Assembly: GCA_052327205.1 (NCBI GenBank)
Contig: CM126212.1
Coordinates: 7,874,001 to 7,938,000, forward strand
Direction of reading: 5' to 3'
Source: Somniosus microcephalus
Taxonomy: Eukaryota
Length of the DNA stretch: 64,000 nucleotides
Part shown: positions 1-64,000 of the stretch, piece by piece
Position numbering within the stretch: the first letter of the stretch is position 1
How the letters are laid out: every line of letters starts with the position of its first letter
The notes under the pieces: generated by a model
The model's input: the letters and a program-made list of their open reading frames with translations, nothing else
The model's database searches: none
What the model was told of the DNA's origin: nothing
Translations under genes and position numbers: made by a program

Positions 1-1819
1 TGGTCACAGCTAGGAAACGCCTTCTCTGTAGTTGCAGCAGGTTTTCAAGCCAGGCTCTGGAACAGGTCAACGCAGCCCCTCTCCTGGCTAAGGGGAAAAT
101 GTCTTACTCTTCCAGACAGTACAAATGCAACCCATGCCGATGGATGAAAAATAAGATATCCACGTGGGATGCTGATACATAAAAGAGGGAGGCAGGCTAC
201 ATGCTGCTGAACATCCACTGTGATCTGTCCCATTAGACCACCTGACTCGTGATGTTAACAACGAATGAAATGTTCTTGAGTAACCTCAGCATTTCGGAAA
301 AAATTCACATACTATTTAAATGTATCTCAGGAATGATTAGCAATTAAACCATTGGAAGAACAGTATGCTACACGAAGAAATCACTCATGATTTCAACAAA
401 CGAATCTCGGTGCTTGAATACCATTCAAGTAAATGCCCACTGGAACACTTAACTCAATGCTGTGAGGCTCGCAAATCAAGAGCCCCACAGATGAGAAAAC
501 CTCACTGCTCACCCATTATCCAGGCGTCATTTAGTAATTTAGCTCGAACTCCATGATGCAGCAAATGGAGATTGATCCTATCAAGGTTTGACTGTACCTC
601 TCACACCAAACAGATTTGTTTGAACCCAAACAGCATTTTACTTCATTTCTAGCCTATGGTTTTTATATAATCAACTGCAGATACCAGTGCATGGGTGTGT
701 GGTTCTGCAGGTGTACAAAACTTCCCCCCTAAAATGAGGATGTGTTTACTGCGCACATAGCAACACTGGGTTTAAATTCAGAATATCCAGAGAGATCTAC
801 AAGCCAGGAGGGTAAGTACAGCAAGTTTGGGCAATGTAAAAACACTGAATGGTAACTGATATCCACATCTTGTTCTCCCCATGCCACAAGCATCCACTAC
901 CATGACTAATACTTGTCGCTCCCTATAGATCAGCCACATAAAGACACAGCAACAAATACACAGATTTCACATAGGTTTACAGTCTGTGTTCAAACAAATG
1001 ACCACCCATATACATCCTTTCCAACATCTGATCTTAAGAGAACATCGTTTATTGTATTTCGTGGTTTACATTTACAAGGTCCAAGCTAATCTATGCATGG
1101 GTCAGTACAACACGGGAATGGAATACACTTATTCAATTCATGGTTATTTGACTGTATAGACATTGCTGTAAAATTCAGGTAAAGTTTACACACAAGATTT
1201 ATACTTTTAATAACATCAACAAAAGAAGCTTCCAATTCTTGGCTGTATTGCTGAGGTAACAGTCCTTTTGTTTACAGCCGTACATGGATTTGACGGTGCT
1301 AAAGGCGAGAACCTTCATAACAATCACCGTATCCAGTGATCTGGGCTTTTTCATTCTTCTACCGCCTTCTTTACTGGCGAGGTGTTCAAAGCCAACACAG
1401 GTGAAATAACCGATTTAGTATTCACCACATCCCAGATTTTTAAAAAGACATTAAGCTAAGGTTTTATCTTGCTGCATTTTCAAAGCTGACCGAGGTAGGT
1501 GAGCATTATGGTAGCTAGGTGAGGCTGTCGAGGGACTCCCCTCCCATCATCCCCATATCACTCACTCTTTACAGGATATTCAGTATATATTAATGTTCCA
1601 GGCTACTAACATTTACACAAATTACAATACCTTTTAATGACAATATAAATGCATTTGAATATACGCAACATTATGCAAAATGATAATATACAATGCATTA
1701 ATGTAAATTTGTGCTGGATAATGTATGGGACAATTACAGATTAGTGCAAATTAAACTTTGCAATGAATTGAATTTGCAGGAAAAAAAACACCACCGACAA
1801 CAAAAAAAACATGTTCTAC

Positions 1820-1864
1820 CTTTGTAAGCTGGGCCAGAGAGATAGAAGTTCCAGAGTCATCAAT
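1820..1864 (-). CDS. RBBP6: RBBP6 coding exon 4 (IDDSGTSISLAQLTK); gene continues left of the window
   Basis: 45-nt exon with AG acceptor (1865-1866) and GT donor (1818-1819); peptide matches recalled human RBBP6 IDDSSASISLAQLTK; phase 0 fits exon 3. Confidence 0.95.
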
Positions 1865-4619
1865 CTGTTAATGGAAGAATTAAATACAGACATTCACATT
1901 TAAACCATGATAAGGCACATATTTCAAACCCAAATAGACAGTCTGGTCATTACTCTCACATTTCAGTTACAAACTCACCTGTGTAAACATTCTTTTATAC
2001 TGTCCATAGTTAGTGTACATGTAGTGTGTGTGGTGGGGAGGGGCGGGGGGATAAGAAAAAAATTCACACTACAATGAAACGCTCTTAAATACAACTTTTG
2101 GATTCAGACTGTGCTTTAATAGATGAACAGGAGTGCAAAATATCACACAGTATAAGGTCAGTGCTAAAGTAAATGACTTTGCATACAGTTGCCACTCCAA
2201 CATAGAACAGAACTGAAAAGGATTTAAATATGTTTTACAGAAAAGGTATGAAATTGGTGTGAGCGAGAGAGAGAGAATGAGAATCTTGTACTAAGGTTAA
2301 TTTTCTGTCAGGTATAGTATGGGGGTCGGGCAGGAAGAGCATGAGCTCCATGTGTTGAGCTGCTAAGGATGTGATGACGACCATGGGGTGGTAAGAACTA
2401 TTAAGATCCAAAACTGCGCTCCAGACATTAAAAGTATTAGGGTCATTACATTCATCCAGACAATTTCCGGTTAGTTTATTCGAGTGCGTTGAGGACAACA
2501 TCAAGTCTAACTTACAGAATCACTAACTACATTCGTATGAGTTTCTGGTTCTCCACATTTAAGACAGATCAAAAAAGTGAGGCTGAAACAAGAAGACATC
2601 TTGGGTTGGCGCAGCAAACCAAGTGTCTTTAGATCCACCCCCACAAGCCATTATTGACAGTGGGAGGCAGTGTGCAAGAATGCTGCCTGTACAGGACAGC
2701 AGCTGCTCTGGATCCACTATTTCCGTTGTGCACCATGACTAGCAGCAACGTCTACTCCCGCCATCCCACATTTCAAACACTGGTTTTGCCATGACACACT
2801 GTACTTCATGTGAAAAATAAAATTATACTGGTTGATCTCTGAATTTATTAAAAAATATATTTACTCTACATGTATTGTCCTGTATGTGCATGTTTTTTCT
2901 GCTGCTCCATTGCTCACCTTCCCGTACTATGACTAGTCTATTATACAATTAGATGCAATGTCCTGTGGCCTTGCTCACAGATAATCTGAGGAAATAGCAC
3001 GCCCTTCAGCTGTGTTTGCAGCAACAGAATGAGAGAATCTCAATTGCCTTCTTTGGAACAGATAATAATAAGTACTCTTGGAATCAATCACGTTCTTTCA
3101 GAGTTGCAACACCAACTCCGGAGCAAGAACACAAGTTGTTGCAGCATCACCTATTGGAGGGACAACAGCTTTACAAAGTAGTATTTTAAATATTAGCTGA
3201 TCTGACATGGCACTGCAAACAGGGAGTCTAGGCCAAGTGTGAAATCTTCAGGTAAAGTGGAGTTCGAGGGTGGGAGATAACTGGACCAGGTCACATGGAT
3301 GTAATTCACCCTTATTTTAAAATCATACACTCTGTCCTTACTTTTAATATACTATCATTTGATATGATGTATAATTAAATAGCAAAACTCAGGGCAATAG
3401 AATTGGTCGCAGCGCAGGAGTTTCTCTGCAGTACAGGCAGAGGACCTGGGAGGCGTAAAACTGAGGTGCTACAGTACCAGCACTGGCAGAAAGGTGGAAT
3501 TACAGCGTGACAAGCTTACACAGGCAGCTTCTGTTATAAATGTGGACACAGGCATTTCTGATGGGGAAAAGATGACACAGGTAGTAGACACCAATGTTCC
3601 CTTTAAGCTGTGCAGCGCTCCAGGGAACCCGTGCAGCTGGCTTTTCAATGTAAAAACTGCGCGTTTTAAAGGGGCGGCACAGGGCCAAAAAAATGACAGC
3701 GAACATTGGTGGACACACATGGAAAGTTTCTAATACATTCCCAGTTAACCTCCTGTGGCACTGCACACAAAGTCAAGGCCACATGTACTCGTGTGTTTTG
3801 GTGGGGGGGGGGGGGGGGGGGGGGGCGGCGGGTGTGAGGCACAAATAATTTTACCAGTTAAAATTCATAGAAACATAGAAGGTAGGAGGAGTAGGCCATT
3901 CGGCCCTTCGAGCCGGAGTTCCCACATAGCGCAGGAGGTGCATACCTCAGTCCCCATATTCTATTAATTCTTTCAATATTTTGATCTTATGCAGAAAAGC
4001 TAAGCACTGTCTGCAGTATGTGCAGTATAGGCTGAGGAGACAGAAGGACTGCCGCCACTGACAGGAGAGCGCAATTATACTATGACAAGTTGAGGGGTAA
4101 TTTCTACTGTAAATATGGGCACAAAAATCAATGACAGGACATGTGCACAGATGGAAGATAAATATGCATTTATTATGGGAAGGAAACGTTAACCCTTTCT
4201 CCAAATTTACATTCCCTGTATGACCCTGGGAAGAACTTTGAAGATTTATTTTTGCTAAAGTTTCTTCCTGTTGTCCATGCTTTCTACATCATAATTCAAG
4301 TCCAATATTTAGCAAAAAGTCCTCGCAAATAAAATTACCAATTAAGGATTGTGTCAATGGGTTAAGTGGGAATATGGTAGGAAAAAAAAACACGAAACAC
4401 AGGACTTAAACTGTAATTTTAAATTTAATTTAGATTTTCCTCTTCCTCGCTAATCCCTGGAACTGGGGTGTCCAAGCTCTTGGTCTGTGTTAGCTGCGTA
4501 GGTACACAGCACAAAGCCTCTGCGGCCACATATCAACTTTAATCTACCCTCCCATTAATTTGCATACATCTCAAGTTGGTGATACGAAGGAATCTTGGCA
4601 TTTAGATTTAGGATTTATC

Positions 4620-5020
4620 CATGTGTGAGGCAACAGGGCCAAGAACAGCCCTTTGCAATGCCGCCCCAGTTTTGGGCATATTATAGGAAGGATACACAAA
4701 AAATAAAAAGGTTGCTGTGAAGATTCACTAGGATGTTACCCAGATATGGGTTTACAGTTATGTGGAGAAACTGGAGGTAAATTACTTTTTTTCCACTGGA
4801 CCTCAAGTTTAAGGTATGACCTGTTAAGAGTACTTCAAGGCTATGAATAAGAGGGAATGATTGTTTCCATATGTCAGAGAAATGATAATGACAGGGAACA
4901 AATTTAAATCTAAAAAAGTTAGAAAAATGTGTTTACACATAAGAAAGGTAGAATGTGGAATTCTCTGCCATCAACAATTGTTGCAGCAAAGTCTATAAAT
5001 TCTCTTAAAAAGGGATTAAG
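4620..5020 (+). mobile_element. Highly decayed CR1/HER1-like LINE 3' fragment
   Basis: Degenerate similarity to the better-preserved copy at 58850-60256. Confidence 0.55.
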
Positions 5021-8000
5021 GTAGTTAATTCTATGATTCTGGGTTAAAGAAGTTGGACTTTGAATAAACCTAACTGAAGTTTATAAGATTATTGGCAAAT
5101 AGAGGATTGGCAACAGCAATTTCCCCCACTTTCAAAAGACACCATTTTTTGCTCCAGAATACCAATAAAGCAGATAAGGTCAGTGGAGGGATTAAGCGAA
5201 TGTTCAATTCCAGATAGATCTCCATATATATACACACACACACGACATGGTGCAAAGCCCAATTGATGCGCGACCACTCATTAGAGGGGTATCAACTTGC
5301 TTTAGAGCACTAGGGGGTGATAGTCAGCTCATCAGTCTGGCTTTTGATTTATTTTGCCACTTGCACATTGCAAGTGATTTTAGATGCATCCATGCAAATG
5401 TAGTACAAGGCATTTCAGATTCCCCTTCTGTGCAATTCTAATTCATTCACTCAAAGGTACAGTAAGAGTGTTGATAACGGACTGTTGGATCCAGTTATTC
5501 ACAAGTCATGATTCCCCGTGTGCAATGCCAATATAGACCGACAAGTAATTAAGGAAGCATATACAGGAATTCCAGATGAAAGCCTCTCTGAGACTAAAGC
5601 AGGCTTTATATTCAGATGCTGCAAGCATGCTTTATTGGGATCGGGTTAATTCCCTCATTATGCTTGATTTAGTGTTACATTCATGATACTCCAGGACAAA
5701 AGTCAAGCACAAATCTGCAAATGCTACCGAGTGTTGGCTATGCAATGTTACAATAACTCCAGTCTAAGTGCTCCAAGTCCACTTGATGTCTCCACAAGCA
5801 GTGGGATTATATTTATTTGTCACTTCTCAGATTGGCCAACGATGCTCTAGTAAGGATCAACTTGCACTGTCCCAGTAAAAACGGTCACATACCCTCAACA
5901 GTTTCTCCAAATTTGAGCACCATCATTTCCTAATGTGTGTGGTTCTCGAAGATTAACAGAGATACACAAAGTCAGTACTAAGGACTCTCAGATGTAACAG
6001 CAGCACTGTGCATCTTGCTGGGTCAGCACAGAGGGAGTTTTATTCTGCATCTAATCTATATTGTAACTGTACTGAGTGTGCACGATGTTAATATGGTGTA
6101 AAATATGTTCGATTGCCCACCTTAACAAAAACAGTATGATCCAACGATTCTCCCCACCTCCGCAAAATACAACCCAACCCCGAAACCGATAAATAAAACT
6201 GATCACTTACAACTTGTGTAAGCAATATTACCAGAAGAATTCCTTGTATCTCTGGCTTCTGCTCCCCTCCAGCATTAGTAATAAGGCATTAAAATGTTAA
6301 TCAGCACTTTTAAACTCTATATTGGAACGACATATATTGCCAACATTTAAAGATCATTGAACTCCATAACAAACTATTTTATGGTCTAATATTTGCATAG
6401 CTTCAGCAATCTAAAACCTTCCTAATGGTGACCTGCTAGATTTTGTCTGCAAAAAGAGGATATTGAATTGGGAGAACAATGACACAGCCTCATGTAAAGT
6501 CACAGATTACCCAGAGATTTTTATTTTCAGCAAAGAGAACTACTTTCATACAATGTGCTGCCCATGTTAGTACTGCTGGATCCTGAAAGACAGGTCGTGT
6601 ACAGCGCTGCAATCTGGAGGTGATCTTTTTGAGATTCCCCAAAACAGCAGCAGGAAGACCTGACAGAAACAAGACCTGTCAGCGGTCTGGTTTCGTCAAT
6701 CCCAACATGTTTACCCACAGGTTGTAGCCATCTGCATGAAATCTGTGTTGGGGACTAGCACTGTAAGCATGGCTATAAAAGCAGCTTTTGGCGGTGACAA
6801 AATGAGTTGTAGCATAAGCCAGTTTTGAAGTTAGTTCAAAATTACACATGAAAATCTGACAGTAGCCAAGTTTAAACTGCTTTCAACACAGTATGTAGCA
6901 GACATGAATTCAAAATACAAAACCAGCAATGTCTTTCTAAAAAGGATGGCTGATACAGGAAGCAGAAAAATCACAGCGAGAGTGGAGGGTAGTCAGGAAT
7001 TGGGAGTTAACCACACAAGAGGAATAATGACAGTATCTTTGCATGGAGTAAAAAAAAGTCAGACAAATTGTAATTTTCAAAAAAGGGATTTATTTAGGTG
7101 AACTGAGCAACAGGGAGTTTAACATGCATCTAAACTGCAAGGGCATTAACCTGGAAGAGTTCAACATTGACAAATACAAAGTGTTGCATTGGCCATAAGT
7201 GAGATTTTCCTCATCTTGAACCCATTGTTTTTTTCAATTCTGTTTTGGACTCAAGTGCTCAGACAGCAAAAAGACCACAGCTGGCATAATTTATTGAGTC
7301 CAACTGTTCAATTATTGTCATGGCTTTCTTCAAAGAGAAAAGGAAGACAAGTGAACTGATATCTGAAGGAGAAAATCCTGCATTTCACTTGGAAACCTCA
7401 CTAATCGGAAGAGAGATTTACACGCATCATTTTGAAATAACGTCAACACTGGCTTGTGCTCCAATTCATTCTCTGGCGTCCAAGGCTGATGATGCAATGA
7501 TTTTAGCAGAACAGTTATCCTCAGACACTGACTGGCCACGCACAGCAAACTGCATCAAATTGTCCACCGCCCTCACATAATGAGCTGAGTTATGTCCAGA
7601 AAGACAGCTGGTGTTTCTTGCTGTGGGTGAGCAGACAGTGGGTAGACTATTTGCCCCAGATGTGCATTGCTCAAGTAGACAAATTTACACACCTGGGCAA
7701 CTCAGGATAAAAATTACCTAAGATTTTCCAAACAGTCTGCTGAGCCAAGCTGCACGAGCCACCCAAGCAAACCTCAGTTTAAAGCCCAGAGAGCCTGCTC
7801 TGCCAGATTGAGATAATCAGCAAGAAATCTCAGGGCAAAATAGTGGCGAGTGGGCTCAGCACCAGTGACTCGAGCAAAATGCAAAAAAGGTTCGTACTGC
7901 AGCCAGTGATCCATTTCAAACAGTCTGTCTAGAAAATCTGCATTTAATTCCTTTGATGGTTTCATGAAAATTGAGGCCATTATGTTATTGCTGCTATAGA

Positions 8001-9329
8001 GCCTACAGAAATTTAAAAGGTTACAATGAGACCAAGCTACTCTGCAGCAGATAATTTTGTCAGATGTGCAAGTACATTGATGTTTCCATACGCCTACTAT
8101 TCAAGACTGTCTTCCATCCACTTTTCCAATACAGAGCAAGTCAACAAATCCAGTAGGCCAAAGTAATGCGGATTACATTAAAGCCTTCATGCTGTACCTG
8201 GAAAGCAGCGTCAAAGAATTGCAAACTAATGATAATCCTGATTATTGGTGCAGTGACTGGCTTGGAGAACAGTACAAGGCTGCAACATAACTGCAACCGT
8301 ATATCAGAAAGAGCAAAACCAAAACTTTGTTGTTGTTGTTTCCACCTTTAGGACCATGGAATTTTCTGGCAATTCAGATTAGATTTGTCTATAAATCTGC
8401 AGTAATGGCAGTACAATAGTTCATCCCGTTATTTCAATGTCATCATGTATTGAGGATCTGGAATGCAGTGGCAAAGGCGCATCCACACCAGTATCTGCTG
8501 CTGGTACAAACAATTAAACAGCTGCTCCATCTAAGATTATGATCGCCAAGTACAAGACGAATTGAATGTCAGCACGGTGTGAGCTCCAAGATTAGCAATT
8601 AAAGATCTGAAATTTAGCACTCTTGATTTAAAACCAGTATTGAAGCCTTGAGATTAAAGCAGGCAGCAGTAAATTCCCAGTTACCTAAAAGGTCATGTCA
8701 TGTCTAATGCTACCTAAATATACTCCAATTCAGCCAGCTAGTTACAGTAAAATCTAACCCCCCACCCAGTAGGGGGGTTTAGCCATATGGACCAACTTTG
8801 CCAGCTATAGTCTCGAAAATAAAATGCAACAGGAAGAGGAAGTTTTCCCAAACACACATTGTGTGAATATTCAATGTTTTGCATACCTTATAACTAAAAA
8901 ACATTTCAGGCCTCACCAATTTAATCTCAATAAAGACCAATTGATAGCACGAGGGGACCGACTGCCTTGTTAAAACCAACATCCTTAAAATATTAAACCA
9001 AGGTTTTGGTGTCGAATGGTTTTGAGACAAACAAAATCCTGTCTGCAAAGGGTACATTCAGGATTGTTCACAGGGTTTACCTTATTGTTGGTAATCAATA
9101 ACAGTGGATCTTACAGGCAGACAATTGCACCAATCAGAAATGAGACCTCAAGTTTAATTGGGTACCAGTGGTTATCTGTCCTTTCATCTCCGACTTGGGT
9201 TGAAATCCAGTCCCGATGGATAGAATAAAAAACCCCACCTCACTATCAGCTATGGGTCCCAAAATGAAAGTAGTTTGGGCAGACCCATAGTGCCGTGCCA
9301 ACTTGGCATACCCCCAGTAAGAGCGTTCG

Positions 9330-9750
9330 CTTGGCTACATAAGAAGCACTCTCATCTGAATTGGGGGTAGTGGATTGAAGCCTCACCCCAGGATGTGAGT
9401 ACATAACCCAGCCCAACACTCCAGTACAGTAGTTAGGAAGTGCTGCATTGTCAGAGGTGCTGTCTTTCAGATGAAATATTAAACTGTGGCCCGGTAATCT
9501 TGTTTAGCTGGCACGATTCAAAAGAGAAGCAGGCGGTTTTTCTGGTGTTCTGGCCAACATTTCTCTCTCAATCAATGCCACCAATACTATATCACTCCTT
9601 AATTAGAATTTTGAGAGACCCTGCTGTGTGCAAATTGGATCTTGTCTTTGCCCACGTTTCAGTGACTACACTTCAAAATTAATTCATTGGGCGTGAACAC
9701 TGAGGTGGCCTGAGAACTGAAAGGGGATATATAAATTCAAATTATTCTTT
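9330..9750 (+). mobile_element. Decayed DeuSINE (SacSINE1-like)
   Basis: Shares GCTGTGTGCAAATTGG...CTTCAAAA...TTCATTGG blocks with the copy at 31742-32150. Confidence 0.6.
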
Positions 9751-11769
9751 ACCGTGAGATTAATAAAAAATTCTTAAACAGTTGAGTTTAAGGAGTTTCA
9801 TACATTGATCAACTGCTTAGTAACGATTACTGATAATCTGCCATTTCTAAATTTGGGCATCTTCAGATTCTTCTAGCAACTTAACCTATGACAGTGGCAT
9901 TACCATACAGTGGAACAACAGAGCATCAAGTTCTACACCACGAAGTGGTGGGATGTGGGTTTTGTGCATCGATGGCTCATACTGCGGATTTGCCTGTCAG
10001 TCAGATTGCTGTGGATAAACATTAAGCAGAGGCCTGGTACCTCATTAATAGAAAAGCTACCCAGGCTACTCTTTTGTACCTCCTTACAACCAATTAAAAA
10101 TAGCATAAGCTGAACAATGGCTTGGGGCGGGTAACATGGTGACAAGATGCTAGAGGGGTTCAGATGAAGTGTCAAATTCCACGAGTTTCTGAAGCTCATT
10201 TTTAACAGTCCTAGCAATTTTTGAATTCAAAATGTTTTATGTTAAATGATTTCTTAGCTGCAGGAAGGACAAGGCTTGAAGTTGGCAGGAAGCAGTTTTG
10301 GAACTATACATTACTAGATCGGGAACAAAAAGGCAACAAAGAAGGGCTTCCAGGTGGATATGGTATGAAGTAAGTTGGGTTTTTAAAATCGACAAGAGTC
10401 GAACCGGGTTTTAACTGGGGATTTGAAAACAACTTCTCCCTCCCAATGAAACCCATCTACTTTTTCTGTTCCGACCATAAATCATCCGACTTGGTATATT
10501 TGTATATCCCATTACCACTGCTAAACACTGACCTCGCTCAGCTTCCCCTGCAGTCTGGCAACTAGGTCTGACACCTCTTTCTCTTGCCTTCCCCTGCTGC
10601 CTCCGTGAGCAGAAGGATAAAACTTGACAAAACAGAATGAAGGAAAACTATGAATTTCAAAATAGAAAAATAAACAAACAGATCAAGACAAACACAGTGA
10701 AAAAACAGTGGCACAAATACCATGCAAATGAGTTAAACATTACTGAGAGGAAGTTACTGAATAGCTTAGCATAGCAAACCTCCACCATTACAAATACACA
10801 AATATACAAGCCAGGGAAAGCCCCGACACGTCCATAACTAAAGGAAGATAGGCATTCAGCTGAGGGAAACATCAATACCCTAACTGCTAGAAAATTGCAA
10901 GAACGCAGACATTTACTGGTTAAGATTCCTTCACTATTGAAGGGCTCACTCTAGGAATTATAGCACTCTAAGCAGTTTAGCATTCAGTATTGCTTTGCAA
11001 TGCTTTGCCAAGTGTGCTCATGAAATATGTGGGCGATGGTGGTACAAGGGCACACTAATGGATTACCTTAGTTTATAGATGACATTGAAAGATTTAAACT
11101 ATTATATAGATTAAAACGCTAAAAATTGAAGTACAAGAGTTCCCTCACAGTAAACTGGTCAGTCCTTTCTTATCACAATGCCTTTCTACACACACTAATG
11201 TCTTCTAAGATTGTTACAAACTGTAAAAATCTGAATAGTCTACACTTCATTCAAATGATCTGATCAATCTTTTTAGCACTAAATTTCTACTTGGCTACAT
11301 TACGTTGCTTAATTCAAAGCATTGTCTAACTGGGAATTGTGTGTGCAAAAAACCCTTCCAATTAACAGGTGTTAACGGTTTACTTCTTGCTGTGTTTGAG
11401 GTTTAGGGTGGACCCAGCACACTTCCAAACACGAAGGCACAGTAACATGAAAACTCGTTCCTTCCCCACTCCTATCCTGGAGTACCAATACGCAGGACTA
11501 ATTGGAACCAATGTTCCAAACTCAAGATCAGAGGGTTTTTTAGTCACATTGCAATGCAAACAAATGAGCGTCATTCGACATCCACATATCAGCTCAGCCC
11601 CAGTGAATTGAGACACATACCAGGGCAAGCTGTAACAGTGTTACATACCACACAGTAGGTTCAATACTCATCCTTATACCCTCGTGCATTGTGCTAGTGG
11701 TGTTAAAATTGAGCAGCTGGTCTTTCAGTGAGGTGGCCCAATGTTTAATTATGTATTTAGGTCTCGTCC

Positions 11770-12270
11770 TTCAGACGAGACATTAAAGCATGGTCCCATT
11801 TGCCTGCTCCAGTGGTTGAGGCAAATATTTATGATTGCATGACGCAAATCAAAAATTGAGCAGGGAGTTCTCAGATCCTAGCCAACATTCCTCCTTCAAC
11901 CATCAATAAAAAGAGAGATTTGTTGGTCGTGTATCTTTGGAATTCTCTACCCCACAGGGCTGTGGAGGCTCAGTTGTGTATATTCAAGACAGAGAGCGAT
12001 AGATTTTCGGACACTAATGGAATCAGGGGATATGGGAATCGGGCGGGAAGGTGGAGTTGAGGTAGAAGATCAGCCATGATCTTATTGAATGGCGGAGCAG
12101 GCTCGAGGGGCCAAATCCTGCTCCTATTTCTTATGTTCTTAATCATCCCATGGCTGTTCATGGGAGATTGCTGTTGTAAAATGGCAGCTGCACTTGCCGA
12201 CCAACAGTCACTCCCTTCAAAATAAGCCACTCGTGTGGAGCACTTCCAGATTTGACACGAGGCATTGTAT
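11770..12270 (+). mobile_element. Decayed DeuSINE interrupted by a CR1/HER1 3' fragment
   Basis: GAGCAGGGAGTTCTC...GCCAACATT block before and CTTCAAAATAA...GAGCACTT block after the inserted LINE piece. Confidence 0.55.
11935..12141 (+). mobile_element. CR1/HER1-like LINE 3' end
   Basis: Closely similar to 60040-60256; ends in TTCTTATGTTCTTA tail. Confidence 0.85.
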
Positions 12271-12849
12271 AAATAACATAACAATGTATTATATATTACA
12301 TGTTTTCTGTGAAGGTTTATCAGTAATTTATGTTTCCTTTGACAAGGTCACTTGTACTATTACTTCTTTTGTGGTGGGAGGACTGAGAACACTTCACCAC
12401 AGTTAATACTAAATATTCTAGTACATTTCTCTATTCACACCTGGGATGGGGGCAAATGGGGCCACTATCCACTGGCTGCATAAAGACCTCTGAATGGAGC
12501 AGATTCTGCTGTGCTGACATTTCCAAAGCTTGTCGCACTTGAACTACCTCTCCCAGCTTTTGATTTTTTTAAAGAAACTTCAGCACCCACAGCTTTCATC
12601 AGCCTGGTTAATAGCATATTTTGGCCCACAAATTTGGTGCATTAAAACATTGCTCCACTGTACCCTGGAAAAGGTCAGAGATGTGACCAGAATGCTTAGA
12701 AATCTCAACACACTGAAATTAACACAGGGCTCAGAAATCGCAGTGCAAGGTTTACTGAACTCTCATGAACTCTTCTCCCCCCCAAAGTGGAATTCCTGAA
12801 ACTTGTAGCTGCAAAAGTGCTCAACACCTACATAAAAGACACATTTATT

Positions 12850-13610
12850 TCTCTACCTCACTACCACGTCTCTCGACCCATCCACGGTCCCAAAATTGTC
12901 AGACTGCTTGTCTGACATCCAGTTCAGAAATTTTCTCCAATTAAATATTGGGAAGACCAAAGCCATTGTTTTCAGTCCCCAACACAAACTCTGTTCCCTA
13001 GCCACTGACGCCATCCCTCAGGCTGAGCCACACTGTTTGCAACCTTGGTGTCATATTTGGCCCTGAAATGAGCTTCCGACCACCTATCCGCACCATAACA
13101 AAGACCACCTATTTCCACTCTAACATCACCCATCTCCACCCGTGCCTCGGCTCATCTGCTGCTGAAACCCTCATCCAGGCCTTTGTTACCTCTAGTCTTG
13201 ACTATTCCAACGCACTCCTGGCTGGCCTCCCACATTCTACCCTACGTAAACTTGAGGTCATCCAAAACTCAGCTGCCCGTGTCCTAACTCGCACCAAGTC
13301 CCGTTCACCAATCACCCCTGTGCTCGCCGACCTACACTGTCCTCTTGAGCACCCCCGATTATAAATCGTTCTACTATTGGTGGTCGTGCCTTCTGTTGCC
13401 TAGGCCCTAAGCTCTGGAATTTCCTGCCAAAACCCCTCGACCTCTCTCTCCTCCTTTAAGACGCTCCTTAAAACTGACCTCTTTGACCAAGCTTTGGGTC
13501 ACCTGCCCTAATTTCTCCTTGCGTGGCTCGGGGTCACATTTTTGGTCTTAATACTCCTGTGAAGCACCTTGGGATGGATTACTACGTTAAAGGCACTATA
13601 TAAATACTTC
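12850..13610 (+). mobile_element. L2-clade LINE 3' fragment
   Basis: ORF 13068-13364 has the L2 ORF2 C-terminal motif (ETLIQAFVTSSLDYSNALLAGLP...IQNSAARVLT...ITPVLADLH); L2-type tail GCACTATATAAAT. Confidence 0.85.
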
Positions 13611-14211
13611 TGGTTATTTATACATTTTTGAAGTGCATCCATAAGTAGGTGCTAAGTACTTTAAAAACAGACAGCACGTGGCTAAGCCTTCAAAAAAAAA
13701 CACACTAGCATGGCAATGCTTTAATCTCCATTTAAAAATCTACCAGAATATTCAAAAATCAAAGAAACTACACGGTCTTTTGGAGATCTTATGTATTGGC
13801 TCAAAGCAAAGCAACACAGGCAAAAAAGGCCACATTGTTCACATAACCGGGAATTTACCTGGGCTGTAATGGAAAATCTGCCATTTTTTTTTTTACTGCA
13901 AACTACAGCAACATCTGATTTAACAACATATCAAAGTCATGGCTGACACCGGCCCTTTAGCCAGTCCCATTTAGTTAAGTTGAAACCTCCAACAATGCAG
14001 AACGACAAGTCCACGATAGAAATTTTATGTGAATTAAGAGAATCCAGTAGAAACGTTTGCAAGCTACTTTTCATGTTAAGTTTCCCAAATGTGTGGAGAT
14101 TGAAAATCAAACCAAACATTTAGTGCCAATATTAACTGGCTACATCTATTAATAAAGCAGACAACCAAATTCTAAATGTGCCTGATGCGCACAAAGTTAA
14201 CATGATGAAAG

Positions 14212-15219
14212 TTTATTATTTTAAGATATATATATATATATATTATAAAAAAGGCTCAAACAAAAAGCATTCAACTTTTACTTCACAGATATCACACAGA
14301 AGGGCAAAACAGCCAGAATTAAGCTTTAAATTGACAAGTCAGGGGATTTCTGTGGTGTGCAAGTGAAAAATCATGTACATACGGTATGAAACACATCAGT
14401 TTGTTACCAATACAGACATAAAAATACACCAGTATAACTTAAATAGCACCACAAAAGCCTACTGACTTCCATTTATTTGCAAAGTTCTGTGGCCAGAAAA
14501 GAAAAATTAAACAATAACAGAAGGATTGAATATTTCTGGGATTTAGTGATACTTGTCAAATTTTAGTTTGTTTGAGCTCAAAGTTTAAAAAAAACTTGTG
14601 CTGTTGTGAAAATAGGATATAGAGAAAGGAAGTGTTGAACTGCACAAATTCAACATTTGCTTTATATCCATTAGATACTGGAGTCTAATGTGGTTTTTCA
14701 TGTGCCTTATCATAGTGTAAAGCAACCTGTTTCACCATCAAGAAATCAAACCTATTAAACCATAAAAAGTTGAGTGATACAATGTGAAATGGAAGATAAT
14801 ACACTTCAAACATTCTTTATTTGAAGAAACAAAATGCACACAATAGCCTATACACATGTAATACTAAATAAAGACAGACATCACATGAACACTTTCATGT
14901 TCGCTATAGTAAACTGTTGCAACCACAAGCTCTGAAAATGATCATACACTGATCTGTACAACACCGAGTCATACAGAAATTAACTAGCATTTTCAATGTG
15001 AAATACAGTGCATTACCTTGCACCATTATCAGGTCACACACAGATAATATCTGCAGATATGGGCAATTGTCTTGAAATATTATCCAACAGTATTTTAAAA
15101 TACTACGAATGCATTACAAAACATACCCAGGTCAGATGTGCATCACGGTATACTTAGTTTATGCATTGCTTTGAAAATTACTATTTAAAAAAATCATTAA
15201 CATTATTGTCTAATGATTA
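14212..15219 (-). terminator. RBBP6: Candidate 3' UTR and intronic poly(A) signals of the short RBBP6 (DWNN-only) isoform
   Basis: AATAAA on the minus strand at 14816-14821, 14472-14477 and 14212-14217; the last is followed by a GU/U-rich tract; no recognisable repeats in this AT-rich stretch. Confidence 0.55.
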
Positions 15220-15297
15220 TCATTCATTTAAAAATAGCAACTTAGATTTAACAAATAAAGAAAAGAAAGGTTCAGATTGTATTTTTGTTTTACATAC
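15220..15297 (-). CDS. RBBP6: Intron-3 read-through C-terminus of the short RBBP6 isoform (VCKTKIQSEPFFSLFVKSKLLFLNE*)
   Basis: In-frame continuation of exon 3 through the GTATGT donor to TGA at 15220-15222; starts VCK like human isoform 3. Confidence 0.7.
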   Translation of the reverse strand, partial: VCKTKIQSEPFFSLFVKSKLLFLNE

Positions 15298-15334
15298 TGC
15301 TTTCGACGTCCCACTTGCTGGTTCAGAACGATCT
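15298..15334 (-). CDS. RBBP6: RBBP6 coding exon 3 ((I)DRSEPASGTSKA)
   Basis: 37-nt exon, TTCCAG acceptor, GTATGT donor; matches recalled human ISRTEPAMATTKA; phase consistent. Confidence 0.95.
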
Positions 15335-16109
15335 CTGGAAAGCAGAAGACAATTTGTAAAGATGTTACAGTCATGTGCTTTTCATTTACAAGATAAACAT
15401 AAGAGATAAAAGAATGTATCTAGAAAGAACAAGACGGTGAAGAGGAAAAAAATCGTTAGCTAACAATATATAGCATCAGAGTGAACTACAGAATCATTGT
15501 ATCATTACAAATTCTCAATCAACAAGACTACCAGTGGGCTTTGAAAGAAAAGGCTTGAGGGACTATTCAAGGTCAAAAAAAATATGTAACGGTCAAAATG
15601 GAATTTCAAAACAACCATAAATTGTGCAGCTCAGTAAAAAGGAATCATGATTCACCCTCAGTGTGGAAAGGCTTTCACTTAGCCCATTCTCGACTAAAAA
15701 GCTCAGTTACCCTGCTTGCCTTATCCTCTTGGTTGAAAGTATCTGTGAGATGATGGATGGGTTGCATGCAACAAAAACAACATATTCTGAATCTAAGTCC
15801 TTTTAAAGTCAAACATATTCCAGCAAAACTTAGCTCTTAAGTCAACAAATGAGACCCATCTATAATACAACAGTCAATCCAAGGAGCTTAAAAACGTTTC
15901 TGTGGATTGATAGTCACAGAAAATTAATCTACCAGTACTGACAACATTCACCTTGTCAATCACATGTCTACACCTCAAAATAATATAAAACTGGTTGACT
16001 TAATATTGTCTGTCCTGAAACTACCTGCAGCAATTGCACTGACCTGAGCAGGAGTTCTACAGGCTACTAAACCCAAGTGGTGTGCTTTAACGAAATTAAA
16101 TTCTTGGAT

Positions 16110-16405
16110 TTGAGCATTCAAGGCCGACACTCCATACCGTCTATTCCAGTGGTTCAAGTGTGGATGTGTCCAATCCCATGACATTGTGTGGAGAGCAGGG
16201 AGTTTTCCCAATGTCCTGACCAACATTTCCTCCTTTAGCCAATAACAGATGAGTGGTCAATCATCTTATTGCTGCTTGTGGGACCTTGCGGAGCACACTA
16301 CAACTACAGCACTTACCTACATAACACTTATTGCACTTCAAAGTAATCTGTTGTACTTGAAGCACTTTGGGACGTTTAGGTGTGATGTTGTATAAATGGT
16401 GGTCC
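16110..16405 (+). mobile_element. Decayed DeuSINE
   Basis: GAGCAGGGAGTTTTCCC...GTGGGACCTTGC...CTTCAAAGTAA...AAGCACTTTGGGAC blocks. Confidence 0.6.
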
Positions 16406-16924
16406 TTTTTCACATTCACCTTGTATATCGTCTACCCCTGATTCAAAGCCACTGAACTGAAATTACCCGAATTGACATCTTCAGCACTTAATTCATACTT
16501 TGCCTTGTTATTTGTGCTTAATTTAATACTGGATATAACTTTTTTTAGCACAAAAAAATGGCTGAATTATAAGACTAAAAATATTTAGGTGCAACACAAT
16601 AACATTTGTTTAGACAATTTCTATGAATACCTTATCTAGTTTAAAGAAAATGTATTCAGATTTACTAGTCCAGCATAAATACATCAGCAATAAAGACAAA
16701 CCACACTGACTTAAGAAAATGTGTCAATTTATAACTATAATAATCAAGTCAAAACCGAAGCGCGAACAAAATACACTACAAGAGAACTCAGCACATAGTG
16801 CATCTCACAGGAATGCCCCACAATACTTCACGTACAAGTCATTACTTTGAAATGTGGTTACGGTTGTGAGGGAATGCAACCAAGGTTCAAGGTGCTCCAT
16901 GGAGCTTCTACCACCACAAGAACA

Positions 16925-17890
16925 CAGATACACAGTATCAACAGCACAGAAACAGGCCATTCAGCCCAACAGGTTTATGCTCCACACGAGCCTCCTCCCA
17001 CCCTACTTCATCTAACCCTATCAACATCGCTTTTTATCCCTTTCTCCCTCATGTTTTTCTAGCTTCCCCTTAAACCCATCCAAGCTATTCGCTTAACTGC
17101 TCCCCGTGGTAGCGAGTTCCACAGTCTAACCACTAGGTGAAGAAGTTTCTCATGAATTCCTTATTGGATTTATTCGTGACCATCTTATTTACTAGGCACC
17201 TACTTCTGGTCTTGCTCGCAAGTGGAAACATCTTCTCTACACCTACCTCATCAAATCTTTCCATAATCTTAAAGTCCTCTATTAGGCCACCCTCAGCCTT
17301 CTCTTTCCTGGAGGAAAGAGCCCCAGCCTGTTTAATTTTCCTGATAAGATATAACCTCTCAGTTCTGGTATCATTTGAGTCATTTTTTTTTTGCACCTTC
17401 TCCGGTGTCTACATCTTTTTTAGAACTGTTCACCGTACTCCAAATATAGTCTAACCAAGGTTCTATAAAAGTTTAACATAACTGGTCTGCTTTTCAAGTC
17501 TGTCCCTCTAGAAATGAACCACAGTGCTCGATTTGCCCTTGGTGGCTTTATTAACCTGTATCGTCACTTTGTGATTTGAGTAACTGGACTCCCAGATCCC
17601 CCGGTCTCGCTACCACATTTAGATACTTATTTTCCAAGGAGTATTCTTCCGACCAAAATGTACCACCTCACACTTATCTACATTGAAGTTAATTTGTCAA
17701 TTACACACATTCTGTAAGTTTATTTATGTCTTCCTGTATTTAGTCACAGTCCTCCTCTTATTAACTACACCAAATTTGCTGTAATCTGCAAATTTTGAAA
17801 TTGGACTTCCGATACCCGAGTCCAAATCGTTTATATAAATGATGAACAACAGTACCCAGCACTGATCCTTGTGGAACACCACTTCCCACC
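16925..17890 (-). mobile_element. CR1/HER1-like LINE fragment
   Basis: Minus ORF with GLIEDFKIMERFDEVGVEKMFPL...FMRNFFT; similar to 37600-38610. Confidence 0.85.
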
Positions 17891-18456
17891 ATCTGAGGAT
17901 ACTGGAGTCTAAATTAACGGAACTTGAATTAGCATGCTCCTACACCATCAACTCTCAAATGATTGTGTATAAAGCTAGGGGATGAAAATCACATATGTGA
18001 AAGCATACAATTATGTTGAACACTTGCATGGAGGGAGATTAATGGAACAGGAAAGCCTAAAGATTAAACAGTGTTACTTTAAGATAGCCAAACTTTTACT
18101 CCATGAACTTGAGTTGTGCAGCTCCTCTCATACAAGCTAGCGGAGACAAAACTAGTTTCTTTTGGGTTAAATGCCACACTTCCCCTGGTGTGAATAGAAT
18201 GGTATTTTGGAGCAGCTCACATTTCCAAATACCTCTTGACTATATTCCTTGGACTTGATTCCCATCATAATGAAATGGCTTCATATCCTTCCTAGTGCAT
18301 CTCCTTGAATCATCAAGTACTCACTATCCTCAAATGCATTACTGGCTAACCAAAATCACATTCAGGCAGCCCTCCCCAGATCTGGAATTAAGGCAGCCCA
18401 GCTGCTATGCCAAGTGATCACTTTCAGAAAGTTGATTTTGGATTCACAGCAGTGTA

Positions 18457-18694
18457 CTTTTTTGATTGGGCGCTTAAACAAATTGTCTGTAAATTAATAA
18501 AACTTCAAATAAACCTTAACAAATTAAATTAGAATTTGGTTGTCCGGGTTGATAATGCACTCCAGCGCCCCCAGTGCCCACCGGTCGCGGAAGTACTCAA
18601 GCGCGCCGGTGGACACCGCGTGCTCCATCTCCAGGGCCACCCGGGCGTGAACATGGCCGCGGAAGAGAGGCAGGCAATTGGGCTGAACGATCCC
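18457..18694 (-). mobile_element. 5'-truncated Tx1/L1-clade LINE with target-site duplication
   Basis: Minus strand encodes CLPLFRGHVHARVALEMEHAVSTGALEYFRDRWALGALECIINPDNQILI* (stop 18524-18526), then a short UTR and A-run; flanked by TTCACAGC(A/C)GTGTA at 18443-18456 and 18695-18708. Confidence 0.7.
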
Positions 18695-18888
18695 TTCACA
18701 GCCGTGTAATGATTAATTTTGAAAAGGTGACTGGATTCTGCTGTATTTATTTAGCCAAGTCCAGAAGGAGGCAAACTGAGCACATAAACAACTGCAAGAA
18801 AGTGCACACTGATGGTCAGGGCAAGAACAAAAGAAAAATTAAGTAGTTAGATTAGGAAGGTCAATTTATAGAACATGGCCATTGTTCT

Positions 18889-19263
18889 GGCAGCACGGTG
18901 GCATAGTGGTTAGCACTGTTGCCTCACAGCGCCAGGGACCCGGGTTCAAATCCGGCCTCGGGTGACTGTGTGGAGTTTGCACATTCTCCCCGTGTTTGCG
19001 TGGGTTTCCTCCGGGTGCTCCGGTTTCCTCCCACAGTCCAAAGATGTGCAGGATAGGTTGATTGGCCATGATAAAAATTGGCCCTTAGCGTTAGGGGGGA
19101 TTAAATACGTGGGGTTATGGGGATAGGGCTTGGGTGGGATGGCTGTCGGTGTAGGGACCGGGTGCTAGGGTTTGGATGATCAGCCATGATCTCGTTGAAT
19201 GGCGGAGCAGGCTCGAAGGGCCGAATGGCCTACTCCTGCTCCTATCTTCTATGTTTCTATGTT
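18889..19263 (+). mobile_element. HE1-type tRNA-derived V-SINE
   Basis: tRNA-like head with A box (TGGCATAGTGG) and B box (GGTTCAAATCC), V-domain TGTGGAGTTTGCACATTCTCCCCGTG...GGGTTTCCTCCGGGTGCTCCGGTTTCCTCCCACA, HER1-like tail TCTATGTTTCTATG. Confidence 0.9.
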
Positions 19264-20300
19264 ACCAGCCCTCAAACTGTTACAACTTGGTTCTATTTGT
19301 GAGTCACACTTCTTGTTTGGAAAGATTGCCTTGTCAGTTGATAAATCCTAAATCAGAACACCTGGATCAGGTTAGGTATATGCAAATTCATGTGAACAGC
19401 AATGCAAGCTTTATATACCGTCTAAAGTATTGACCTAAACAGCCCATGAAGTCAAAATATTGGACACTGCCTTGAAGTTCGAAGATGCCAGATTTTTTTG
19501 GGCAATATTTCTTCAGTTATAACCTCGGACTTGGGGTGACTGTTCAACACATGAAAGGGACAAGGTCTGCCCTATGGATCGTATTTGGCTTGGATAGCTG
19601 TCGGCTAAGTTTGTTTAGTGCACAGTAGCAAGAAAAAGGAGGACGCACAATCGACAGCAATGCAATGAGTGTCCATCCTCATCTCTTCCAGGCTGAAACC
19701 TCAGACAGTTTTATATTACACACAAGGAACGTTATCCTTGAACTTTCCAAACAATTCTGAAATATAATGCGTCAGTTACATTTCTACAATTTTGTGCATT
19801 TCATATGCACTTTGTGCTTACATTGAAACGAACAGCCACCATCCTTTATCACTGCAGTTACAGGCAGTTTGTCATTTCCTCCAAGACAAGAGTGCGTGTA
19901 CATTTACATTATGCATCAAAATATTTGAGCATATGATGCATTACAGACCGATAAGGCCCACAACTCAGTTCAGTTCCCTAAGTACTCACTAAAGCCGTAT
20001 CTGCCAGTCAGTCACATCTAAAATGGACAAACGAAGGAATGCAGAGTGCATGTATATTTCACTCAATTCTAGTTAAATCCACTTTCACTATAACCACGGC
20101 ACAACTTCCTATTGGTCAATTAAATGTGAAATTGCATTCCTTGAGCATCTACTAAAATACATAAGTGCTAACTGCTAAAATGCAATTCAGGAAAATGTTC
20201 AGCTCTGAAAAACACCAATCATTCTCAAGCTGTTTGAAGATGCTGCTCCATAAACATACAATAGGCATTTATTTTAGATGAAAAAATTGCAGATACTTAC

Positions 20301-20400
20301 ATGACAAATGCTTTGCCAGCAGATTTCACGCCTCCAATAGGAATTCTTTTTATAATGACAGATGAATTCTTAGGGATTAGAGCATTATCATCTGTGTATT
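20301..20400 (-). CDS. RBBP6: RBBP6 coding exon 2 ((E)YTDDNALIPKNSSVIIKRIPIGGVKSAGKAFV)
   Basis: 100-nt exon, TTTACAG acceptor, GTAAGT donor; DWNN C-terminus with the ubiquitin-like GG motif. Confidence 0.97.
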
Positions 20401-21037
20401 CTGTAAAGAATTAAGAGACCGTTATTGTACAAGTGTCAGAATACAAAGCATAACTTTCATCAATATTTGATGCAGCTGCAGAGTGCATGGCTATTTCACG
20501 AAATTCCTTTATTAATAATCTGGAAACTGTCTAGATCAGACACTGGTTTCTTCCTAGGAACGGCTTTTGCAGAGGAGGGCATTACGGTATTTTTGGTCAC
20601 ATGTTGGGAGATTAACATTACAGTAAAACAGCTTTTTTGTGTGGACAATTTGGAAAATGGCTGCAGTAACAGCCAAAGAGCTTGTCACTTTACAGTACGT
20701 TTGGGGAAAAAATCCCAAAAGCAATTTACTAGAAAGTACTATTTGATGTAAGTACAGTAGGCTTGAATGAGCACAAAGTAATATTGAGAGAGTTTGAGCC
20801 GTGCAACACATCTTGGGATACAGTAGCTTGTCAACATTACAGGATTCCCGTGTGTGTAAAAGATCGAAGGTATAAAACCACCGAGTCAGTGTTACATCTT
20901 TTCTTTTCACAAATGTATTGATTCTTCTAACATTATTTGTAGAGAAAACGAGCCCAACTCATAACTCAACACAGCTCTCTCTGATTGCTAGTTTTAATGC
21001 TGTCGAAGCATGTGATCATGAAGCATTGTACGTGCAA

Positions 21038-21152
21038 CATGGGGCAGTGGAATACAATCCTTAGTCTGCTAGTGGGGAAAAGCCTATCACTCATGGGACA
21101 GTGGAATACAATCCTTAGCCTGCTAGTGGGGAAAAGCCTCATCACTCATGGG
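21038..21152. repeat. Tandem duplication, 2 x ~54 bp
   Basis: CATGGG(G/A)CAGTGGAATACAATCCTTAG(T/C)CTGCTAGTGGGGAAAAGCCT(C)ATCACT twice, then CATGGG. Confidence 0.95.
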
Positions 21153-21574
21153 TTCAGCATCACAGCATGATTTCCCCCCCAACTCGATTTGGCTTATATG
21201 CTGTACACTAGAGTTTGAAGAAATTTATTAAAAGAGACTTCAAATTCTGAACAAATGTAATAAAACTTTAAATAAATTAAATTGTTTTTGTATTTAGCTG
21301 CACACGCTTCGACTTTCCTACTGCACAGTGCTCAATCGTATTAAACATAACCCATTTAGCAATCAAAGCCATATGCAGACAACAAAGGCACCGGAATCCC
21401 TCATGGCATGAACACAGGAAAATATTGACATCATAACTGAAATTTCAATTTTATAACTTGTACTTTTTCCAAAGCAGCCTTCTGAAGTTACATATATTTA
21501 TATTATGCTTCAAAAACCTTCACAGCCCAACACGAACAGTGTAAAAACAAGTGTCAAACTCGTTCTGTAAGTTT

Positions 21575-22015
21575 TTTTATTATTCATTCTCCGGATGCTG
21601 GCACCAGTGGCAAGGCCACATTTATTGCCCACCCTGACTACTCTCGAGACGGTACTGTCGAGACTTCTTGCTAAACGGCTGCAATTATGGCGGTTTCTTT
21701 TTTTTTAATACGACTGAAATGAATGGCTTGCTGGGCTGTTTCAGAGGGCAGTTAAGAGTCAACCACATTGGTATGGGACTGGAGTCATCGCCCAGGTCGG
21801 GCAAGGGTGGCAGGTTAGCTTTCCTAACTGACTGGAGTTAACCGGTTGGGTTTTTACAACAATCTGGCAAATTGTACGGACACTTCTACTGAGACCAGCT
21901 TTTCTAATTCCAGATTTGTTTAAAAAACAATTCAAATTCTCAAGCTGCCAAGTTGCGATTGGAACTCATTCTCTGGATTATTCTTCAAGGATCCTAGTCC
22001 AGTGACATGACGACG
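21575..22015 (-). mobile_element. Decayed SINE carrying the 3' tail of the second CR1-clade family
   Basis: Shares TTTATTGCCCA...TTCAGAGGGCAG...AAGAGTCAACCA...GGGACTGGAGTCA with 55650-55920; tail matches the LINE end at ~35630-35690. Confidence 0.55.
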
Positions 22016-22139
22016 ACACTGGTGTGATTTCACCATGGACACTCGCATGAGACCACAGGCCAAAGAACATTTATTGTTCAATAGACTTATTGTCATGACT
22101 TACAAGTTGATTTCCGACGATGACACACTCAGTAAATCA

Positions 22140-22765
22140 GAGGATAGAGTCAGAGGCACAGAAGGAGGCCATTCAGCCCATGCCGGCTCTCTGCAGAGCA
22201 ATCCAGTCAGTCCCATTCCCCCGCTCTACCCCCCTGGCCCTGCGAGTTTATTTTCCTCCAGTGCCTCTCCAATTTCCTTTTGAAATCGTTGATAATCTCA
22301 GTTTCCACCACCCTCGTCGGCAGCGAGTTCCAGGTCCTCACCACTCGCTGTGTAAAAAAGTTCTTCCTCACATCCCCCTGTATCTCTTGTTCAGAACCAT
22401 CAATCTGTGACCCCGAGTCCTTGTACCATCAACTAGTGGGAACAGCCTTTCCCCGTCTGCCTTATCCAAACCCGCCCTAATGTTGTACACCTCTATCAAA
22501 TCTCCACTCAACCGCCTTTGCTTCAAGGAGAACAAACTCAGCTTCTCCAACCTAACCTTCTAGCTAAAATCCTCATCCCGGAAACCATTCTGGTAAATCT
22601 CCACTGCACCCACTCAAGGACCTTCACATCCTGTCTAAAGTGTGGTGACCAGAACTGGACGTAATATTCTAGTTGTGGCCGACCCACAGCTTTATAACGG
22701 TTCAGCAGAACTTCCCCACTTTTGTACTCAATATCTTTATTTATGAAGCCCAAGATCCCATATGT
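22140..22765 (-). mobile_element. CR1/HER1-like LINE fragment
   Basis: Minus ORFs GRPQLEYYVQFWSPH and RLSGDLIEVYNI...TRGH. Confidence 0.85.
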
Positions 22766-24094
22766 TGTTCAATAGGGACATGGAAGTTATACCATTTATT
22801 GTTTAGCTAAATTGGTGCTGTGCTCCTTTGAAGCACAGTGTATAATTAAGAAAATACAAAATCAGAATTTAATCGCTGTTTTGTCAAAGAACTTTGCAAA
22901 TTGTAGTGTGTTAGTCAGCTTTGTCTCCAGGTCAGAAGCAATGCAGCTTTAAATGACAGGCCTTTCCTCTAAGAACATAAACAAGAGCAGGAATAGGCCC
23001 CTCGAGCCCGCTCCGCCATTCAATAAGATCATGGCTGATCCAATCTCAGCCTCAACACCACTTTGCCGCTCTCTCCCCCAGTTGGTTCTGGATCTGCACA
23101 AGTGCAATAGCCTGGTATGCTATTTAAACTATTATTTCAGGCCCAAAACATCCAAAGGAAAAATGTGGCCGTTTATAATTTCTTGGCTGTTTAAATGAAA
23201 TGAAACCATTTTAAAAACACTCAGGGAAGGAATGTCTGTGGGATACATCTACCACTGATGCTCAGTGCTGCTAATATATGGCCTAAATCACTAAGTATGA
23301 TAGGCATACAGAAGACAAAGGAAAAAGGGAAGGAAAGAATTACAGAATAGATTGAGAAGACAAATCAGGCAACTCTAAAAATGTGAAAGAGGCATGCAGC
23401 AAATGAGAGGCAAAGAAATTAAGAGTGGGAAACAAAGGAGGCAGTTATCGGAAGAGAAAGTGGCTTGTCTGCTCTATTTATAACTGCAGTAACTCCCAAT
23501 AGGCTTTCCAAGAGGTGGATGACATTTTGTGGAGCCAAATGTTATTTGACAAAGTATTAAAATACCATGCACATTTATAACCAGCCAGAATAAAAATCAA
23601 ACTCAAATAGAATTTTGTGTCACATACATATCACATCAAACTGGAGTACAATCATACATGCCACTGACTGGCGACTTGAAATTAAGACAACCAAGATCGT
23701 AAAATAGCTCCCATAATGACTAATTTGTCACCCATTCAAACTGCACAATGCAAAACGATAATAATTGCATATCTTGAAATATTCTTCACTTGTAAACTAT
23801 TTTATGACAGGAAACACAAGAGCCAATCTTAATTCAAATCACAAAAGATCAAAATGCAAAGTCTGAAAGACCAACCAGAACTCTCTGAAATTAGCCACCA
23901 ATATAGCTAGCTGCTCCAATGTACTGCAGCCTAGCTTATTCTGTCAGATCAAGATCAATCAGGACACACAGAATCCATTTAATTTGCTCATTCCAGAATT
24001 CAATACTAAAAGGAGACATCTTAAATGACATTGCACATACATCGAAAAGATTTAACAAGGGAGCATTTGCAATGACCGACGCACCACATCTCAC

Positions 24095-25150
24095 CATATA
24101 ACTGCATTTATCTAGCGCCATTAACCTAGTACAATGTCCCACAGCTCTTCACAGCAGTGTAATCAGACTAAAATTGACAGTCAAGGAGACATTAGCACAG
24201 GTGACCAAAAGCTTGGTCAAAGAAGGAGGTTTTCAGGAACGTCTTAAAAGGAGGTGGACAGGTTTAGTAAGGGAATTCCAGAGCTTCGGGCCTCGACAGC
24301 TGAGCTGAGGGCCAAGACAGCTGAAAGCATGGCCACCAATGGAGGGCACAGAAAGTGGAAGATGCACAAAAGGCCAGCGTTCTGAGGGTTGTAATTCTGG
24401 AGGAAGTTAGAGAGAAAGGGAGGAGCGAGGCCATGGAGAGATTTGAACATGAGAAATTTTAAAATTGAGGCGTTGCTGGACTGGGAACCAATGTAGGTCA
24501 GCAAGCAGTGGTGATAGGTGAATGGAAATTGGTGCAAAATTCAGGATATGGGAAGCTTATTTTAGGATGAGCTTAAATTTATGGCGAGTGGGAGATGGGA
24601 GGCCGACCAACTAACAGAGCAGTGGAATTAGTTGAGTTCAAGTAGGACGCCGAGGTTGTGAACAGCCTGGTTCAGCCGGATACATAGGCCAGGAAGGCGG
24701 ATGGAACCAGTGCCATGGGAACATAGTCTGTGTCAGGGACTGAAGACAACAGCTTTGGCCGTCCCAATTTTTTAATAGGAGGAAATTTCAGCTCACCCAA
24801 GACTGGATGCCAGACCAGCAGTTTGAGAACACAGAGGCAGTGGAGGGGTCGAAAGACGTGGCAGAGCTGGGTGTTGTCAGTAGACACGTGGACCCTGATG
24901 TGTTTTCGGATGATGTCACTGAGGGGCAGCACGTTAATGAGAAATAGGAAGGGGCCAAGGATAGATCCTCGGGGGAGTCAAGGCAACAAAGCGGGAGCAG
25001 CAGAAGTTATTGCAAGAGATTCTCTGGCTATGACTGGATCAGTAAGAGTGGAACCAGGCGAGGGGACTCACTCGGCTGGACAACGGAGGAGAGGCGTTGG
25101 AGGAGGATGGTGTGGTTAACCGTGTCAAATGCTGCAGGCAGGTTGAGAAG
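24095..25150 (-). mobile_element. L2-clade LINE fragment
   Basis: Minus strand resembles 12850-13610; FKSLHGLAPPFL motif; reverse-complement L2 tail. Confidence 0.75.
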
Positions 25151-25513
25151 GGAGAGTGCTCCATGGTCACAGTGGATGTAATTTCTGACTAACAACACAA
25201 GCTACTGAAATTGTACTGAAACACCAAAATACTTGTTATACAGTACTCTCCAATTAGATTGCATGTTCAAAAATCTACAACTTCACTACACGAACTTGTA
25301 GTAAAATGGCAGCATATTGACCACATCAATGGGGCATGCCCTCAAATTTTTCTTGCAACATTATAGGATTTTCATTCCTTTCTGAGACAGCCAGCCCAAT
25401 AACAAACTAACCCATACTAATCCCCATTAGGAAAAATGTATGACATTTCAGCCCAGCACATCAATGTTTAAAAACTCTAAAACCAGCAGTTATTGTGATT
25501 TTAAAACGAGTAC

Positions 25514-25584
25514 AGAAGGATGTAATGCTATACAATATAGAAGGATGTAATGCTATACAATATAGGATGTAATGCTATACAATA
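25514..25584. repeat. Short tandem repeat, ~3 x (AGA)AGGATGTAATGCTATACAATAT
   Basis: Directly visible. Confidence 0.9.
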
Positions 25585-26275
25585 GCTGTACTTTACGCAA
25601 AAATTCACCTTCAAAGTAAGTTACTTTGCAGCAATCAGTTTTTAAAAATAACGTATTCTGGATTCAAGCCGAGTTTGACAATCTCTAACATGTCTCCAAG
25701 TCGCTCAAGATCATTGAGAATTGGTGCTTTCATTTATGCATACCACATTGCTTCAGACCGTCATCGCCTGAAGGGCACTTTTGTAAAAGGTGCTGGGGGG
25801 TGGGGTTGGAGAAAGAGAGGCTAGATGACCTCGGAGGAACATTAGATAGAGATCGAGCTCTTGAACGGGTCATTTATAAGCGTACGATTGCTTTCTAAAT
25901 AAATCCCTGGAGGACAGAAGGAGTTTGTGAATGACAAAGGACAAGGAACGCATTTTCGTTCTGAAAAAAGCACAGATGGTACCGATGAAAAAAGATATGG
26001 AAAACCTGCGATCAAACTGCAGTGAAGATTAAAAGGATCATGCTAAAACGACCAGCCATAGCGTGGCACCTTACACATTTGAATGCGCTCGACTTGCTGT
26101 GCCCCGGACTTGCTCTGCCCCAACGTGCAAACAAGATGTCCTGACGAATGGGACAGATCCAGCAAACATGCGCCATCTTGTCTAACATAGGATATACGAG
26201 TTAGAGGCAGCATTAAACAAAGGACAGATACACATACATTATTTAAACGGAAAGAAGTCACCGTGGTCCATTTAC

Positions 26276-26441
26276 CTTCCTTAGTCTGTGCGTTGGTGAT
26301 CTGTAAATCGCAGTCTGCCGCCTTCAGCTTCTCTCTGGCCATGATGGTCTTCTTTAGATCACTCAAAGAAATATGAAGCCCATCGAAAGTGACCGTGTCA
26401 TAGTTCAGTTTAGAGGAAAATTTGTAATGTACACACGACAT
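26276..26441 (-). CDS. RBBP6: RBBP6 coding exon 1, DWNN ubiquitin-like domain (MSCVHYKFSSKLNYDTVTFDGLHISLSDLKKTIMAREKLKAADCDLQITNAQTKE)
   Basis: ATG at 26441-26439; 166 coding nt; donor G|GTAAAT; near-identical to the recalled human RBBP6 N-terminus. Confidence 0.98.
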
Positions 26442-27690
26442 TTTTTGTTTTTTTTTGAATGGGACAAGCCTTACCCACAAAAAAGTTTTTACCCTTTTAA
26501 CACTGCAAAACACAAAAACAAAAAAAATCCTCTTTTTCACAATTTAATTTCCATATCTGAAATTCAAGTATTTAGATTTTCTGTTGTATTAAAGCAATTT
26601 TATAAAAAAAAAACACTATACTGGATCGTAAAGTCAGGAAATAACTGTCTTCCTTTTAACTGCACATAGCACAAAATTAAATACTAGCTGTTTTACTCAC
26701 TAATAAACGGATAGTTCAAAAGTCAATGGTATAGTTTAAATGTCCAAGAAATTGTACGAAGTCCAAAGGATTTATTTCCCAAGGTAAAGAGTTCAAAAAT
26801 ATTCAGTTTATTATTTTCCCTCTTCCTTTTTATTACAAAGCCGCAATGCAGTATGTCTCGGCGCAGTTTTTTTTTAAATCTAAGAGAATCAGGTCCACGT
26901 TTGTGTCTTGGTTTCCTTCCTTCGGAAAATCCAGTTGCAACAACGATGGCGTGTCTGGGTTCGTTCCTCGCCCACAGACACGGTCCTCGGCAGCAGCTCG
27001 GAGTGTTGTCTCTCCTTTTGGTGAAATTGGGGGGGGAGCTGGAGCAGGGTGGAGAGGGGGTGGGTGGGGGTTGTTGGTTATTTTACCCAAAAAGTCACTG
27101 GCAAAGTAAAAGAAGAAAAAAAATACATAACAGCAGCCACACAAATCTCACACAAGGCCCCACCAGAGCTGCGCCTCTTTTTTGTGTGTGTGCTGCTCTC
27201 GGGAAGTATTTCTCAGGAGCCAGTGGGATCCAGCATGGCCTTTTATCCGATAGAATGAGGGGACGGGGCGGGGAAAATGGGAAATAAGGAAGAATGGGGG
27301 GTGGGTGGGGGGGGTAGGTTGGGATGAATGGGGGTGATGTGGGTACGCAGAGTCGGCGCTCCGATGGATGACGAACACACACACGGTAGGTAGAGGCCGG
27401 CCGGCTGGTTCCTGGCGGGAGGCTTCCTAGGCTCAGCTCCAAGCGGTAGGCCCGGCAGCGTCTCTCAGGCGCATCTTCGCACTGCGGCCCCCCCACGCAA
27501 CCCCCGTCACTCCACCTCGCTTACGGCCCAGGTTAATTTAAAAAAAATAATAAAATATCTTCTCAAGTACTTCAACCGTTACACAGGGGCAGGGGGGCGG
27601 CGGCGGCGCCTGAAGGCCAGGTCTGAGGCGACTGCCGCACTTTCAAACCGACACCAGCTCTCCGCCACAACAATGGCGGCTCCAACCCGA
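26442..27690 (-). other. RBBP6: Probable long RBBP6 5' leader
   Basis: No recognisable repeats between the CpG island and the ATG; exact TSS not determinable. Confidence 0.55.
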
Positions 27691-28400
27691 GAGCGCCAGG
27701 GGTCTCCCACCGCCCGGCGCAGGGGCGCGTGCGTCACAATCCTCTCCACGGAGCGGAAGTGACGCGCGCTGCCTGTCAATCACCGCGCTTTCACCCCGCC
27801 CCCTTCCCCTCACAACCACAGCGTCAACTCGGCGCGCCGCCTGTCAATCAGCGCGCTTTCGCCCCGCCCCCTCGCCCCCTCTCCCCCCTCACTGACACAG
27901 CGCCAACTCCGCCGCCGCCAAAAAGCCGCGAGAGTGAGGTGGGCGCTCGAGCTTTTTCGTCTCTCTCACATTTAAGATGGCGCCGGTTGGAGCGGCGGTG
28001 GGTATCTCCTTGTAAAAAAAAGTTATTTTTCCTTTTAGCCTTTTTCTTAACAAAACAATGGTTATTTTGTCGTTTTTTTCGCCTTGCCAAGCACGCACAA
28101 AGAGCGGTAAGATCTGACGGGGAGACTGACAATTCGTGTGTAGTCAACTATTTTTGAATTTAGTGTTCATTCCTCAATATTTATTTTGATTTAAATCCTG
28201 AAGGAAAAAGTTGAACAGTCTTTTGAAACATAATCTTTGTATATATGAATGTAGAGGCGGTTGGGGTTGGCGGAGGGGCGGCGGAGGGGGACACCTTCTC
28301 CCCCCATTAGCTGCTGGTCCTGAGCCCCCAGGACTGACCCAGCTCCGCTCAGCACAGCTGCCCTACAATCCGCTCAGCTCGTGTCCGATCACTTGGCAGC
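27330..28400. promoter_or_regulatory. CpG island / bidirectional promoter for RBBP6 (-) and HELZ-like (+)
   Basis: CpG-rich; YY1-type motifs CAATGGCGGC (27671-27680) and AAGATGGCG (27974-27982); ETS-CRE composite CGGAAGTGACG (27754-27764); two TGATTGACAG decamers on the minus strand (27773-27782, 27841-27850); GC boxes. Confidence 0.85.
27950..28106 (+). other. Candidate non-coding first exon of the HELZ-like gene
   Basis: Plus-oriented YY1 motif near the start and donor GCG|GTAAGA at 28106/28107; start boundary is a guess. Confidence 0.4.
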
Positions 28401-29889
28401 CTTTCTGTATTTCCGATAATAATCCTAATAAAACTGTTAATAACTGTATAGTTTAATTTAAAACATGTGGGTGTAAATTCTTCCACAACCCCCTCTCCCC
28501 ACCACCGCCCCCCCCCCCCCCCCCCCCCCAAAAAAAGTTTTGCTTTCATTCATGGTCTGTCATCTTGCAGATATTCATTTTAAATACATTCATATGAAGC
28601 AATGCAATGCAGGAAGGCTGTTTGTTAATTTTCGTCCTCTGATTGAGTAGTCTTACCATGTTGATGCCAAATGGGCAGCAATGAGCTGTTGTCACTGGGC
28701 TTATTTACAGTAATGGTTTGAATGAGCTGTGAGGAAATCGCACTTAAACCAATATTCTTTAATTTTGTGTGAAATTCTTAATGCCTTCCATCAAGTTGCC
28801 TCAGTTGCTGCCATCACTTGTAACAGCCTTGTAGCCACTAGTGCTTTATCCTAGTTTTAGACAGCTTGCAATGTTCAGTGCAGACGCAACCCAAGTTTGG
28901 AAGGACGTGTCTACAATTGTGCTGTTAGATGTTTTTCCACAGCTCAGATGGACACAGTATGAACGCTTCACACATCTACCATTCTGTTTTACTGAAATGA
29001 TAGTGAGAATAGTAGTGTGAAGGTTGATTTTGAAAAGACACTTTGGCGGCACAATGTTAACTCTCCTCAAACTGATAAGGATTGGAAACATGCAAGAAGC
29101 ATCCTGTGCATAAGTTTCAGTACTCGTGCGTGGAGTTCTTTCTGCTCAGTCCACAGTGAAGTGCAGCTTAACTGCAGCTCCCTGCTCTACTTGATGTTAA
29201 AATGTTGCCTGCATAAAAAATAACCAAGGAAAAGCTACAGTTTGAATATCCACTGGATAGGTTTCTCTTAGTGCTATGGCTGTGAACTATCAGAACAAAG
29301 TTATGATCCTGATTTAATTACTTTCTTACACAATCCATGTAGATATCAATATGATTACTTATATGGAGGGATACCTGGTCTACCTCTCGGTTGCACTTCA
29401 CAGAACGAACAAGTCTTGCTGACATTGTAGACCATTAAAATGTGGGCTGATTGGTATATGGTTGTATTGATGTAAACATGGGTAGCTAGCGCACATATGT
29501 TGGTTTCCCATGACTGAACCAAAATTGCCAAACATAAACCCATTTAGATTAGGTGAGATGGACTGTCGTGCATATCGAGAATGGGTACGAGAGGAGGGAA
29601 TTGTACAATGTTTTGAACAGTGAAAATTTAAGAGCATATTTTAAGAAAATGGCTCAGTATTGTGACTTGGGGAGTTAGGTATAACAATTTTATAAATATA
29701 ATAATTCTGTGTACTGTTTGGAGGTACAGTTTTTGAAAAAATGTAAACATCACCTTGGTGTACCATTAGTTTCAGTTTTGCAGCTTGTAAAATCACTTGT
29801 AAACATGTGGCTCATTCATTGTGTGTTGACATGTCTGCTTTTGTGTATAGAATGATTTCTAACTTCCTGTACTTGAATCCTAGATTTTT

Positions 29890-30390
29890 ATAGCACAGTA
29901 GGGGACTATTTTGCCCATTGCACCCGCGCCAGCTCTTGGAATTATGCACTGTTTCATTCCCCTGCTATTTCTTCATAACTTTTAAAAAAATCTTTTTTTC
30001 ACATCTATCCGCTTTTAAAAGCTATTACTGATTTTGCTTCCAACATTGCTTCTGCCATGCAGTCCATGTCCTCATCACTTACTTTGGAAACCAACTCCTA
30101 CCTCTCCCTTCATTCTTTTGATAAATTTGTGTCCAATCGTTACCTACTCGCTGTCCTGTGGAAATTGGTTTTGATATTTTATTAAAACCTGTTATCATTT
30201 TGAGCACTGCTTTTAACCTTCTAATGCCAAATCCCAATTTCTCCAGTCTTCGTTCATAACCTAATCCTCTCACCTCCACTGTCAATGAATCTTTTCTGCA
30301 CCTTCACCATGGCCTTGGCATCCTTCTATACCCATATTTATAAAACCTAGGATCCTATATGCTTTTTTTTAATATAGCTTCAACAACTTG
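29890..30390 (-). mobile_element. Decayed CR1/HER1-like fragment
   Basis: Minus ORF RGLGYERRLEKLG...RRL; similar to other HER1-like copies. Confidence 0.6.
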
Positions 30391-30419
30391 TCCTCCTATT
30401 GTCTGTCCTTGCAAGCTAA

Positions 30420-31400
30420 TGCTCCCTTTTCTCTCCCAAGTCCTCCACATGTACACTGATGACGCCTAGTTCCAACTCTCCACAATCTCTCTTAACCCCT
30501 CCACTGCTTGTGTGCTGTCGGGCTACTTGTCCAACATTCATCTTGGATGAGCCACAATTTGTTACACCTAAGTTTTGAGAAGACTAAAACATTGTCTTTG
30601 CCCCTGCCACAAACTTTGTCCCTTTGACAGCAACTCCATCCACGCTGTGCCTCTCCCCCCCCCCCCCCCCCCCCCCCCCCTCGGCCACCCTGTTCACTTG
30701 TTTAAGCTGAAACAGACTGTTGGGAACTTCGGCATCCAATTTGTGCCTGAGCTGAGTTTCTGATCCCGTGTCCTTTCCATCACAGAGACTGCCGACTTCT
30801 ACCTCTAACATTGCCTACCACAGCCTGTCTGCAGTTGAAACCCTCATCCATGCAGTTGTCTGTTCCAGACTCAACCGTTCCAATGCTTTTCTGGCTGGCT
30901 TTTCATCTTCCACCTTCTGTAAACCTGCTCATACAAACACTGCTGCCCGTATCCTATCCTGCATCAATCCAGCTTGCCCATCGTCCCTCTCTTTGCAAAC
31001 CTACATTGGCTCCTGGTCCTCCAATGTCTTAATTTATTTAAAATTATCATCCGTGTGTTTATGTCCCTTCATGGCCTTGCCCCTCCCTATCTCTGCAACC
31101 TTCTCCAGGCTTACAACCTCCCCATCTCTCTGCCCCTGCCATGCCCCCAATTCTCTCTTCCTCTGACTGGTTTCTAGTGTATTCCCCTCCTCCTTTCATC
31201 CCACCATTGTGGGCTGTACCTTCAGCTGCCTAGGTCCTACATTGTGGAATGCCATCTCGCAACCCCTTTGCTCCGCCAACTCCCTCTCGCCTCTTTGGCC
31301 AAGCTTATGATCAGCCATCCTAATACCTCCTTTGGCTCAGTATCTTTTTTTGCATGACCCCTCTGTGAAGTGGTTTTGGATGTTTTTCTACATTAAGTGC
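30420..31400 (+). mobile_element. L2-clade LINE fragment
   Basis: ETLIHAVVCSRLNRSNAFLAG and LHWL...SLHGLAPPYL motifs. Confidence 0.8.
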
Positions 31401-31741
31401 AAGTTGCAAAGACGTGTATGCCACTAAGTATCTTCGCTCTTTTAAAGCATTACCATTTCATGTACATGTGCTGGAATTTTTCCTTTTAACATGTATCACC
31501 TCATTTCTCTGCATTCGATTTTATCTGGCATCTATTTGCCCAATCTGCTAACTTGTCTGTAACCTCCTGAAGCTGCTTGCAGTTCTTTTCACAGTTGACC
31601 ATACTCTCTCTTTGTGTCATTTGCACATGTTGCTATTGTGCCTGTGCATTCAAGCCCAGATCATTTATATATTTATTGAGAATAGTAATGGTGGCAACAG
31701 TGACACTCGGGATACCACTGTTTACACTCTTCTAGTCTGAA

Positions 31742-32150
31742 AAGAAAGACAGACTTGCATTTCTATAGCGCCTTTCACGATCACCGGGCGTCTCAAAGTG
31801 CTTTACAGCCAATGAAGTACTTTTAAAGTGGAGTGACTATTGTAATGTGGGAAATGCGGCAGCCAATTTGCACACAGCAAGCTCCCACAAACGGCAATGT
31901 GATAATGACCAGATCATCTGTTTTTGTTATGTTGGTTGAGGGATAAATATTGGCCCCAGGACACCGGGGAGAACTCCCCTACTCCTCTAAGAAATAGTGC
32001 CATGGGGTCTTTTATGCCCACCTGAGAGAGCAGATGGGGGCTCAGTTTAACGTCTCCTCCGAAAACTGGCACCTCCAACAGTGGAGTGGGAGTTGAACCC
32101 ACAACCTTCTGACTCGGAGGCGAGTGTGCTGCCAACTGAGCCACAGCTGA
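31742..32150 (-). mobile_element. DeuSINE (SacSINE1-like), well preserved, nested in a decayed CR1 copy (~31430-32720)
   Basis: Minus strand has tRNA-like head TGGCTCAGTTGG...GGTTCAACTCC, Deu core, L2-like tail GGCGCTATAGAAATGCAAGTC. Confidence 0.8.
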
Positions 32151-34794
32151 CAATGGCCCATAACCACTTTTTTTTTGTCCCTCAATCAATTTCCTATCTA
32201 TGCTGTCACACTCCCTTTTAATGCTATGTGCCCTAATTTTATCAATGTGGCACCTCATAAAATGCCTTTTGAAATGCCATACGTGCAACATCGAAGTTAA
32301 TTTCATTTATCGATACATACTATTATGTTATATCCTTCAAGCACTTGCTTTAATTTAATTTTATGTAAGCGCTTTGGGGCGTCCTAAGATCGTGAAAGGT
32401 GTTACATAAATGCAAGTTTTTTTCTTTTTTTCAGTAATCCACGTCTTTATAGATCAATATTCAATTCATGCCGTATTATGGCCTCCAGAAGCATACCCAA
32501 TACTGATGTTGGGCTGACTGATCTATAGTTACCTGATTGATCCCTTTTTGACCAGGGGTGTTAGATGGGTAACCCTCCAGTCCTCTGGCGCAATTTCCGT
32601 ATGTAAGGCTGTTTGCAAGATTGTGGCCAGACCCTCTGCTTTTTTACTCTGACTTTCCTCAGCATTTTAGAGTGCATGCCAAGGGGGTTTGTTCCTTTTC
32701 CACTTTGAGTTCCACCAGTTTTTTTATTACAGAGCTGTCGTGGAATTAGTTCTGTTGTGTGTGGGAGGGAATACAGAGATGAGCAGCAACTGAACTTGTC
32801 AAGTTGTTACAAATTCATAATCTGTTGGAGAAAGAAGGATTCTTGAAGTTTAAACCAGGGCTGGATTCAACCATGAAGACTTTTGGACTTCGACAAGTAA
32901 AGCAGCTCCCAAATAAATAGTGAAACATTTTATCAAAATAACAGCTTTCATTGATATATTGCCTTTAAAGTCACAAACATCTCAAGATGGTTTATTGGGG
33001 GTGGAGAAAGGGAAACAAATAATAGGACTAGATAAGGAAACAGATGCCCAGCATTGGATGTAGAGAATAGAAGGGGTGCTCAGAATAATTGTTTGATAAG
33101 AGAGATTTTTGAAAAGGGAGAAAGAGGTGGGGTGGCACAGGGGTTTAGGGAGTGTTCCAGATTGTTGGGCTGAGGGTGTGAAAGTGTCTCCCCTGAGTGG
33201 TGGGGAGGATTGTGCAAAAGGGCTGCAATTGCCAAGACAGATTGCAATCCCAAAACTGAAGGGAAGGCAAAGTCAAGGGGGCAATTTTGTTCCACGTACC
33301 CCACCCACTTTATTCTGTTAAAGAAAAGAAGTCGGGCTGGAAATTTCTTTTGACATTTTTTTAGGAGTTCGAGATCCTGAAATAGCATCTTCTTGCCTTC
33401 TGGGCCATTGCAATGATGTGAGTTATAGGTAACATACTTGCGAGTTTCCATGCAGCTCCGTAGGAAACAGTGGTTTGTGAGATTTCAAACTTACGTATGA
33501 ATCTCTGGAGCAAGACGATTTTGGGAAATGACAGCAGAGGCTGGGAAAAAATGTATTCCCAGCCAGTAAGTTAGTTTGAATTTGTGCCTCCTTCTGTTTG
33601 CTTTCAGAACCACTCGGGTGTGCAGGCGGATGGTCTTAGTCACATCACTGGAATAGCCTAGCAAGGAAGGAAATGCAATTTGAATATCTCCATGTTGGAA
33701 TAAACTAGTTTGGAAAGTGCCCTGCTTTCAAGAGTTATTCATTCACTGGCTGCTCGTGCTGCAATGCGAACTGCAGCTTTGATTCATTTTGTGCTAGATT
33801 TGTGAAATATTTTAGTTCATAACTTCTAATCTTAAACTTTATTTCTAGTATGCTCATATCCCTAACTCTCATCTCCCAGAACATTGGGCCCAGTTATTCT
33901 CTTCCTTCTCTCTCCTCCCCCCTCCCCCCAGGAACTCCGCTAGGATTTAGCAAGTTTCTTGCTGAGAAATAAAATTAATATTTGTTGTCCTAAATTGTGG
34001 ATTGTTGCTTGGTAAACCCATTGCCTGTGGTGATTAAATTACAGTAGTTAATTAATCAATGTGGATATTCTTCTGTGTCAAGAGAGAGCAAAGTGCATCT
34101 GTTTACCATGACGTGTACTGCCAACCAGGAAAAAAGCCAAATGTTGAATAAAATCGCTCTTTAGAAACAATATTCGGTTATTGTTTTTCAAAAAAAAGGT
34201 CCAACTGGTGTAGAAATAGTTTGAAGACTATAATCTTGGGTTTCAGTTAAAGGTTTTCCAGCGTTATTCGTGCACCATGGTGAAGTTACTGCGCTGTGAT
34301 CACTTCCATGTATCTGGTGGTCCGTATAGATTTTTATTGTTTTGTGAACTGAGCTCCATGTTTATTGAGGAAAGATGTTGGTGCTGTGAAATGGCAAACA
34401 CTTGTATTTTGGCCATCCATTGTCCAGACGCCCAGGTAAGTTTAGATTCAGGAAATGCAAATCATGCATCATGTTACCTATTTCCAAGGTTAATGATGCA
34501 TGAAGTGCATTTTGTACCTTTTTAAAAATTAATTCTTGTCCACCGAATTCTCTGCTATCCAGTCCTGAGGATTAATTTGCCTTCTATGGTGAGATTTGCA
34601 TTTCCAGGGGTCTATTTTTTTCCCCTTGTCTACTGCTGCCCTCAGGATAAAAGAAATGAATGTGTTTTTTAAATTTTGTCTCGTTTTCTTGCTCGGTGCA
34701 GCTCATCTCCTAATCTTGAGTCACCGTATTAAATCTGATGAATGTATTAATCCAAACCATAGCATTTACATCAGGTTCAAACCTTTTGTTTAAA

Positions 34795-35690
34795 ACTGAA
34801 GTCAGTGGGAATTGGGAGGATGGGGGGGCGGAATTCTCCACTGGTTGGAGTCATACCTAGCACAAAGGAAGATGGTTGTGGTGGTTGGAGGTCAATCATC
34901 ACAGCCCCATGACGTCGCTGCAGGAGTTGCTTGGGGCAGTGTCCTTGGCTCAACCATCTTCAGCTGCTTCATCCCCTCCATCATAAGGTCAGAAGTGGGG
35001 ATGTTCAATGTCATTCGCAACTCCTCAGATAATGAAGCAGTCCATGCCCGCATGCAGCAAGACCTGGATGACATTCAGGCTTGGCCTGATAAGTGCCAGG
35101 TTACCATCAATATCCTGGGGGTCACCATTGACCAGAAACTTAACTGGACCAGCCACATAAATACTGTGGCAACAAGAGCAGGTCAGAGGCTGGGTATTCT
35201 GCAGAGAGTGCAGCTCCAGCAACACTCCATAAGCTCGACATCATCCAAGTCAAATCAGCTCGCTTGATTGGCACCTCATCCACCACCTTAAACATTCACT
35301 CCCTCCACCACCGGCGTACCGTGGCTGCAGTGTGTACCACCTACAAGATGCACTACAGCAACTCGCCAAGGCTTCTTCGGCAGCACCTCCCAAACCCGCG
35401 ACCTCTTCCACCTAGAAGGACAAGGGCAGCAGGCGCATGGGAACACCACCACCTCCAAGTTCCCTTCCAAGCCACACACCATCTTGACTTGGAAGTATAT
35501 TGCCGTCCCTTCATCGTTGCTGGGTCTAAATCCTGGAACTCACTCCCTAACAGCACTGTGGGAGTACCATCACCACACGGACTGCAGTGGTTCAAGAAGG
35601 CGGCTCACCACCACCTTCTCAAGGGCAATTAGGGATGGCCAATAAATGCTGGCCTTGCCAGCGATGCCCACATCCCATAAATGAATAATT
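34795..35690 (+). mobile_element. CR1-clade LINE (second family), internally deleted
   Basis: RT-region motifs WLESYLAQRKMVVVVGGQSS...GSVLG; 3' end AAGGGCAATTAGGGATGG...AATAAATGCTGG. Confidence 0.85.
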
Positions 35691-36929
35691 TTTTTAAAAT
35701 GACAGTTCAGTAGCGACATTTTATTTTGCATTCTGTTGCTAAAGGAAGGATTTTTAAGCCAGTTCTTCACTTGATATGTCTGTTATTGGACATGGTGAAA
35801 GACTGATCGGGCATCTTGCAGTGAGTCTTTCTTGGGCTGCATAAGTAAAATAGAACTGTGGGCAGTGCTTGGGTACTGACAACATTTAAAGTTTCACCAC
35901 CTATTTCTGGACTGGGCATTCTCAACAGATGACCTGATTCTAGATTTTCAAAAGGACTGTGTGGGGGGGGGGTAAGATACAAAGGAGTCCTCTAATACTT
36001 GATTCTCTCTCCATCTGTTTCCCATTACCCCTTGTTCCTCTGCCCTGCCCTATCAACAGTCCATGAGAAATTGGATCTTGTGTGGGGATTGAGGGTGGTG
36101 CAGTGTGTCAGCACACCATGGGACTTCACTTAGTTGTACAGTCAATGTCCTAAGCCGTCTTGTCTTTACTCCTCCAGTCAGTTGAATTGTTTTGGTTTCA
36201 GAAATATCACATGGGATGAAGTGAAGACAGCAGTGAAGAAATTGAGGGAAAAATGGATTTATGAAGGTGCATTGGATCATATGGGGATTGTTATAGAATT
36301 AGTTTGTGTTCACTCCTACATTTTTGTTCTTATCAAGGTGAAGAAATAATTTCCTGCTTCTGGCTCCCAGTGACATCATCAAGTCTGGTATAGAATGGGC
36401 TGAGAGCAGAATTAAGCCCTCTTCTTACTCTGGTTCCAATTATCTACTTCAATTTCATCCTAACTGGTATCACCACCAACTGCAGTAGATTCCTACTTCC
36501 TACATCAACTATTACTGCTGCCTCTGAATGAAGCTGTCAATTGAGTTCTCTGCATAACTAAAGCATTGTCCGTTTTGTGCGGTGGATCCACACTCTTGCA
36601 ACAACTACTATTAAATTCCCATCTATCAATTGCCCAAATGAATTTCACTTTTTTAGTTGAGTGAAGGATTAAGGCCTAAAATGCAGGACACCACAACATA
36701 GGTTAAAAATAATAGGATAGAAGATGTGGTAAATTACTCAGTAACAGCTAGCTAACTCCAAAATTGGGTTTTAAATGGCTGCAGAGAGGGGTGAGTAAGA
36801 GTTTCACAGTTGAGATCCTGGGAAAGAATGAGGTGGAGTAGAAAACTTTTAAGCCTTGGTTTAAACAAAACAGTAAAATATTCTACAGGCATATAAATTT
36901 TTTTTTAAAAAGGAAGTTGGGATGGGAAT

Positions 36930-38610
36930 TGGGTCATTAAGGATAAAATCACAGGCAGCGATAGCGAAATGGCAGGAATATTACATAATTTAGTTCACTT
37001 CAGTATTTCCCAGGGAGACGGATCAGGTGGACATGACATCAGAAGATGAGATTAGAAATGATATAACCGCATGTAAAATAAAGAGGAGAAATATTAAATA
37101 AACTAATCAAACTCGGAGGATAAAACTGCTGGTCCGGATGGATTGTATATGCACATTCTAAAAGAATCTAGGGAAGAGATAGCGGAGGCACTATTACACA
37201 TTTAATAATTCATTAGAAAAAGGTGCAGTGCCAGAGGACTGGCGGATAGCTAACGTAATAGCTATATTTAAGAAGGGCGATGGAACATGTCCAGGGAACT
37301 TTAGACCAGTCAGCTTAACATTGGTGGTAGGAAAAGTTATGGAATCCCGACTGAAGGAGAAAATAGAAAAACATCTATAAACCAAAAATGTAACAATGAA
37401 TAGACAACATAAATTTCAAAAGGGAAAGTCTTACTTGACCAACCTCATTGAATTCTTTGAAGAGGTATGAGAGAATGTAGACAAGGGTAATGCAGTAGAT
37501 GTAATATATCTAGATTTCCAAAAGGCTTTTGATAAGGTACCACCTAATAGACTAATGAATAAGGCCAGAGCATGTGGAGTCAGAGGACAATGAGCAGAAT
37601 GGATAACTAGCAGGCTGCAAGACAGAAAGCAGAGAGTAGGGCTAAGGTGGGAAGTGGGGTACCACAAGGATCAGTGTTGGGACCACTGTTGTTGATCACA
37701 AATAACGATTTAGACTTTGGAATCAAAAACACAATTTCTAAATTTGTGGATGACATCAAATTGGGAGGGATCGTCAACGCTGAGGAGGACTGCAACAAAT
37801 TCCAACAAGACATTTAATAAACTTGCAATGTGGGCATGTAATTGGCAAATTAATTTCAACATCAACTAGTGTGAGGTATTACATTTTGAAAAGAAAAATG
37901 AGGTCACGAAGAATCTAAATGGTGTAGAGAAGTGTATCTGGGAGTACAAATATACATCACTAAGTTGTGATGCAGGTTATTAAGGCCAAAACAAAAGCAA
38001 ACCAAGCACTAGGGTTTATTTCTCATGGGCTAGAATTGAAAAGTAGAGAAGTTATGCTCAACTTCTATCAAACCTTAGTTAGATCACACTTGGAATACTG
38101 TGTACAGTTGTGGTCGCTATATTATAGAGAGGATATAGAGGCACTGGAGAGGGTGCAAAAAAGATTTAAAAGGATGATACCAAAAATGCGAGGATATATC
38201 TATCAGGAAAGGACGAACAGGCTGGGTCTCTTCACTTGAAAAAAGGCGGCTATGGGGTGACCTAATAGAGGTCTTCAAAATTATGAAAGGTTTTGATGGA
38301 GTAGACACAGAGAGTGTGTTTCCACTTAAGCGGAAGAGCAAAACTAGAGGCCGTCAATATAAGATGGTCTCCAACAAATCAAATGGGGAATTCAGAAGAA
38401 ACTTCTTTACCCAGAGAGTGGTTGAGGTGCATCGTCAAGATGCATTGAAAGAGGAGGCAAGATAAGCACCTGAGGGAGAAGGGAATCGAGGGTTCTGCTG
38501 ATAGAATTAGCTGAGGAAGGCTGGGAGGAGGCTCAAGTGGACCATCAACACTGGTATGGGCTGGTTGGGCCGAATGGCCTGTTCCTGTGCCGTATATTCT
38601 ATGTAATTCC
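36930..38610 (+). mobile_element. CR1/HER1-like LINE, decayed ORF2 and 3' end
   Basis: Frameshifted RT motifs (DFQKAFDKVP, GVPQGSVLGP, LEYCVQLW, RRNFFTQRVV). Confidence 0.9.
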
Positions 38611-38729
38611 GTTTAAAAACAAATTTGGAAACCATAACAAAAAATACCGGCTGGTGTCAGTACAAATGAAGTTATCGGATTGTCGTTTGAAAAAACTCAA
38701 TTAGTTCACTACTACTACAACAACAACAA

Positions 38730-39000
38730 CTTTCCTTTAACGTAGTAAAACATCCCAAGGAGTGTTATCAAACAAAAAATGACCGAGCCATGAGGAGATA
38801 TTGGGACTGATGACCAAAAGCTTGATCAAAGAGGTGGGTTTTAAGGAGTGTCTTAAAGGAGGTGAGAGAGGCGGAGAGGTTTATGGAGGGAATTCCGGAG
38901 CTTAGGGCCTTGGCAGCTGAAAGCATAGCCGTCAATGGTTGAGCGATTTAAAATGGGGGGATGCGCAAGAGGCCAGAGTTGGAGGAGCACACAGATTTTG
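38730..39000 (-). mobile_element. L2-clade LINE 3' fragment
   Basis: Reverse complement of the 13370-13600 segment. Confidence 0.75.
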
Positions 39001-39229
39001 GACACTAACGTCTTTTAGTGAAGGAAATCTGCCATTGTTACTAAATCTGGCTTGTGTGTGACTCCAGTCCCACGTGGTTGACTGGAATCACGCAACTCAG
39101 TTGCTTCAAACCACTCAAGAAGGCCCACCACTGTCTTCTCAGGGCAGCTTAGGATGGGCAATAAATGCTGGCAACGTCCCCATTCCGAGAATGTCTCTTA
39201 ATGGTCTTGGTTTATTTTTATTCAGAGTG

Positions 39230-40425
39230 TATTCAGTGTTCAGTGCCATTCACAACTCCTCAGATAATGAAGCAGTCCATGCCCACATGCAACAGGACCT
39301 GGACGACGTTCAGGCTTGGGCTGATAAGTGGCAGGTAACATTCGCACCACAAGTGCCAGACAATGTCTCCAAATAGCGAGCGTCTAACCACCTCCCCATG
39401 GCATTACCATCGCCGAATCCCCTACCATCAATATCCTGGGGGTCACCATTGACCAGAAACTTAACTGGACTAGCCACATTAATACTGTGGCAACAAGAGC
39501 TGGTCAGAGGCTAGGTATTCTGTGGTGAATGGGGAGTCAGGAGGTGAGACGAAGTCTTTCCACCATCTGCAAGGTACAAGTAAGGAGTGTGATGGAATAC
39601 TCTCCACTTACCTGGATGAGTGCAGCTCCAACAACACTCAAGAAGCTCGACACCATCCAAGGCAAAGCAGCCCACTTGATTGGCACTCCATCCACCACCT
39701 TAAACATTCACTCCCTCCACCACCTGCGCACCATGGCTGCAGTGTGCACAGGAAACTTTGTGCTATCCGGCACTGACGGGACTGAGCTGTTGCCGTCCCA
39801 TCAAAACTGCCGGACAAACCAGCGCTAATGTTGAAACATACGGAGATTTTGAGCTCCGTATCTGGCAACAAACCCTGTTGCTTAGCAATAGCTTCTAAAC
39901 AGTCGGCCGTACCTTGCAAGCGTCTCTGTAGCTTAGCAACAGCTTCAACGAGACCTTGCAGAGCCTGACTGGTGGGGGAAAAAAAGCAACGAAAAGAAAA
40001 AGCAACGAAAAGAAAAAAAACCTAACGAAACGGCTCCTGATTTTTGCCGGTGGCTCGAGCATTCCGGACAGTTAATCTCTGGATAAACCAAAGTTTCCTG
40101 TACCATCTACAAGATGCACTGCAGCAACTCGCCAAGGCTTCTTCGGCAGCACCTCCCAAACCCGCGACCTCTTCCACCTAGCAGGACAAGGGCAGCAGGC
40201 GCATGGGAACACCACCACCTCCAAGTTCCCCTCCAAGTCACACACCATCTTGACTTAGAAATATATTGCTTAAATTTTATCGTCGCTGGGTCAAAATCCT
40301 GGAACTCCCTCCCTAACAACACTGAGAGTACCTTCACCACACAGACTGCAGTGGTTCAAGAAAGAGGCTCACCACCACCTTCTCAAGGGCAATTAGGCCT
40401 TGCCAGTGACACCCACATCCCATAA
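39230..40425 (+). mobile_element. CR1-clade LINE (second family) split by a DNA transposon
   Basis: Matches 34990-35690 and the reverse complement of 53005-53900; GCAGTGTG|TACCATCTACAAG is interrupted. Confidence 0.85.
39749..40100. mobile_element. Tc1/mariner (Tigger/pogo-like) non-autonomous DNA transposon / MITE
   Basis: Perfect 12-bp TIRs CAGGAAACTTTG / CAAAGTTTCCTG with further TATCC similarity; flanked by CA (39747-39748) and TA (40101-40102) at a TA of the host LINE. Confidence 0.75.
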
Positions 40426-41354
40426 ACAAATTTAAAAAAAGTATTGATTAAAACAAGAACAAGAGGGATTGGAGGGGAGAGAAGAATTGTGCCTCAAACG
40501 ACAAATTGTTGCTTTTAACCCTTTCAGGAGTGAGGGGTGCTGGAAGAGCATCACCAGATATGATAACAGTATTCAAGTTTTAACTTGTTAATTTAATTTT
40601 CAACTAAAAGGGGGAATAAAAGGGTAGGAAACTTAAAATTAGATCTTAATGTGCTTGGAATTTTATGAGATGCAGACTTTCCAAATTGAGGCAAGTTGTT
40701 TTATTGTTTGATGCTGTAGAGGAAGCAATCCATGCTGAAAGTGTGCTTTCAGATAGTGTGAACCTACAGTTTCAAATACCAGAGACTTGTTCAGAATATT
40801 GAATAAATCAAGTAAGCTAAAAGTGATGACTCAGTTTGCGTCTTGTCATTTACTGTCCTTGTCCGAGGAGTGGTCGGTGCGGAGTATAAAAAGTGCAACT
40901 CGTTCCTTCGCACTGACAGCCCAGTTTGATGAGCACAAAAATTATTCACCAGAAAGATGATTTTTTACATTTCTTTTGAAGCCTTCTTTCTTTCCCTCTC
41001 TCCACCCCAAAAAGGAATAATAATCAGACTTTTGTTTCTTGCAGTCGTTAGTGTGTTGCACTCCTCAGTTATTTGTATTATTTCTGTCTTTGTATAGGCA
41101 TCACAGTGAATGGCTGCTTTCTTCAATTAACAAATTGTTGAAATTAACTAGCTTTCTGATGTTTTGGGTTTTGTGTGTTTTCTTGTGTCCTCTTCCCCAG
41201 TCCCAGGTTATCAACAAGAGTTCAGGTGCCCTGCACAGAGAGGGAAAGGGGAAAGAGACTGGAAGATAAATGGAACTGTTAGGTGGAGAGCGGTCTTTTG
41301 AGGCCTGGGATCAGGTAGCTTGTCCCCCTTTTTGGGTGTAAAAAGTACATCTGG

Positions 41355-42180
41355 ATGCAGGGAGGAGGTCCAGCATCTCTTGAAGTGGTACACCGATAAC
41401 AACCTGGCCCTCAACATCAAGAAAACCAAAGAAATCATTGTGGACTTCAGGAAGTCTGAAGGCGGAAGTCACACCCCCATCCACATCCATGGGGCTGTGG
41501 TGGAAAGGGTGGACAGCTTTAAGTTCCTCGGCGTCCACATCACGGAAGTCCTCTCCTGGTCCCTCAATACCTTCTCTCTGGTGAAGAAGGCCCAGCAGCG
41601 CCTATATTTCCTAAGGAGGCTGAAGGGATGTAACCTGTCACCCCTGATCCTCTCTAACTTTTACCGCTGCACTATAGAGAGCATCCTGACAAACTGTATC
41701 ACAGTATGGTATGGCAGCTGTAGCTCCGATGACCAGAAAGCCCTGCAGCGGGTAGTCAAAACTGCCCAACGCATTACCGGCACCCGGCTACCGACCATAG
41801 AGCACATATACCAGAAACGCTGTTTACGGAGGTCACAGTCCATCATCAAAGACCCTACCCACCCCAGCCACAGTCTGTTCGCCCTCCTGCCATCTGGGAG
41901 ACGCTACAGATGCATTCGCACCCGAATGACCAGATTTAGGAACAGCTTCTTTCCCAGGGCTGTCATCCGACTGAACTCCACAAATAAACGCTAAAGCCTG
42001 CACATCTGCCAATGCACTTTATTAAGGTTATGTTTATGTTAATGTATTACAAGCCAAATGTATGTTGAATGTTTAAATGTCTTAATCTAAATGTACACTC
42101 TCTGGAGCCGCAAGCCTACATTTCGTTGTACTGCACTTGTGCACTAACAATGACAATAAAAGTTGATTTGATTTGATTTG
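41355..42180 (+). mobile_element. Rex1/Babar-clade LINE, 5'-truncated
   Basis: Uninterrupted ORF end NNLALNIKKTKEIIVDFRK...FKFLGVHI...KKAQQRLYFLRRLK...FYRCTIESILT...RFRNSFFPRA; tail AATAAAAG(TTGAT)n. Confidence 0.9.
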
Positions 42181-42282
42181 GGAGGATGAGAGAGAACTTG
42201 GTTTTTAAACTAGTACAAAGTAATTGGACAAAAGTTTCTTCAATTAATTTTTAACTGTCTCTTTCAGGTTGTGGTCTGAAAC

Positions 42283-42471
42283 ATGGCTGAAAGGAGGCCT
42301 GGCGAGCCATGTGACCAAGCATACGAACAGGCCTGGCAGCAGAAGTGTAAGCTGGCGCATAATTGCAAGGAAGGGCTGGGTGTAACCAGCCACACTGACT
42401 GTCCTACTGCATCAGTCGAGGCTATTAGACTTCAGGAATTACTGTACAGAATCTTATGCCTCATACGGCTG
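42283..42471 (+). CDS. HELZ-like helicase with zinc finger, first coding exon (exon begins 42268)
   Basis: Acceptor TCTCTTTCAG|G, ATG in AACATGG, donor CTG|GTAAAT; MAERRPGEPCDQA...VEAIRLQELLYRILCLIRL aligns to recalled human HELZ MEDRRAEKSCEQA...IERIKIESLLYRIASFLQL. Confidence 0.85.
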
Positions 42472-45407
42472 GTAAATACTTGATTTTAACCACAATATTT
42501 ATATCTTGATTCAAAAGGTTTTCTGCCATTTAAAAATGTCAGTCTTGTTTTTCAAGGAGTGATTTCTCATTGGTGCACCATGGGCTGTCCAGGGTCAAAC
42601 AGAACATCTGATTCAATTATTTTTTTCCCATTTGCTTTTTGTAAAAAAAAAAGTATAAATGAGATTCAAAAGAACAAAAAAAATCATGTCCATAAAATTT
42701 CACACTTTAAAAAAAAATCTTTAATGGGTTTTCCGCTCCCCGCTTGCATAGTATTCCTTCCATGGTTTGAGTTAGTCCAGCCACAAAGTACAAGCCATTT
42801 GCTGAATCAGAGTGATCCAATGTTGCAATCAAAGAAGTAGAAAGATAATACAGTTGTAACTTGGGTGCTGTGCGGAAGTCGTTCCCAAATGGCTTTGCAG
42901 TTACAGGTTTAAATCTTCATGTAAATTCAGCACTGAGTCATGGGCGGGATTAGAATGCATTTATGTGGTGAGGCACTGCATTGGCAACCTGGAAATGGTG
43001 AGTGGGTGGGGAGTGGAGAAATACTTGGGTTTAATGCCTTTATCGCAGTTTGTGAATAATGCCTGCTTTCACGTATGCTCTGATTTAACCTATCGAAAGC
43101 AACAGGAATCGTAAATGTCAACACGACTGATTACTTAAAATGGGAATAAAGTTCAGAACCGCAATTACAATTTGGACTTCTTCCTAATGGCTTTCTTGCA
43201 TTTGGATTCGATTCCTGTTTCCATGAGTAACCAAAGCATGTTTATTATTACCACGTATGGGCTAATACAGCCCAGGTTTAACAATTGCACCTGACTCGTG
43301 ATGAATTGCTTACCCGGAGAATGTGTGAGCTGGCCATCACATTTTGCTGTCACCTCAAAAGATAAAGAATGCGATATCAGCAGACGACTGCACACAGCAA
43401 ACACTTTTGTCAAGATTTATTTACAAATAAAAACAACAAATCGGCATGATACTTTTCAATGCAATACGTAATGGTGAATTAGAACCAGTTAATATACCCT
43501 ATTCCAGAAAACTGCTTCTTGTAGTCTCTTTGTAGGCAACACCTCCTGTGTATGAAACAACTTAGTTTTCTGTCTCCTATTTCCTTTGGGATGAGATTTT
43601 GCAAATGGAATGCGTGAGCTTCAAATGCTCATGTAGCTTGCGGGTGTTTCAGGCAGGATTGAAGAACATTGAAAGCTAAATATATATTGTACCCTTTCTG
43701 TGGTTTAAATACAAGGCAACAGACACTGGCGAATAAAGGCGCAGTACATGAGAATGGTAACATGGAAAGTTGAATGCAGACTGGATCACAAGTACCTGGT
43801 AAAGCCTGACCATCAGCTTGCTCCGAGTCTGAAGCCAAGCAAGCACCTTTCACTTCACTAAATTCCAGACACTTAAACATTGGACAGTAAACTGAAAGTT
43901 ACACTTAAGACTGCATTTGTTAGCTATCAGAGCCCTTGTCTCAATTGATTTTTGAGTAGCGGGCATTGTTTAATTACATGCAGACTATCAGTCTCCTGTC
44001 TTCAGAACCTTAGTGAAGAGAGAGCAGCCTCCATATTAAACTCTGGATTATGTTTTTAAAAAAATGAAATAAAGACAAATTCCCATTGTGACACATTTTC
44101 AAACCGAGGCAGTGAATATACCAATTGAGACTGAATTATCAAATGAAGTGCTTGATTTGCATCCACCATTTTGAAAAGCTGATGTTTCAATTGGTGGATA
44201 TGTATTTAGTCTATTCCATTCTGTTGAAACATGCATTTCAGTGACCCAAACCCATAGTGATTTACATGTTTATATTACTACGTGTAAATGAACACGCCCT
44301 AGTTTACATCAAGGTGCTGAGGAAGCTGTGCCAGTCTCACAGCATTTCTGTTTGTAGCTGCAGAAGGTGGAATAGATTTATATGCTAAAATTGTGCTGAT
44401 CGCAGATAGTTGTAGGAGAGCTCGTGAAGATACTGGCTTACTTGTTACGAATTGGACTTTTATTGTGGGTTGTGCAGATTGACTATATAACATACAGGAA
44501 CTGCATGTAAGCTCATTTTAGACGGTGTGATCAAATTCATTTTCCTTTTTTTTAAATTTTGTTTAATAAATTTGATTTGCAAAAATATCATTTTTTGTCA
44601 CATTTATTTGTGCTTGTCATTCTCTGTTTTGAGATTCATTTCATCTTTTGAGAGTTTATGCACTTCACACGAGGCCAGGTTTTTACAATATTTTGTATAG
44701 TTTGCTAAACGTTTATTTCATGGTGCGGTTAATCGCGACCACCTCAATGGTAATCTGCAGAAATGCTTTTCAGGAAAATAATCCTGTTCACTGCAAGCTA
44801 AGAAACTTTTAGCTTCTGTCGACCAGACGCCCTTTCCGATGGCTTCTCCTTCTGTAGCTACTTTATTTTATTTAATGCCTCTTGTGTGTTTTTCATTTTC
44901 TGTAAGATCTACTTTGTCGCTCCCTCCTCCCTGAAGTGATGCTGTGCTCTGCTGCATAAGGGGAGCTTGGTGTCTGTTCTTTGCCAAACCATTTTTTGGA
45001 CCCAGTGACTCGCTGAACGATGAGAACGCTTTGTCGTCTGACTTGGCTGCGGATGAATATTTTGAGTTATTTTTCATGCTTCCACCCAGGGAATGATCTA
45101 GTTCCCATTCCCCCAGGTTGTTCCAGTGAGTCATTGTGGGGGAAGAACTCGACTCCCCAACCTTGGAAGCCGGAAACTTCATTCTGTTCATCCGTTCTTG
45201 GGTTTCCTGGAATCCTAGAAATTGGAGCACACAAGGCGGCCATTCAGCCTGTCGCCCCTGTGCCATTGCTTGCCCTTCAGCGGCAGCTGTCCCTTCCAAT
45301 CCAATTTGTCTTCCCTTTCCTTGTATCCTTTTATATTTTCTCTAAATATTTATCCAGTTTCCTTTTTAAATTACGTATTTGCCACTGTCTCGATGTGGGA
45401 TGCTTAG

Positions 45408-45664
45408 TGTTAAGTATGTGTATTGTATTGAACAATTAACACAAAGACTTAAACGTATAACTCAAACAGGTCTTTACTGGTTGGAGGTAGGGACTGCACG
45501 TAGGTCTTTACTTCATGCCCACAGGCGGGAACTGAGGGGAGATCAGTACCCACCGTACTATTTATACCCCTATGGCCAGGAATGGTACTGCGTATCACTA
45601 CGCCCTACAAGTAGTGCAGTCCTGTCCATAGGTTCAAAGTAGCACACATATTACATACACAACA
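45408..45664 (-). repeat. 3' LTR (257 bp)
   Basis: TGTTAAGT...ACACAACA; differs from the other LTR by 3 substitutions and one 5-bp indel by eye. Confidence 0.95.
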
Positions 45665-45677
45665 TTCCTCCCTTCTT
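45665..45677 (-). other. Polypurine tract AAGAAGGGAGGAA
   Basis: All-purine run immediately upstream of the 3' LTR on the element strand. Confidence 0.9.
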
Positions 45678-45980
45678 AGCTTTACAGTCATCTCCCCATT
45701 TAACATAACGTAATAACATATATACATATATAACTTCAGGTTTACATAACAGAATAACATAGATACATAGATAACTTCATGTCAAAACAGATCACAGATT
45801 CAGTCTCTGCGGAAAACAGTTCACAGATTCAATCTCTGTGGTGTAGTCGGTTCACGTTGCTGGAGTGACTCATTCAATAGTCCTTCCATGGATTTAACAG
45901 TTTGAACTTCCGAACTGAATTGGCTCCGTTCGGAGGGACCACGTGTGTGATCTGGTAGAGGTAATAATGGTTCAGATGGG

Positions 45981-47327
45981 TCATCTTCTGTTTCGACTTT
46001 TCCTTTTCTGCTTCTTGGAGACTCTCTGGGCTCCACTGTCAGCTGCCAGCTGCATGCGCAGTTCCTCCTTCTCTTCCTCCTTTTTCTGTAGTAGAGCCAC
46101 CTTCTCCCGATGTTCCGTAGACTTTCGGTGCTCCTCCATGATTTCTGTATGGTGGGAGTCGAAGTTACAAGTTGGGCAGGACAGGACATAGTAATATTCG
46201 GTGTCGTCCTGATCTAGGCCAGCGAGAGGGTCTTCTATTTCCTCCATACCCAGCTGGGCGTTAGCCAGCTTTTGTTCCAAGTCCAGACATCTTTCCTGAA
46301 GAGACTTCTTCATGCGTACCTCTTCATCCAGCTTTTTCTGGGCTTTCAGCAAGTCGTTTACTAATGACCTCATTTGAGATTTTACTACTTCAACTTCTTT
46401 TGGAGATTGATTGATCGGACTATTCAATCCCTCTACCGGAGCAGCTGTTTCAGCGGTCTGTTGTTCTACGTTGACGTGAGTCAGCGTACTTTTGGCATCC
46501 AAGGGCTGCTCTGTTGCAGTCATCTCAGTCTGTGTTGCCACCTCAGCTCTTCCAATAACCTTTGAGAGCTCCGAACCCCTTTCGTTTGAATATTGAAGTT
46601 CGTGTTCAAGTTTTTCCCATTTCAGAGTCCTGTCCTTCAGCATATGCAGGAGTTGGCTGACCGTTAACTCCTCTGACATCAGACGTTTTGTGTGCTCCTG
46701 CTCCATTTTCTCCATCAGCTGCTTCTGTTGTCTTTCCAGATTCTCCAACTCTATATCAAAGAACTCTTTCGTTGCATTCAACTCTTGCTCAAAACGGCGA
46801 AGCATTTGTTCTAATTGCTGTTGTAGTTTGAAATGGAGTTGAGTTCGAGCCCGGTGTCCCTCAGAAATGGGCACATCAGTAGACTTGCCAGACTCAGAAT
46901 CCACAGTTAAACTATGTTGTTGTTGCTCAGTGGAATTCTGTGCTGAAACTTTGTCTTTTGCACCTGAGTTGGGCTTACCATCATCCGTTCCAGAGTCTGG
47001 GCCGACTATCTTCACCGAGTTCTCACTCGTTATTGTTTGTAGGAAATGCCAGTCCATATTCATTTTCCTAATCCACTCCCGTCCTAGTAGTGGAGGACCT
47101 CCTTCAGATATCACATATAAGTCCATTATTTGACTGTCTTCGCCCTTGTGGACCACTGCAACCTCTATTTTCCCGATGGGGTACACTCTTTGCCCCGTGT
47201 ATGTTTTCAATATAATCCCCGTATCCTGTAGGGGAATATGTTGGAATAACTTTCCGTAATCTTTTTTATTTATGACCGTCAATGCCGATCCAGTGTCCAA
47301 TTCCAGTTTTACTTGGACTCCTTCTAT
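45981..47327 (-). CDS. Retropepsin-like protease fused to STK10/SLK-like coiled coil, optineurin-like coiled coil, matrin-type C2H2 finger and basic tail
   Basis: Open frame [19 protein letters not shown]...[11 protein letters not shown], then [41 protein letters not shown]...EVATQTE...[13 protein letters not shown]-x12-H-x5-[12 protein letters not shown]. Confidence 0.85.
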
Positions 47328-48197
47328 CTAAAGAGTGACCCAAATTGTCTGGAGGTCTGCACCCTTACCAGCGTTGAGTACTCTTAAGCTAGCCAGTTCA
47401 TTACAGCTTAAGCTAGCCAGTTCATTACTGCTAGCGTCTGAATCGGACTCCTGTTCGGCCACCTTGTGTACCTTTGCGTATTTTCCTTGCGGTGACTTCT
47501 TGTTGCTGGTCTTCTTCCCTGACCTGCAGACTCTAGCTATGTGTCCAAGCCTACCACAAGTTCTACATTCTTGGTTTTTAAACCAACACTGGTTCTGATC
47601 ATGCGTTGTCTTTCCACAACGATAACATTTGCCAGAACTCTCACCCAATTTGTGTGCACTGAGCTCCGGTGACCGTAGCTGCATTACTGCCGTGCCTCTC
47701 GCTGCGGCTTCGTGTGCTGCCGCCATAGTGACCGCCTTCTCAAGCGTCAGCTCATTCTCCTCGAGCAGTCGCTTTTGTGTATCCTGTTTAAATAAACCAC
47801 ACACAAATTTGTCTCGTAGTGCATCTGTCAGTCCCGTTCCAAACTGGCAATATTTCGCTAATTTACGCAATTCCAGCAAATATTCAGCATTGCTTTCATG
47901 CTGCAGCTGCCTTCTGTCGTAAAATTTAAATCGTTCCGCTAGCATCAGCGGCGTGGGGTTTAGATGATCTTTCAGGACAGTAACAATCTCATCGAACGTC
48001 TTATCCGCCGGTTCATCTGGTGATAACGGGTGTTTCAATTGCCCGTATGTCTTCGCACCCATTAAATTTAATAATGTTACAGCTTTATCTTGGTCACGAA
48101 TTTTATTGGCCTTACAAAAATTTATTACTCTTTCAACATATATGGCCCAATCTTCGAGGTCACTATCAAAGGTGCTAATATTCCCGTGTTTAGGCAT
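47328..48197 (-). CDS. Gypsy-type Gag (289 aa) with two zinc knuckles
   Basis: EDWAIYVER...LRDKFVCGL...LTLEKA capsid-like region; CYRCGKTTHDQNQC and CRTCGRLGHIARVC; same frame as the protease, separated by one TAG. Confidence 0.92.
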   Translation of the reverse strand: MPKHGNISTFDSDLEDWAIYVERVINFCKANKIRDQDKAVTLLNLMGAKTYGQLKHPLSPDEPADKTFDEIVTVLKDHLNPTPLMLAERFKFYDRRQLQHESNAEYLLELRKLAKYCQFGTGLTDALRDKFVCGLFKQDTQKRLLEENELTLEKAVTMAAAHEAAARGTAVMQLRSPELSAHKLGESSGKCYRCGKTTHDQNQCWFKNQECRTCGRLGHIARVCRSGKKTSNKKSPQGKYAKVHKVAEQESDSDASSNELASLSCNELASLRVLNAGKGADLQTIWVTL

Positions 48198-48781
48198 TGT
48201 CGATTTGCAATTTCTCAGATTTTATTTTCTTTACTTGTTAGCAAAGATGGCGGCTTCCCGCTCTTGCCGTCGTCCTCCGCCCACAAAATGGCGGTTTTCC
48301 CGCGCTTGGCGGTCTTCACCCGTCCCCCGACGCCGTCTCCCTTCAGCCCCCGAGTGCGGCCCTTATCTTCGCCGCGATCGCCCGAGTGCGGCCCTTATCA
48401 GCGGATGCGATCGCTGGATCGCGAAGTGGCTCCTGACCGAAGCGGCTCTCGGCCCTTATCTTCTGTGCGATCGATAGCCCGCGCTGTGCACCGCGGCTCT
48501 CGCACCTTGAGCTTCTGCAGCCGCCGCGCCTTTCAGTCCGAGTGCGGCCCTTTATCTTTGGTCCCGATCGCTGGCCCTGTCTTTGCAGCCAACGCTGCTC
48601 GGCTTACCCACGAGGTTATGGAGGCTTCAGGGTCCTAATGCCTGTCGCTTCCAGTCGCTGGAAGCTGTCAGGATTTCTCCTGCCCTTCAGTTTTGAGTGG
48701 GGTGTTGAGGATTGAAACCTCTCCAACGTCCTGTCTTTGGACGAAGCCGCCGTGGAATAACTGCCGCAGGGTTCGAACCGA

Positions 48782-48791
48782 CTCGTCGCCA
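48782..48791 (-). other. Primer-binding site TGGCGACGAG (tRNA-Ser(GCU)-type)
   Basis: 1 nt after the 5' LTR; complementary to the recalled 3' end CUCGUCG-CCA of vertebrate tRNA-Ser(GCU). Confidence 0.8.
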
Positions 48792-48792
48792 G

Positions 48793-49044
48793 TGTTAAGT
48801 ATGTGTATTGTATTGAACAATTAACACAAAGACTTAAACGTATAACTCAAACAGGTCTTTACTGGTTGGAGGTAGGGACTGCACGTAGGTCTTCATGCCC
48901 ACAGGCGGGAACTGAGGGGAGATCAGTACCCACAGTACTATTTATACCCCTATGGCCAGGAGTGGTACTGCATATCACTACGCCCTACAAGTAGTGCAGT
49001 CCTGTCCATAGGTTCAAAGTAGCACACATATTACATACACAACA
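48793..49044 (-). repeat. 5' LTR (252 bp) with TATA box and AGTAAA poly(A)-like signal
   Basis: Direct repeat of 45408-45664; TATAAATA on the minus strand at 48939-48946. Confidence 0.95.
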
Positions 49045-49599
49045 CTTAGGGATAAAGAATTCAAATTAAGAATTTTTTTCACCGGTTTTCTTAACTTCTC
49101 TGTTCATTCTCCCAGTAATAATTCTGACTGGATGCCCCCCTTTTGCCTTCATTAAAGCCACTGTCGTGTTGCAGCAAAATAGATAATGTGAGCCCCATTT
49201 CAAACTCTTTGAAATGGCAAGCAGGCAACTTGCTCTGAGCCCAGACAATTCTGATCTCTAGTTAGCTACAAAGTGATGCACAAGCGTGACCCTGGAGGAA
49301 CACTTTGTGCACTTCTGCTGACATGAGGTACTTGCTTTGTGAGTAACCATAAACTCTGACTTCCGTCCTTTCACTGTGCCATCGCATGTTGGTACCTCCG
49401 TGCCCTGTACATTTACTGTGGCTTAGCTGGAAGAGTAATATTTGTAAAAGATTTAATAGATCCATTCCCTGTGGTGTTTCTGCAAAATCATGTTGAAGCA
49501 CATTACATTTCTTTGCGAGTTCATAGTTAGATTTTTGAAACACAATTGGAGCAAGAAAGACTTGAATTAAAACAGTGTCTTCTGTTTCTTAAACCCCCT

Positions 49600-49950
49600 A
49601 AAGTGACCCTGATGCAATGAGCTACTTTTTAAAGTGGAGTCATTGTTGTGCAGGTGAACGCAGCAATCATTTTGCACACCACAAGGTCCCTCATGAGATG
49701 AATGGCCAGTTAAATTTTTTTGTCCAAGTGGACACACAGAACTCTTGACTCTTCTTTGATAGTGCCAGGGAATCTTTAACATCAATGTGAACCAGCAGAC
49801 AGGATCTTGGTTTAGTGTCCTGCATGAAGGGCGCCCCATTCAGCAATGCAGCACTCACTCAGTACTGCACTGGAGTGTCAAGTAAATTGTGCTTGAACCC
49901 ACAACTTTCTGATTGAAGAGGTAAGATTGCTGCTATCTGAGCAAAACTTG
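49600..49950 (-). mobile_element. Decayed DeuSINE
   Basis: Similar to 31800-32140 in the same orientation. Confidence 0.6.
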
Positions 49951-51224
49951 TGCATATACTACTGTGTATGTATGATTTTTAAGTATGGTTATACATATCT
50001 CTATCCTCTTGAGCGTTTGAAAGCAAGATAATTCTTGTGTATTAGCTTCCCAATGTATAGACTTTAAAAAAGAAACTCTGTCTGTTGCAAGTGTTTAGTT
50101 TGAGCCCGGTGCCGCACCTCTGGACACATGACCTTTGGCTTTAGGCGGTGCCATTGAGTCTTGCTGAACCGATGACTGTGAAGATTAGTCTCGAGTGTCC
50201 TGAGATTACTTGTTCCTTGCTCGTTGTTGATGCAAAAGGGAGACTGATTCTCTGACCGTCATGGCCGAGCAACGTAGGAACCTGGAAGGTACATATCGAC
50301 ACAGTCTTGAGGTTCTGGCAATGTTATTCAAACCTCTCAATCGTATAACCAGCTAATATCTTGGATCCCTCAGTTTATGTAGTTGAAATGCAGATAGTGT
50401 GCAATATTGTATATTATGTTTTCTTGCATTCTGCTTGTATTAAACAGAGTGCTATTTTACTAGTTGTGTAATGCAATATACATTCAAACAGTTGCTGTCA
50501 ATTGTTCAAAAAGGTTATGCCTCCCCTGCATGGGTCAAGACACCTGCTGTTTTGTGATTTTGGGAAAGGTACAAGCATATTTTTCTTGGGTTTAAAAAAA
50601 AAAACCCCAATAGGCTGTATATAGTTGCCTGACACTGATTCTGTCTTGAAGTTGCTAAACTGCTTGAGTTTCACTCTTGTGGTTTGATCTAGATATTGCT
50701 CAGTTGAATTGTGATCTTTATAGCTCCCTCTCAACCATCTGTTGTGTGTCGTATTATTTCAATACCCACAGCTTGTTATTTAAAGATTTTGTATTTTCTG
50801 GGGAGTCCACAAATTTAATTTCCTGTGAAGTAATTTAAATATTGCAGCATAATTTGAGCTGCAGTTGGATTAAGGGAACTGCACACTCCCTATAATGATT
50901 GGCAGAACAGAATGGCTGGAAGTTGTTGGCTGTTGCTGCCTCTGAAAAGTAACTTTTTTAACATTTTCAGTTTTGTTTAGTGTAAAAGAAACCTCCTTGC
51001 TGCACAGTTCTCTAGAAAGAGGAAGAAGGAAAATTTGAGGGACCCTGTTTTCCTGCTCTTGGGAGCAGGTACCTGCTCACATTTTCCTCCAGGAATCGGT
51101 CTCTGGTGTGAGTGGATTTTTTTTTTTTTATATAAGGGTTTAACCAAAGTGTCTTTGTTTAATGACTGTTGCAGAGACCAACTTTGTATGAAATGAGATT
51201 TAAAAAAAAACAGAACTGAAGGTG

Positions 51225-51372
51225 ATACAAAAACAGAAAATGCTGGAGATACTAAGCAGGTCAGGCAGTATCTGTGGAGATTCTCTTCACAGATGCTACC
51301 TGACCTGCTGAGTATCTCCAGCGTTTTCTGTTTTTATTTCAGATTTCCAGCATCTGCAGTATTTTCTTTCTG
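51225..51372. mobile_element. Short palindromic insertion with 14-bp TSD, probably derived from Penelope-like element termini
   Basis: ~52-bp imperfect inverted arms (AAAAACAGAAAATGCTGGAGATACT...TCTGTGGAGA / TCTTCACAGATGC...CAGCGTTTTCTGTTTTT); CAGAACTGAAGGTG at 51211-51224 and 51373-51386. Confidence 0.7.
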
Positions 51373-51629
51373 CAGAACTGAAGGTGGCCTGAATCAGCTG
51401 GAGTGCCAGCAGAAAACCCAAATTTGAATCTGTTTTGCTGGACACATTCCAGTTGGGTCTTCTCTACATTTGGTTGAGTTTCATCAACATTTGCCAGTTC
51501 AAATGGGAGGGGATAGGGAGTAGAAGCAGAAACACTAACTTGGGAAGGATCTTCTCATACACTGCTCAAACCACATTCCCAGTCAGATAGCTGCAAAGGA
51601 GTCAGAAAGGAAACAAATTAAATTGTGTT

Positions 51630-51905
51630 CATTACGTCTCCTTGTGTGGACGTAAAAGATCCCACGACACTGTTCGAAGAAGAACAGACGAGTTCTTGTG
51701 TACCAGCTAACATTTATCCCTCAACTAACATCGCTAATATAGATGATCTGATCCCTTAACACGTTGGAACCTTGCTGGCATAAATTGGCTTTTGTGTTTA
51801 CCTACATAACAATGACAGTCCTTCAAAAGTAACTCCTTAGTTGTCAAGTACGTTCGCACATTCTGATGACATGAAAGGCGCTATATAAATGCGAATTTGT
51901 TCCTT
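51630..51905 (+). mobile_element. Decayed DeuSINE
   Basis: GTAAAAGATCCCA...TTTATCCCTCAAC...AAAGGCGCTATATAAATGC. Confidence 0.65.
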
Positions 51906-53004
51906 CCTGAGGGTAAGATTGACAGAACTAAGGTTTTGTTTGCGCAGGGGTTGAGTTTAACCAGCTAGTATTACTGCTTGTTGAGTGAGGATTGCCCTAC
52001 CTGTTAGAACATGGGCTTGTTGGTTTTTTGGAACTGAGGGAAGAATCCCAGCCTCCAGTGACTGGTCCATTCTTACAGCTTTCACTAGTGAGGCAGGCAA
52101 GCTGGTCAATCATCAACAATGTCCTGGAGAAATGCAGACTTGCCAGGTTCCTGTATTGGATTACCTGATCTGAAGGTTAAATCCCAACTTCTATCGCCAG
52201 GTATGTAACCTTCCAGCCCAACGAGACCAACCTTCCCGCAAGAAGAGTTCTTAATCGTCTATTAGCCAACTGATGAATGTGGGGTTGGATCCTTGGTAGG
52301 TGGTTAATAGCAACCATCAAATGTATGCGAACATTGTCACCATATTCCTGAGCGCCATATCCCATGGAAAAGTGCTGTCACCAATTGGAGGTACACAGGT
52401 TCAGCAACAGCTCCTTTTCCACAACTCAATCATGATGGCGACTGAACCCTGGATATATGTTTGCATATTCTCATCCGTGGTTTCCAGATAAAGCCTTCCA
52501 GCAGTAGTCAGCTTGAGTCTAGGTTTCCTGAGTAGCAACTGCCTTCAGTGTGATGGAATGACCTACATCAGACACGACATTGTGTCAGCCACCGGGCTGT
52601 GTTACCAGGCTTCCTTATCCCCAACAGCTTAATTGTCCTCATTTTGCAAAGAGGTGTGCCTGCTGTGAGGCTGCCTCCCACTCCAGGGTACAGTGACAGG
52701 TTGAGGTCGACCACAAATTCACCTCACAGTTTGATTCTGGATCTGGAGCTAGCGGAAGTCCTGGTATCCACAAAGACCTCTTTTAGACAAGTCTTGTACA
52801 CAGCATGCTTACCTTGGATTGGGATGTGGCTCTCACTGCAGAAAGACCGAAGTGCCTTGTGCCTCATCTCGAAGGTCCTGAAGGAGTGACCAGCTTGAAG
52901 TTGTCATACATCAGGATCCTGAGATAACACCATGAATCAGGACTCGCATACTCCTTGTCAATCCCTTCAAGATCCCCTCCTGGGTTGTACAGAGGTGTAC
53001 TATT

Positions 53005-54460
53005 TTTTAAAATTCATTGATGGGATGTGGGCGTCGCTGGCTGGCTAGGCCTGCATTTAGTGCCCATCCCTAATTGCCCTTGAGAAAATGGTGGTGAGCC
53101 GCTTTCTTGACCCGCTGCAGTCCATATGGTGTCGGTACACCCACAATGCTGTTAGGAAGGGAGTTCCAGGATTTTGGCCCAGCGACAGTGAAGCAACGGC
53201 GATACAGGTCCAAGTCAGGATGGTGTGTGGCTTGGAGGGGAACTTGTAGGCGGTGATGTTCCCATGCGTCTGCTGCCCTTGTCCTTCTAAGTGGTAGAGG
53301 TCGTGGGTTTGGAAGGTGCTGTTGAAGGAGCTTTGGCGAGTTGCTGCAGTGCATCTTGTAGATGGTACACAGTGCAGCCACGGTGCGCCGGTGGTGGAGG
53401 AAGTGAATGTTGAAGGTGGTGGATGGAGTGCCAATCAAGCGGGCTGCTTTATCCTAAATGGTGTCGAGCTTCTTGAGTGTTGTTGGAGCTGCACTCATCC
53501 AGGCAAGTGGAGAGTATTCCATCACACTCCTGACTTGTGCCTTGTAGATGGTGGAAAGGCATTGGGGAGTCAGGAGGTGAGGCACTCGCCGCAGAATTCC
53601 CAGCCTCTGACTTGCTCTTGTAGCCACAGTATTTGTATGGCTGGTCCAGTTCAGTTTCTGATCAATGGTAACCCCCCAGGATGTTGATAGTGGGGGATTC
53701 AGCGATGGTAATGCCATTGAATGTCAAGGGGAGATGGTTAGAGTCTCGCTTGTTGGAGATGATCATTGCCTGGCACTTGTGTGGTGCGAATGTTACTTGC
53801 CACTTGTCAGCCCAAGTCTGAATGTTGTCCAGGTCTTGCTGCATATGGACACGGACTGCGTCTGTGTTTGACGAGTCTCGAATGGTGCTGAACAGTGTGC
53901 AATCATCAGCGAACATCCCCACTTCTGACCTTATGATGGAGGGAAGGTCATTGATGAAACAGCTGATGATGGTTGGGCCTAGGACACTGCCCTGAGGAAC
54001 TCCTGCAGTGATGTCATGTGATTGAGATGAATGACCTCCAACAACCACAGCCAACTTCCTTTGTGCTAGGTATGATTCCAACCAATGGAGAGTTTTCCCC
54101 TTGATTTCCATTGACTTCAGTTTTGCTAGGGCTCCTTGATGCCACACTCGATCAAATGCTGCCTTGATGTCAAGGGCAGTCACTCTCGCCTCACCTCTGG
54201 AATTCAGCTCTTTTGTCCATGTTTGGACCAAGGCTGTAATGAGGTCAGGAGCTGAGTGGCCCTGGCGGAACCCAAACTGGGCATCAGTTACCAGGTTATT
54301 GCTGAGTAAGTGCCGCTTGATAGCGCTGTCGACGACACCTTCCGTCACTTTGCTGATGATTGAGAGTAGACTGATGGGACGGTAATTGGCCGGGTCGGAT
54401 TTGTCCTGCTTTTTGTAGACAGGACATACTTGGGCAATTTTCCACATTGCCGGGTAGATG
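53005..54460 (-). mobile_element. CR1-clade LINE (second family) with well-preserved RT region
   Basis: WKIAQVCPVYKK...NYRPISLL...QFGFR...ALDIKAAFDRV...GVPQGSVLGP...FADD; frameshifted downstream. Confidence 0.92.
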
Positions 54461-55649
54461 CCATATTTGGGGGTACCCCCTGTTATATTTCACAGCTCAA
54501 CCTATTGACCATTCTGGGTAGAGTGCAGTGGACCCCCAGGTGAGCCTGCCAAAAACACGCTGCTGTCTGTAAAAAAGGAGCATCACAATACTTTCAAAAA
54601 TGTCTACAACAGACAGTAAGTCCATTCCTTACAATATCATTCCAAAACATTGTTGATTAAGACACTGAATAGGATGAAGGACAGTGGACAACCTCGCCTC
54701 ACTCCTCTCTCATTTGATACGCGAGCTTGTTACACAGTTCGCTAGCCTTTTGGTAGTTGGCATCTAAAGCACTGTAGAACATCACAGTTACCTCAAACAC
54801 CCTTGAACTTTTTCTCTTGATGAGGATTTGAACTACTTTGATGCCCTTGGGTAAAAGTAACACTTTGGAAGACCCATCTTTGAGGAATTCCATGCACCAG
54901 GAAGGAAAATCCATGTAGTTGGCAGCATGGAAAGAATTTGGGGTTTTTCTGATCAATGAATTGCTTGGGAGTTCAGGAGACCATGGAGTTGAGCTGCAAA
55001 GAAGCTGAATAATACTTTTACTCAATCTGTGACTTAGACTGGAACAATGACGAGTGTTGTTGATGGGTTGATATTGGGATATAATGTTCCCTGTACTTGC
55101 TTAAAAAGTGCCTGTCCATAATGTATAATGTGTTTACTTGTACAGCTAAGTGGATGTAAATCACACAAGGCTTTCAAAAACACAACTTTCATGATTTAAG
55201 GAGTGCTGAGTTAAGCGGTTATTTATAGTTATTCACTTTGTGAGTTGAAGGCTGAAATAAATTCTGACCATGATGTACTTGAGCAGTGAACGGGTGAGAT
55301 GGGGGACACCTTTCAGGAAAGCAGTGGCGAGTTACCTACAAGCATGCAAAAACATCATTACGATATTATCTGTCAATGAACAATATAACTGCAATGCATA
55401 TACTACATAAGTTTACCTCCCAGTTACATACCGATGATTTGTACAAATAACCGCTTTTGGCGGGGTGGCTTAGGTTGGGGGGGGGAGTATTTTCCTAATA
55501 TTTAATTGTTGCCAATTTGCAAAGTTAGAAAGAGGAGGAGGCTGATGATAGGAAAATATTTGTGATGGGTGGATGTTAGTTTGGAGACTGTATCCATGAT
55601 TGGTAGTGGATGTGCTTTGCCGGACGTATCTGCAACATTGCCCTTTTAT

Positions 55650-55920
55650 TTAAAAAAATGATTTCTGGGGATGTGTGCGTCGCTGGTATTTATTGCCCAT
55701 CCCTGGTTGTCCTGAGGAGGTGGTGGTTCACCTTGAACAGTTGAGAGAGGTTTTGTACAACTGAGTGTCTTGCTCGGCCACTTCAGAGGGCAGTGAAGAG
55801 TCAACCATGCTGGTGTGGGGACTGGAGTCACACAGGCCAGACAAGATAAGGAAGGTCGGTTTCCTCCTCCAAAGGAGATCCGTGAATCAGTTTGTGGTTT
55901 GATGATAATCCAACAGGTAC
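55650..55920 (-). mobile_element. Decayed SINE with CR1-family-2 tail
   Basis: Similar to 21575-22015. Confidence 0.55.
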
Positions 55921-56904
55921 TGGTAGAAAATAGTCTTCAAGATTTTGTGAGGAGGTGGTCTTTCAGTTGTCCTTGAAGGTTTGAGTTTCAGATTACACTT
56001 GCAGCTTAACATACAAAGTCACGCAGCTGCATTTTCCCTTATTCATGAGGTATTTGTAAAATGTTGGTATTGATTCTGGTGGCAATTGGTTAAAGTAACA
56101 AAGTTTAAAAATAGAACTGGGAAAATCTATGTAGAATGCCATCAGGAATTAACTCCTGATCTTGCCGAGGACACTGTGCCAGGGGTGAAGATAGTCAAGA
56201 TGTTCTTTGGAATGAGAGAGAGAGAAATTTGGAGGGCTTGGTGACTCAATTTGATGCCATGAGGCATCTAACAAACAGTTGAATGTTTTTACAGCCTGTA
56301 AGACTGGTCCACGGAGTTCAGGATGCAGTAACTACTTTTCCACTGAGTGCTACTTTTTCTGTTGATGTTCCTCAGTACCATTTGTGCTGACCGAATGCTG
56401 CAAATGCCGTAAATACTCTTGGCCTCCCTAAACTTAAGAATAAAGTTGGATTTTCCCTATTAATTACCGTATTTAGCAATAATACTCCACATTAGAATCT
56501 GTGTTGGATTTGCACTACTTTTCCCGTCTCATGAATAGTACATTTGGAGCCTGACTGATGCAGGCTAGTGTTACTTTTTGAGTTTATTTGTGTCAAAACA
56601 ATTTACAAAAGCAAAGATACAAGACATATACAACACAACATAATAAATGTATCTGAAAGATCAGGAAACATTCCACAGGGAGCTAACTTCACATTTATCC
56701 AGCTTCAGACTTTCGTGCTAAAAAAGAAAGTCCAGTAAACTCTGTGCCAGCAATGTCTTTCAGTTCCATCAAGTTTCCCATCATGAAAATAGCACAGTGT
56801 AAGCTTTTGTTACAGAACTGCTTCATCTCGACATGCTCAGACAGAGACAGAAAACTGATGAACTGGGACACAGGACTTGAAAAAAGAAAAAAAAAAAAAA
56901 AATT

Positions 56905-58340
56905 TGTTCGCAGGATATGGCTGACGATGGCAAAGCCACAATTTTATTGCCTCGTGGCCCCGAGGAGGTGGTGGTGGGTCTTCTTGAACCGCTGTAGTCT
57001 TTGTGCTGATGGAGCTCCCATCGTGTTGCCAAGTAAGAAATTGAACGATTTTGATCCAGCATTGATGAAGGAAGGGCAGAATGTGTCCAGATCAGGATGG
57101 TAGAGAACTTGGAGGTAATGGTGTTCCCATGACATTGCTGCTCTTGCCTCCTCTGTGGAAGAGGTTGCAGGGCTGGAAAGTGCTGTTGATGTAAGCTGGG
57201 TGAGTTGCTGCAGTGTATCCTGTAGATCATGCATAATGCAGCCACAGTGCACTGGCGGTGAAGGGGTGATATTGAGGTAGCAATCAAGCAGACTGCACTG
57301 TTCTGTGTCGTTTTGAGCTTCTTGAGTATTGTTGCAGTTGCACCCAATTAGGTGAGCGGAGTATTCCATCACACTCGACTTTTTTTATTCATTCATGGGA
57401 TGTGGCCTAATTGCCCTTGAGAAGGTGGTGAGCTGCCTTCTTGAACCGCAGCAGTCAGTGTGGTGAAGGTACTCCAACAGTGCTGTTAGATAGGGAGTTC
57501 CAGGATTTTAACCTACCGATGAGGAAGGAATGGGGATATATTTCCAAGTCAGGATGGTGTATGACTTGGAGGGGAACTTGGAGGAGGTGGTGTTCCCATG
57601 TGCCTGCTCCCCTTGTATTTCCAGGTGATAGAGGTCATGGGTTTGGGAGGTGCTGTTGAAGAAGCCTCGAGTTGCTGCAGTGCCTCTTGAGTCTTGAAGA
57701 TGGCGGAGAGGTCAGGAGATGAGCCACTTCGAGGACCCAGCCTCTGCCCTGCTCTTGAAGCCATGTTGTTTATTTGGCTGGTCCAATTAAACTTCTAGTC
57801 AAGATGTTGATTGTAGGTCACTTGCAATGGTGGCGCCATTTAAGTTCAGTGGGAAGTGGATTTTTTTGTTGAAGGTTATTTCCTGACACTTGGGTGATGT
57901 GAATGTTACCTGTTACTTGTCAGTCGCAGTCTGAATGTTATCCTGGTCCTGCTGTAGGCTTGCATGGGCTCTTTCATTATTCGTGGAGTTGAGAATGGAG
58001 CTGAGAATTGGGCAATTGTCGGCCAACAGCCGCACTCATGACTTTGTGGTGGAGGGAAGGTCGTTGATGAAGCGGCTGAAGATGGTTGGGCCAAAGATGC
58101 TGCTCTGAAGCACACCTGCAGCAACGTCCTGCGGCTGTGATGATTTGCCTCTGCCAACCATGACCGTCTTCCTTTGTTAAGTATGACTCCAGCATTCGAG
58201 GGTAGTCCCTTTTGACTGCTGTTGACCTCAGTTTTGCTAGGGCTCCTCGGTGCCATATTTGGTCGAATGCTGCCTTGGTGTTGATGGCGGCTGCTGTCGC
58301 CTTTTTTGATATTAGGCTAGTCTCCATATCTGGATGATGC
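56905..58340 (-). mobile_element. Two adjacent decayed CR1-clade (second family) fragments
   Basis: Both ~56905-57375 and ~57380-58340 resemble 53005-54250. Confidence 0.75.
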
Positions 58341-58849
58341 TAGTGATGAGGTCTGAAGCCTTTGAAGATGGGATTGAGCATTGAATATCTCCGTACAAGT
58401 GCTGTTCTGCTACATTACAACACAGATTCTCATAAGATTTACCTGAGGCTGAAATACGAGGACGAACCACTGGAGACAGTTGAAGGACCTTTTTGCGATT
58501 CAGTTGTACAATTGACTTGCACTTTGCAGTGCCTCATCAGCATTCTAAACAAACTGTCCTCATCAAACAGACCCTTTATCCTAACTAATGCTTGATCAAA
58601 GAGAATCTGCTGCTTATGTTAAGACTATCTTTGGTCCTTCATTTTAAACTTGGGGAAGGGACAGCCTCTCTTCTAAATTTCAGTTAATGTTGCTTTTACA
58701 GTCTTTCATATGGCTAGGTGTCTTCAATGAAAAAATGACAGAGAACTTTATAGAATCATAGAAATTACAGCACAGGAGGAGGTCATTGTCATTGTGCTGG
58801 TGCTAGCTCAAGAAGTCCCCTTAGAAAATCTGCTCCCTTGTAGCCACAT

Positions 58850-60256
58850 GTAACCCCATTATTTAAGAAAGGAGGGAGAGAGAAAACAGGGAACGACAGA
58901 CCAGTTAGCCTGATATCAGTAGTAGGGAAAATGGTAGAATCTATTACTAAGGACGTGGGTAACGGGACACTTAGAAAATAATAATAGGATTGGGTAGAGT
59001 CAACACGGATTTATGAAAAGGAAATTGTGTTTTTCAAATGTGTCAGAATCTTTTGAGGTTGTAACTAGCAGAATAGATAAGGGGAAAACCAGTGGATGTG
59101 GTGTATTTGGATTTTCAGAAGGCATTCGACAAGGTGCCAACACATGAGGTTATTAAACAAAATTAGGGCTCATGGGATTGGGGATAATATACTAGCATGG
59201 ATTGAGGATTGGTTAACGGACAGAAAACAGAGAGTAGGAATAAACGGGTCATTTTCGGGTTGGCAGGCTGTAACTAGTGGGGTACCGCAAGGATCAGTGC
59301 TTGGGCCTCAGCTATTCACAATCTACATCAATGATTTGGATGAGGGGACCGAATGTAATATATCCAAGTTTGCTGATGATACAAAGCTGGGTGGGAATGT
59401 AAGTTGTGAGGAGGATGCAAGGAGGCTTCAAGGGGATATAGACAGGCTAAGTGAGTGGGCAAGAACATGGCAACTGGAATATAATGTGGAGAATTGAGAA
59501 GTTATCCACTTTGGTAGGAAAAATAGAAAAGCAGAGTATTTTTTAAATGGTGAGAGATTGGGAAATGTTGGTGTTCAGAGGGACCTGGGTGTCCTTGTAC
59601 ACGAATTGCTGAAAGTTAACATGCAGGTACAGCAAGCAATTAGGAAAGCAAATGGTATGTTGGCCTTTATTACAAAGGGATTGGAGTATAAGAGTAAATG
59701 ACGTCTTACTGCCATTATGTAGGGCCCTGGTGAGACCACACCTGGAGTATTGTGTACAGGGAGTGCAACGAAGGTTCACCAGACTGGTTCCTGGGATGGG
59801 AGGGATTGTTCTATGAAGAGAGATTGAGTAGACTAGGCCTATATTCTCCAGAGTTTAGAAGAATGAGAGGTGATCTCATTGAAACATGCAAAATTCTTAC
59901 AGGACTTGATAGGGTATATGCAGGGAGGATGTTTCCCCTGACTGGGGAGTCTAGCACCAGGGGTCACAGTCTCAGGATAAGGGGTCGGCCATTTAGAACT
60001 GAGATGAGGAGAAATTTCTTCACTCAGAGGGTGGTGAATCTTTGGAATTCTCTACCCCAGAGGGCTGTGGAGGCTCAGTCATTGAGTATATTCAAGACAG
60101 AGATCGATAGATTTTTGAATATTAAGGGAATCGAGGGATATGGGGATAGTGCAGGAAAGTGGAGATGAGGTAGAAGATCAGCCATGATTTTATTGAATGG
60201 TGAAGCAGGCTCGAAGGGCCAAATGGCCGACTCCTGCTCCTAGTTCTTACGTTCTT
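58850..60256 (+). mobile_element. CR1/HER1-like LINE, RT region and 3' end
   Basis: WIEDWLTDRKQRVGING...GVPQGSVLGPQLFTIYINDL...FADDTK; RGDLIETCKI...RRNFFTQRVVNLWNSLP. Confidence 0.93.
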
Positions 60257-60289
60257 GCCATTAGTTTCATTCCTTTTTTGACTGTCTAG

Positions 60290-60790
60290 AGCTGAACCAG
60301 ACCATTCGCACCCTTGGCATCCTGTTCACCCTTGAGTTGAGTTTCAGCCCCCGTATCCGTTCCATCATGAGCTCTGCTTCCTTCCACCTGTGCAACATAG
60401 CCCACCTCTGCCCCTGTCTCCGTGCTAATGCCATTGAAACCCTTTACATGCCTGTGACATCTTCAGATTTGACTATTGAACATTCTCCTTGCTGGCCTTG
60501 CACTCTCCATCCTCTAAACTTCAGCTTATTCAAATCTCTGCTACGGATATCCCATCCGTATCGCCTCCTTCCTCACTGCTATGCATCAGCTTCCTGTCCT
60601 CCAAAGTATTAAATGTAACATCGTTTTCCTCATCTTTAAATCCCTCTCTGGCCTTGCCGCACTCCAGTTTGACAACCTCTTCCCCCCACAAGCAGTCTGT
60701 TGTTCTTACTTTGCTTTTTGTTCATCTGATCCTTCCTTTGTCCAACTCTTGCTGGTATAGATTCAGCTGCCTGGGTCCTTCCCTCTGTGC
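60290..60790 (+). mobile_element. Decayed L2 fragment
   Basis: Similar to 13020-13420. Confidence 0.65.
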
Positions 60791-61189
60791 AAGTGGGGAG
60801 AGGAAGTTAATTTCACAATGGAGGTGGCTTACATGTATTTAAAAATAAAAATTGACAGCACCTTTTTATATTTTTAAATGCATATTTACTGCCTTTCCTC
60901 TGAATCATTGGCAGGGCGTGTGCTGCATTGTGGCCGATCGAGGTGTGTCCATAGTTTTTTGGAGGGGTTGGGGGTGGGGGTGGCCGGAGAGCAGGACGAT
61001 GAGAGAGGTGTGCATTGAATGTCATCAGTAATACTGTCATTAGGTGAACACCAATCTAAATTTTTACACTTTAAATTGTGCCTTATTTGATGTATTTTGC
61101 TAAGAAACATGGAAATCAGTATTAAATATTATTTATTGTAAGTATTTTTGCACCTGAATGAATGTAAACACTTTTGGGTTTCTTTACAG

Positions 61190-61226
61190 AAAAATTACAA
61201 AGAGGCAGATGAAGATTGTAAAAGTG
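61190..61226 (+). CDS. HELZ-like coding exon 2 (KNYKEADEDCKS)
   Basis: TTTCTTTACAG acceptor, G|GTAAGT donor; recalled human HELZ KNYVQADEDCRH. Confidence 0.88.
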
Positions 61227-61412
61227 GTAAGTTGCCTGAAATGGCTTCCTTAATTTTATGTTTAAATATAATCTGTATACAGTTGAGGTATTTTTTCAGG
61301 GATTGTTCTTTTCGTAAGAGTTTTAAGATTGAAAAACCCCTGCACATGTGTGGCATGGCTTTTGGTGATGGGTGTATTGTTCACATGTTAAATTAACTGT
61401 TTTGTTTCCAAG

Positions 61413-61537
61413 TCTTATGCTTCCATGAAATCCTGGGAGAAAACCTATTAAGAGATGTGTTGGCATCACTAGTTCTGGAGGGAAAACTGAAGGATGTTTA
61501 TGATGCTTTGTGCGATTGTAAGACTACGGACTGTATG
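61413..61537 (+). CDS. HELZ-like coding exon 3 ((V)LCFHEILGENLLRDVLASLVLEGKLKDVYDALCDCKTTDCM)
   Basis: TTTGTTTCCAAG acceptor, ATG|GTAGGT donor; phase 1 restores the frame; aligns to [29 protein letters not shown]. Confidence 0.8.
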
Positions 61538-61636
61538 GTAGGTCAGCGTTTTGGCGATTGAGATTTGTTTTGTAACTAATACGATTTCAGTAGAATTCAT
61601 GGCGCACACAAAGCACATGTCGATTTATGCTTCCAG

Positions 61637-61693
61637 AATGGAGCCTCCTTAAACCATCTGAGACGGCTACTGCACTTGCTGACGGAATCGCAG
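61637..61693 (+). CDS. HELZ-like coding exon 4 (NGASLNHLRRLLHLLTESQ)
   Basis: TTCCAG acceptor, CAG|GTAAGC donor; 19 codons aligning gap-free to NGMVTKDLTRLKTLLSETE. Confidence 0.82.
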
Positions 61694-62638
61694 GTAAGCT
61701 GTTAAATGTATGGTTGCAGAAGTTTAAATGTGTCTCCCTTCCTCCAAACAAGTAATGCAGAAGCAGATAGTTGCACTGTACATTTTTTGGGAGGGTGGGA
61801 GTTTGAGTATACTGCATTATCAAGTTAGGTACAGAATGGGTGAAATGTCGGATTAAGTTCCTCCTACTGTCACTAACAACATGCCTTTTCTCCAACCCCT
61901 GAGAAGCGCACCCAGCACAGTCAGTGTGATATATCAATTTCTTACATCAGCAATCTGTGGGTGAGAATGCCGTATTAGATGCTGATTCTACTTTGTGTAT
62001 GGATTCATGGCCACTGGGAAACTACCCTTTTAATTAGGACCCCTGCATCTGGTAGAGAGCGATGACAATCTGGGCTAGATCGAGTTAAGGCGCCAAAGAT
62101 GAGAAGACCGATTTTGAACGCTGCTGTAGTTGTGCCATCATTCGTAATTTCAGATATCTTGTCTGCTGCTTCATTATCAAAGATACCTCCTGGCTAAGTC
62201 CCTAAAATGGATTACACTGGAATCTTTCTTGCATGTGAAGCAAATGGGAGTATTCTGGCTGTTAATGCAAAAGAGAGGTCTACTGTCACCTCACAGGTTA
62301 ATATACAAGATAAAATGTCGGAAGCTTCTGTGCACTATTCTGCTAACTGTGAATGTTCTGGACTTCCTTAGAACAATATAACCAGAGAATTGTGAATGCT
62401 TAGGTTTCCAGTTCTAGGTAGGACCCAGGGTGAGGATCTTGCCTTCCTCTTCAAAGTGGGCCAAAATAGTCCCTGGGGAGGGAATGTTACATGACTCATT
62501 TACAGTGGTTTGCACAATCTGTTAATACATATATTGCAGATAGTTAGTTACATTAGTAAGTGGTGATGCAGAAGATTAATAGAAATGTTAAGGATTTTAA
62601 TTATTTATGTGCATTTTCTTTGTTTTTTTTTTTAGCAG

Positions 62639-62684
62639 GCTACAACTAACGGTGCTCTCTTTTCATCAGAGCAAGATGCCAAAG
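62639..62684 (+). CDS. HELZ-like coding exon 5 (ATTNGALFSSEQDAK); gene presumably continues right of the window
   Basis: Long polypyrimidine tract plus TAGCAG acceptor, AAG|GTGTGT donor; weak similarity to TATSNALSG. Confidence 0.65.
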
Positions 62685-63592
62685 GTGTGTGCTGACATTG
62701 TGAAGCTAAAGACAGTCGCGCAATAAATTATTCTGCTTTTAAAAAGATGGACAGTATCACTTCTGTCACTGATCAAACCCTTTGCTCGAGGTGGCTGCAG
62801 AGACTAGTTACTACAGCACTCTTTTAATGTTCATCAGTATTCAGTGTATGGGATCTGGACCCCATTGCTGGGTACTGCAAATGTTGAACATATGCAGCAC
62901 CTATAAAAGGAAAAATGGGGTGATGTTTTAGACTGTATCAGAATTGGAAACTGGAAGACAAGAGAGTCCCTTTATAGAACAAAACAAAACTTTGAGTGAG
63001 TTATTAGAGTGGAGGTATTATTATCAGGGGCACTGATTTATCAACATTGAGGGATGTCCCTGGGATCTGGGAGCACTGGGGAAGGGGTCTCAAGATCTAG
63101 CCATACTTTGACATGGGCCTCGATGTCTGGTTGCGCTGACAGGAGGTTCTCGTGGTCTCTGAGTACTGGAGCGGGGGCCATCTGGAATTATTGGCAGACT
63201 AGTCCTAGGATCTCGGGGCATCGGAGAAGGAGGTTCCAGGGTCTGGGTGCATTGCGGGTGGTCATGGGATCAAGGAGCTCTGTGAGCGGCACAAGGATTG
63301 GAGAGTGCAACCTAGAGTTTCTGAGCACTAAGGGGTCCTGGAATCTGGGAGGGGGAAATTTTGAGGAAGGGTTCTTGGGGTCCAGCAGGACTGTGTACAA
63401 GCATTTTTTATTGAGGATGAATCAGTAAAAGACTAAAAATACTACAGCGGTTTTTAAAAATGTTTCTACACATTGCTTTCCTGTTAGTCACTCCACCTCC
63501 CATCCGCATGGCGCGCAAGAGCTGCCTTAAATCAGATCATATGTTCCCTAGTTTTCCCATAAATTTAGTAAACTGATTGTTTGAATTTAAAA

Positions 63593-64000
63593 TAAGAACA
63601 TAAGAAATAGGAGCAGGCCATACGGCCCCTCGGGCCTGCTCTGCCATTCAATAGGATCATGGCTGATCTGAATCTTGACTCGCGTCCACTTCCCTGCCCT
63701 CTCCCCGTAACCCCTAATTCCCTTATCTGCTAGGAAAATGTTTATCTCCATTTTAAATTTATTTAATGTTGCAGCTTCCACCGCTCTTTGGGGTAGCAAA
63801 TTCCATAGATTTACTACCCTCTGAGTGAAGAAGTTTCTCCTCATCTCAGTTTTGAAAGGGCAGCCCCTTATTCTAAGATTATGCCCCCTAGTTCTAGTCT
63901 CACCCGTCAGTGGAAACATCCTCACCGCATCCACCCGATCAAGCCCCCTCACAATCTTATATGTTTCGATAAGATCGCCTCTCATTCTTCTGAACTCCAG
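63593..64000 (-). mobile_element. CR1/HER1-like LINE 3' end (runs off the window)
   Basis: MRGDLIETYKIVRGLDRVDAVRMFPL...RRNFFTQRVVNLWN; TTCTTATGTTCTTA tail. Confidence 0.92.

Follow-up and report, generated by a model that had tools for sequence, protein, structure and literature searches.

We describe here a second, intact and transcribed HELZ gene, HELZ-B, that starts within the 64,000-nt stretch of shark DNA analysed (the window). We propose, with a probability of roughly 0.6, that this HELZ ohnologue encodes an mRNA-decay adaptor or scaffold that would recruit poly(A)-binding protein (PABP) and CCR4-NOT with a motor that is slowed or dead. HELZ, the helicase with zinc finger (human KIAA0054, Drosophila CG9425), has been treated as a single gene; its helicase is still called putative and its known decay activity maps to the tail. 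What is new here is that HELZ-B has altered motifs at residues that are invariant in canonical and invertebrate HELZ.

Structure and transcription of HELZ-B

HELZ-B lies on the plus strand, head-to-head with RBBP6, the neighbour named in the original prediction.

26330-26441, minus strand: first coding exon of RBBP6, ATG at 26441, DWNN domain; synteny anchor
27250-28000, no strand: CpG island between RBBP6 and HELZ-B, GC up to 0.64, CpG observed/expected 0.8-1.2
42268-42471, plus strand: HELZ-B coding exon 1, ATG at 42283, 15 nt of 5′-UTR, 63 codons (189 coding nt)
42472-61189, plus strand: first intron between HELZ-B coding exons, 18,718 nt, GT-AG
61190-61226, plus strand: HELZ-B coding exon 2, 37 nt, matching the canonical HELZ of contig C21 in length and phase
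61413-61537, plus strand: HELZ-B coding exon 3, 125 nt
61637-61693, plus strand: HELZ-B coding exon 4, 57 nt
62636 or 62639 to 62684, plus strand: HELZ-B coding exon 5, tandem acceptor

All introns between exons 1 and 5 are GT-AG and, with the acceptor at 62639, the joined exons give 454 stop-free nucleotides, the 151 codons originally predicted plus one nucleotide. Such a five-exon open structure is far beyond chance. In the RNA-type contig X1 the upstream AG of the tandem acceptor is used, so that exon 5 starts at 62636 and the count rises to 152 codons; both forms are present among database isoforms (P0001, P0002). X1 contains three HELZ-B junctions within the window, and its two loose ends continue the gene on either side: one, of 29 nt, is identical to 42442-42470, the 3′ end of exon 1, in agreement with the predicted 18.7-kb intron, and the other begins like exon 6. 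In all, X1 covers the four junctions between exons 1 and 5. The junction between exons 2 and 3 is also found in four raw RNA reads of X18, all with one start position. The long intron itself is filled with LINE remnants, plus a single young LTR element.

Exon 1 is 73-95% identical to annotated shark proteins. Because it has a splice acceptor, a non-coding exon should lie upstream of 42268-42471, and the CpG island is, judging from its composition and position, a candidate for both the site of this exon and a promoter shared by RBBP6 and HELZ-B.

When the model was extended rightwards, the CCCH finger and SF1 core that had been looked for there were found, and the downstream exons proved intact. 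The full gene has 28 coding exons and an unbroken frame of 5,334 nt encoding 1,777 aa, the 23 exons beyond exon 5 lying outside the window, up to C11:8233247. The protein is identical to that of Pristiophorus at 1,706 of 1,777 positions, without gaps. A pseudogene is ruled out by the open frame and the spliced RNA. Exon phases equal those of the C21 gene in 21 of the 21 exons modelled, and 28 exons sharing phases with HELZ rule out a retrocopy.

Canonical HELZ is a separate gene

The prediction of a HELZ-like peptide of low identity, with a separate and more conserved HELZ near PSMD12 and CACNG, was borne out: over the first 152 residues, HELZ-B shares 50/152 residues with bat HELZ, compared with 97/158 for the gene on C21. 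This C21 gene is the canonical HELZ of this shark (97.5% identity to Mobula HELZ and 83.6% to bat HELZ) and lies on a different contig from that of HELZ-B, which is C11; the corresponding values for HELZ-B are 54.4% and 53.4%. The two shark proteins are 54% identical over their first 1,118 aligned residues. HELZ-B is rejected as the true HELZ orthologue, since the C21 gene groups with tetrapod HELZ and adjoins PSMD12 and HELZ-B does neither. It is also rejected as HELZ2 (PRIC285). The N-terminal zinc finger and helicase portion of HELZ2 are related, matched pieces being about 26-39% identical, but HELZ2 falls far outside the clade of both HELZ genes and has its own HELZ2-like locus on C13. Moreover, the RNB domain and second helicase core of HELZ2 are absent from HELZ-B, which has one helicase core and no RNB-type Pfam match. 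Searches of this genome with exon 1, a core exon and a 1,119-aa query, one of them under a stricter screen, found no third or fourth HELZ copy. Databases name HELZ and HELZ-B alike, which can confound the assignment of orthologues among sharks, sturgeons and eels. No published description of a second HELZ was found, although ohnologue tables in supplements could list it.

Conserved domains and an altered motor

HELZ-B keeps the layout of HELZ. A CCCH finger (C-x8-C-x5-C-x3-H) lies at about residues 175-194, and in P0002, which is 96% identical to the protein of this shark, zf-CCCH is over the Pfam cut-off and AAA_11 and AAA_12 identify a UPF1-like SF1 core. The closest solved relatives by sequence and fold are UPF1, IGHMBP2, Sen1/SETX and MOV10 (UPF1-like SF1B), and the predicted model of chimaera HELZ-B, which matches Sen1/UPF1 with an E of about 1e-25, suggests that this fold is kept. 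A PAM2 motif follows the core at residues 1092-1102, its key Phe being conserved in 29/29 HELZ-B species. The long low-complexity tail, of about 675 aa, is about 150 aa shorter than that of HELZ; in this shark it shares six short motifs and the C-terminal end with canonical HELZ, and in teleost HELZ-B proteins several of the tail motifs are gone.

The degenerate helicase motifs of HELZ-B went beyond what the original prediction had expected. Canonical and invertebrate HELZ show no variation at the Walker B Glu, motif V Gly or motif VI Thr and Arg (142/142 and 34/34 rows, respectively), nor at the motif Ia Asn (140/140 and 29/29 covered rows). At least one of these five residues is changed in all 29 HELZ-B species. 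The motif Ia Asn is replaced by an acidic residue in 26/26 covered species; the Walker B Glu has become Asp, giving Asp-Asp, in 13/13 covered cartilaginous fishes and, as a separate change, in Brienomyrus; and the Arg finger is absent in 6/6 elopomorphs (eels) and in Arapaima. In the shark studied here DDAS stands for the DEAA of HELZ, with Asp692 at the motif Ia Asn, Asp787 at the Walker B Glu and Asp977 at the motif V Gly, the other 11 of 14 key SF1B residues being kept. The motif II Asp-Glu and motif Ia Asn are present in the UPF1 chains among the matches listed and missing from cartilaginous-fish HELZ-B. Hemiscyllium retains the motif V Gly. Because Asp-Glu, the motif V Gly and the Arg finger all persist in sturgeons and paddlefish, the HELZ-B ancestor may still have had activity.

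Does the motor of HELZ-B still work? One alternative, which we regard as unlikely though it deserves attention, is that HELZ-B remains an ATP-driven RNA helicase with altered kinetics or substrate, its motif changes being tolerated drift or tuning. In favour of this, nucleotide-binding residues are kept nearly everywhere (Walker A Lys 28/28, Q-motif 27/27, motif III Gln 27/27 and motif IIIa Tyr 28/28 covered species), the RecA region is identical at 393/465 positions between this shark and chimaera, the modelled fold of the chimaera protein remains UPF1/Sen1-like, and sturgeons keep most catalytic residues. Changes are also not enriched at catalytic sites, with 3/14 key positions affected against 9/81 other invariant columns (p = 0.38). 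On the other hand, the residues lost differ between lineages, and none of them varies across 176 other HELZ rows. Work on IGHMBP2 showed the motif Ia Asn in contact with an RNA phosphate and a motif VI Arg mutant without ATPase activity; a working motor is difficult to reconcile with the missing Arg finger of eels (PMC3505976). Natural Walker B Glu-to-Asp changes slow hydrolysis at ABC sites, these being ABC ATPases and not helicases (PMC7756269).

We infer a mode of action for the adaptor as follows. The PAM2 motif would bind PABP and the short tail motifs may recruit CCR4-NOT by analogy with HELZ, the human protein binding CCR4-NOT and PABP through its tail and not its helicase half (PMC6769256). 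The CCCH finger and UPF1-like fold might serve as an RNA/protein platform. Having kept Walker A, the Q-motif and motif IIIa, the motor probably still binds nucleotide, with hydrolysis that Asp692, Asp787 and Asp977 would make slow or nil and a weaker grip on RNA. HELZ-B would then be a scaffold that resembles a helicase and overlaps in part with HELZ in function, and such redundancy fits its repeated loss.

A bolder version, which we hold tentatively and at slightly worse than even odds, is a pan-vertebrate pseudohelicase. The RNA-backbone contact of motif Ia would have been lost at its origin, and cartilaginous fishes, the mormyrid, Arapaima and eels would each have lost different catalytic residues later, with nucleotide binding, PAM2 and tail kept. 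The protein might then act as a nucleotide-bound scaffold, or as a decoy competing with HELZ for PABP and CCR4-NOT. If so, nature has been testing in HELZ-B, for 400 million years, whether HELZ can do without its motor. With tail and PAM2 kept and the motor worn, HELZ-B separates two functions and offers ready-made residue swaps. Comparable cases exist: Utp25, Deinococcus PriA, the ABC degenerate site and SMCL-1 are reported to keep their fold with altered catalytic motifs, and the last two carry the same Glu-to-Asp change, the inactivity of HELZ-B being in these comparisons a prediction.

Distribution and rate of evolution

In protein databases HELZ-B is found in 29 species of sharks, chimaera, sturgeons, paddlefish, bowfin, bonytongues and eels, a patchiness that HELZ does not share. 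These databases, which do not amount to a genome test, returned no copy from tetrapods, clupeocephalan teleosts, gar, bichir or rays. The suggested loss in mammals is thus upheld at the level of protein databases, no tetrapod copy having been retrieved, and apparently the loss extends well beyond this group to the other lineages named. HELZ-B also evolves faster, its shark-chimaera path being 0.17 compared with 0.047 for HELZ, about 3.6-fold.

This rate, together with the many lineages where no copy was retrieved, the HELZ-B models of bowfin and whale shark that are in pieces and the low RNA depth (13, 1, 1 and 0 records across four runs), might indicate a redundant duplicate that is expressed, has little function of its own and is heading slowly for loss. 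We find this improbable. The blanks among the RNA runs, with nothing from X3 and one read from X17, carry no weight as evidence. A 5.3-kb frame has stayed open across 28 exons, the tail is 88-95% identical among six non-orectolobiform sharks and 82-84% in carpet sharks, and the altered residues are fixed in the covered cartilaginous fishes, the motif V Gly of Hemiscyllium excepted. In addition, conservation with respect to HELZ is far lower at the third codon position (0.39) than at the first (0.66) and second (0.73).

Bmp16, a cryptic pan-vertebrate ohnologue, offers a parallel to a preserved HELZ-B: it is reported to be a fast-evolving duplicate that some fish lineages have kept and that is missing from well-studied species (PMC6395752). 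HELZ-B differs in that it would be, from its sequence, an RNA-decay factor with an apparent loss of catalysis. Lost ohnologues are nothing unusual in sharks, which limits the surprise. HELZ-B extends the gene set of the ancestral jawed vertebrate by a member that had been hidden.

Origin of HELZ-B

Synteny and trees support the proposal that HELZ-B is a HELZ ohnologue from early vertebrate whole-genome duplication. The paralogous PRKC/CACNG neighbourhood anticipated for it is present as mirror-image blocks, RBBP6(-), HELZ-B(+), CACNG(-), PKC(-) on C11 and PSMD12(+), HELZ(+), CACNG(-), PKC(-) on C21, in which the CACNG and PKC paralogues agree in both order and orientation. The PKC gene is PRKCB on C11, where it has two alternative last exons, and PRKCA on C21. 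In IQ-TREE analyses HELZ-B (support 100/100) and HELZ (100/99) form sister clades, joined at 100/100, that span jawed vertebrates, invertebrates being single-copy. AU tests, on 16 rows and a quick tree, rejected both a duplication within cartilaginous fishes (p 3e-7) and a pre-chordate one (p 8e-13).

The tree alone brackets the duplication only after amphioxus and before the split of sharks and bony fishes, which would also suit a segmental event on the vertebrate stem lineage, but the four CACNG loci of this genome, on four contigs (C11, C21, C28 and C43) and three of them (C11, C21 and C43) near a PKC C-terminal match, form the pattern of two doublings and make such an origin most improbable. 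As regards which doubling, the C11 CACNG is closer to that of C28 (126/169 identical) than to that of C21 (96/169), which points to an older duplication; from this CACNG evidence and a tree of jawed vertebrates and invertebrates, the HELZ/HELZ-B split would most likely correspond to the first round. The C21-C43 CACNG pairing is a near tie (81/144 versus 82/143).

A second HELZ gene beside RBBP6

The window (contig C11, 7874001-7938000, within the 6.45-Gb Somniosus microcephalus genome) contains the beginning of a gene, here called HELZ-B, whose closest named proteins are from shark.

Coding exons of HELZ-B in the window
42268-42471, + strand: exon 1, ATG at 42283 (shark protein matches)
61190-61226, + strand: exon 2 (RNA junctions)
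61413-61537, + strand: exon 3 (RNA junctions)
61637-61693, + strand: exon 4 (RNA junctions)
62639-62684, + strand: exon 5, acceptor 62636 in X1 (RNA-type contig)

The five exons originally predicted are real: joined, their 454 nt give 151 uninterrupted codons plus 1 base, the introns between them are all GT-AG, the first measuring 18,718 nt, and X1, an RNA-type contig of another organism, has all three internal junctions of exons 2-5. One loose end of X1 (29 nt) matches the 3' end of exon 1 and the other begins like exon 6. Only the start of exon 5 needs qualification: X1 takes the acceptor at 62636. Four runs were aligned to window 60900-63000; besides X1, raw RNA run X18 gave 13 reads, four of them spanning the exon 2-3 junction from a single start position, X17 gave one and X3 none.

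Modelled rightwards to a stop at C11:8233247, HELZ-B spans 317 kb with 28 coding exons (5,334 nt, 1,777 aa), has GT-AG introns throughout, and matches a Pristiophorus protein without gaps (1,706/1,777 identical). The extension recovered the CCCH finger and a UPF1-like helicase core, followed by the PABP-binding motif PAM2, and the frame is intact through 28 exons, so the gene is not a pseudogene. The predicted structure of the chimaera orthologue (mean pLDDT 68) best matches Sen1 and UPF1. Annotation splits HELZ-B into two or three pieces in Rhincodon (P0355/P0356) and Amia ocellicauda (P0220/P0256/P0270), reflecting either assembly gaps or ongoing decay in the whale shark and one bowfin.

Probable origin by genome duplication

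The exon 1 query also matched C21:71233801, where a separate, more conserved HELZ lies, as predicted, near PSMD12 and CACNG. Its first 21 exons, the part modelled and on which the identities rest, share 97.5% identity with HELZ of Mobula and 83.6% with that of a bat; the values for HELZ-B are 54.4% and 53.4%. The two shark genes are 54% identical and their intron phases agree in 21/21 exons. A HELZ2-like locus lies on C13, and genome searches found no further copy beyond these three.

Genes around the two HELZ copies
C11, ATG at window 26441, - strand: RBBP6
C11, between RBBP6 and the CACNG gene, + strand: HELZ-B
C11 8341.5-8249.6 kb, - strand: TARP-type CACNG gene
C11:8366247 and C11:8380261, - strand: PKC, two alternative last exons (L041, L042)
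C21 71141 kb, + strand: PSMD12
C21, between PSMD12 and CACNG, + strand: canonical HELZ
C21 71523 kb, - strand: CACNG
C21 71701 kb, - strand: PKC

The paralogous neighbourhood is thus borne out, since CACNG and PKC genes follow HELZ in the same order and orientation on both contigs. We take these flanking genes to be PRKCB and CACNG3 on C11 (human 16p12) and PRKCA and CACNG4 on C21 (human 17q24). Both alternative PKC last exons, presumably the beta I and beta II forms, are present in this shark. CACNG genes turned up at four loci (C11, C21, C28, C43). Because the C11 gene is closer to C28 than to C21 (126/169 vs 96/169), the C11/C21 split may date to the older of two genome doublings; the comparison favours no clear C21-C43 pair.

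Both a FastTree of 75 rows (HELZ2 and unnamed rows included) and an IQ-TREE of 31 of these (unnamed rows, HELZ2 and redundant taxa removed) recover HELZ-B and canonical HELZ as sister clades and place the amphioxus, hemichordate and echinoderm proteins outside them. IQ-TREE support is 100/99 for the canonical clade, 100/100 for HELZ-B and 100/100 for both together. The window's gene therefore does not group with tetrapod HELZ. AU tests on 16 rows ruled out a single clade of all cartilaginous-fish copies (p 3e-7) and a grouping of canonical HELZ with amphioxus without HELZ-B (p 8e-13). Between shark and chimaera, HELZ-B evolves about 3.6 times faster than canonical HELZ. Sister clades and paralogous blocks both agree with the proposed duplication, and HELZ-B is very probably an ohnologue of HELZ.

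Between the head-to-head RBBP6 and HELZ-B lies a CpG island (window 27250-28200) with a strong donor-like site near 28110 and words that we take to be ETS-like and YY1-like; it is a candidate bidirectional promoter with a non-coding first exon.

Distribution

HELZ-B occurs in at least 29 species, this genome counted: 13 sharks, Callorhinchus, four sturgeons, paddlefish, two bowfins, Arapaima, Brienomyrus and six elopomorphs. These were drawn from the best 120 of 477 and best 120 of 333 protein matches, the best 150 of 11,390 cluster representatives and 15/20 members of the main shark cluster. When 292 listed proteins were re-sorted by best match, 12 went to HELZ-B, all named and from the same groups. 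No HELZ-B of a tetrapod, coelacanth, lungfish, gar, bichir, clupeocephalan teleost or ray is among the matches listed. The predicted loss in mammals stands to that extent, but the evidence is from protein databases, not genomes; as these listings are partial, loss in the lineages without a copy is likely and not established at genome level. Skates too are missing among the matches listed, though Mobula HELZ is present, and loss in batoids is possible. RefSeq already includes HELZ-B under the name of HELZ; the databases call both genes 'probable helicase with zinc finger domain'. The bryozoan Watersipora subatra (P0198 cluster) has nine short HELZ-named proteins that resemble one another (about 950-1050 aa), eight of which lie on a contig of one and the same length; they are possibly a tandem expansion.

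A probably impaired motor

Four residues are invariant across 142 canonical rows, which include isoforms, and 34 invertebrate rows, of which 9 are named and the others were assigned by tree: the Glu of Walker B, the Gly of motif V, and the Thr and Arg of motif VI. The motif Ia Asn is constant in 169/169 covered rows. HELZ-B has Asp or Glu at the motif Ia position in 26/26 covered species. Its Walker B Glu is replaced by Asp in Brienomyrus and in 13/13 covered cartilaginous fishes, and Gymnothorax reads Glu-Glu there. Of the cartilaginous fishes, 13/14 have Asp or Asn in place of the motif V Gly; 15/15 ray-finned fishes have an altered motif VI Thr; and the Arg finger has become Cys in 6/6 elopomorphs, Ser in Arapaima. 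Every covered species retains the Lys of Walker A, the Gln of the Q-motif and of motif III, and the Tyr of motif IIIa; the PAM2 Phe is present in 29/29. According to PMC3505976, the motif Ia Asn of IGHMBP2 contacts an RNA phosphate and a motif VI Arg-to-His mutant is without ATPase and helicase activity. The Walker B Glu-to-Asp change leaves slow hydrolysis where it occurs naturally in ABC transporters (PMC7756269) and is interpreted as hydrolysis loss in SMCL-1 (PMC5373644). We consider the HELZ-B motor probably impaired. The main rival, a still active helicase, is unlikely given these replacements, although sturgeons retain most catalytic residues and S. microcephalus HELZ-B, with 12/95 invariant columns altered, shows no enrichment at key sites (3/14; p 0.38).

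Human HELZ binds PABP via PAM2 and the NOT module via its tail; its N-terminal half binds neither, and its helicase is termed putative (PMC6769256). PAM2 is retained in HELZ-B, as are six short motifs of the tail, the C-terminal end among them, that occur in 86-90 of 90 full-length canonical proteins; across sharks the HELZ-B tail is 82-95% identical. HELZ-B would thus be an adaptor for PABP and CCR4-NOT, whose fold would bind nucleotide with slow or absent turnover. To ohnologue, impaired motor and adaptor role jointly we assign a probability of about 0.62. No description of a second HELZ was found in the literature searched (mostly open-access main texts); passages of 10.1101/693333, PMC11172303 and PMC9319325 refer to HELZ2 or canonical HELZ alone. 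Sharks are already known to carry hidden ohnologues, and HELZ-B is distinguished by motor wear differing lineage by lineage.

A young LTR element in the first intron

Window 45406-49044, - strand: LTR element, 3.64 kb, inside HELZ-B intron 1

The element has LTRs 98-100% alike, TG...CA ends, a 5-bp target duplication and a gag-like zinc knuckle; no reverse transcriptase match was found within it. One in-frame segment matches Pfam PKK, a domain of SLK/STK10-type kinases, and was apparently captured from the host. A first-look genome search with a 71-aa piece gave 19,378 candidates; all 150 that were scored have 100% identity, mostly within open frames about 740-750 codons long; together these suggest a very large, recent burst. 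In the window copy, which is young, a stop separates the two frames.

What the first reader, a model, noticed from the sequence alone, without database searches (positions are those of the whole stretch)
45403..49049. Young LTR retrotransposon whose pol is replaced by an in-frame mosaic of host-like gene fragments
Seen: a complete cis-architecture (LTRs, PBS, PPT, TSD) around one 2,217-nt frame (45981-48197, a single internal TAG) encoding Gag, protease and ~350 aa with no RT, RNase H or integrase motifs. The extra part resembles at least two unrelated host proteins (STK10/SLK, optineurin) plus a zinc finger and basic tail, joined without stops or frameshifts. Established: retroviruses and LTR elements can transduce host mRNA by template switching. 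Inference: a non-autonomous family, mobilised in trans, carrying a multi-gene chimeric cargo; keeping the frame across several junctions hints at selection for a Gag-linked accessory protein that the element's own protease could release. I do not know a description of such a family.
Basis: partly seen in the sequence, partly recalled or inferred. Interest (0 to 1): 0.92.

Follow-up and report, generated by a model that had tools for sequence, protein, structure and literature searches.

The report
Shark retrotransposon collecting host gene pieces
A shark jumping gene lost its own copying enzymes, took up what looks like one full loop of a circular host RNA plus pieces of other host genes in the same reading frame, and spread to thousands of copies, giving an unusually clear natural record of how such elements copy host RNA.

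Summary
Confirmed and extended. The element (minus strand; LTRs, PBS, PPT, 5-bp TSD) is one of 4,305 copies sharing its STK10-optineurin junction in a 6.4-Gb shark genome. Its internal stop is private (1 of 28 readable copies). The cargo is spliced host mRNA: STK10, optineurin and a zinc-finger gene exon. Relatives record the history. The founder replaced pol with five STK10 exons joined last-to-first exactly at splice sites, one 1,245-nt turn, with microhomology at both ends. That back-splice junction stands in 1,139 copies. Later lineages deleted, added other gene pieces and swapped Gag-protease backbones between pol-bearing families, keeping the frame at 18 of the 19 junctions I read. The family is abundantly transcribed. 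Gag is under purifying selection. Best reading: a Gag-keeping parasite whose RNA must stay translatable to its end, with cargo as filler. It is a new variant of LTR gene capture (Bs1; Tan 2016) and supplies junction-level evidence for circular-RNA retrotransposition.

The parts
49045..49049 (.). target-site duplication CTTAG, right copy
48793..49044 (-). 5' LTR, 252 nt, TG...CA
48782..48791 (-). primer-binding site TGGCGACGAG, one base after the LTR (tRNA-Ser match recalled, not tested)
   Evidence: all ten letters in 28 of 30 close copies as printed
48198..48781 (-). GC-rich 5' leader with variable repeats; most length variation between copies lies here
47351..48197 (-). Gag: capsid-like region and two CCHC knuckles (47636-47523); dN/dS 0.28 against nearest pol-bearing relative; boundary with protease approximate
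47030..47350 (-). aspartyl protease with DTG motif; holds this copy's private stop at 47328-47330
46951..47028 (-). STK10 large exon (aa 336-559 exon), piece 1, 88% nt to the host exon
46858..46954 (-). STK10 large exon, piece 2, 86% nt
46681..46862 (-). STK10 PKK coiled coil, two exons spliced together at about 46775, 91-94% nt
46237..46688 (-). optineurin, four exons spliced together, 81-92% nt, with a 21-nt deletion shared with B-type relatives
46231..46248 (-). short STK10 piece from the aa 290-335 exon (the exon that follows the back-splice junction in relatives)
45990..46230 (-). C2H2 zinc finger and basic tail from a third host gene (host exon at G000:C1:4.79 Mb, 81% nt; DNAJC21 by recall); zf-C2H2_jaz above cutoff in less diverged relatives
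45869..45989 (-). STK10 exon junction remnant (end of aa 290-335 exon, start of large exon), out of frame after the stop codon at 45981-45983
45821..45868 (-). integrase C-terminal tail remnant ending in its own stop
45665..45677 (-). polypurine tract
45408..45664 (-). 3' LTR, 257 nt
45403..45407 (.). target-site duplication CTTAG, left copy

Best explanation
A non-autonomous Ty3/Gypsy (Mag-like) retrotransposon. Origin (sequence shown, mechanism inferred): during reverse transcription of a pol-bearing parent, RT jumped from the integrase tail onto a co-packaged back-spliced STK10 RNA at an 8-nt match, copied one full turn and jumped back to the protease-RT linker at a 12-nt match, replacing pol. 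RNase H destroying the circle behind RT would explain why exactly one turn was taken (inferred). Descendants deleted, captured optineurin, a zinc-finger gene and others by the same route, and this lineage took its Gag-protease half from a second pol-bearing family (shown by tree). It spreads with RT and integrase borrowed from pol-bearing relatives (inferred) and contributes its own Gag (purifying selection shown). The frame is kept because the RNA has to be translated almost to the 3' LTR, as the single gag-pol frame of the parent is, to escape nonsense-mediated decay or to be packaged; the cargo is mostly a tolerated, soluble stand-in for Pol (inferred). I put about 0.9 on the origin and about 0.6 on the filler reading.
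For: Exact exon-end to exon-start junction, 1,245-nt turn, same 11 nt at both ends. 1,139 copies of that junction. Parent L155 has RT, RNase H and integrase in Gypsy order, is 95-96% identical to the founder type over leader, gag and protease, and shares 12 nt with STK10 at the switch point. A related integrase tail shares 8 nt at the other switch point. Introns absent from all cargo pieces. Gag-protease of this type nests in pol family 2 with 100/100 support. Gag 24 syn: 21 nonsyn, p=7e-5 against site share; protease 5:13, p=0.5. Cargo not different from private changes (p=0.68). All 3 shared indel events in the frame are net multiples of three, against 83 of 110 UTR indels that are not. Cargo content turns over between lineages.
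Against: No test of decay or packaging was possible. Cargo dN/dS on this lineage is 0.57-0.69, one-sided p 0.045-0.15 depending on the transition weight, and the optineurin part gives 0.36-0.67, so some protein-level constraint is not excluded. The zinc ligands survive. Three cargos are coiled coils. The host circle itself was not shown in RNA, and no inverted repeat was found between the flanking introns. Ty1 Gag shows no cis preference (PMC3945221, passages), so why Gag is selected in cis needs a reason. No pol-bearing family closer than 86-88% to this type's gag-protease was found.
Confidence: 0.58

Rival explanations
1. The cargo is a selected accessory protein on Gag: a coiled-coil stalk with an RNA-binding-type zinc finger and basic tail that helps particle assembly, RNA capture or nuclear entry, or acts as a dominant-negative decoy of optineurin-dependent autophagy.
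For: Frame kept at 18 of 19 junctions read. Optineurin part dN/dS 0.36-0.67. Both Cys and both His kept although the sequence between them was rewritten by compensating indels. The optineurin-bearing types have 4,305 and 4,060 copies against 1,139 for back-splice-bearing types. About 700-800 reads per million in two RNA runs.
Against: STK10 part dN/dS 0.75-1.3, zinc finger and tail 0.9-1.2 between sister types, protease 0.88. The optineurin stretch with the recalled LIR motif is in B but deleted in this type. Cargo genes differ between lineages. No protein evidence.
Confidence: 0.25
2. Frame-keeping is largely a by-product: microhomologies between coding sequences tend to be in phase, the cargo is neutral baggage, and only Gag matters.
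For: Exact 8-10-mer matches among these coding sequences are in phase 52-60% of the time. Several relatives were found by protein or long-frame searches, which favours open frames. The last junction of this type does leave the STK10 frame.
Against: 7 of 7 upstream junctions of this copy, found by DNA, are in frame (p=0.015-0.03 at 55-60%), and 18 in all (p about 1e-4, ascertainment not corrected). Shared indels in the frame are net multiples of three.
Confidence: 0.1
3. The permuted STK10 piece came from a linear exon-repeated (intragenic trans-spliced) transcript or a tandem exon duplication, not a circle. This concerns the origin only.
For: Such transcripts give the same junction and are mistaken for circles (PMC10450196, abstract). 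Both switch points have their own microhomology to the same STK10 site, so one turn does not need RNase H. No intron inverted repeat found.
Against: Each exon occurs once in the 50 kb of host locus read. No STK10 sequence from outside the five exons was seen in any cargo examined. That circles outnumber such transcripts is recalled knowledge.
Confidence: 0.1
4. Host sequence is kept as camouflage: small RNAs against the element would hit STK10, optineurin and other essential genes, so silencing is restrained.
For: High expression; cargo of B and C types is 96-99% identical to host exons. The idea is recalled from plant gene-capture work.
Against: It does not need an open frame. This type has drifted to 81-94% identity and is the largest type counted.
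Confidence: 0.05

Closest known systems
Maize Bs1 (passages in PMC5131818, and PMC13317346)
   Same: LTR element with pieces of three host genes in place of pol, forming a hybrid frame, copied again after capture.
   Different: Bs1 has one to five copies and one piece out of frame. Here there are at least 9,504 junction copies, a series of intermediates, at least six donor genes across the clade, a back-spliced donor and a swapped Gag backbone.
LTR-mediated retrocopies in animals (Tan et al. 2016, PMC5131818, passages)
   Same: Internal ORF replaced by intronless mRNA pieces, microsimilarity at junctions, both LTRs kept, multi-gene chimeras, further rounds of retroposition.
   Different: In the passages seen, older retrocopies mostly carried loss-of-function changes, and the words circ and Rfwd2 do not occur in the main text. 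Here the cargo stays fused to Gag-protease through thousands of copies.
circRNA-derived pseudogenes, mouse circRFWD2 (Dong et al. 2016, PMC4897178, main text part 1 of 2)
   Same: Non-colinear exon junction in genomic DNA, many copies, LTR sequence nearby, no poly(A).
   Different: 33 high-confidence copies there, with the mechanism called mysterious. Here 1,139 copies sit inside complete elements with both switch points, the parent and exactly one turn visible, read in frame with Gag. Their supplements were not seen.
Single-frame gag-pol Gypsy elements annotated K02A2.6-like (Mag clade by recall)
   Same: Gag-protease 35-51% identical to such polyproteins; two knuckles; pol-bearing relatives with one 1,319-1,335-codon frame.
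   Different: No RT, RNase H or integrase core; host cargo instead.
Acutely transforming retroviruses with gag-onc fusions (recalled)
   Same: Helper-dependent element with host coding sequence fused in frame to Gag in place of pol.
   Different: Gypsy lineage, no envelope seen, germline spread, no catalytic host domain in the cargo examined.

Membership tests
Ty3/Gypsy LTR retrotransposon | Direct LTRs TG...CA, PBS, PPT, short TSD | tested here: met
Ty3/Gypsy LTR retrotransposon | Gag with CCHC knuckle and aspartyl protease | tested here: met
Ty3/Gypsy LTR retrotransposon (autonomous) | PR-RT-RNase H-IN in that order | tested here: not met
   Absent in this element; present in that order in relative L155. 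So it is a non-autonomous derivative.
Mag clade | RT phylogeny grouping with named Mag elements | not tested
   No named references at hand; label recalled from single frame, two knuckles and PBS
LTR-mediated retrocopy (Tan 2016) | Intronless host mRNA pieces replacing internal ORFs between two LTRs | tested here: met
LTR-mediated retrocopy (Tan 2016) | Microsimilarity at switch points | tested here: met
   12 nt and 8 nt at the founding switches; short shared stretches at 4 of the 5 junctions of this copy displayed, little at the protease-STK10 junction
LTR-mediated retrocopy (Tan 2016) | Further retroposition with shared switch points | tested here: met
circRNA-derived retrocopy (Dong 2016) | Non-colinear junction exactly at splice sites | tested here: met
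   In relatives: 12 of 14 distinct C loci by pattern, 1,139 genome-wide. The window copy has lost the junction under optineurin but keeps the permuted order.
circRNA-derived retrocopy (Dong 2016) | Only exons from within the circle, no poly(A) tail | tested here: met
circRNA-derived retrocopy (Dong 2016) | Parent circular RNA shown to exist in the host | not tested
   Reads were laid on the element; element transcripts carry the same junction
Domesticated single-copy Gag gene | One fixed intact copy | tested here: not met
   4,305 copies; this copy has a private stop
Retroelement accessory gene | Clear purifying selection on the added protein | tested here: inconclusive
   dN/dS 0.57-0.69, p 0.045-0.15; not different from private changes

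The most novel reading that the evidence does not exclude
A retrotransposon clade is evolving a new Gag-linked accessory domain in place of Pol, seeded by one turn of a host circular RNA and refined by serial in-frame capture of host coiled coils and a zinc finger. The module moves between Gag backbones like a cassette and raised copy number after optineurin was added, for example by aiding assembly or blunting optineurin-dependent autophagy of element particles.
Probability: 0.25. Interest if true: 0.93.

Novelty: new variant of a known kind. Interest (0 to 1): 0.82.

Why it matters
How circular RNAs get copied into genomes was left open in Dong et al. 2016. Here the parent element, both switch points and one exact turn are preserved in over a thousand copies, which points to template switching by an LTR-element RT. 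The clade is also a large natural experiment, at least 9,504 copies or about 0.5% of the genome, with ordered intermediates: it allows a direct test of why defective LTR elements keep a long open frame and how accessory genes arise. Practically, thousands of expressed intronless STK10, optineurin and other fragments will confound gene annotation, duplication counts and RNA-seq in these sharks.

Tried and rejected
Read-through of the internal TAG: rejected, the stop is private. First-look candidate numbers as copy numbers: rejected; 23,841 and 208 disagree with whole pattern counts of 4,060 and 4,305. PDB searches for the cargo and zinc finger: 0 hits, only weak zinc-finger hits for the less diverged form. 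Homologue search for the zinc finger: none among 28 candidates. Atlas searches: all scores under 0.9. The representative search gave 17 hits; the 11 identified are optineurin or STK10/SLK-like and none of those began with gag, the other 6 were not read. The first pol-bearing family found is only 64-72% identical in gag-protease and is not the parent. A pol-bearing element with this type's exact protease end: 1 hit, a cargo copy. A cargo-free precursor with linker joined to tail: 0 hits. Inverted repeats between the introns flanking the circle: none. PF21884 and DnaJ searches did not name the zinc-finger donor. dN/dS of B and C types against host (0.14-0.60) was set aside because those copies were ranked by protein score and the counts include host-branch changes. 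No RNA holder was listed by the run index; RNA runs came in by species label. No structure or complex job was run. Literature searches found no description of this family; Repbase and Dfam could not be searched.
Full report
1. The element lies on the minus strand: 5' LTR 48793-49044, 3' LTR 45408-45664, TG...CA ends, 3 substitutions and a 5-nt indel between them, TSD CTTAG, PBS at 48791-48782, purine tract at 45665-45677. The frame 48197-45981 has one TAG at 47328-47330. Pfam gives knuckles, weak gag and protease hits and PKK above cutoff, with no RT, RNase H or integrase. The host is a shark: the best named homologues are shark optineurins (72%) and shark STK10 (69-81%). The genome has 6.45 Gb.

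2. It is one copy of a large, recent family. All 34 candidates scored were near full length at 94-99%. Of 29 other copies fetched, 23 have an unbroken frame (two of them look like the same insertion), and the stop is in 1 of 28 readable copies, this one. A whole-genome pattern count of this type's STK10-optineurin junction gives 4,305 places at up to 2 mismatches, control 0. Among 19 further copies with an LTR pair, 6 have identical LTRs. Twelve public runs under four organism labels hold half or more of the cargo's words. Two RNA runs of organism B gave 12,072 and 11,597 reads (about 725 and 806 per million records read), with depth across the whole internal region and none in the flank. One run is strongly strand-biased in the direction expected for sense transcripts in most stranded libraries; the other shows both directions. 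Reads were laid at 94% likeness, so sister types contribute.

3. The cargo is spliced host mRNA. I located host STK10 (G000:C8:167.2 Mb) and optineurin (G000:C17:85.9 Mb) and laid the cargo on their exons. This copy holds two pieces of the large STK10 exon, two spliced PKK exons, four spliced optineurin exons, five codons of the STK10 exon for aa 290-335, then a zinc-finger module, at 81-94% identity. The module's donor is a third gene: less diverged relatives hit zf-C2H2_jaz above cutoff and match a host exon with a splice acceptor at G000:C1:4.79 Mb at 92-97%, this copy at 81%. The name DNAJC21 is recalled, not from a call. After the stop codon lie an out-of-frame STK10 remnant and an integrase tail.

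4. Relatives record the history. Type C is Gag-protease, then STK10 from the middle of the large exon through three more exons, then the end of the aa 645-704 exon joined exactly, donor to acceptor, to the start of the aa 290-335 exon, then on to the starting point, then an integrase tail, at 98-99% identity to host. The five exons sum to 1,245 nt, 415 codons, and the same 11 nt stand at both ends. The junction was seen by pattern in 12 of 14 distinct C loci and in 1,139 places genome-wide. Each exon occurs once in the 50 kb of host locus read. A pol-bearing relative, L155, has RT, RNase H and integrase in Gypsy order, is 95-96% identical to C over leader, gag and protease, and shares 12 nt in the same phase with STK10 at the left switch. 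A related integrase tail shares 8 nt at the right switch. Type B adds optineurin over the back-splice junction (4,060 junction copies). Type A' keeps B's junction and adds the zinc finger. This copy's type deletes further. In a tree of 16 single copies its gag-protease nests inside a second pol-bearing family, 100/100, while B and C group with L155 (86-88% versus 76%): the cargo moved to a new backbone. Other branches carry a piece 99% identical to a host exon with the MLL taspase sites (sites from PMC4486195, passages), tandem Ig domains of titin or obscurin type and a myosin-tail-like coil (CGNL1 by recall). The three mutually exclusive junctions sum to 9,504 copies, about 0.5% of the genome.

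5. What is selected. The frame: 18 of 19 junctions I read across the clade are in frame, the exception being this type's last one, which ends the frame about 320 nt before the 3' LTR. Microhomologies among these coding sequences are in phase 52-60% of the time, which explains part of it; 7 of 7 upstream junctions in this copy give p=0.015-0.03, and 18 give about 1e-4 before correcting for my protein-biased searches. Among 49 copies, the 3 shared indel events in the frame are net multiples of three, while 83 of 110 UTR indels are not. Gag: 24 synonymous to 21 non-synonymous changes against the nearest pol-bearing copy, whose own branch is short, dN/dS 0.28, p=7e-5 against site share and p=0.047 against private changes. 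Protease: 5 to 13, dN/dS 0.88. Cargo on this branch: 22.5 to 40.5 over 212 codons, dN/dS 0.57-0.69, p 0.045-0.15, and no different from private changes, 13 to 29, p=0.68; optineurin part 0.36-0.67, STK10 part 0.75-1.3; gag versus cargo p=0.08-0.12. These counts are small and pairwise.

6. How it most likely works. Shown: architecture, donors, permuted junction, parent, swaps, copy number, transcription, selection on Gag and on frame. Inferred: capture by RT template switching in the particle; RNase H limiting the copy to one turn; mobilisation by borrowed RT and integrase; frame kept so the RNA is translated to near its end, with the cargo as filler (0.58 overall). Against it, the protease is relaxed, the stretch with the recalled LIR motif was lost, and cargos turn over. 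A linear exon-repeated donor cannot be excluded (0.1; PMC10450196, abstract), and I found no intron inverted repeat favouring a circle. Ty1 shows no cis preference (PMC3945221, passages), so selection on Gag in cis is not a given for LTR elements.

7. Against what is known. It meets the tests for an LTR-mediated retrocopy (PMC5131818, passages) and resembles maize Bs1. Its founder meets the sequence tests for a circRNA-derived copy (PMC4897178, main text part 1 of 2; also PMC5408686, passages), where LTR involvement was suggested and the mechanism left open. Searches found no description of this family or of a circle captured in frame inside a complete element; subscription papers, Repbase, Dfam and the supplements of Dong 2016 and Tan 2016 were not seen and may bear on that. 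An earlier unchecked note of this scan reports a similar Gag-host chimera in rays; it is a lead only.

8. Verdict.

Noticed in passing
window 26043-26543 (-): Exon with a DWNN domain (RBBP6 by recall). The element lies about 19 kb upstream in the same orientation.
   Followed up: partly
L068:2236-7303 (G000:C8:167.21 Mb): A decayed pol-bearing Gypsy element, about 70% identical in gag-protease to the cargo types, sits in the 15.5-kb STK10 intron just before the circularised exons, in the gene's orientation.
   Followed up: partly
G000:C3:354658271-354658948 (L070): Intronless copy of the STK10 C-terminus at 97% identity among LINE fragments, a separate ordinary retrocopy.
   Followed up: partly
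L144, L145, L150 (donor exon L146): Branch with a 481-nt MLL/KMT2A-like piece right after the protease. It includes taspase site 1 and stops just before site 2, so a host protease could cut there; untested.
   Followed up: partly
L145:269-943 (-), L152: Two to three Ig domains of titin/obscurin type inserted in frame inside the STK10 piece; donor locus not found.
   Followed up: partly
L159, L161: Myosin-tail-like coiled coil (CGNL1 by recall) joined in frame to STK10 before the back-splice junction.
   Followed up: partly
window 46670 (loose read ends): 92 and 74 RNA reads continue from the optineurin piece into an unidentified sequence: a further expressed variant.
   Followed up: no
window 45821-46213 (-): The out-of-frame STK10 remnant and integrase tail remain an open 130-codon second frame in 29 of 30 close copies; a frameshift product is possible but untested.
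   Followed up: partly
G000 genome-wide: At least three pol-bearing families of this group coexist, one with 1,625 exact copies of a 30-nt linker motif.
   Followed up: partly
window 53662-54489 (-), 41302-41994 (+), 34800-35632 (+): LINE reverse-transcriptase fragments, ordinary repeats.
   Followed up: no
window 51223-51341: 58-nt inverted repeat, 88% complementary, in a short interspersed repeat-like stretch.
   Followed up: no

Follow-up and report, generated by a model that had tools for sequence, protein, structure and literature searches.

How does a segment resembling the coiled coil of optineurin (OPTN) come to lie within the open reading frame of a retrotransposon, and does it do anything for the element that carries it? 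The question is raised by a 64,000-nucleotide stretch of Somniosus microcephalus DNA (contig CM126212.1, positions 7,874,001 to 7,938,000; hereafter the window, to which all positions without a contig label refer). An earlier note, made from the letters alone, had placed such a segment at 46239-46676 and proposed that it was captured from spliced mRNA and might act as a decoy or trafficking aid. The minus-strand translation of this interval is indeed the peptide quoted there, and both BLASTP and a wider homologue search return optineurins; the OPTN piece does, however, begin four codons earlier, at 46688. Overlooked at the time were STK10-derived segments on either side of OPTN and a zinc-finger-like insert in the same ORF.

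The region 46237-46688 is part of a 3.6-kb non-autonomous Gypsy/Ty3 (Metaviridae) element on the minus strand, which encodes Gag and protease (Table 1). The element measures 3.64 kb between LTR ends, compared with 5.1-5.7 kb in autonomous copies, and its LTRs are 252 nt (5') and 257 nt (3') long with TG...CA ends. The start of the putative primer-binding site, TGGCGACGA, is also found in the stage-0 and stage-1 elements described below. In the window family a single reading frame runs from gag through the aspartic protease into the cargo; the window copy is interrupted by an in-frame stop at 47328-47330, which is missing from most copies. The gag assignment comes from Pfam matches to zf-CCHC (E 0.001) and Retrotrans_gag (E 0.019), both below the curated cut-off, while the PKK domain scores 35.5 bits over a cut-off of 25 (ORF residues 168-218, E 1.3e-8). 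Neither frame piece of the window element gave a Pfam match to reverse transcriptase (RT), RNase H or integrase, and a PDB sequence search gave no matches.

Table 1. Features of the element, by position in the window
Feature	Position	Strand	Basis
5' LTR (TG...CA)	48793..49044	-	direct repeats, 98-100%; ends read from sequence
Target-site duplication CTTAG, 5 bp	49045-49049 and 45403-45407		read from sequence
Putative primer-binding site, starting TGG, just inside 5' LTR	48778..48792	-	sequence
gag with retrotransposon-gag and CCHC knuckles; start codon ATG at 48197	47331..48197	-	Pfam, below cut-off
Aspartic protease (LDTGS)	47031..47327	-	Pfam gag-asp_proteas, E 0.012, below cut-off
Captured STK10 exon B, acidic linker, two pieces with in-frame 69-nt deletion	46858..47028	-	86-88% to host
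Captured STK10 exons D-E, spliced, PKK coiled coil	46689..46862	-	Pfam PKK; 91-94% to host exons
Captured OPTN, four spliced exon pieces: helix, disordered spacer, helix	46237..46688	-	DNA and protein matches
EVATQTE, LC8-type TQT motif from host OPTN (putative)	46524..46544	-	sequence
Zinc-finger-like insert: acidic patch, motif, helix, basic tail	45990..46230	-	motif in 39 of 40 copies
ORF stop	45983-45981	-	sequence
STK10 exon A 3' end and exon B 5' part, the post-back-splice half of the circle	45869..45989	-	86-92% to host
Integrase C-terminal tail remnant	45821..45868	-	frame ends ...PQRLNL, as in stage-1 copies
Polypurine tract	45665..45677	-	sequence
3' LTR	45408..45664	-	direct repeats

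An exact 28-nt pattern across the STK10-OPTN joint places the size of the window family at no fewer than 3,691 copies in the 6.45-Gb genome (reversed control, 0). The initial candidate counts of 16,226, 32,758 and 23,841 are not copy numbers. Polymorphism was based on 40 of the 3,691, taken as consecutive pattern matches on C1; loci L001-L030, chosen by identity to the query, were left out of these counts. An open frame of at least 730 amino acids ending in the basic tail is present in 29 of the 40, LDTGS is kept in 39, and LTR pairs were found in 35, with 34 pairs at 98% identity or more and 7 at 100%. The family is young and recently amplified.

A homologue search with residues 155-448 of the element's frame (P0001) gave 21 matches among 2,090 candidates, 20 of them chondrichthyan optineurins (best E 5.8e-51) and one an STK10. 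By BLASTP, residues 214-364 align to residues 226-384 of OPTN P0004 with 114 of 159 positions identical (72%, E 8e-64). The host OPTN gene, located through its NEMO domain, lies at G000:C17:85884683-85890195. Four of its exons, matched at 92, 81, 87 and 89%, account for the 452-nt OPTN piece of the window element (46688-46578, 46580-46407, 46409-46291 and 46292-46237); the three introns between them are missing from the element exactly at the host GT-AG boundaries, and STK10 intron D-E is also lost in the window copy. Since the DNA matches four host exons with the introns removed, this is not a generic coiled-coil match. The exact loss of the introns, together with 9- and 7-nt microhomology at the original donor junctions, supports the capture from spliced mRNA that had been proposed, and we take it to be confirmed. 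The absence of an LIR and a UBAN from the segment is likewise borne out by alignment to the landmarks of P0004 (LIR at about 183-188; domains at 44-111, 497-590 and 641-666). While the element shares the 72% identity over this stretch with vertebrate optineurin (shark orthologues P0003-P0022), it differs in having no NEMO/TBK1-binding domain, LIR, CC2-LZ/UBAN or C-terminal zinc finger; it shows none of the features of an optineurin-type autophagy receptor or TBK1 adaptor and is not an optineurin gene.

At the DNA level OPTN is flanked on either side by STK10 exons in the window element, the exon B pieces matching the host at G000:C8:167196962-167196723. A genome search with STK10 found a family, stage 1, whose cargo is 98-99% identical to the host exons. 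In the stage-1 copy L037 these run in the order B(3')-C-D-E-A-B(5'). The E-to-A joint consists of the last base of exon E and the first base of exon A, coinciding precisely with the GT donor and the AG acceptor, and the normal upstream exon shares only AG with it. Each exon occurs only once in the 100-kb host locus, no sequence from outside the circle is present in the L037 cargo, and the five exons total 1,245 nt, or 415 codons. The exact back-splice joint has 833 matches and thus at least 833 copies; the window copy does not contain the joint itself but retains the permuted exon order.

In the LTRs, gag-PR and the 3' tail, stage 1 has 98% identity to an autonomous family, and its tail connects to the integrase end of this parent element. 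When the entry-site pattern was followed by any other base it gave 15 matches; of ten inspected, seven run into RT and the other three are stage-1 point variants. The parent element shares microhomology with STK10 exon B both where the circle was entered (11 nt) and where it was left (6 nt), and entry and exit fall at the same site of the circle. The same-site entry and exit and the exact back-splice joint show the cargo to be a single complete turn of a back-spliced STK10 circle, with RT-RNaseH-integrase replaced in frame by exactly one turn of five exons. The circle is deduced from element DNA and host exons, and the joint is also carried by element transcripts. Capture might be limited to one turn by RNase H, which would destroy the circle during copying; alternatively, same-site microhomology on both switches alone could fix this length. 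In the window copy the post-back-splice half of the circle is out of frame and nearly all beyond the ORF stop.

Several further observations were made on host STK10. A comparison of the 3.1-kb intron downstream with 12 kb of the 15.5-kb intron upstream revealed no inverted repeats. Intron C-D begins with GC rather than GT (G000:C8:167193683, L060). Two older, broken Gypsy relatives, about 66-69% identical to the lineage, lie within STK10 introns (G000:C8:167207500-167214000 and 167259500-167265500), one of them in the long intron directly upstream of the circle-forming exons. Elsewhere, an intron-less copy of five 3' STK10 exons, 98-100% identical to host and within LINE sequence (L033, G000:C3:354658271-354658945), is a young linear STK10 retrocopy fragment.

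The intermediate between the STK10 circle and the window family, stage 2, was found by a search with full-length OPTN (14 loci fetched, six mapped in full). Its STK10 cargo carries an internal B-to-D deletion, and its OPTN consists of six spliced exons placed over the back-splice junction, with the 9 and 7 nt of microhomology at the ends. Five of these exons are 94-99% identical to host and one only 86-87%, because of a 21-nt deletion. The first exon follows the NEMO-domain exon, and the LIR (DDSFVEI) is included. Both families have the B-to-D deletion, the same 21 nt missing from OPTN and the same circle exit, which shows that the window family descends from stage 2. It has lost the LIR-bearing stretch, with 5-nt microhomology, as well as the distal OPTN coil, and the LIR is found in none of the 40 copies; the later deletions show microhomology of 4 and 5 nt. 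A direct switch of OPTN into the element at the KRL and MEE joints was considered and ruled out, as stage 2 shows both to be later deletions.

In gag-PR DNA the window family has 87-88% identity to another autonomous Gypsy family, compared with 76-77% to the first. This second family, a candidate helper, has 1,625 exact matches and PR-RT-RH-IN domains, all eight of the matches inspected run into RT, and it shares the polypurine tract and LTR ends with the window element; the Pfam order in L158, an autonomous relative, is PR-RT-RH-IN. Over the seven switch joints the microhomology is 11, 6, 9, 7, 4 and 5 nt at six, and just 2 nt at the seventh, where the protease of the window family passes into STK10 and the comparison is with the helper-like family. 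Because of this 2-nt joint, and because the LTRs of that family match those of the window element in part only, the true gag-PR donor or helper may be another family. A sister family of at least 1,174 copies (exact matches; L144-L149, G000:C1:7568829-7571858 and others) carries an added ankycorbin/ANKRD24 coiled coil between the STK10 and OPTN pieces, 74% identical to the Heptranchias orthologue (E 2.7e-76).

The order of the capture steps can be drawn from the shared deletions and the joints, without a rooted tree. An autonomous single-ORF Gypsy (stage 0) had its pol (RT-RNaseH-integrase) swapped in frame for the one-turn STK10 circle (stage 1), after which OPTN, as six spliced exons that included the LIR, was put in over the back-splice junction (stage 2). 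In the window family (stage 3) the LIR region and distal OPTN coil were deleted, a zinc-finger piece was gained and gag-PR was exchanged for that of another autonomous family, and in the sister family (stage 4) ANKRD24 was added. Each capture would represent microhomology-guided template switching during reverse transcription. An origin by repeated RNA-templated capture and trimming within a Gypsy lineage is secure on the evidence of the joints and intermediates. Copies with cargo are far more numerous than the stage-0 parent at the junction site they have in common, with 833 exact back-splice copies against 15 other continuations.

The zinc-finger piece carries a C-x2-C-x12-H-x5-H motif at 46178-46110, which recurs in the diverged ANKRD24 family; all four zinc ligands have been retained from one family to the other though the core of the finger has a dN of 0.37. 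The donor of the piece was not found by any of the searches made for it, which gave a best score of 0.87 with Atlas features, below the trusted range, none among 123 candidates in a word-indexed search of longer proteins, and for the junction pattern a single match, a one-base deletion variant only. HMMER over representatives gave three weak matches, to two zf-met proteins and one repeat protein. Across the 40 copies, shared variants in 45990-46238 comprise 39 nonsynonymous and 7 synonymous changes (ratio about 2), an excess that possibly reflects either diversifying selection or a subfamily artefact.

Whether the cargo serves the element was approached through selection. Between the window copy and three stage-2 copies OPTN has a dN/dS of 0.35-0.40 without and 0.46-0.53 with transition bias (p 0.003-0.04), on a branch with a dS of 0.16-0.22; nine segments were tested, and a transition bias of 2.5 takes two of the three confidence intervals up to 1.0. 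The constraint on OPTN in this lineage is therefore modest and model-dependent. The STK10 linker (0.56-0.77) and PKK (0.33-1.15) are not significant in the window lineage, and the out-of-frame STK10 remnant, read in the STK10 frame, gives 1.2-1.6. Compared with two autonomous copies, gag has a value of 0.26-0.32 and protease 0.40-0.48; this comparison was used as that with stage 2 mixes two autonomous families, and gag/PR singleton counts among the 40 copies, which look inflated by truncated or recombinant copies, were not used. In the ANKRD24 family the pattern is different, with OPTN near neutral (0.83, p 0.24; helix 1, 1.34) and values of 0.46 for the STK10 linker and 0.38 for PKK (p ~0.02). 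Shared indels inside the ORF all preserve the frame (24, 10+8, 39, 3, +30 and +9 nt), and the frame is under selection throughout. Some coiled-coil cargo is constrained in each lineage, and not the same one.

With a probability of roughly 0.55, we favour the view that the OPTN piece is a generic, replaceable helical or acidic tail in the place of Pol. All three identified cargoes, STK10, OPTN and ANKRD24, are coiled-coil or acidic regions. The element RNA would be translated as one Gag-PR-cargo polyprotein, packaged with the Gag-Pol of an autonomous relative and copied by its RT and integrase. Selection would then keep the tail well behaved and the frame open almost as far as the 3' LTR, and the tail could perhaps aid Gag-PR co-assembly or protease dimerisation without Pol. 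According to the accessible text of one study (PMC8537868), forced dimerisation at the C-terminus can activate a retroviral protease, and leucine zippers placed after the protease lowered particle output, so that forcing the protease to dimerise is no simple advantage.

The same origin would also allow the OPTN piece to be a neutral passenger, in which case element length and an open frame would matter and the amino acids would not, the open frame sparing the RNA the nonsense-mediated decay that a long 3' UTR invites. A passenger would be expected to evolve near neutrally, as OPTN does in the ANKRD24 family, and to suffer the repeated large deletions seen in the cargo, and among the 40 copies shared OPTN variants (10 nonsynonymous, 8 synonymous) do not differ significantly from singletons (18 and 8; p 0.27). 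In-frame retrocopies may, moreover, be too young for decay, as the accessible text of Tan et al (2016, PMC5131818) allows. It is harder to reconcile a passenger with an OPTN dN/dS in the window lineage that is close to that of the protease while the out-of-frame control lies above 1, or with zinc ligands that outlast the divergence around them, and we consider it possible but doubtful.

The TQT motif pointed out in the earlier note is present. The sequence xATQT occurs in seven of eight shark and ray OPTN orthologues, and the motif is inherited from host OPTN. Motifs of the TQT type are LC8 anchors. It is conceivable that OPTN acts here through its own properties, with LC8/dynein moving particles via EVATQTE or with pairing to host OPTN blunting autophagy/TBK1 signalling. 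V.TQT is kept in 40 of 40 window-family copies and in five stage-2 proteins, and helix 1 with EVATQ is the best kept stretch at the DNA level (91%) in the diverged ANKRD24 family, where, on the other hand, TQT has become TQI and helix 1 has the high dN/dS given above. In the predicted structure of the OPTN piece, helices at 10-60 and 96-149 enclose a low-confidence stretch (60-91), and the TQT, a putative LC8 site, would lie at a helix end bordering this stretch. Inheritance from the host would by itself account for the motif, and no paper linking LC8, TQT and optineurin was found in the literature covered. The deleted LIR, the missing TBK1- and ubiquitin-binding regions and the decay in the sister family weaken an OPTN-specific action, which we regard as unlikely; for the same reasons the decoy idea has lost ground and is the less likely reading, and the autophagy and TBK1 functions of OPTN would not be the route of action. 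The homodimer prediction for the OPTN piece scored 0.09, which speaks neither for nor against a dimer, and a fold search with the cargo model (pTM 0.24) gave no matches.

Expression of the element is high in both RNA runs. X23 contains 13,684 element reads in 16.65 million, with the first mate on the plus strand at about 10:1 and a peak over OPTN; X24 contains 12,786 in 14.4 million, near strand balance. The RNA in both is from organism B, which may not be the species of G000; runs labelled organisms A, B and C contain 60-74% of the element words. All 30 bins along the element are covered by RNA reads, and if the library is of the common type, the bias in X23 would be element-sense. A host-mRNA origin of the peak over OPTN was considered, but at 46398 and 46424 (two of six frequent variants compared with the host by eye) the reads carry a non-host base. 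These bases are found in about 70-80% of X23 reads, and their frequency shows that most reads over OPTN come from element subfamilies. The reads diverge at 46285 and 46680, and these loose ends point to more cargo subfamilies than the four examined.

With expression at this level, the benefit of the cargo could be sought in the RNA, the host sequence camouflaging the element from small-RNA silencing or small RNAs from the element feeding back on OPTN and STK10. The excess of cargo copies over the stage-0 parent and the presence of two one-base insertions in the captured region of host OPTN might be read in this way. The synonymous sites have, however, diverged freely (dS ~0.2), wearing away the similarity to the host, and the conservation of the frame points to constraint at the protein level, which makes a benefit of this kind very improbable.

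The insertions in host OPTN (G000:C17:85884780-85885400, L042) lie in A-runs of adjacent exons and are seen relative to stage-2 copies and other sharks; in the same gene TQTE is changed to TPTA. The assembly yielded a single OPTN locus and a single NEMO-like one. The insertions may represent an assembly error, the use of another splice donor or real decay.

It is established that LTR elements can mediate retroposition in metazoans, giving microsimilarity, chimeras of several genes and secondary spread (Tan et al, 2016, PMC5131818, accessible text), and the lost introns and microsimilarity at switch points that mark such retrocopies are found in the window element. As in those cases, part of an internal ORF is replaced by partial mRNA, several parental genes contribute to one chimera, the spread is secondary and non-autonomous, and the cargo is in sense and in frame; the median microsimilarity there of 6 bp compares with 4-11 nt at six of the seven shark joints. 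The cases described in that text are polymorphic or of few copies, whereas the shark junctions occur 833 to 3,691 times, the serial steps each survive as a family of their own, and gag-PR, which shares a single ORF with the cargo, remains under purifying selection. The shark element also has a back-spliced circle as cargo, and the word 'circ' occurs 0 times in the main text of PMC5131818. The same text describes maize Bs1, a non-autonomous LTR element with fragments of three host genes and one to five copies; its cargo is partly out of frame, while the shark lineage is vertebrate, very high-copy and serially remodelled.

A closer likeness for the circle is mouse circRFWD2, with 33 high-confidence circRNA-derived pseudogenes in LTR-rich flanks, the mechanism of which is termed mysterious in the accessible text of Dong et al (2016, PMC4897178). 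There too a non-colinear joint falls at exact splice sites, with LTR association and multiple copies. The circRFWD2 copies are pseudogenes, whereas the 415-codon shark circle is in frame with Gag-PR, its parent element, both switch points and one-turn length are visible, and the lineage has thousands of copies. The shark element is unusual in departing from known LTR-mediated gene capture in its scale, serial history and circRNA origin, and no description of the family was found in the literature covered, which included intronless shark duplicates (Repbase/Dfam and most subscription journals were outside this coverage).

How circRNAs are retrocopied is a question left open in the accessible text of PMC4897178, and the shark parent and switch sites suggest a testable mechanism of co-packaging, microhomology switching and RNase H-limited copying. 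The lineage may also be looked upon as vertebrate exon shuffling in progress, with three named host genes and one other source in frame behind Gag-protease and each capture step kept as a family whose young, transcribed copies number in the hundreds to thousands. This raises the question of whether selection favours captured host domains because the element gains from them. Extending the generic-tail reading, a view that is less probable than not would see in the lineage a domain collector founded by the capture of one turn of a circRNA, with the coiled-coil tails replacing Pol functionally through assembly, protease dimerisation or dynein recruitment; this might explain the excess over the stage-0 parent and have helped to shape the 6.4-Gb shark genome. 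The families carry a warning too, in that thousands of OPTN-, STK10- or ANKRD24-like matches in such a genome are transposon cargo rather than the expansion of a gene family.

The window also contains fragments of LINE-type reverse-transcriptase repeats in both orientations, at 34800-35660, 39060-40420, 41300-41994, 53040-54490 and 57100-58300, which we take to be CR1/L2-like.
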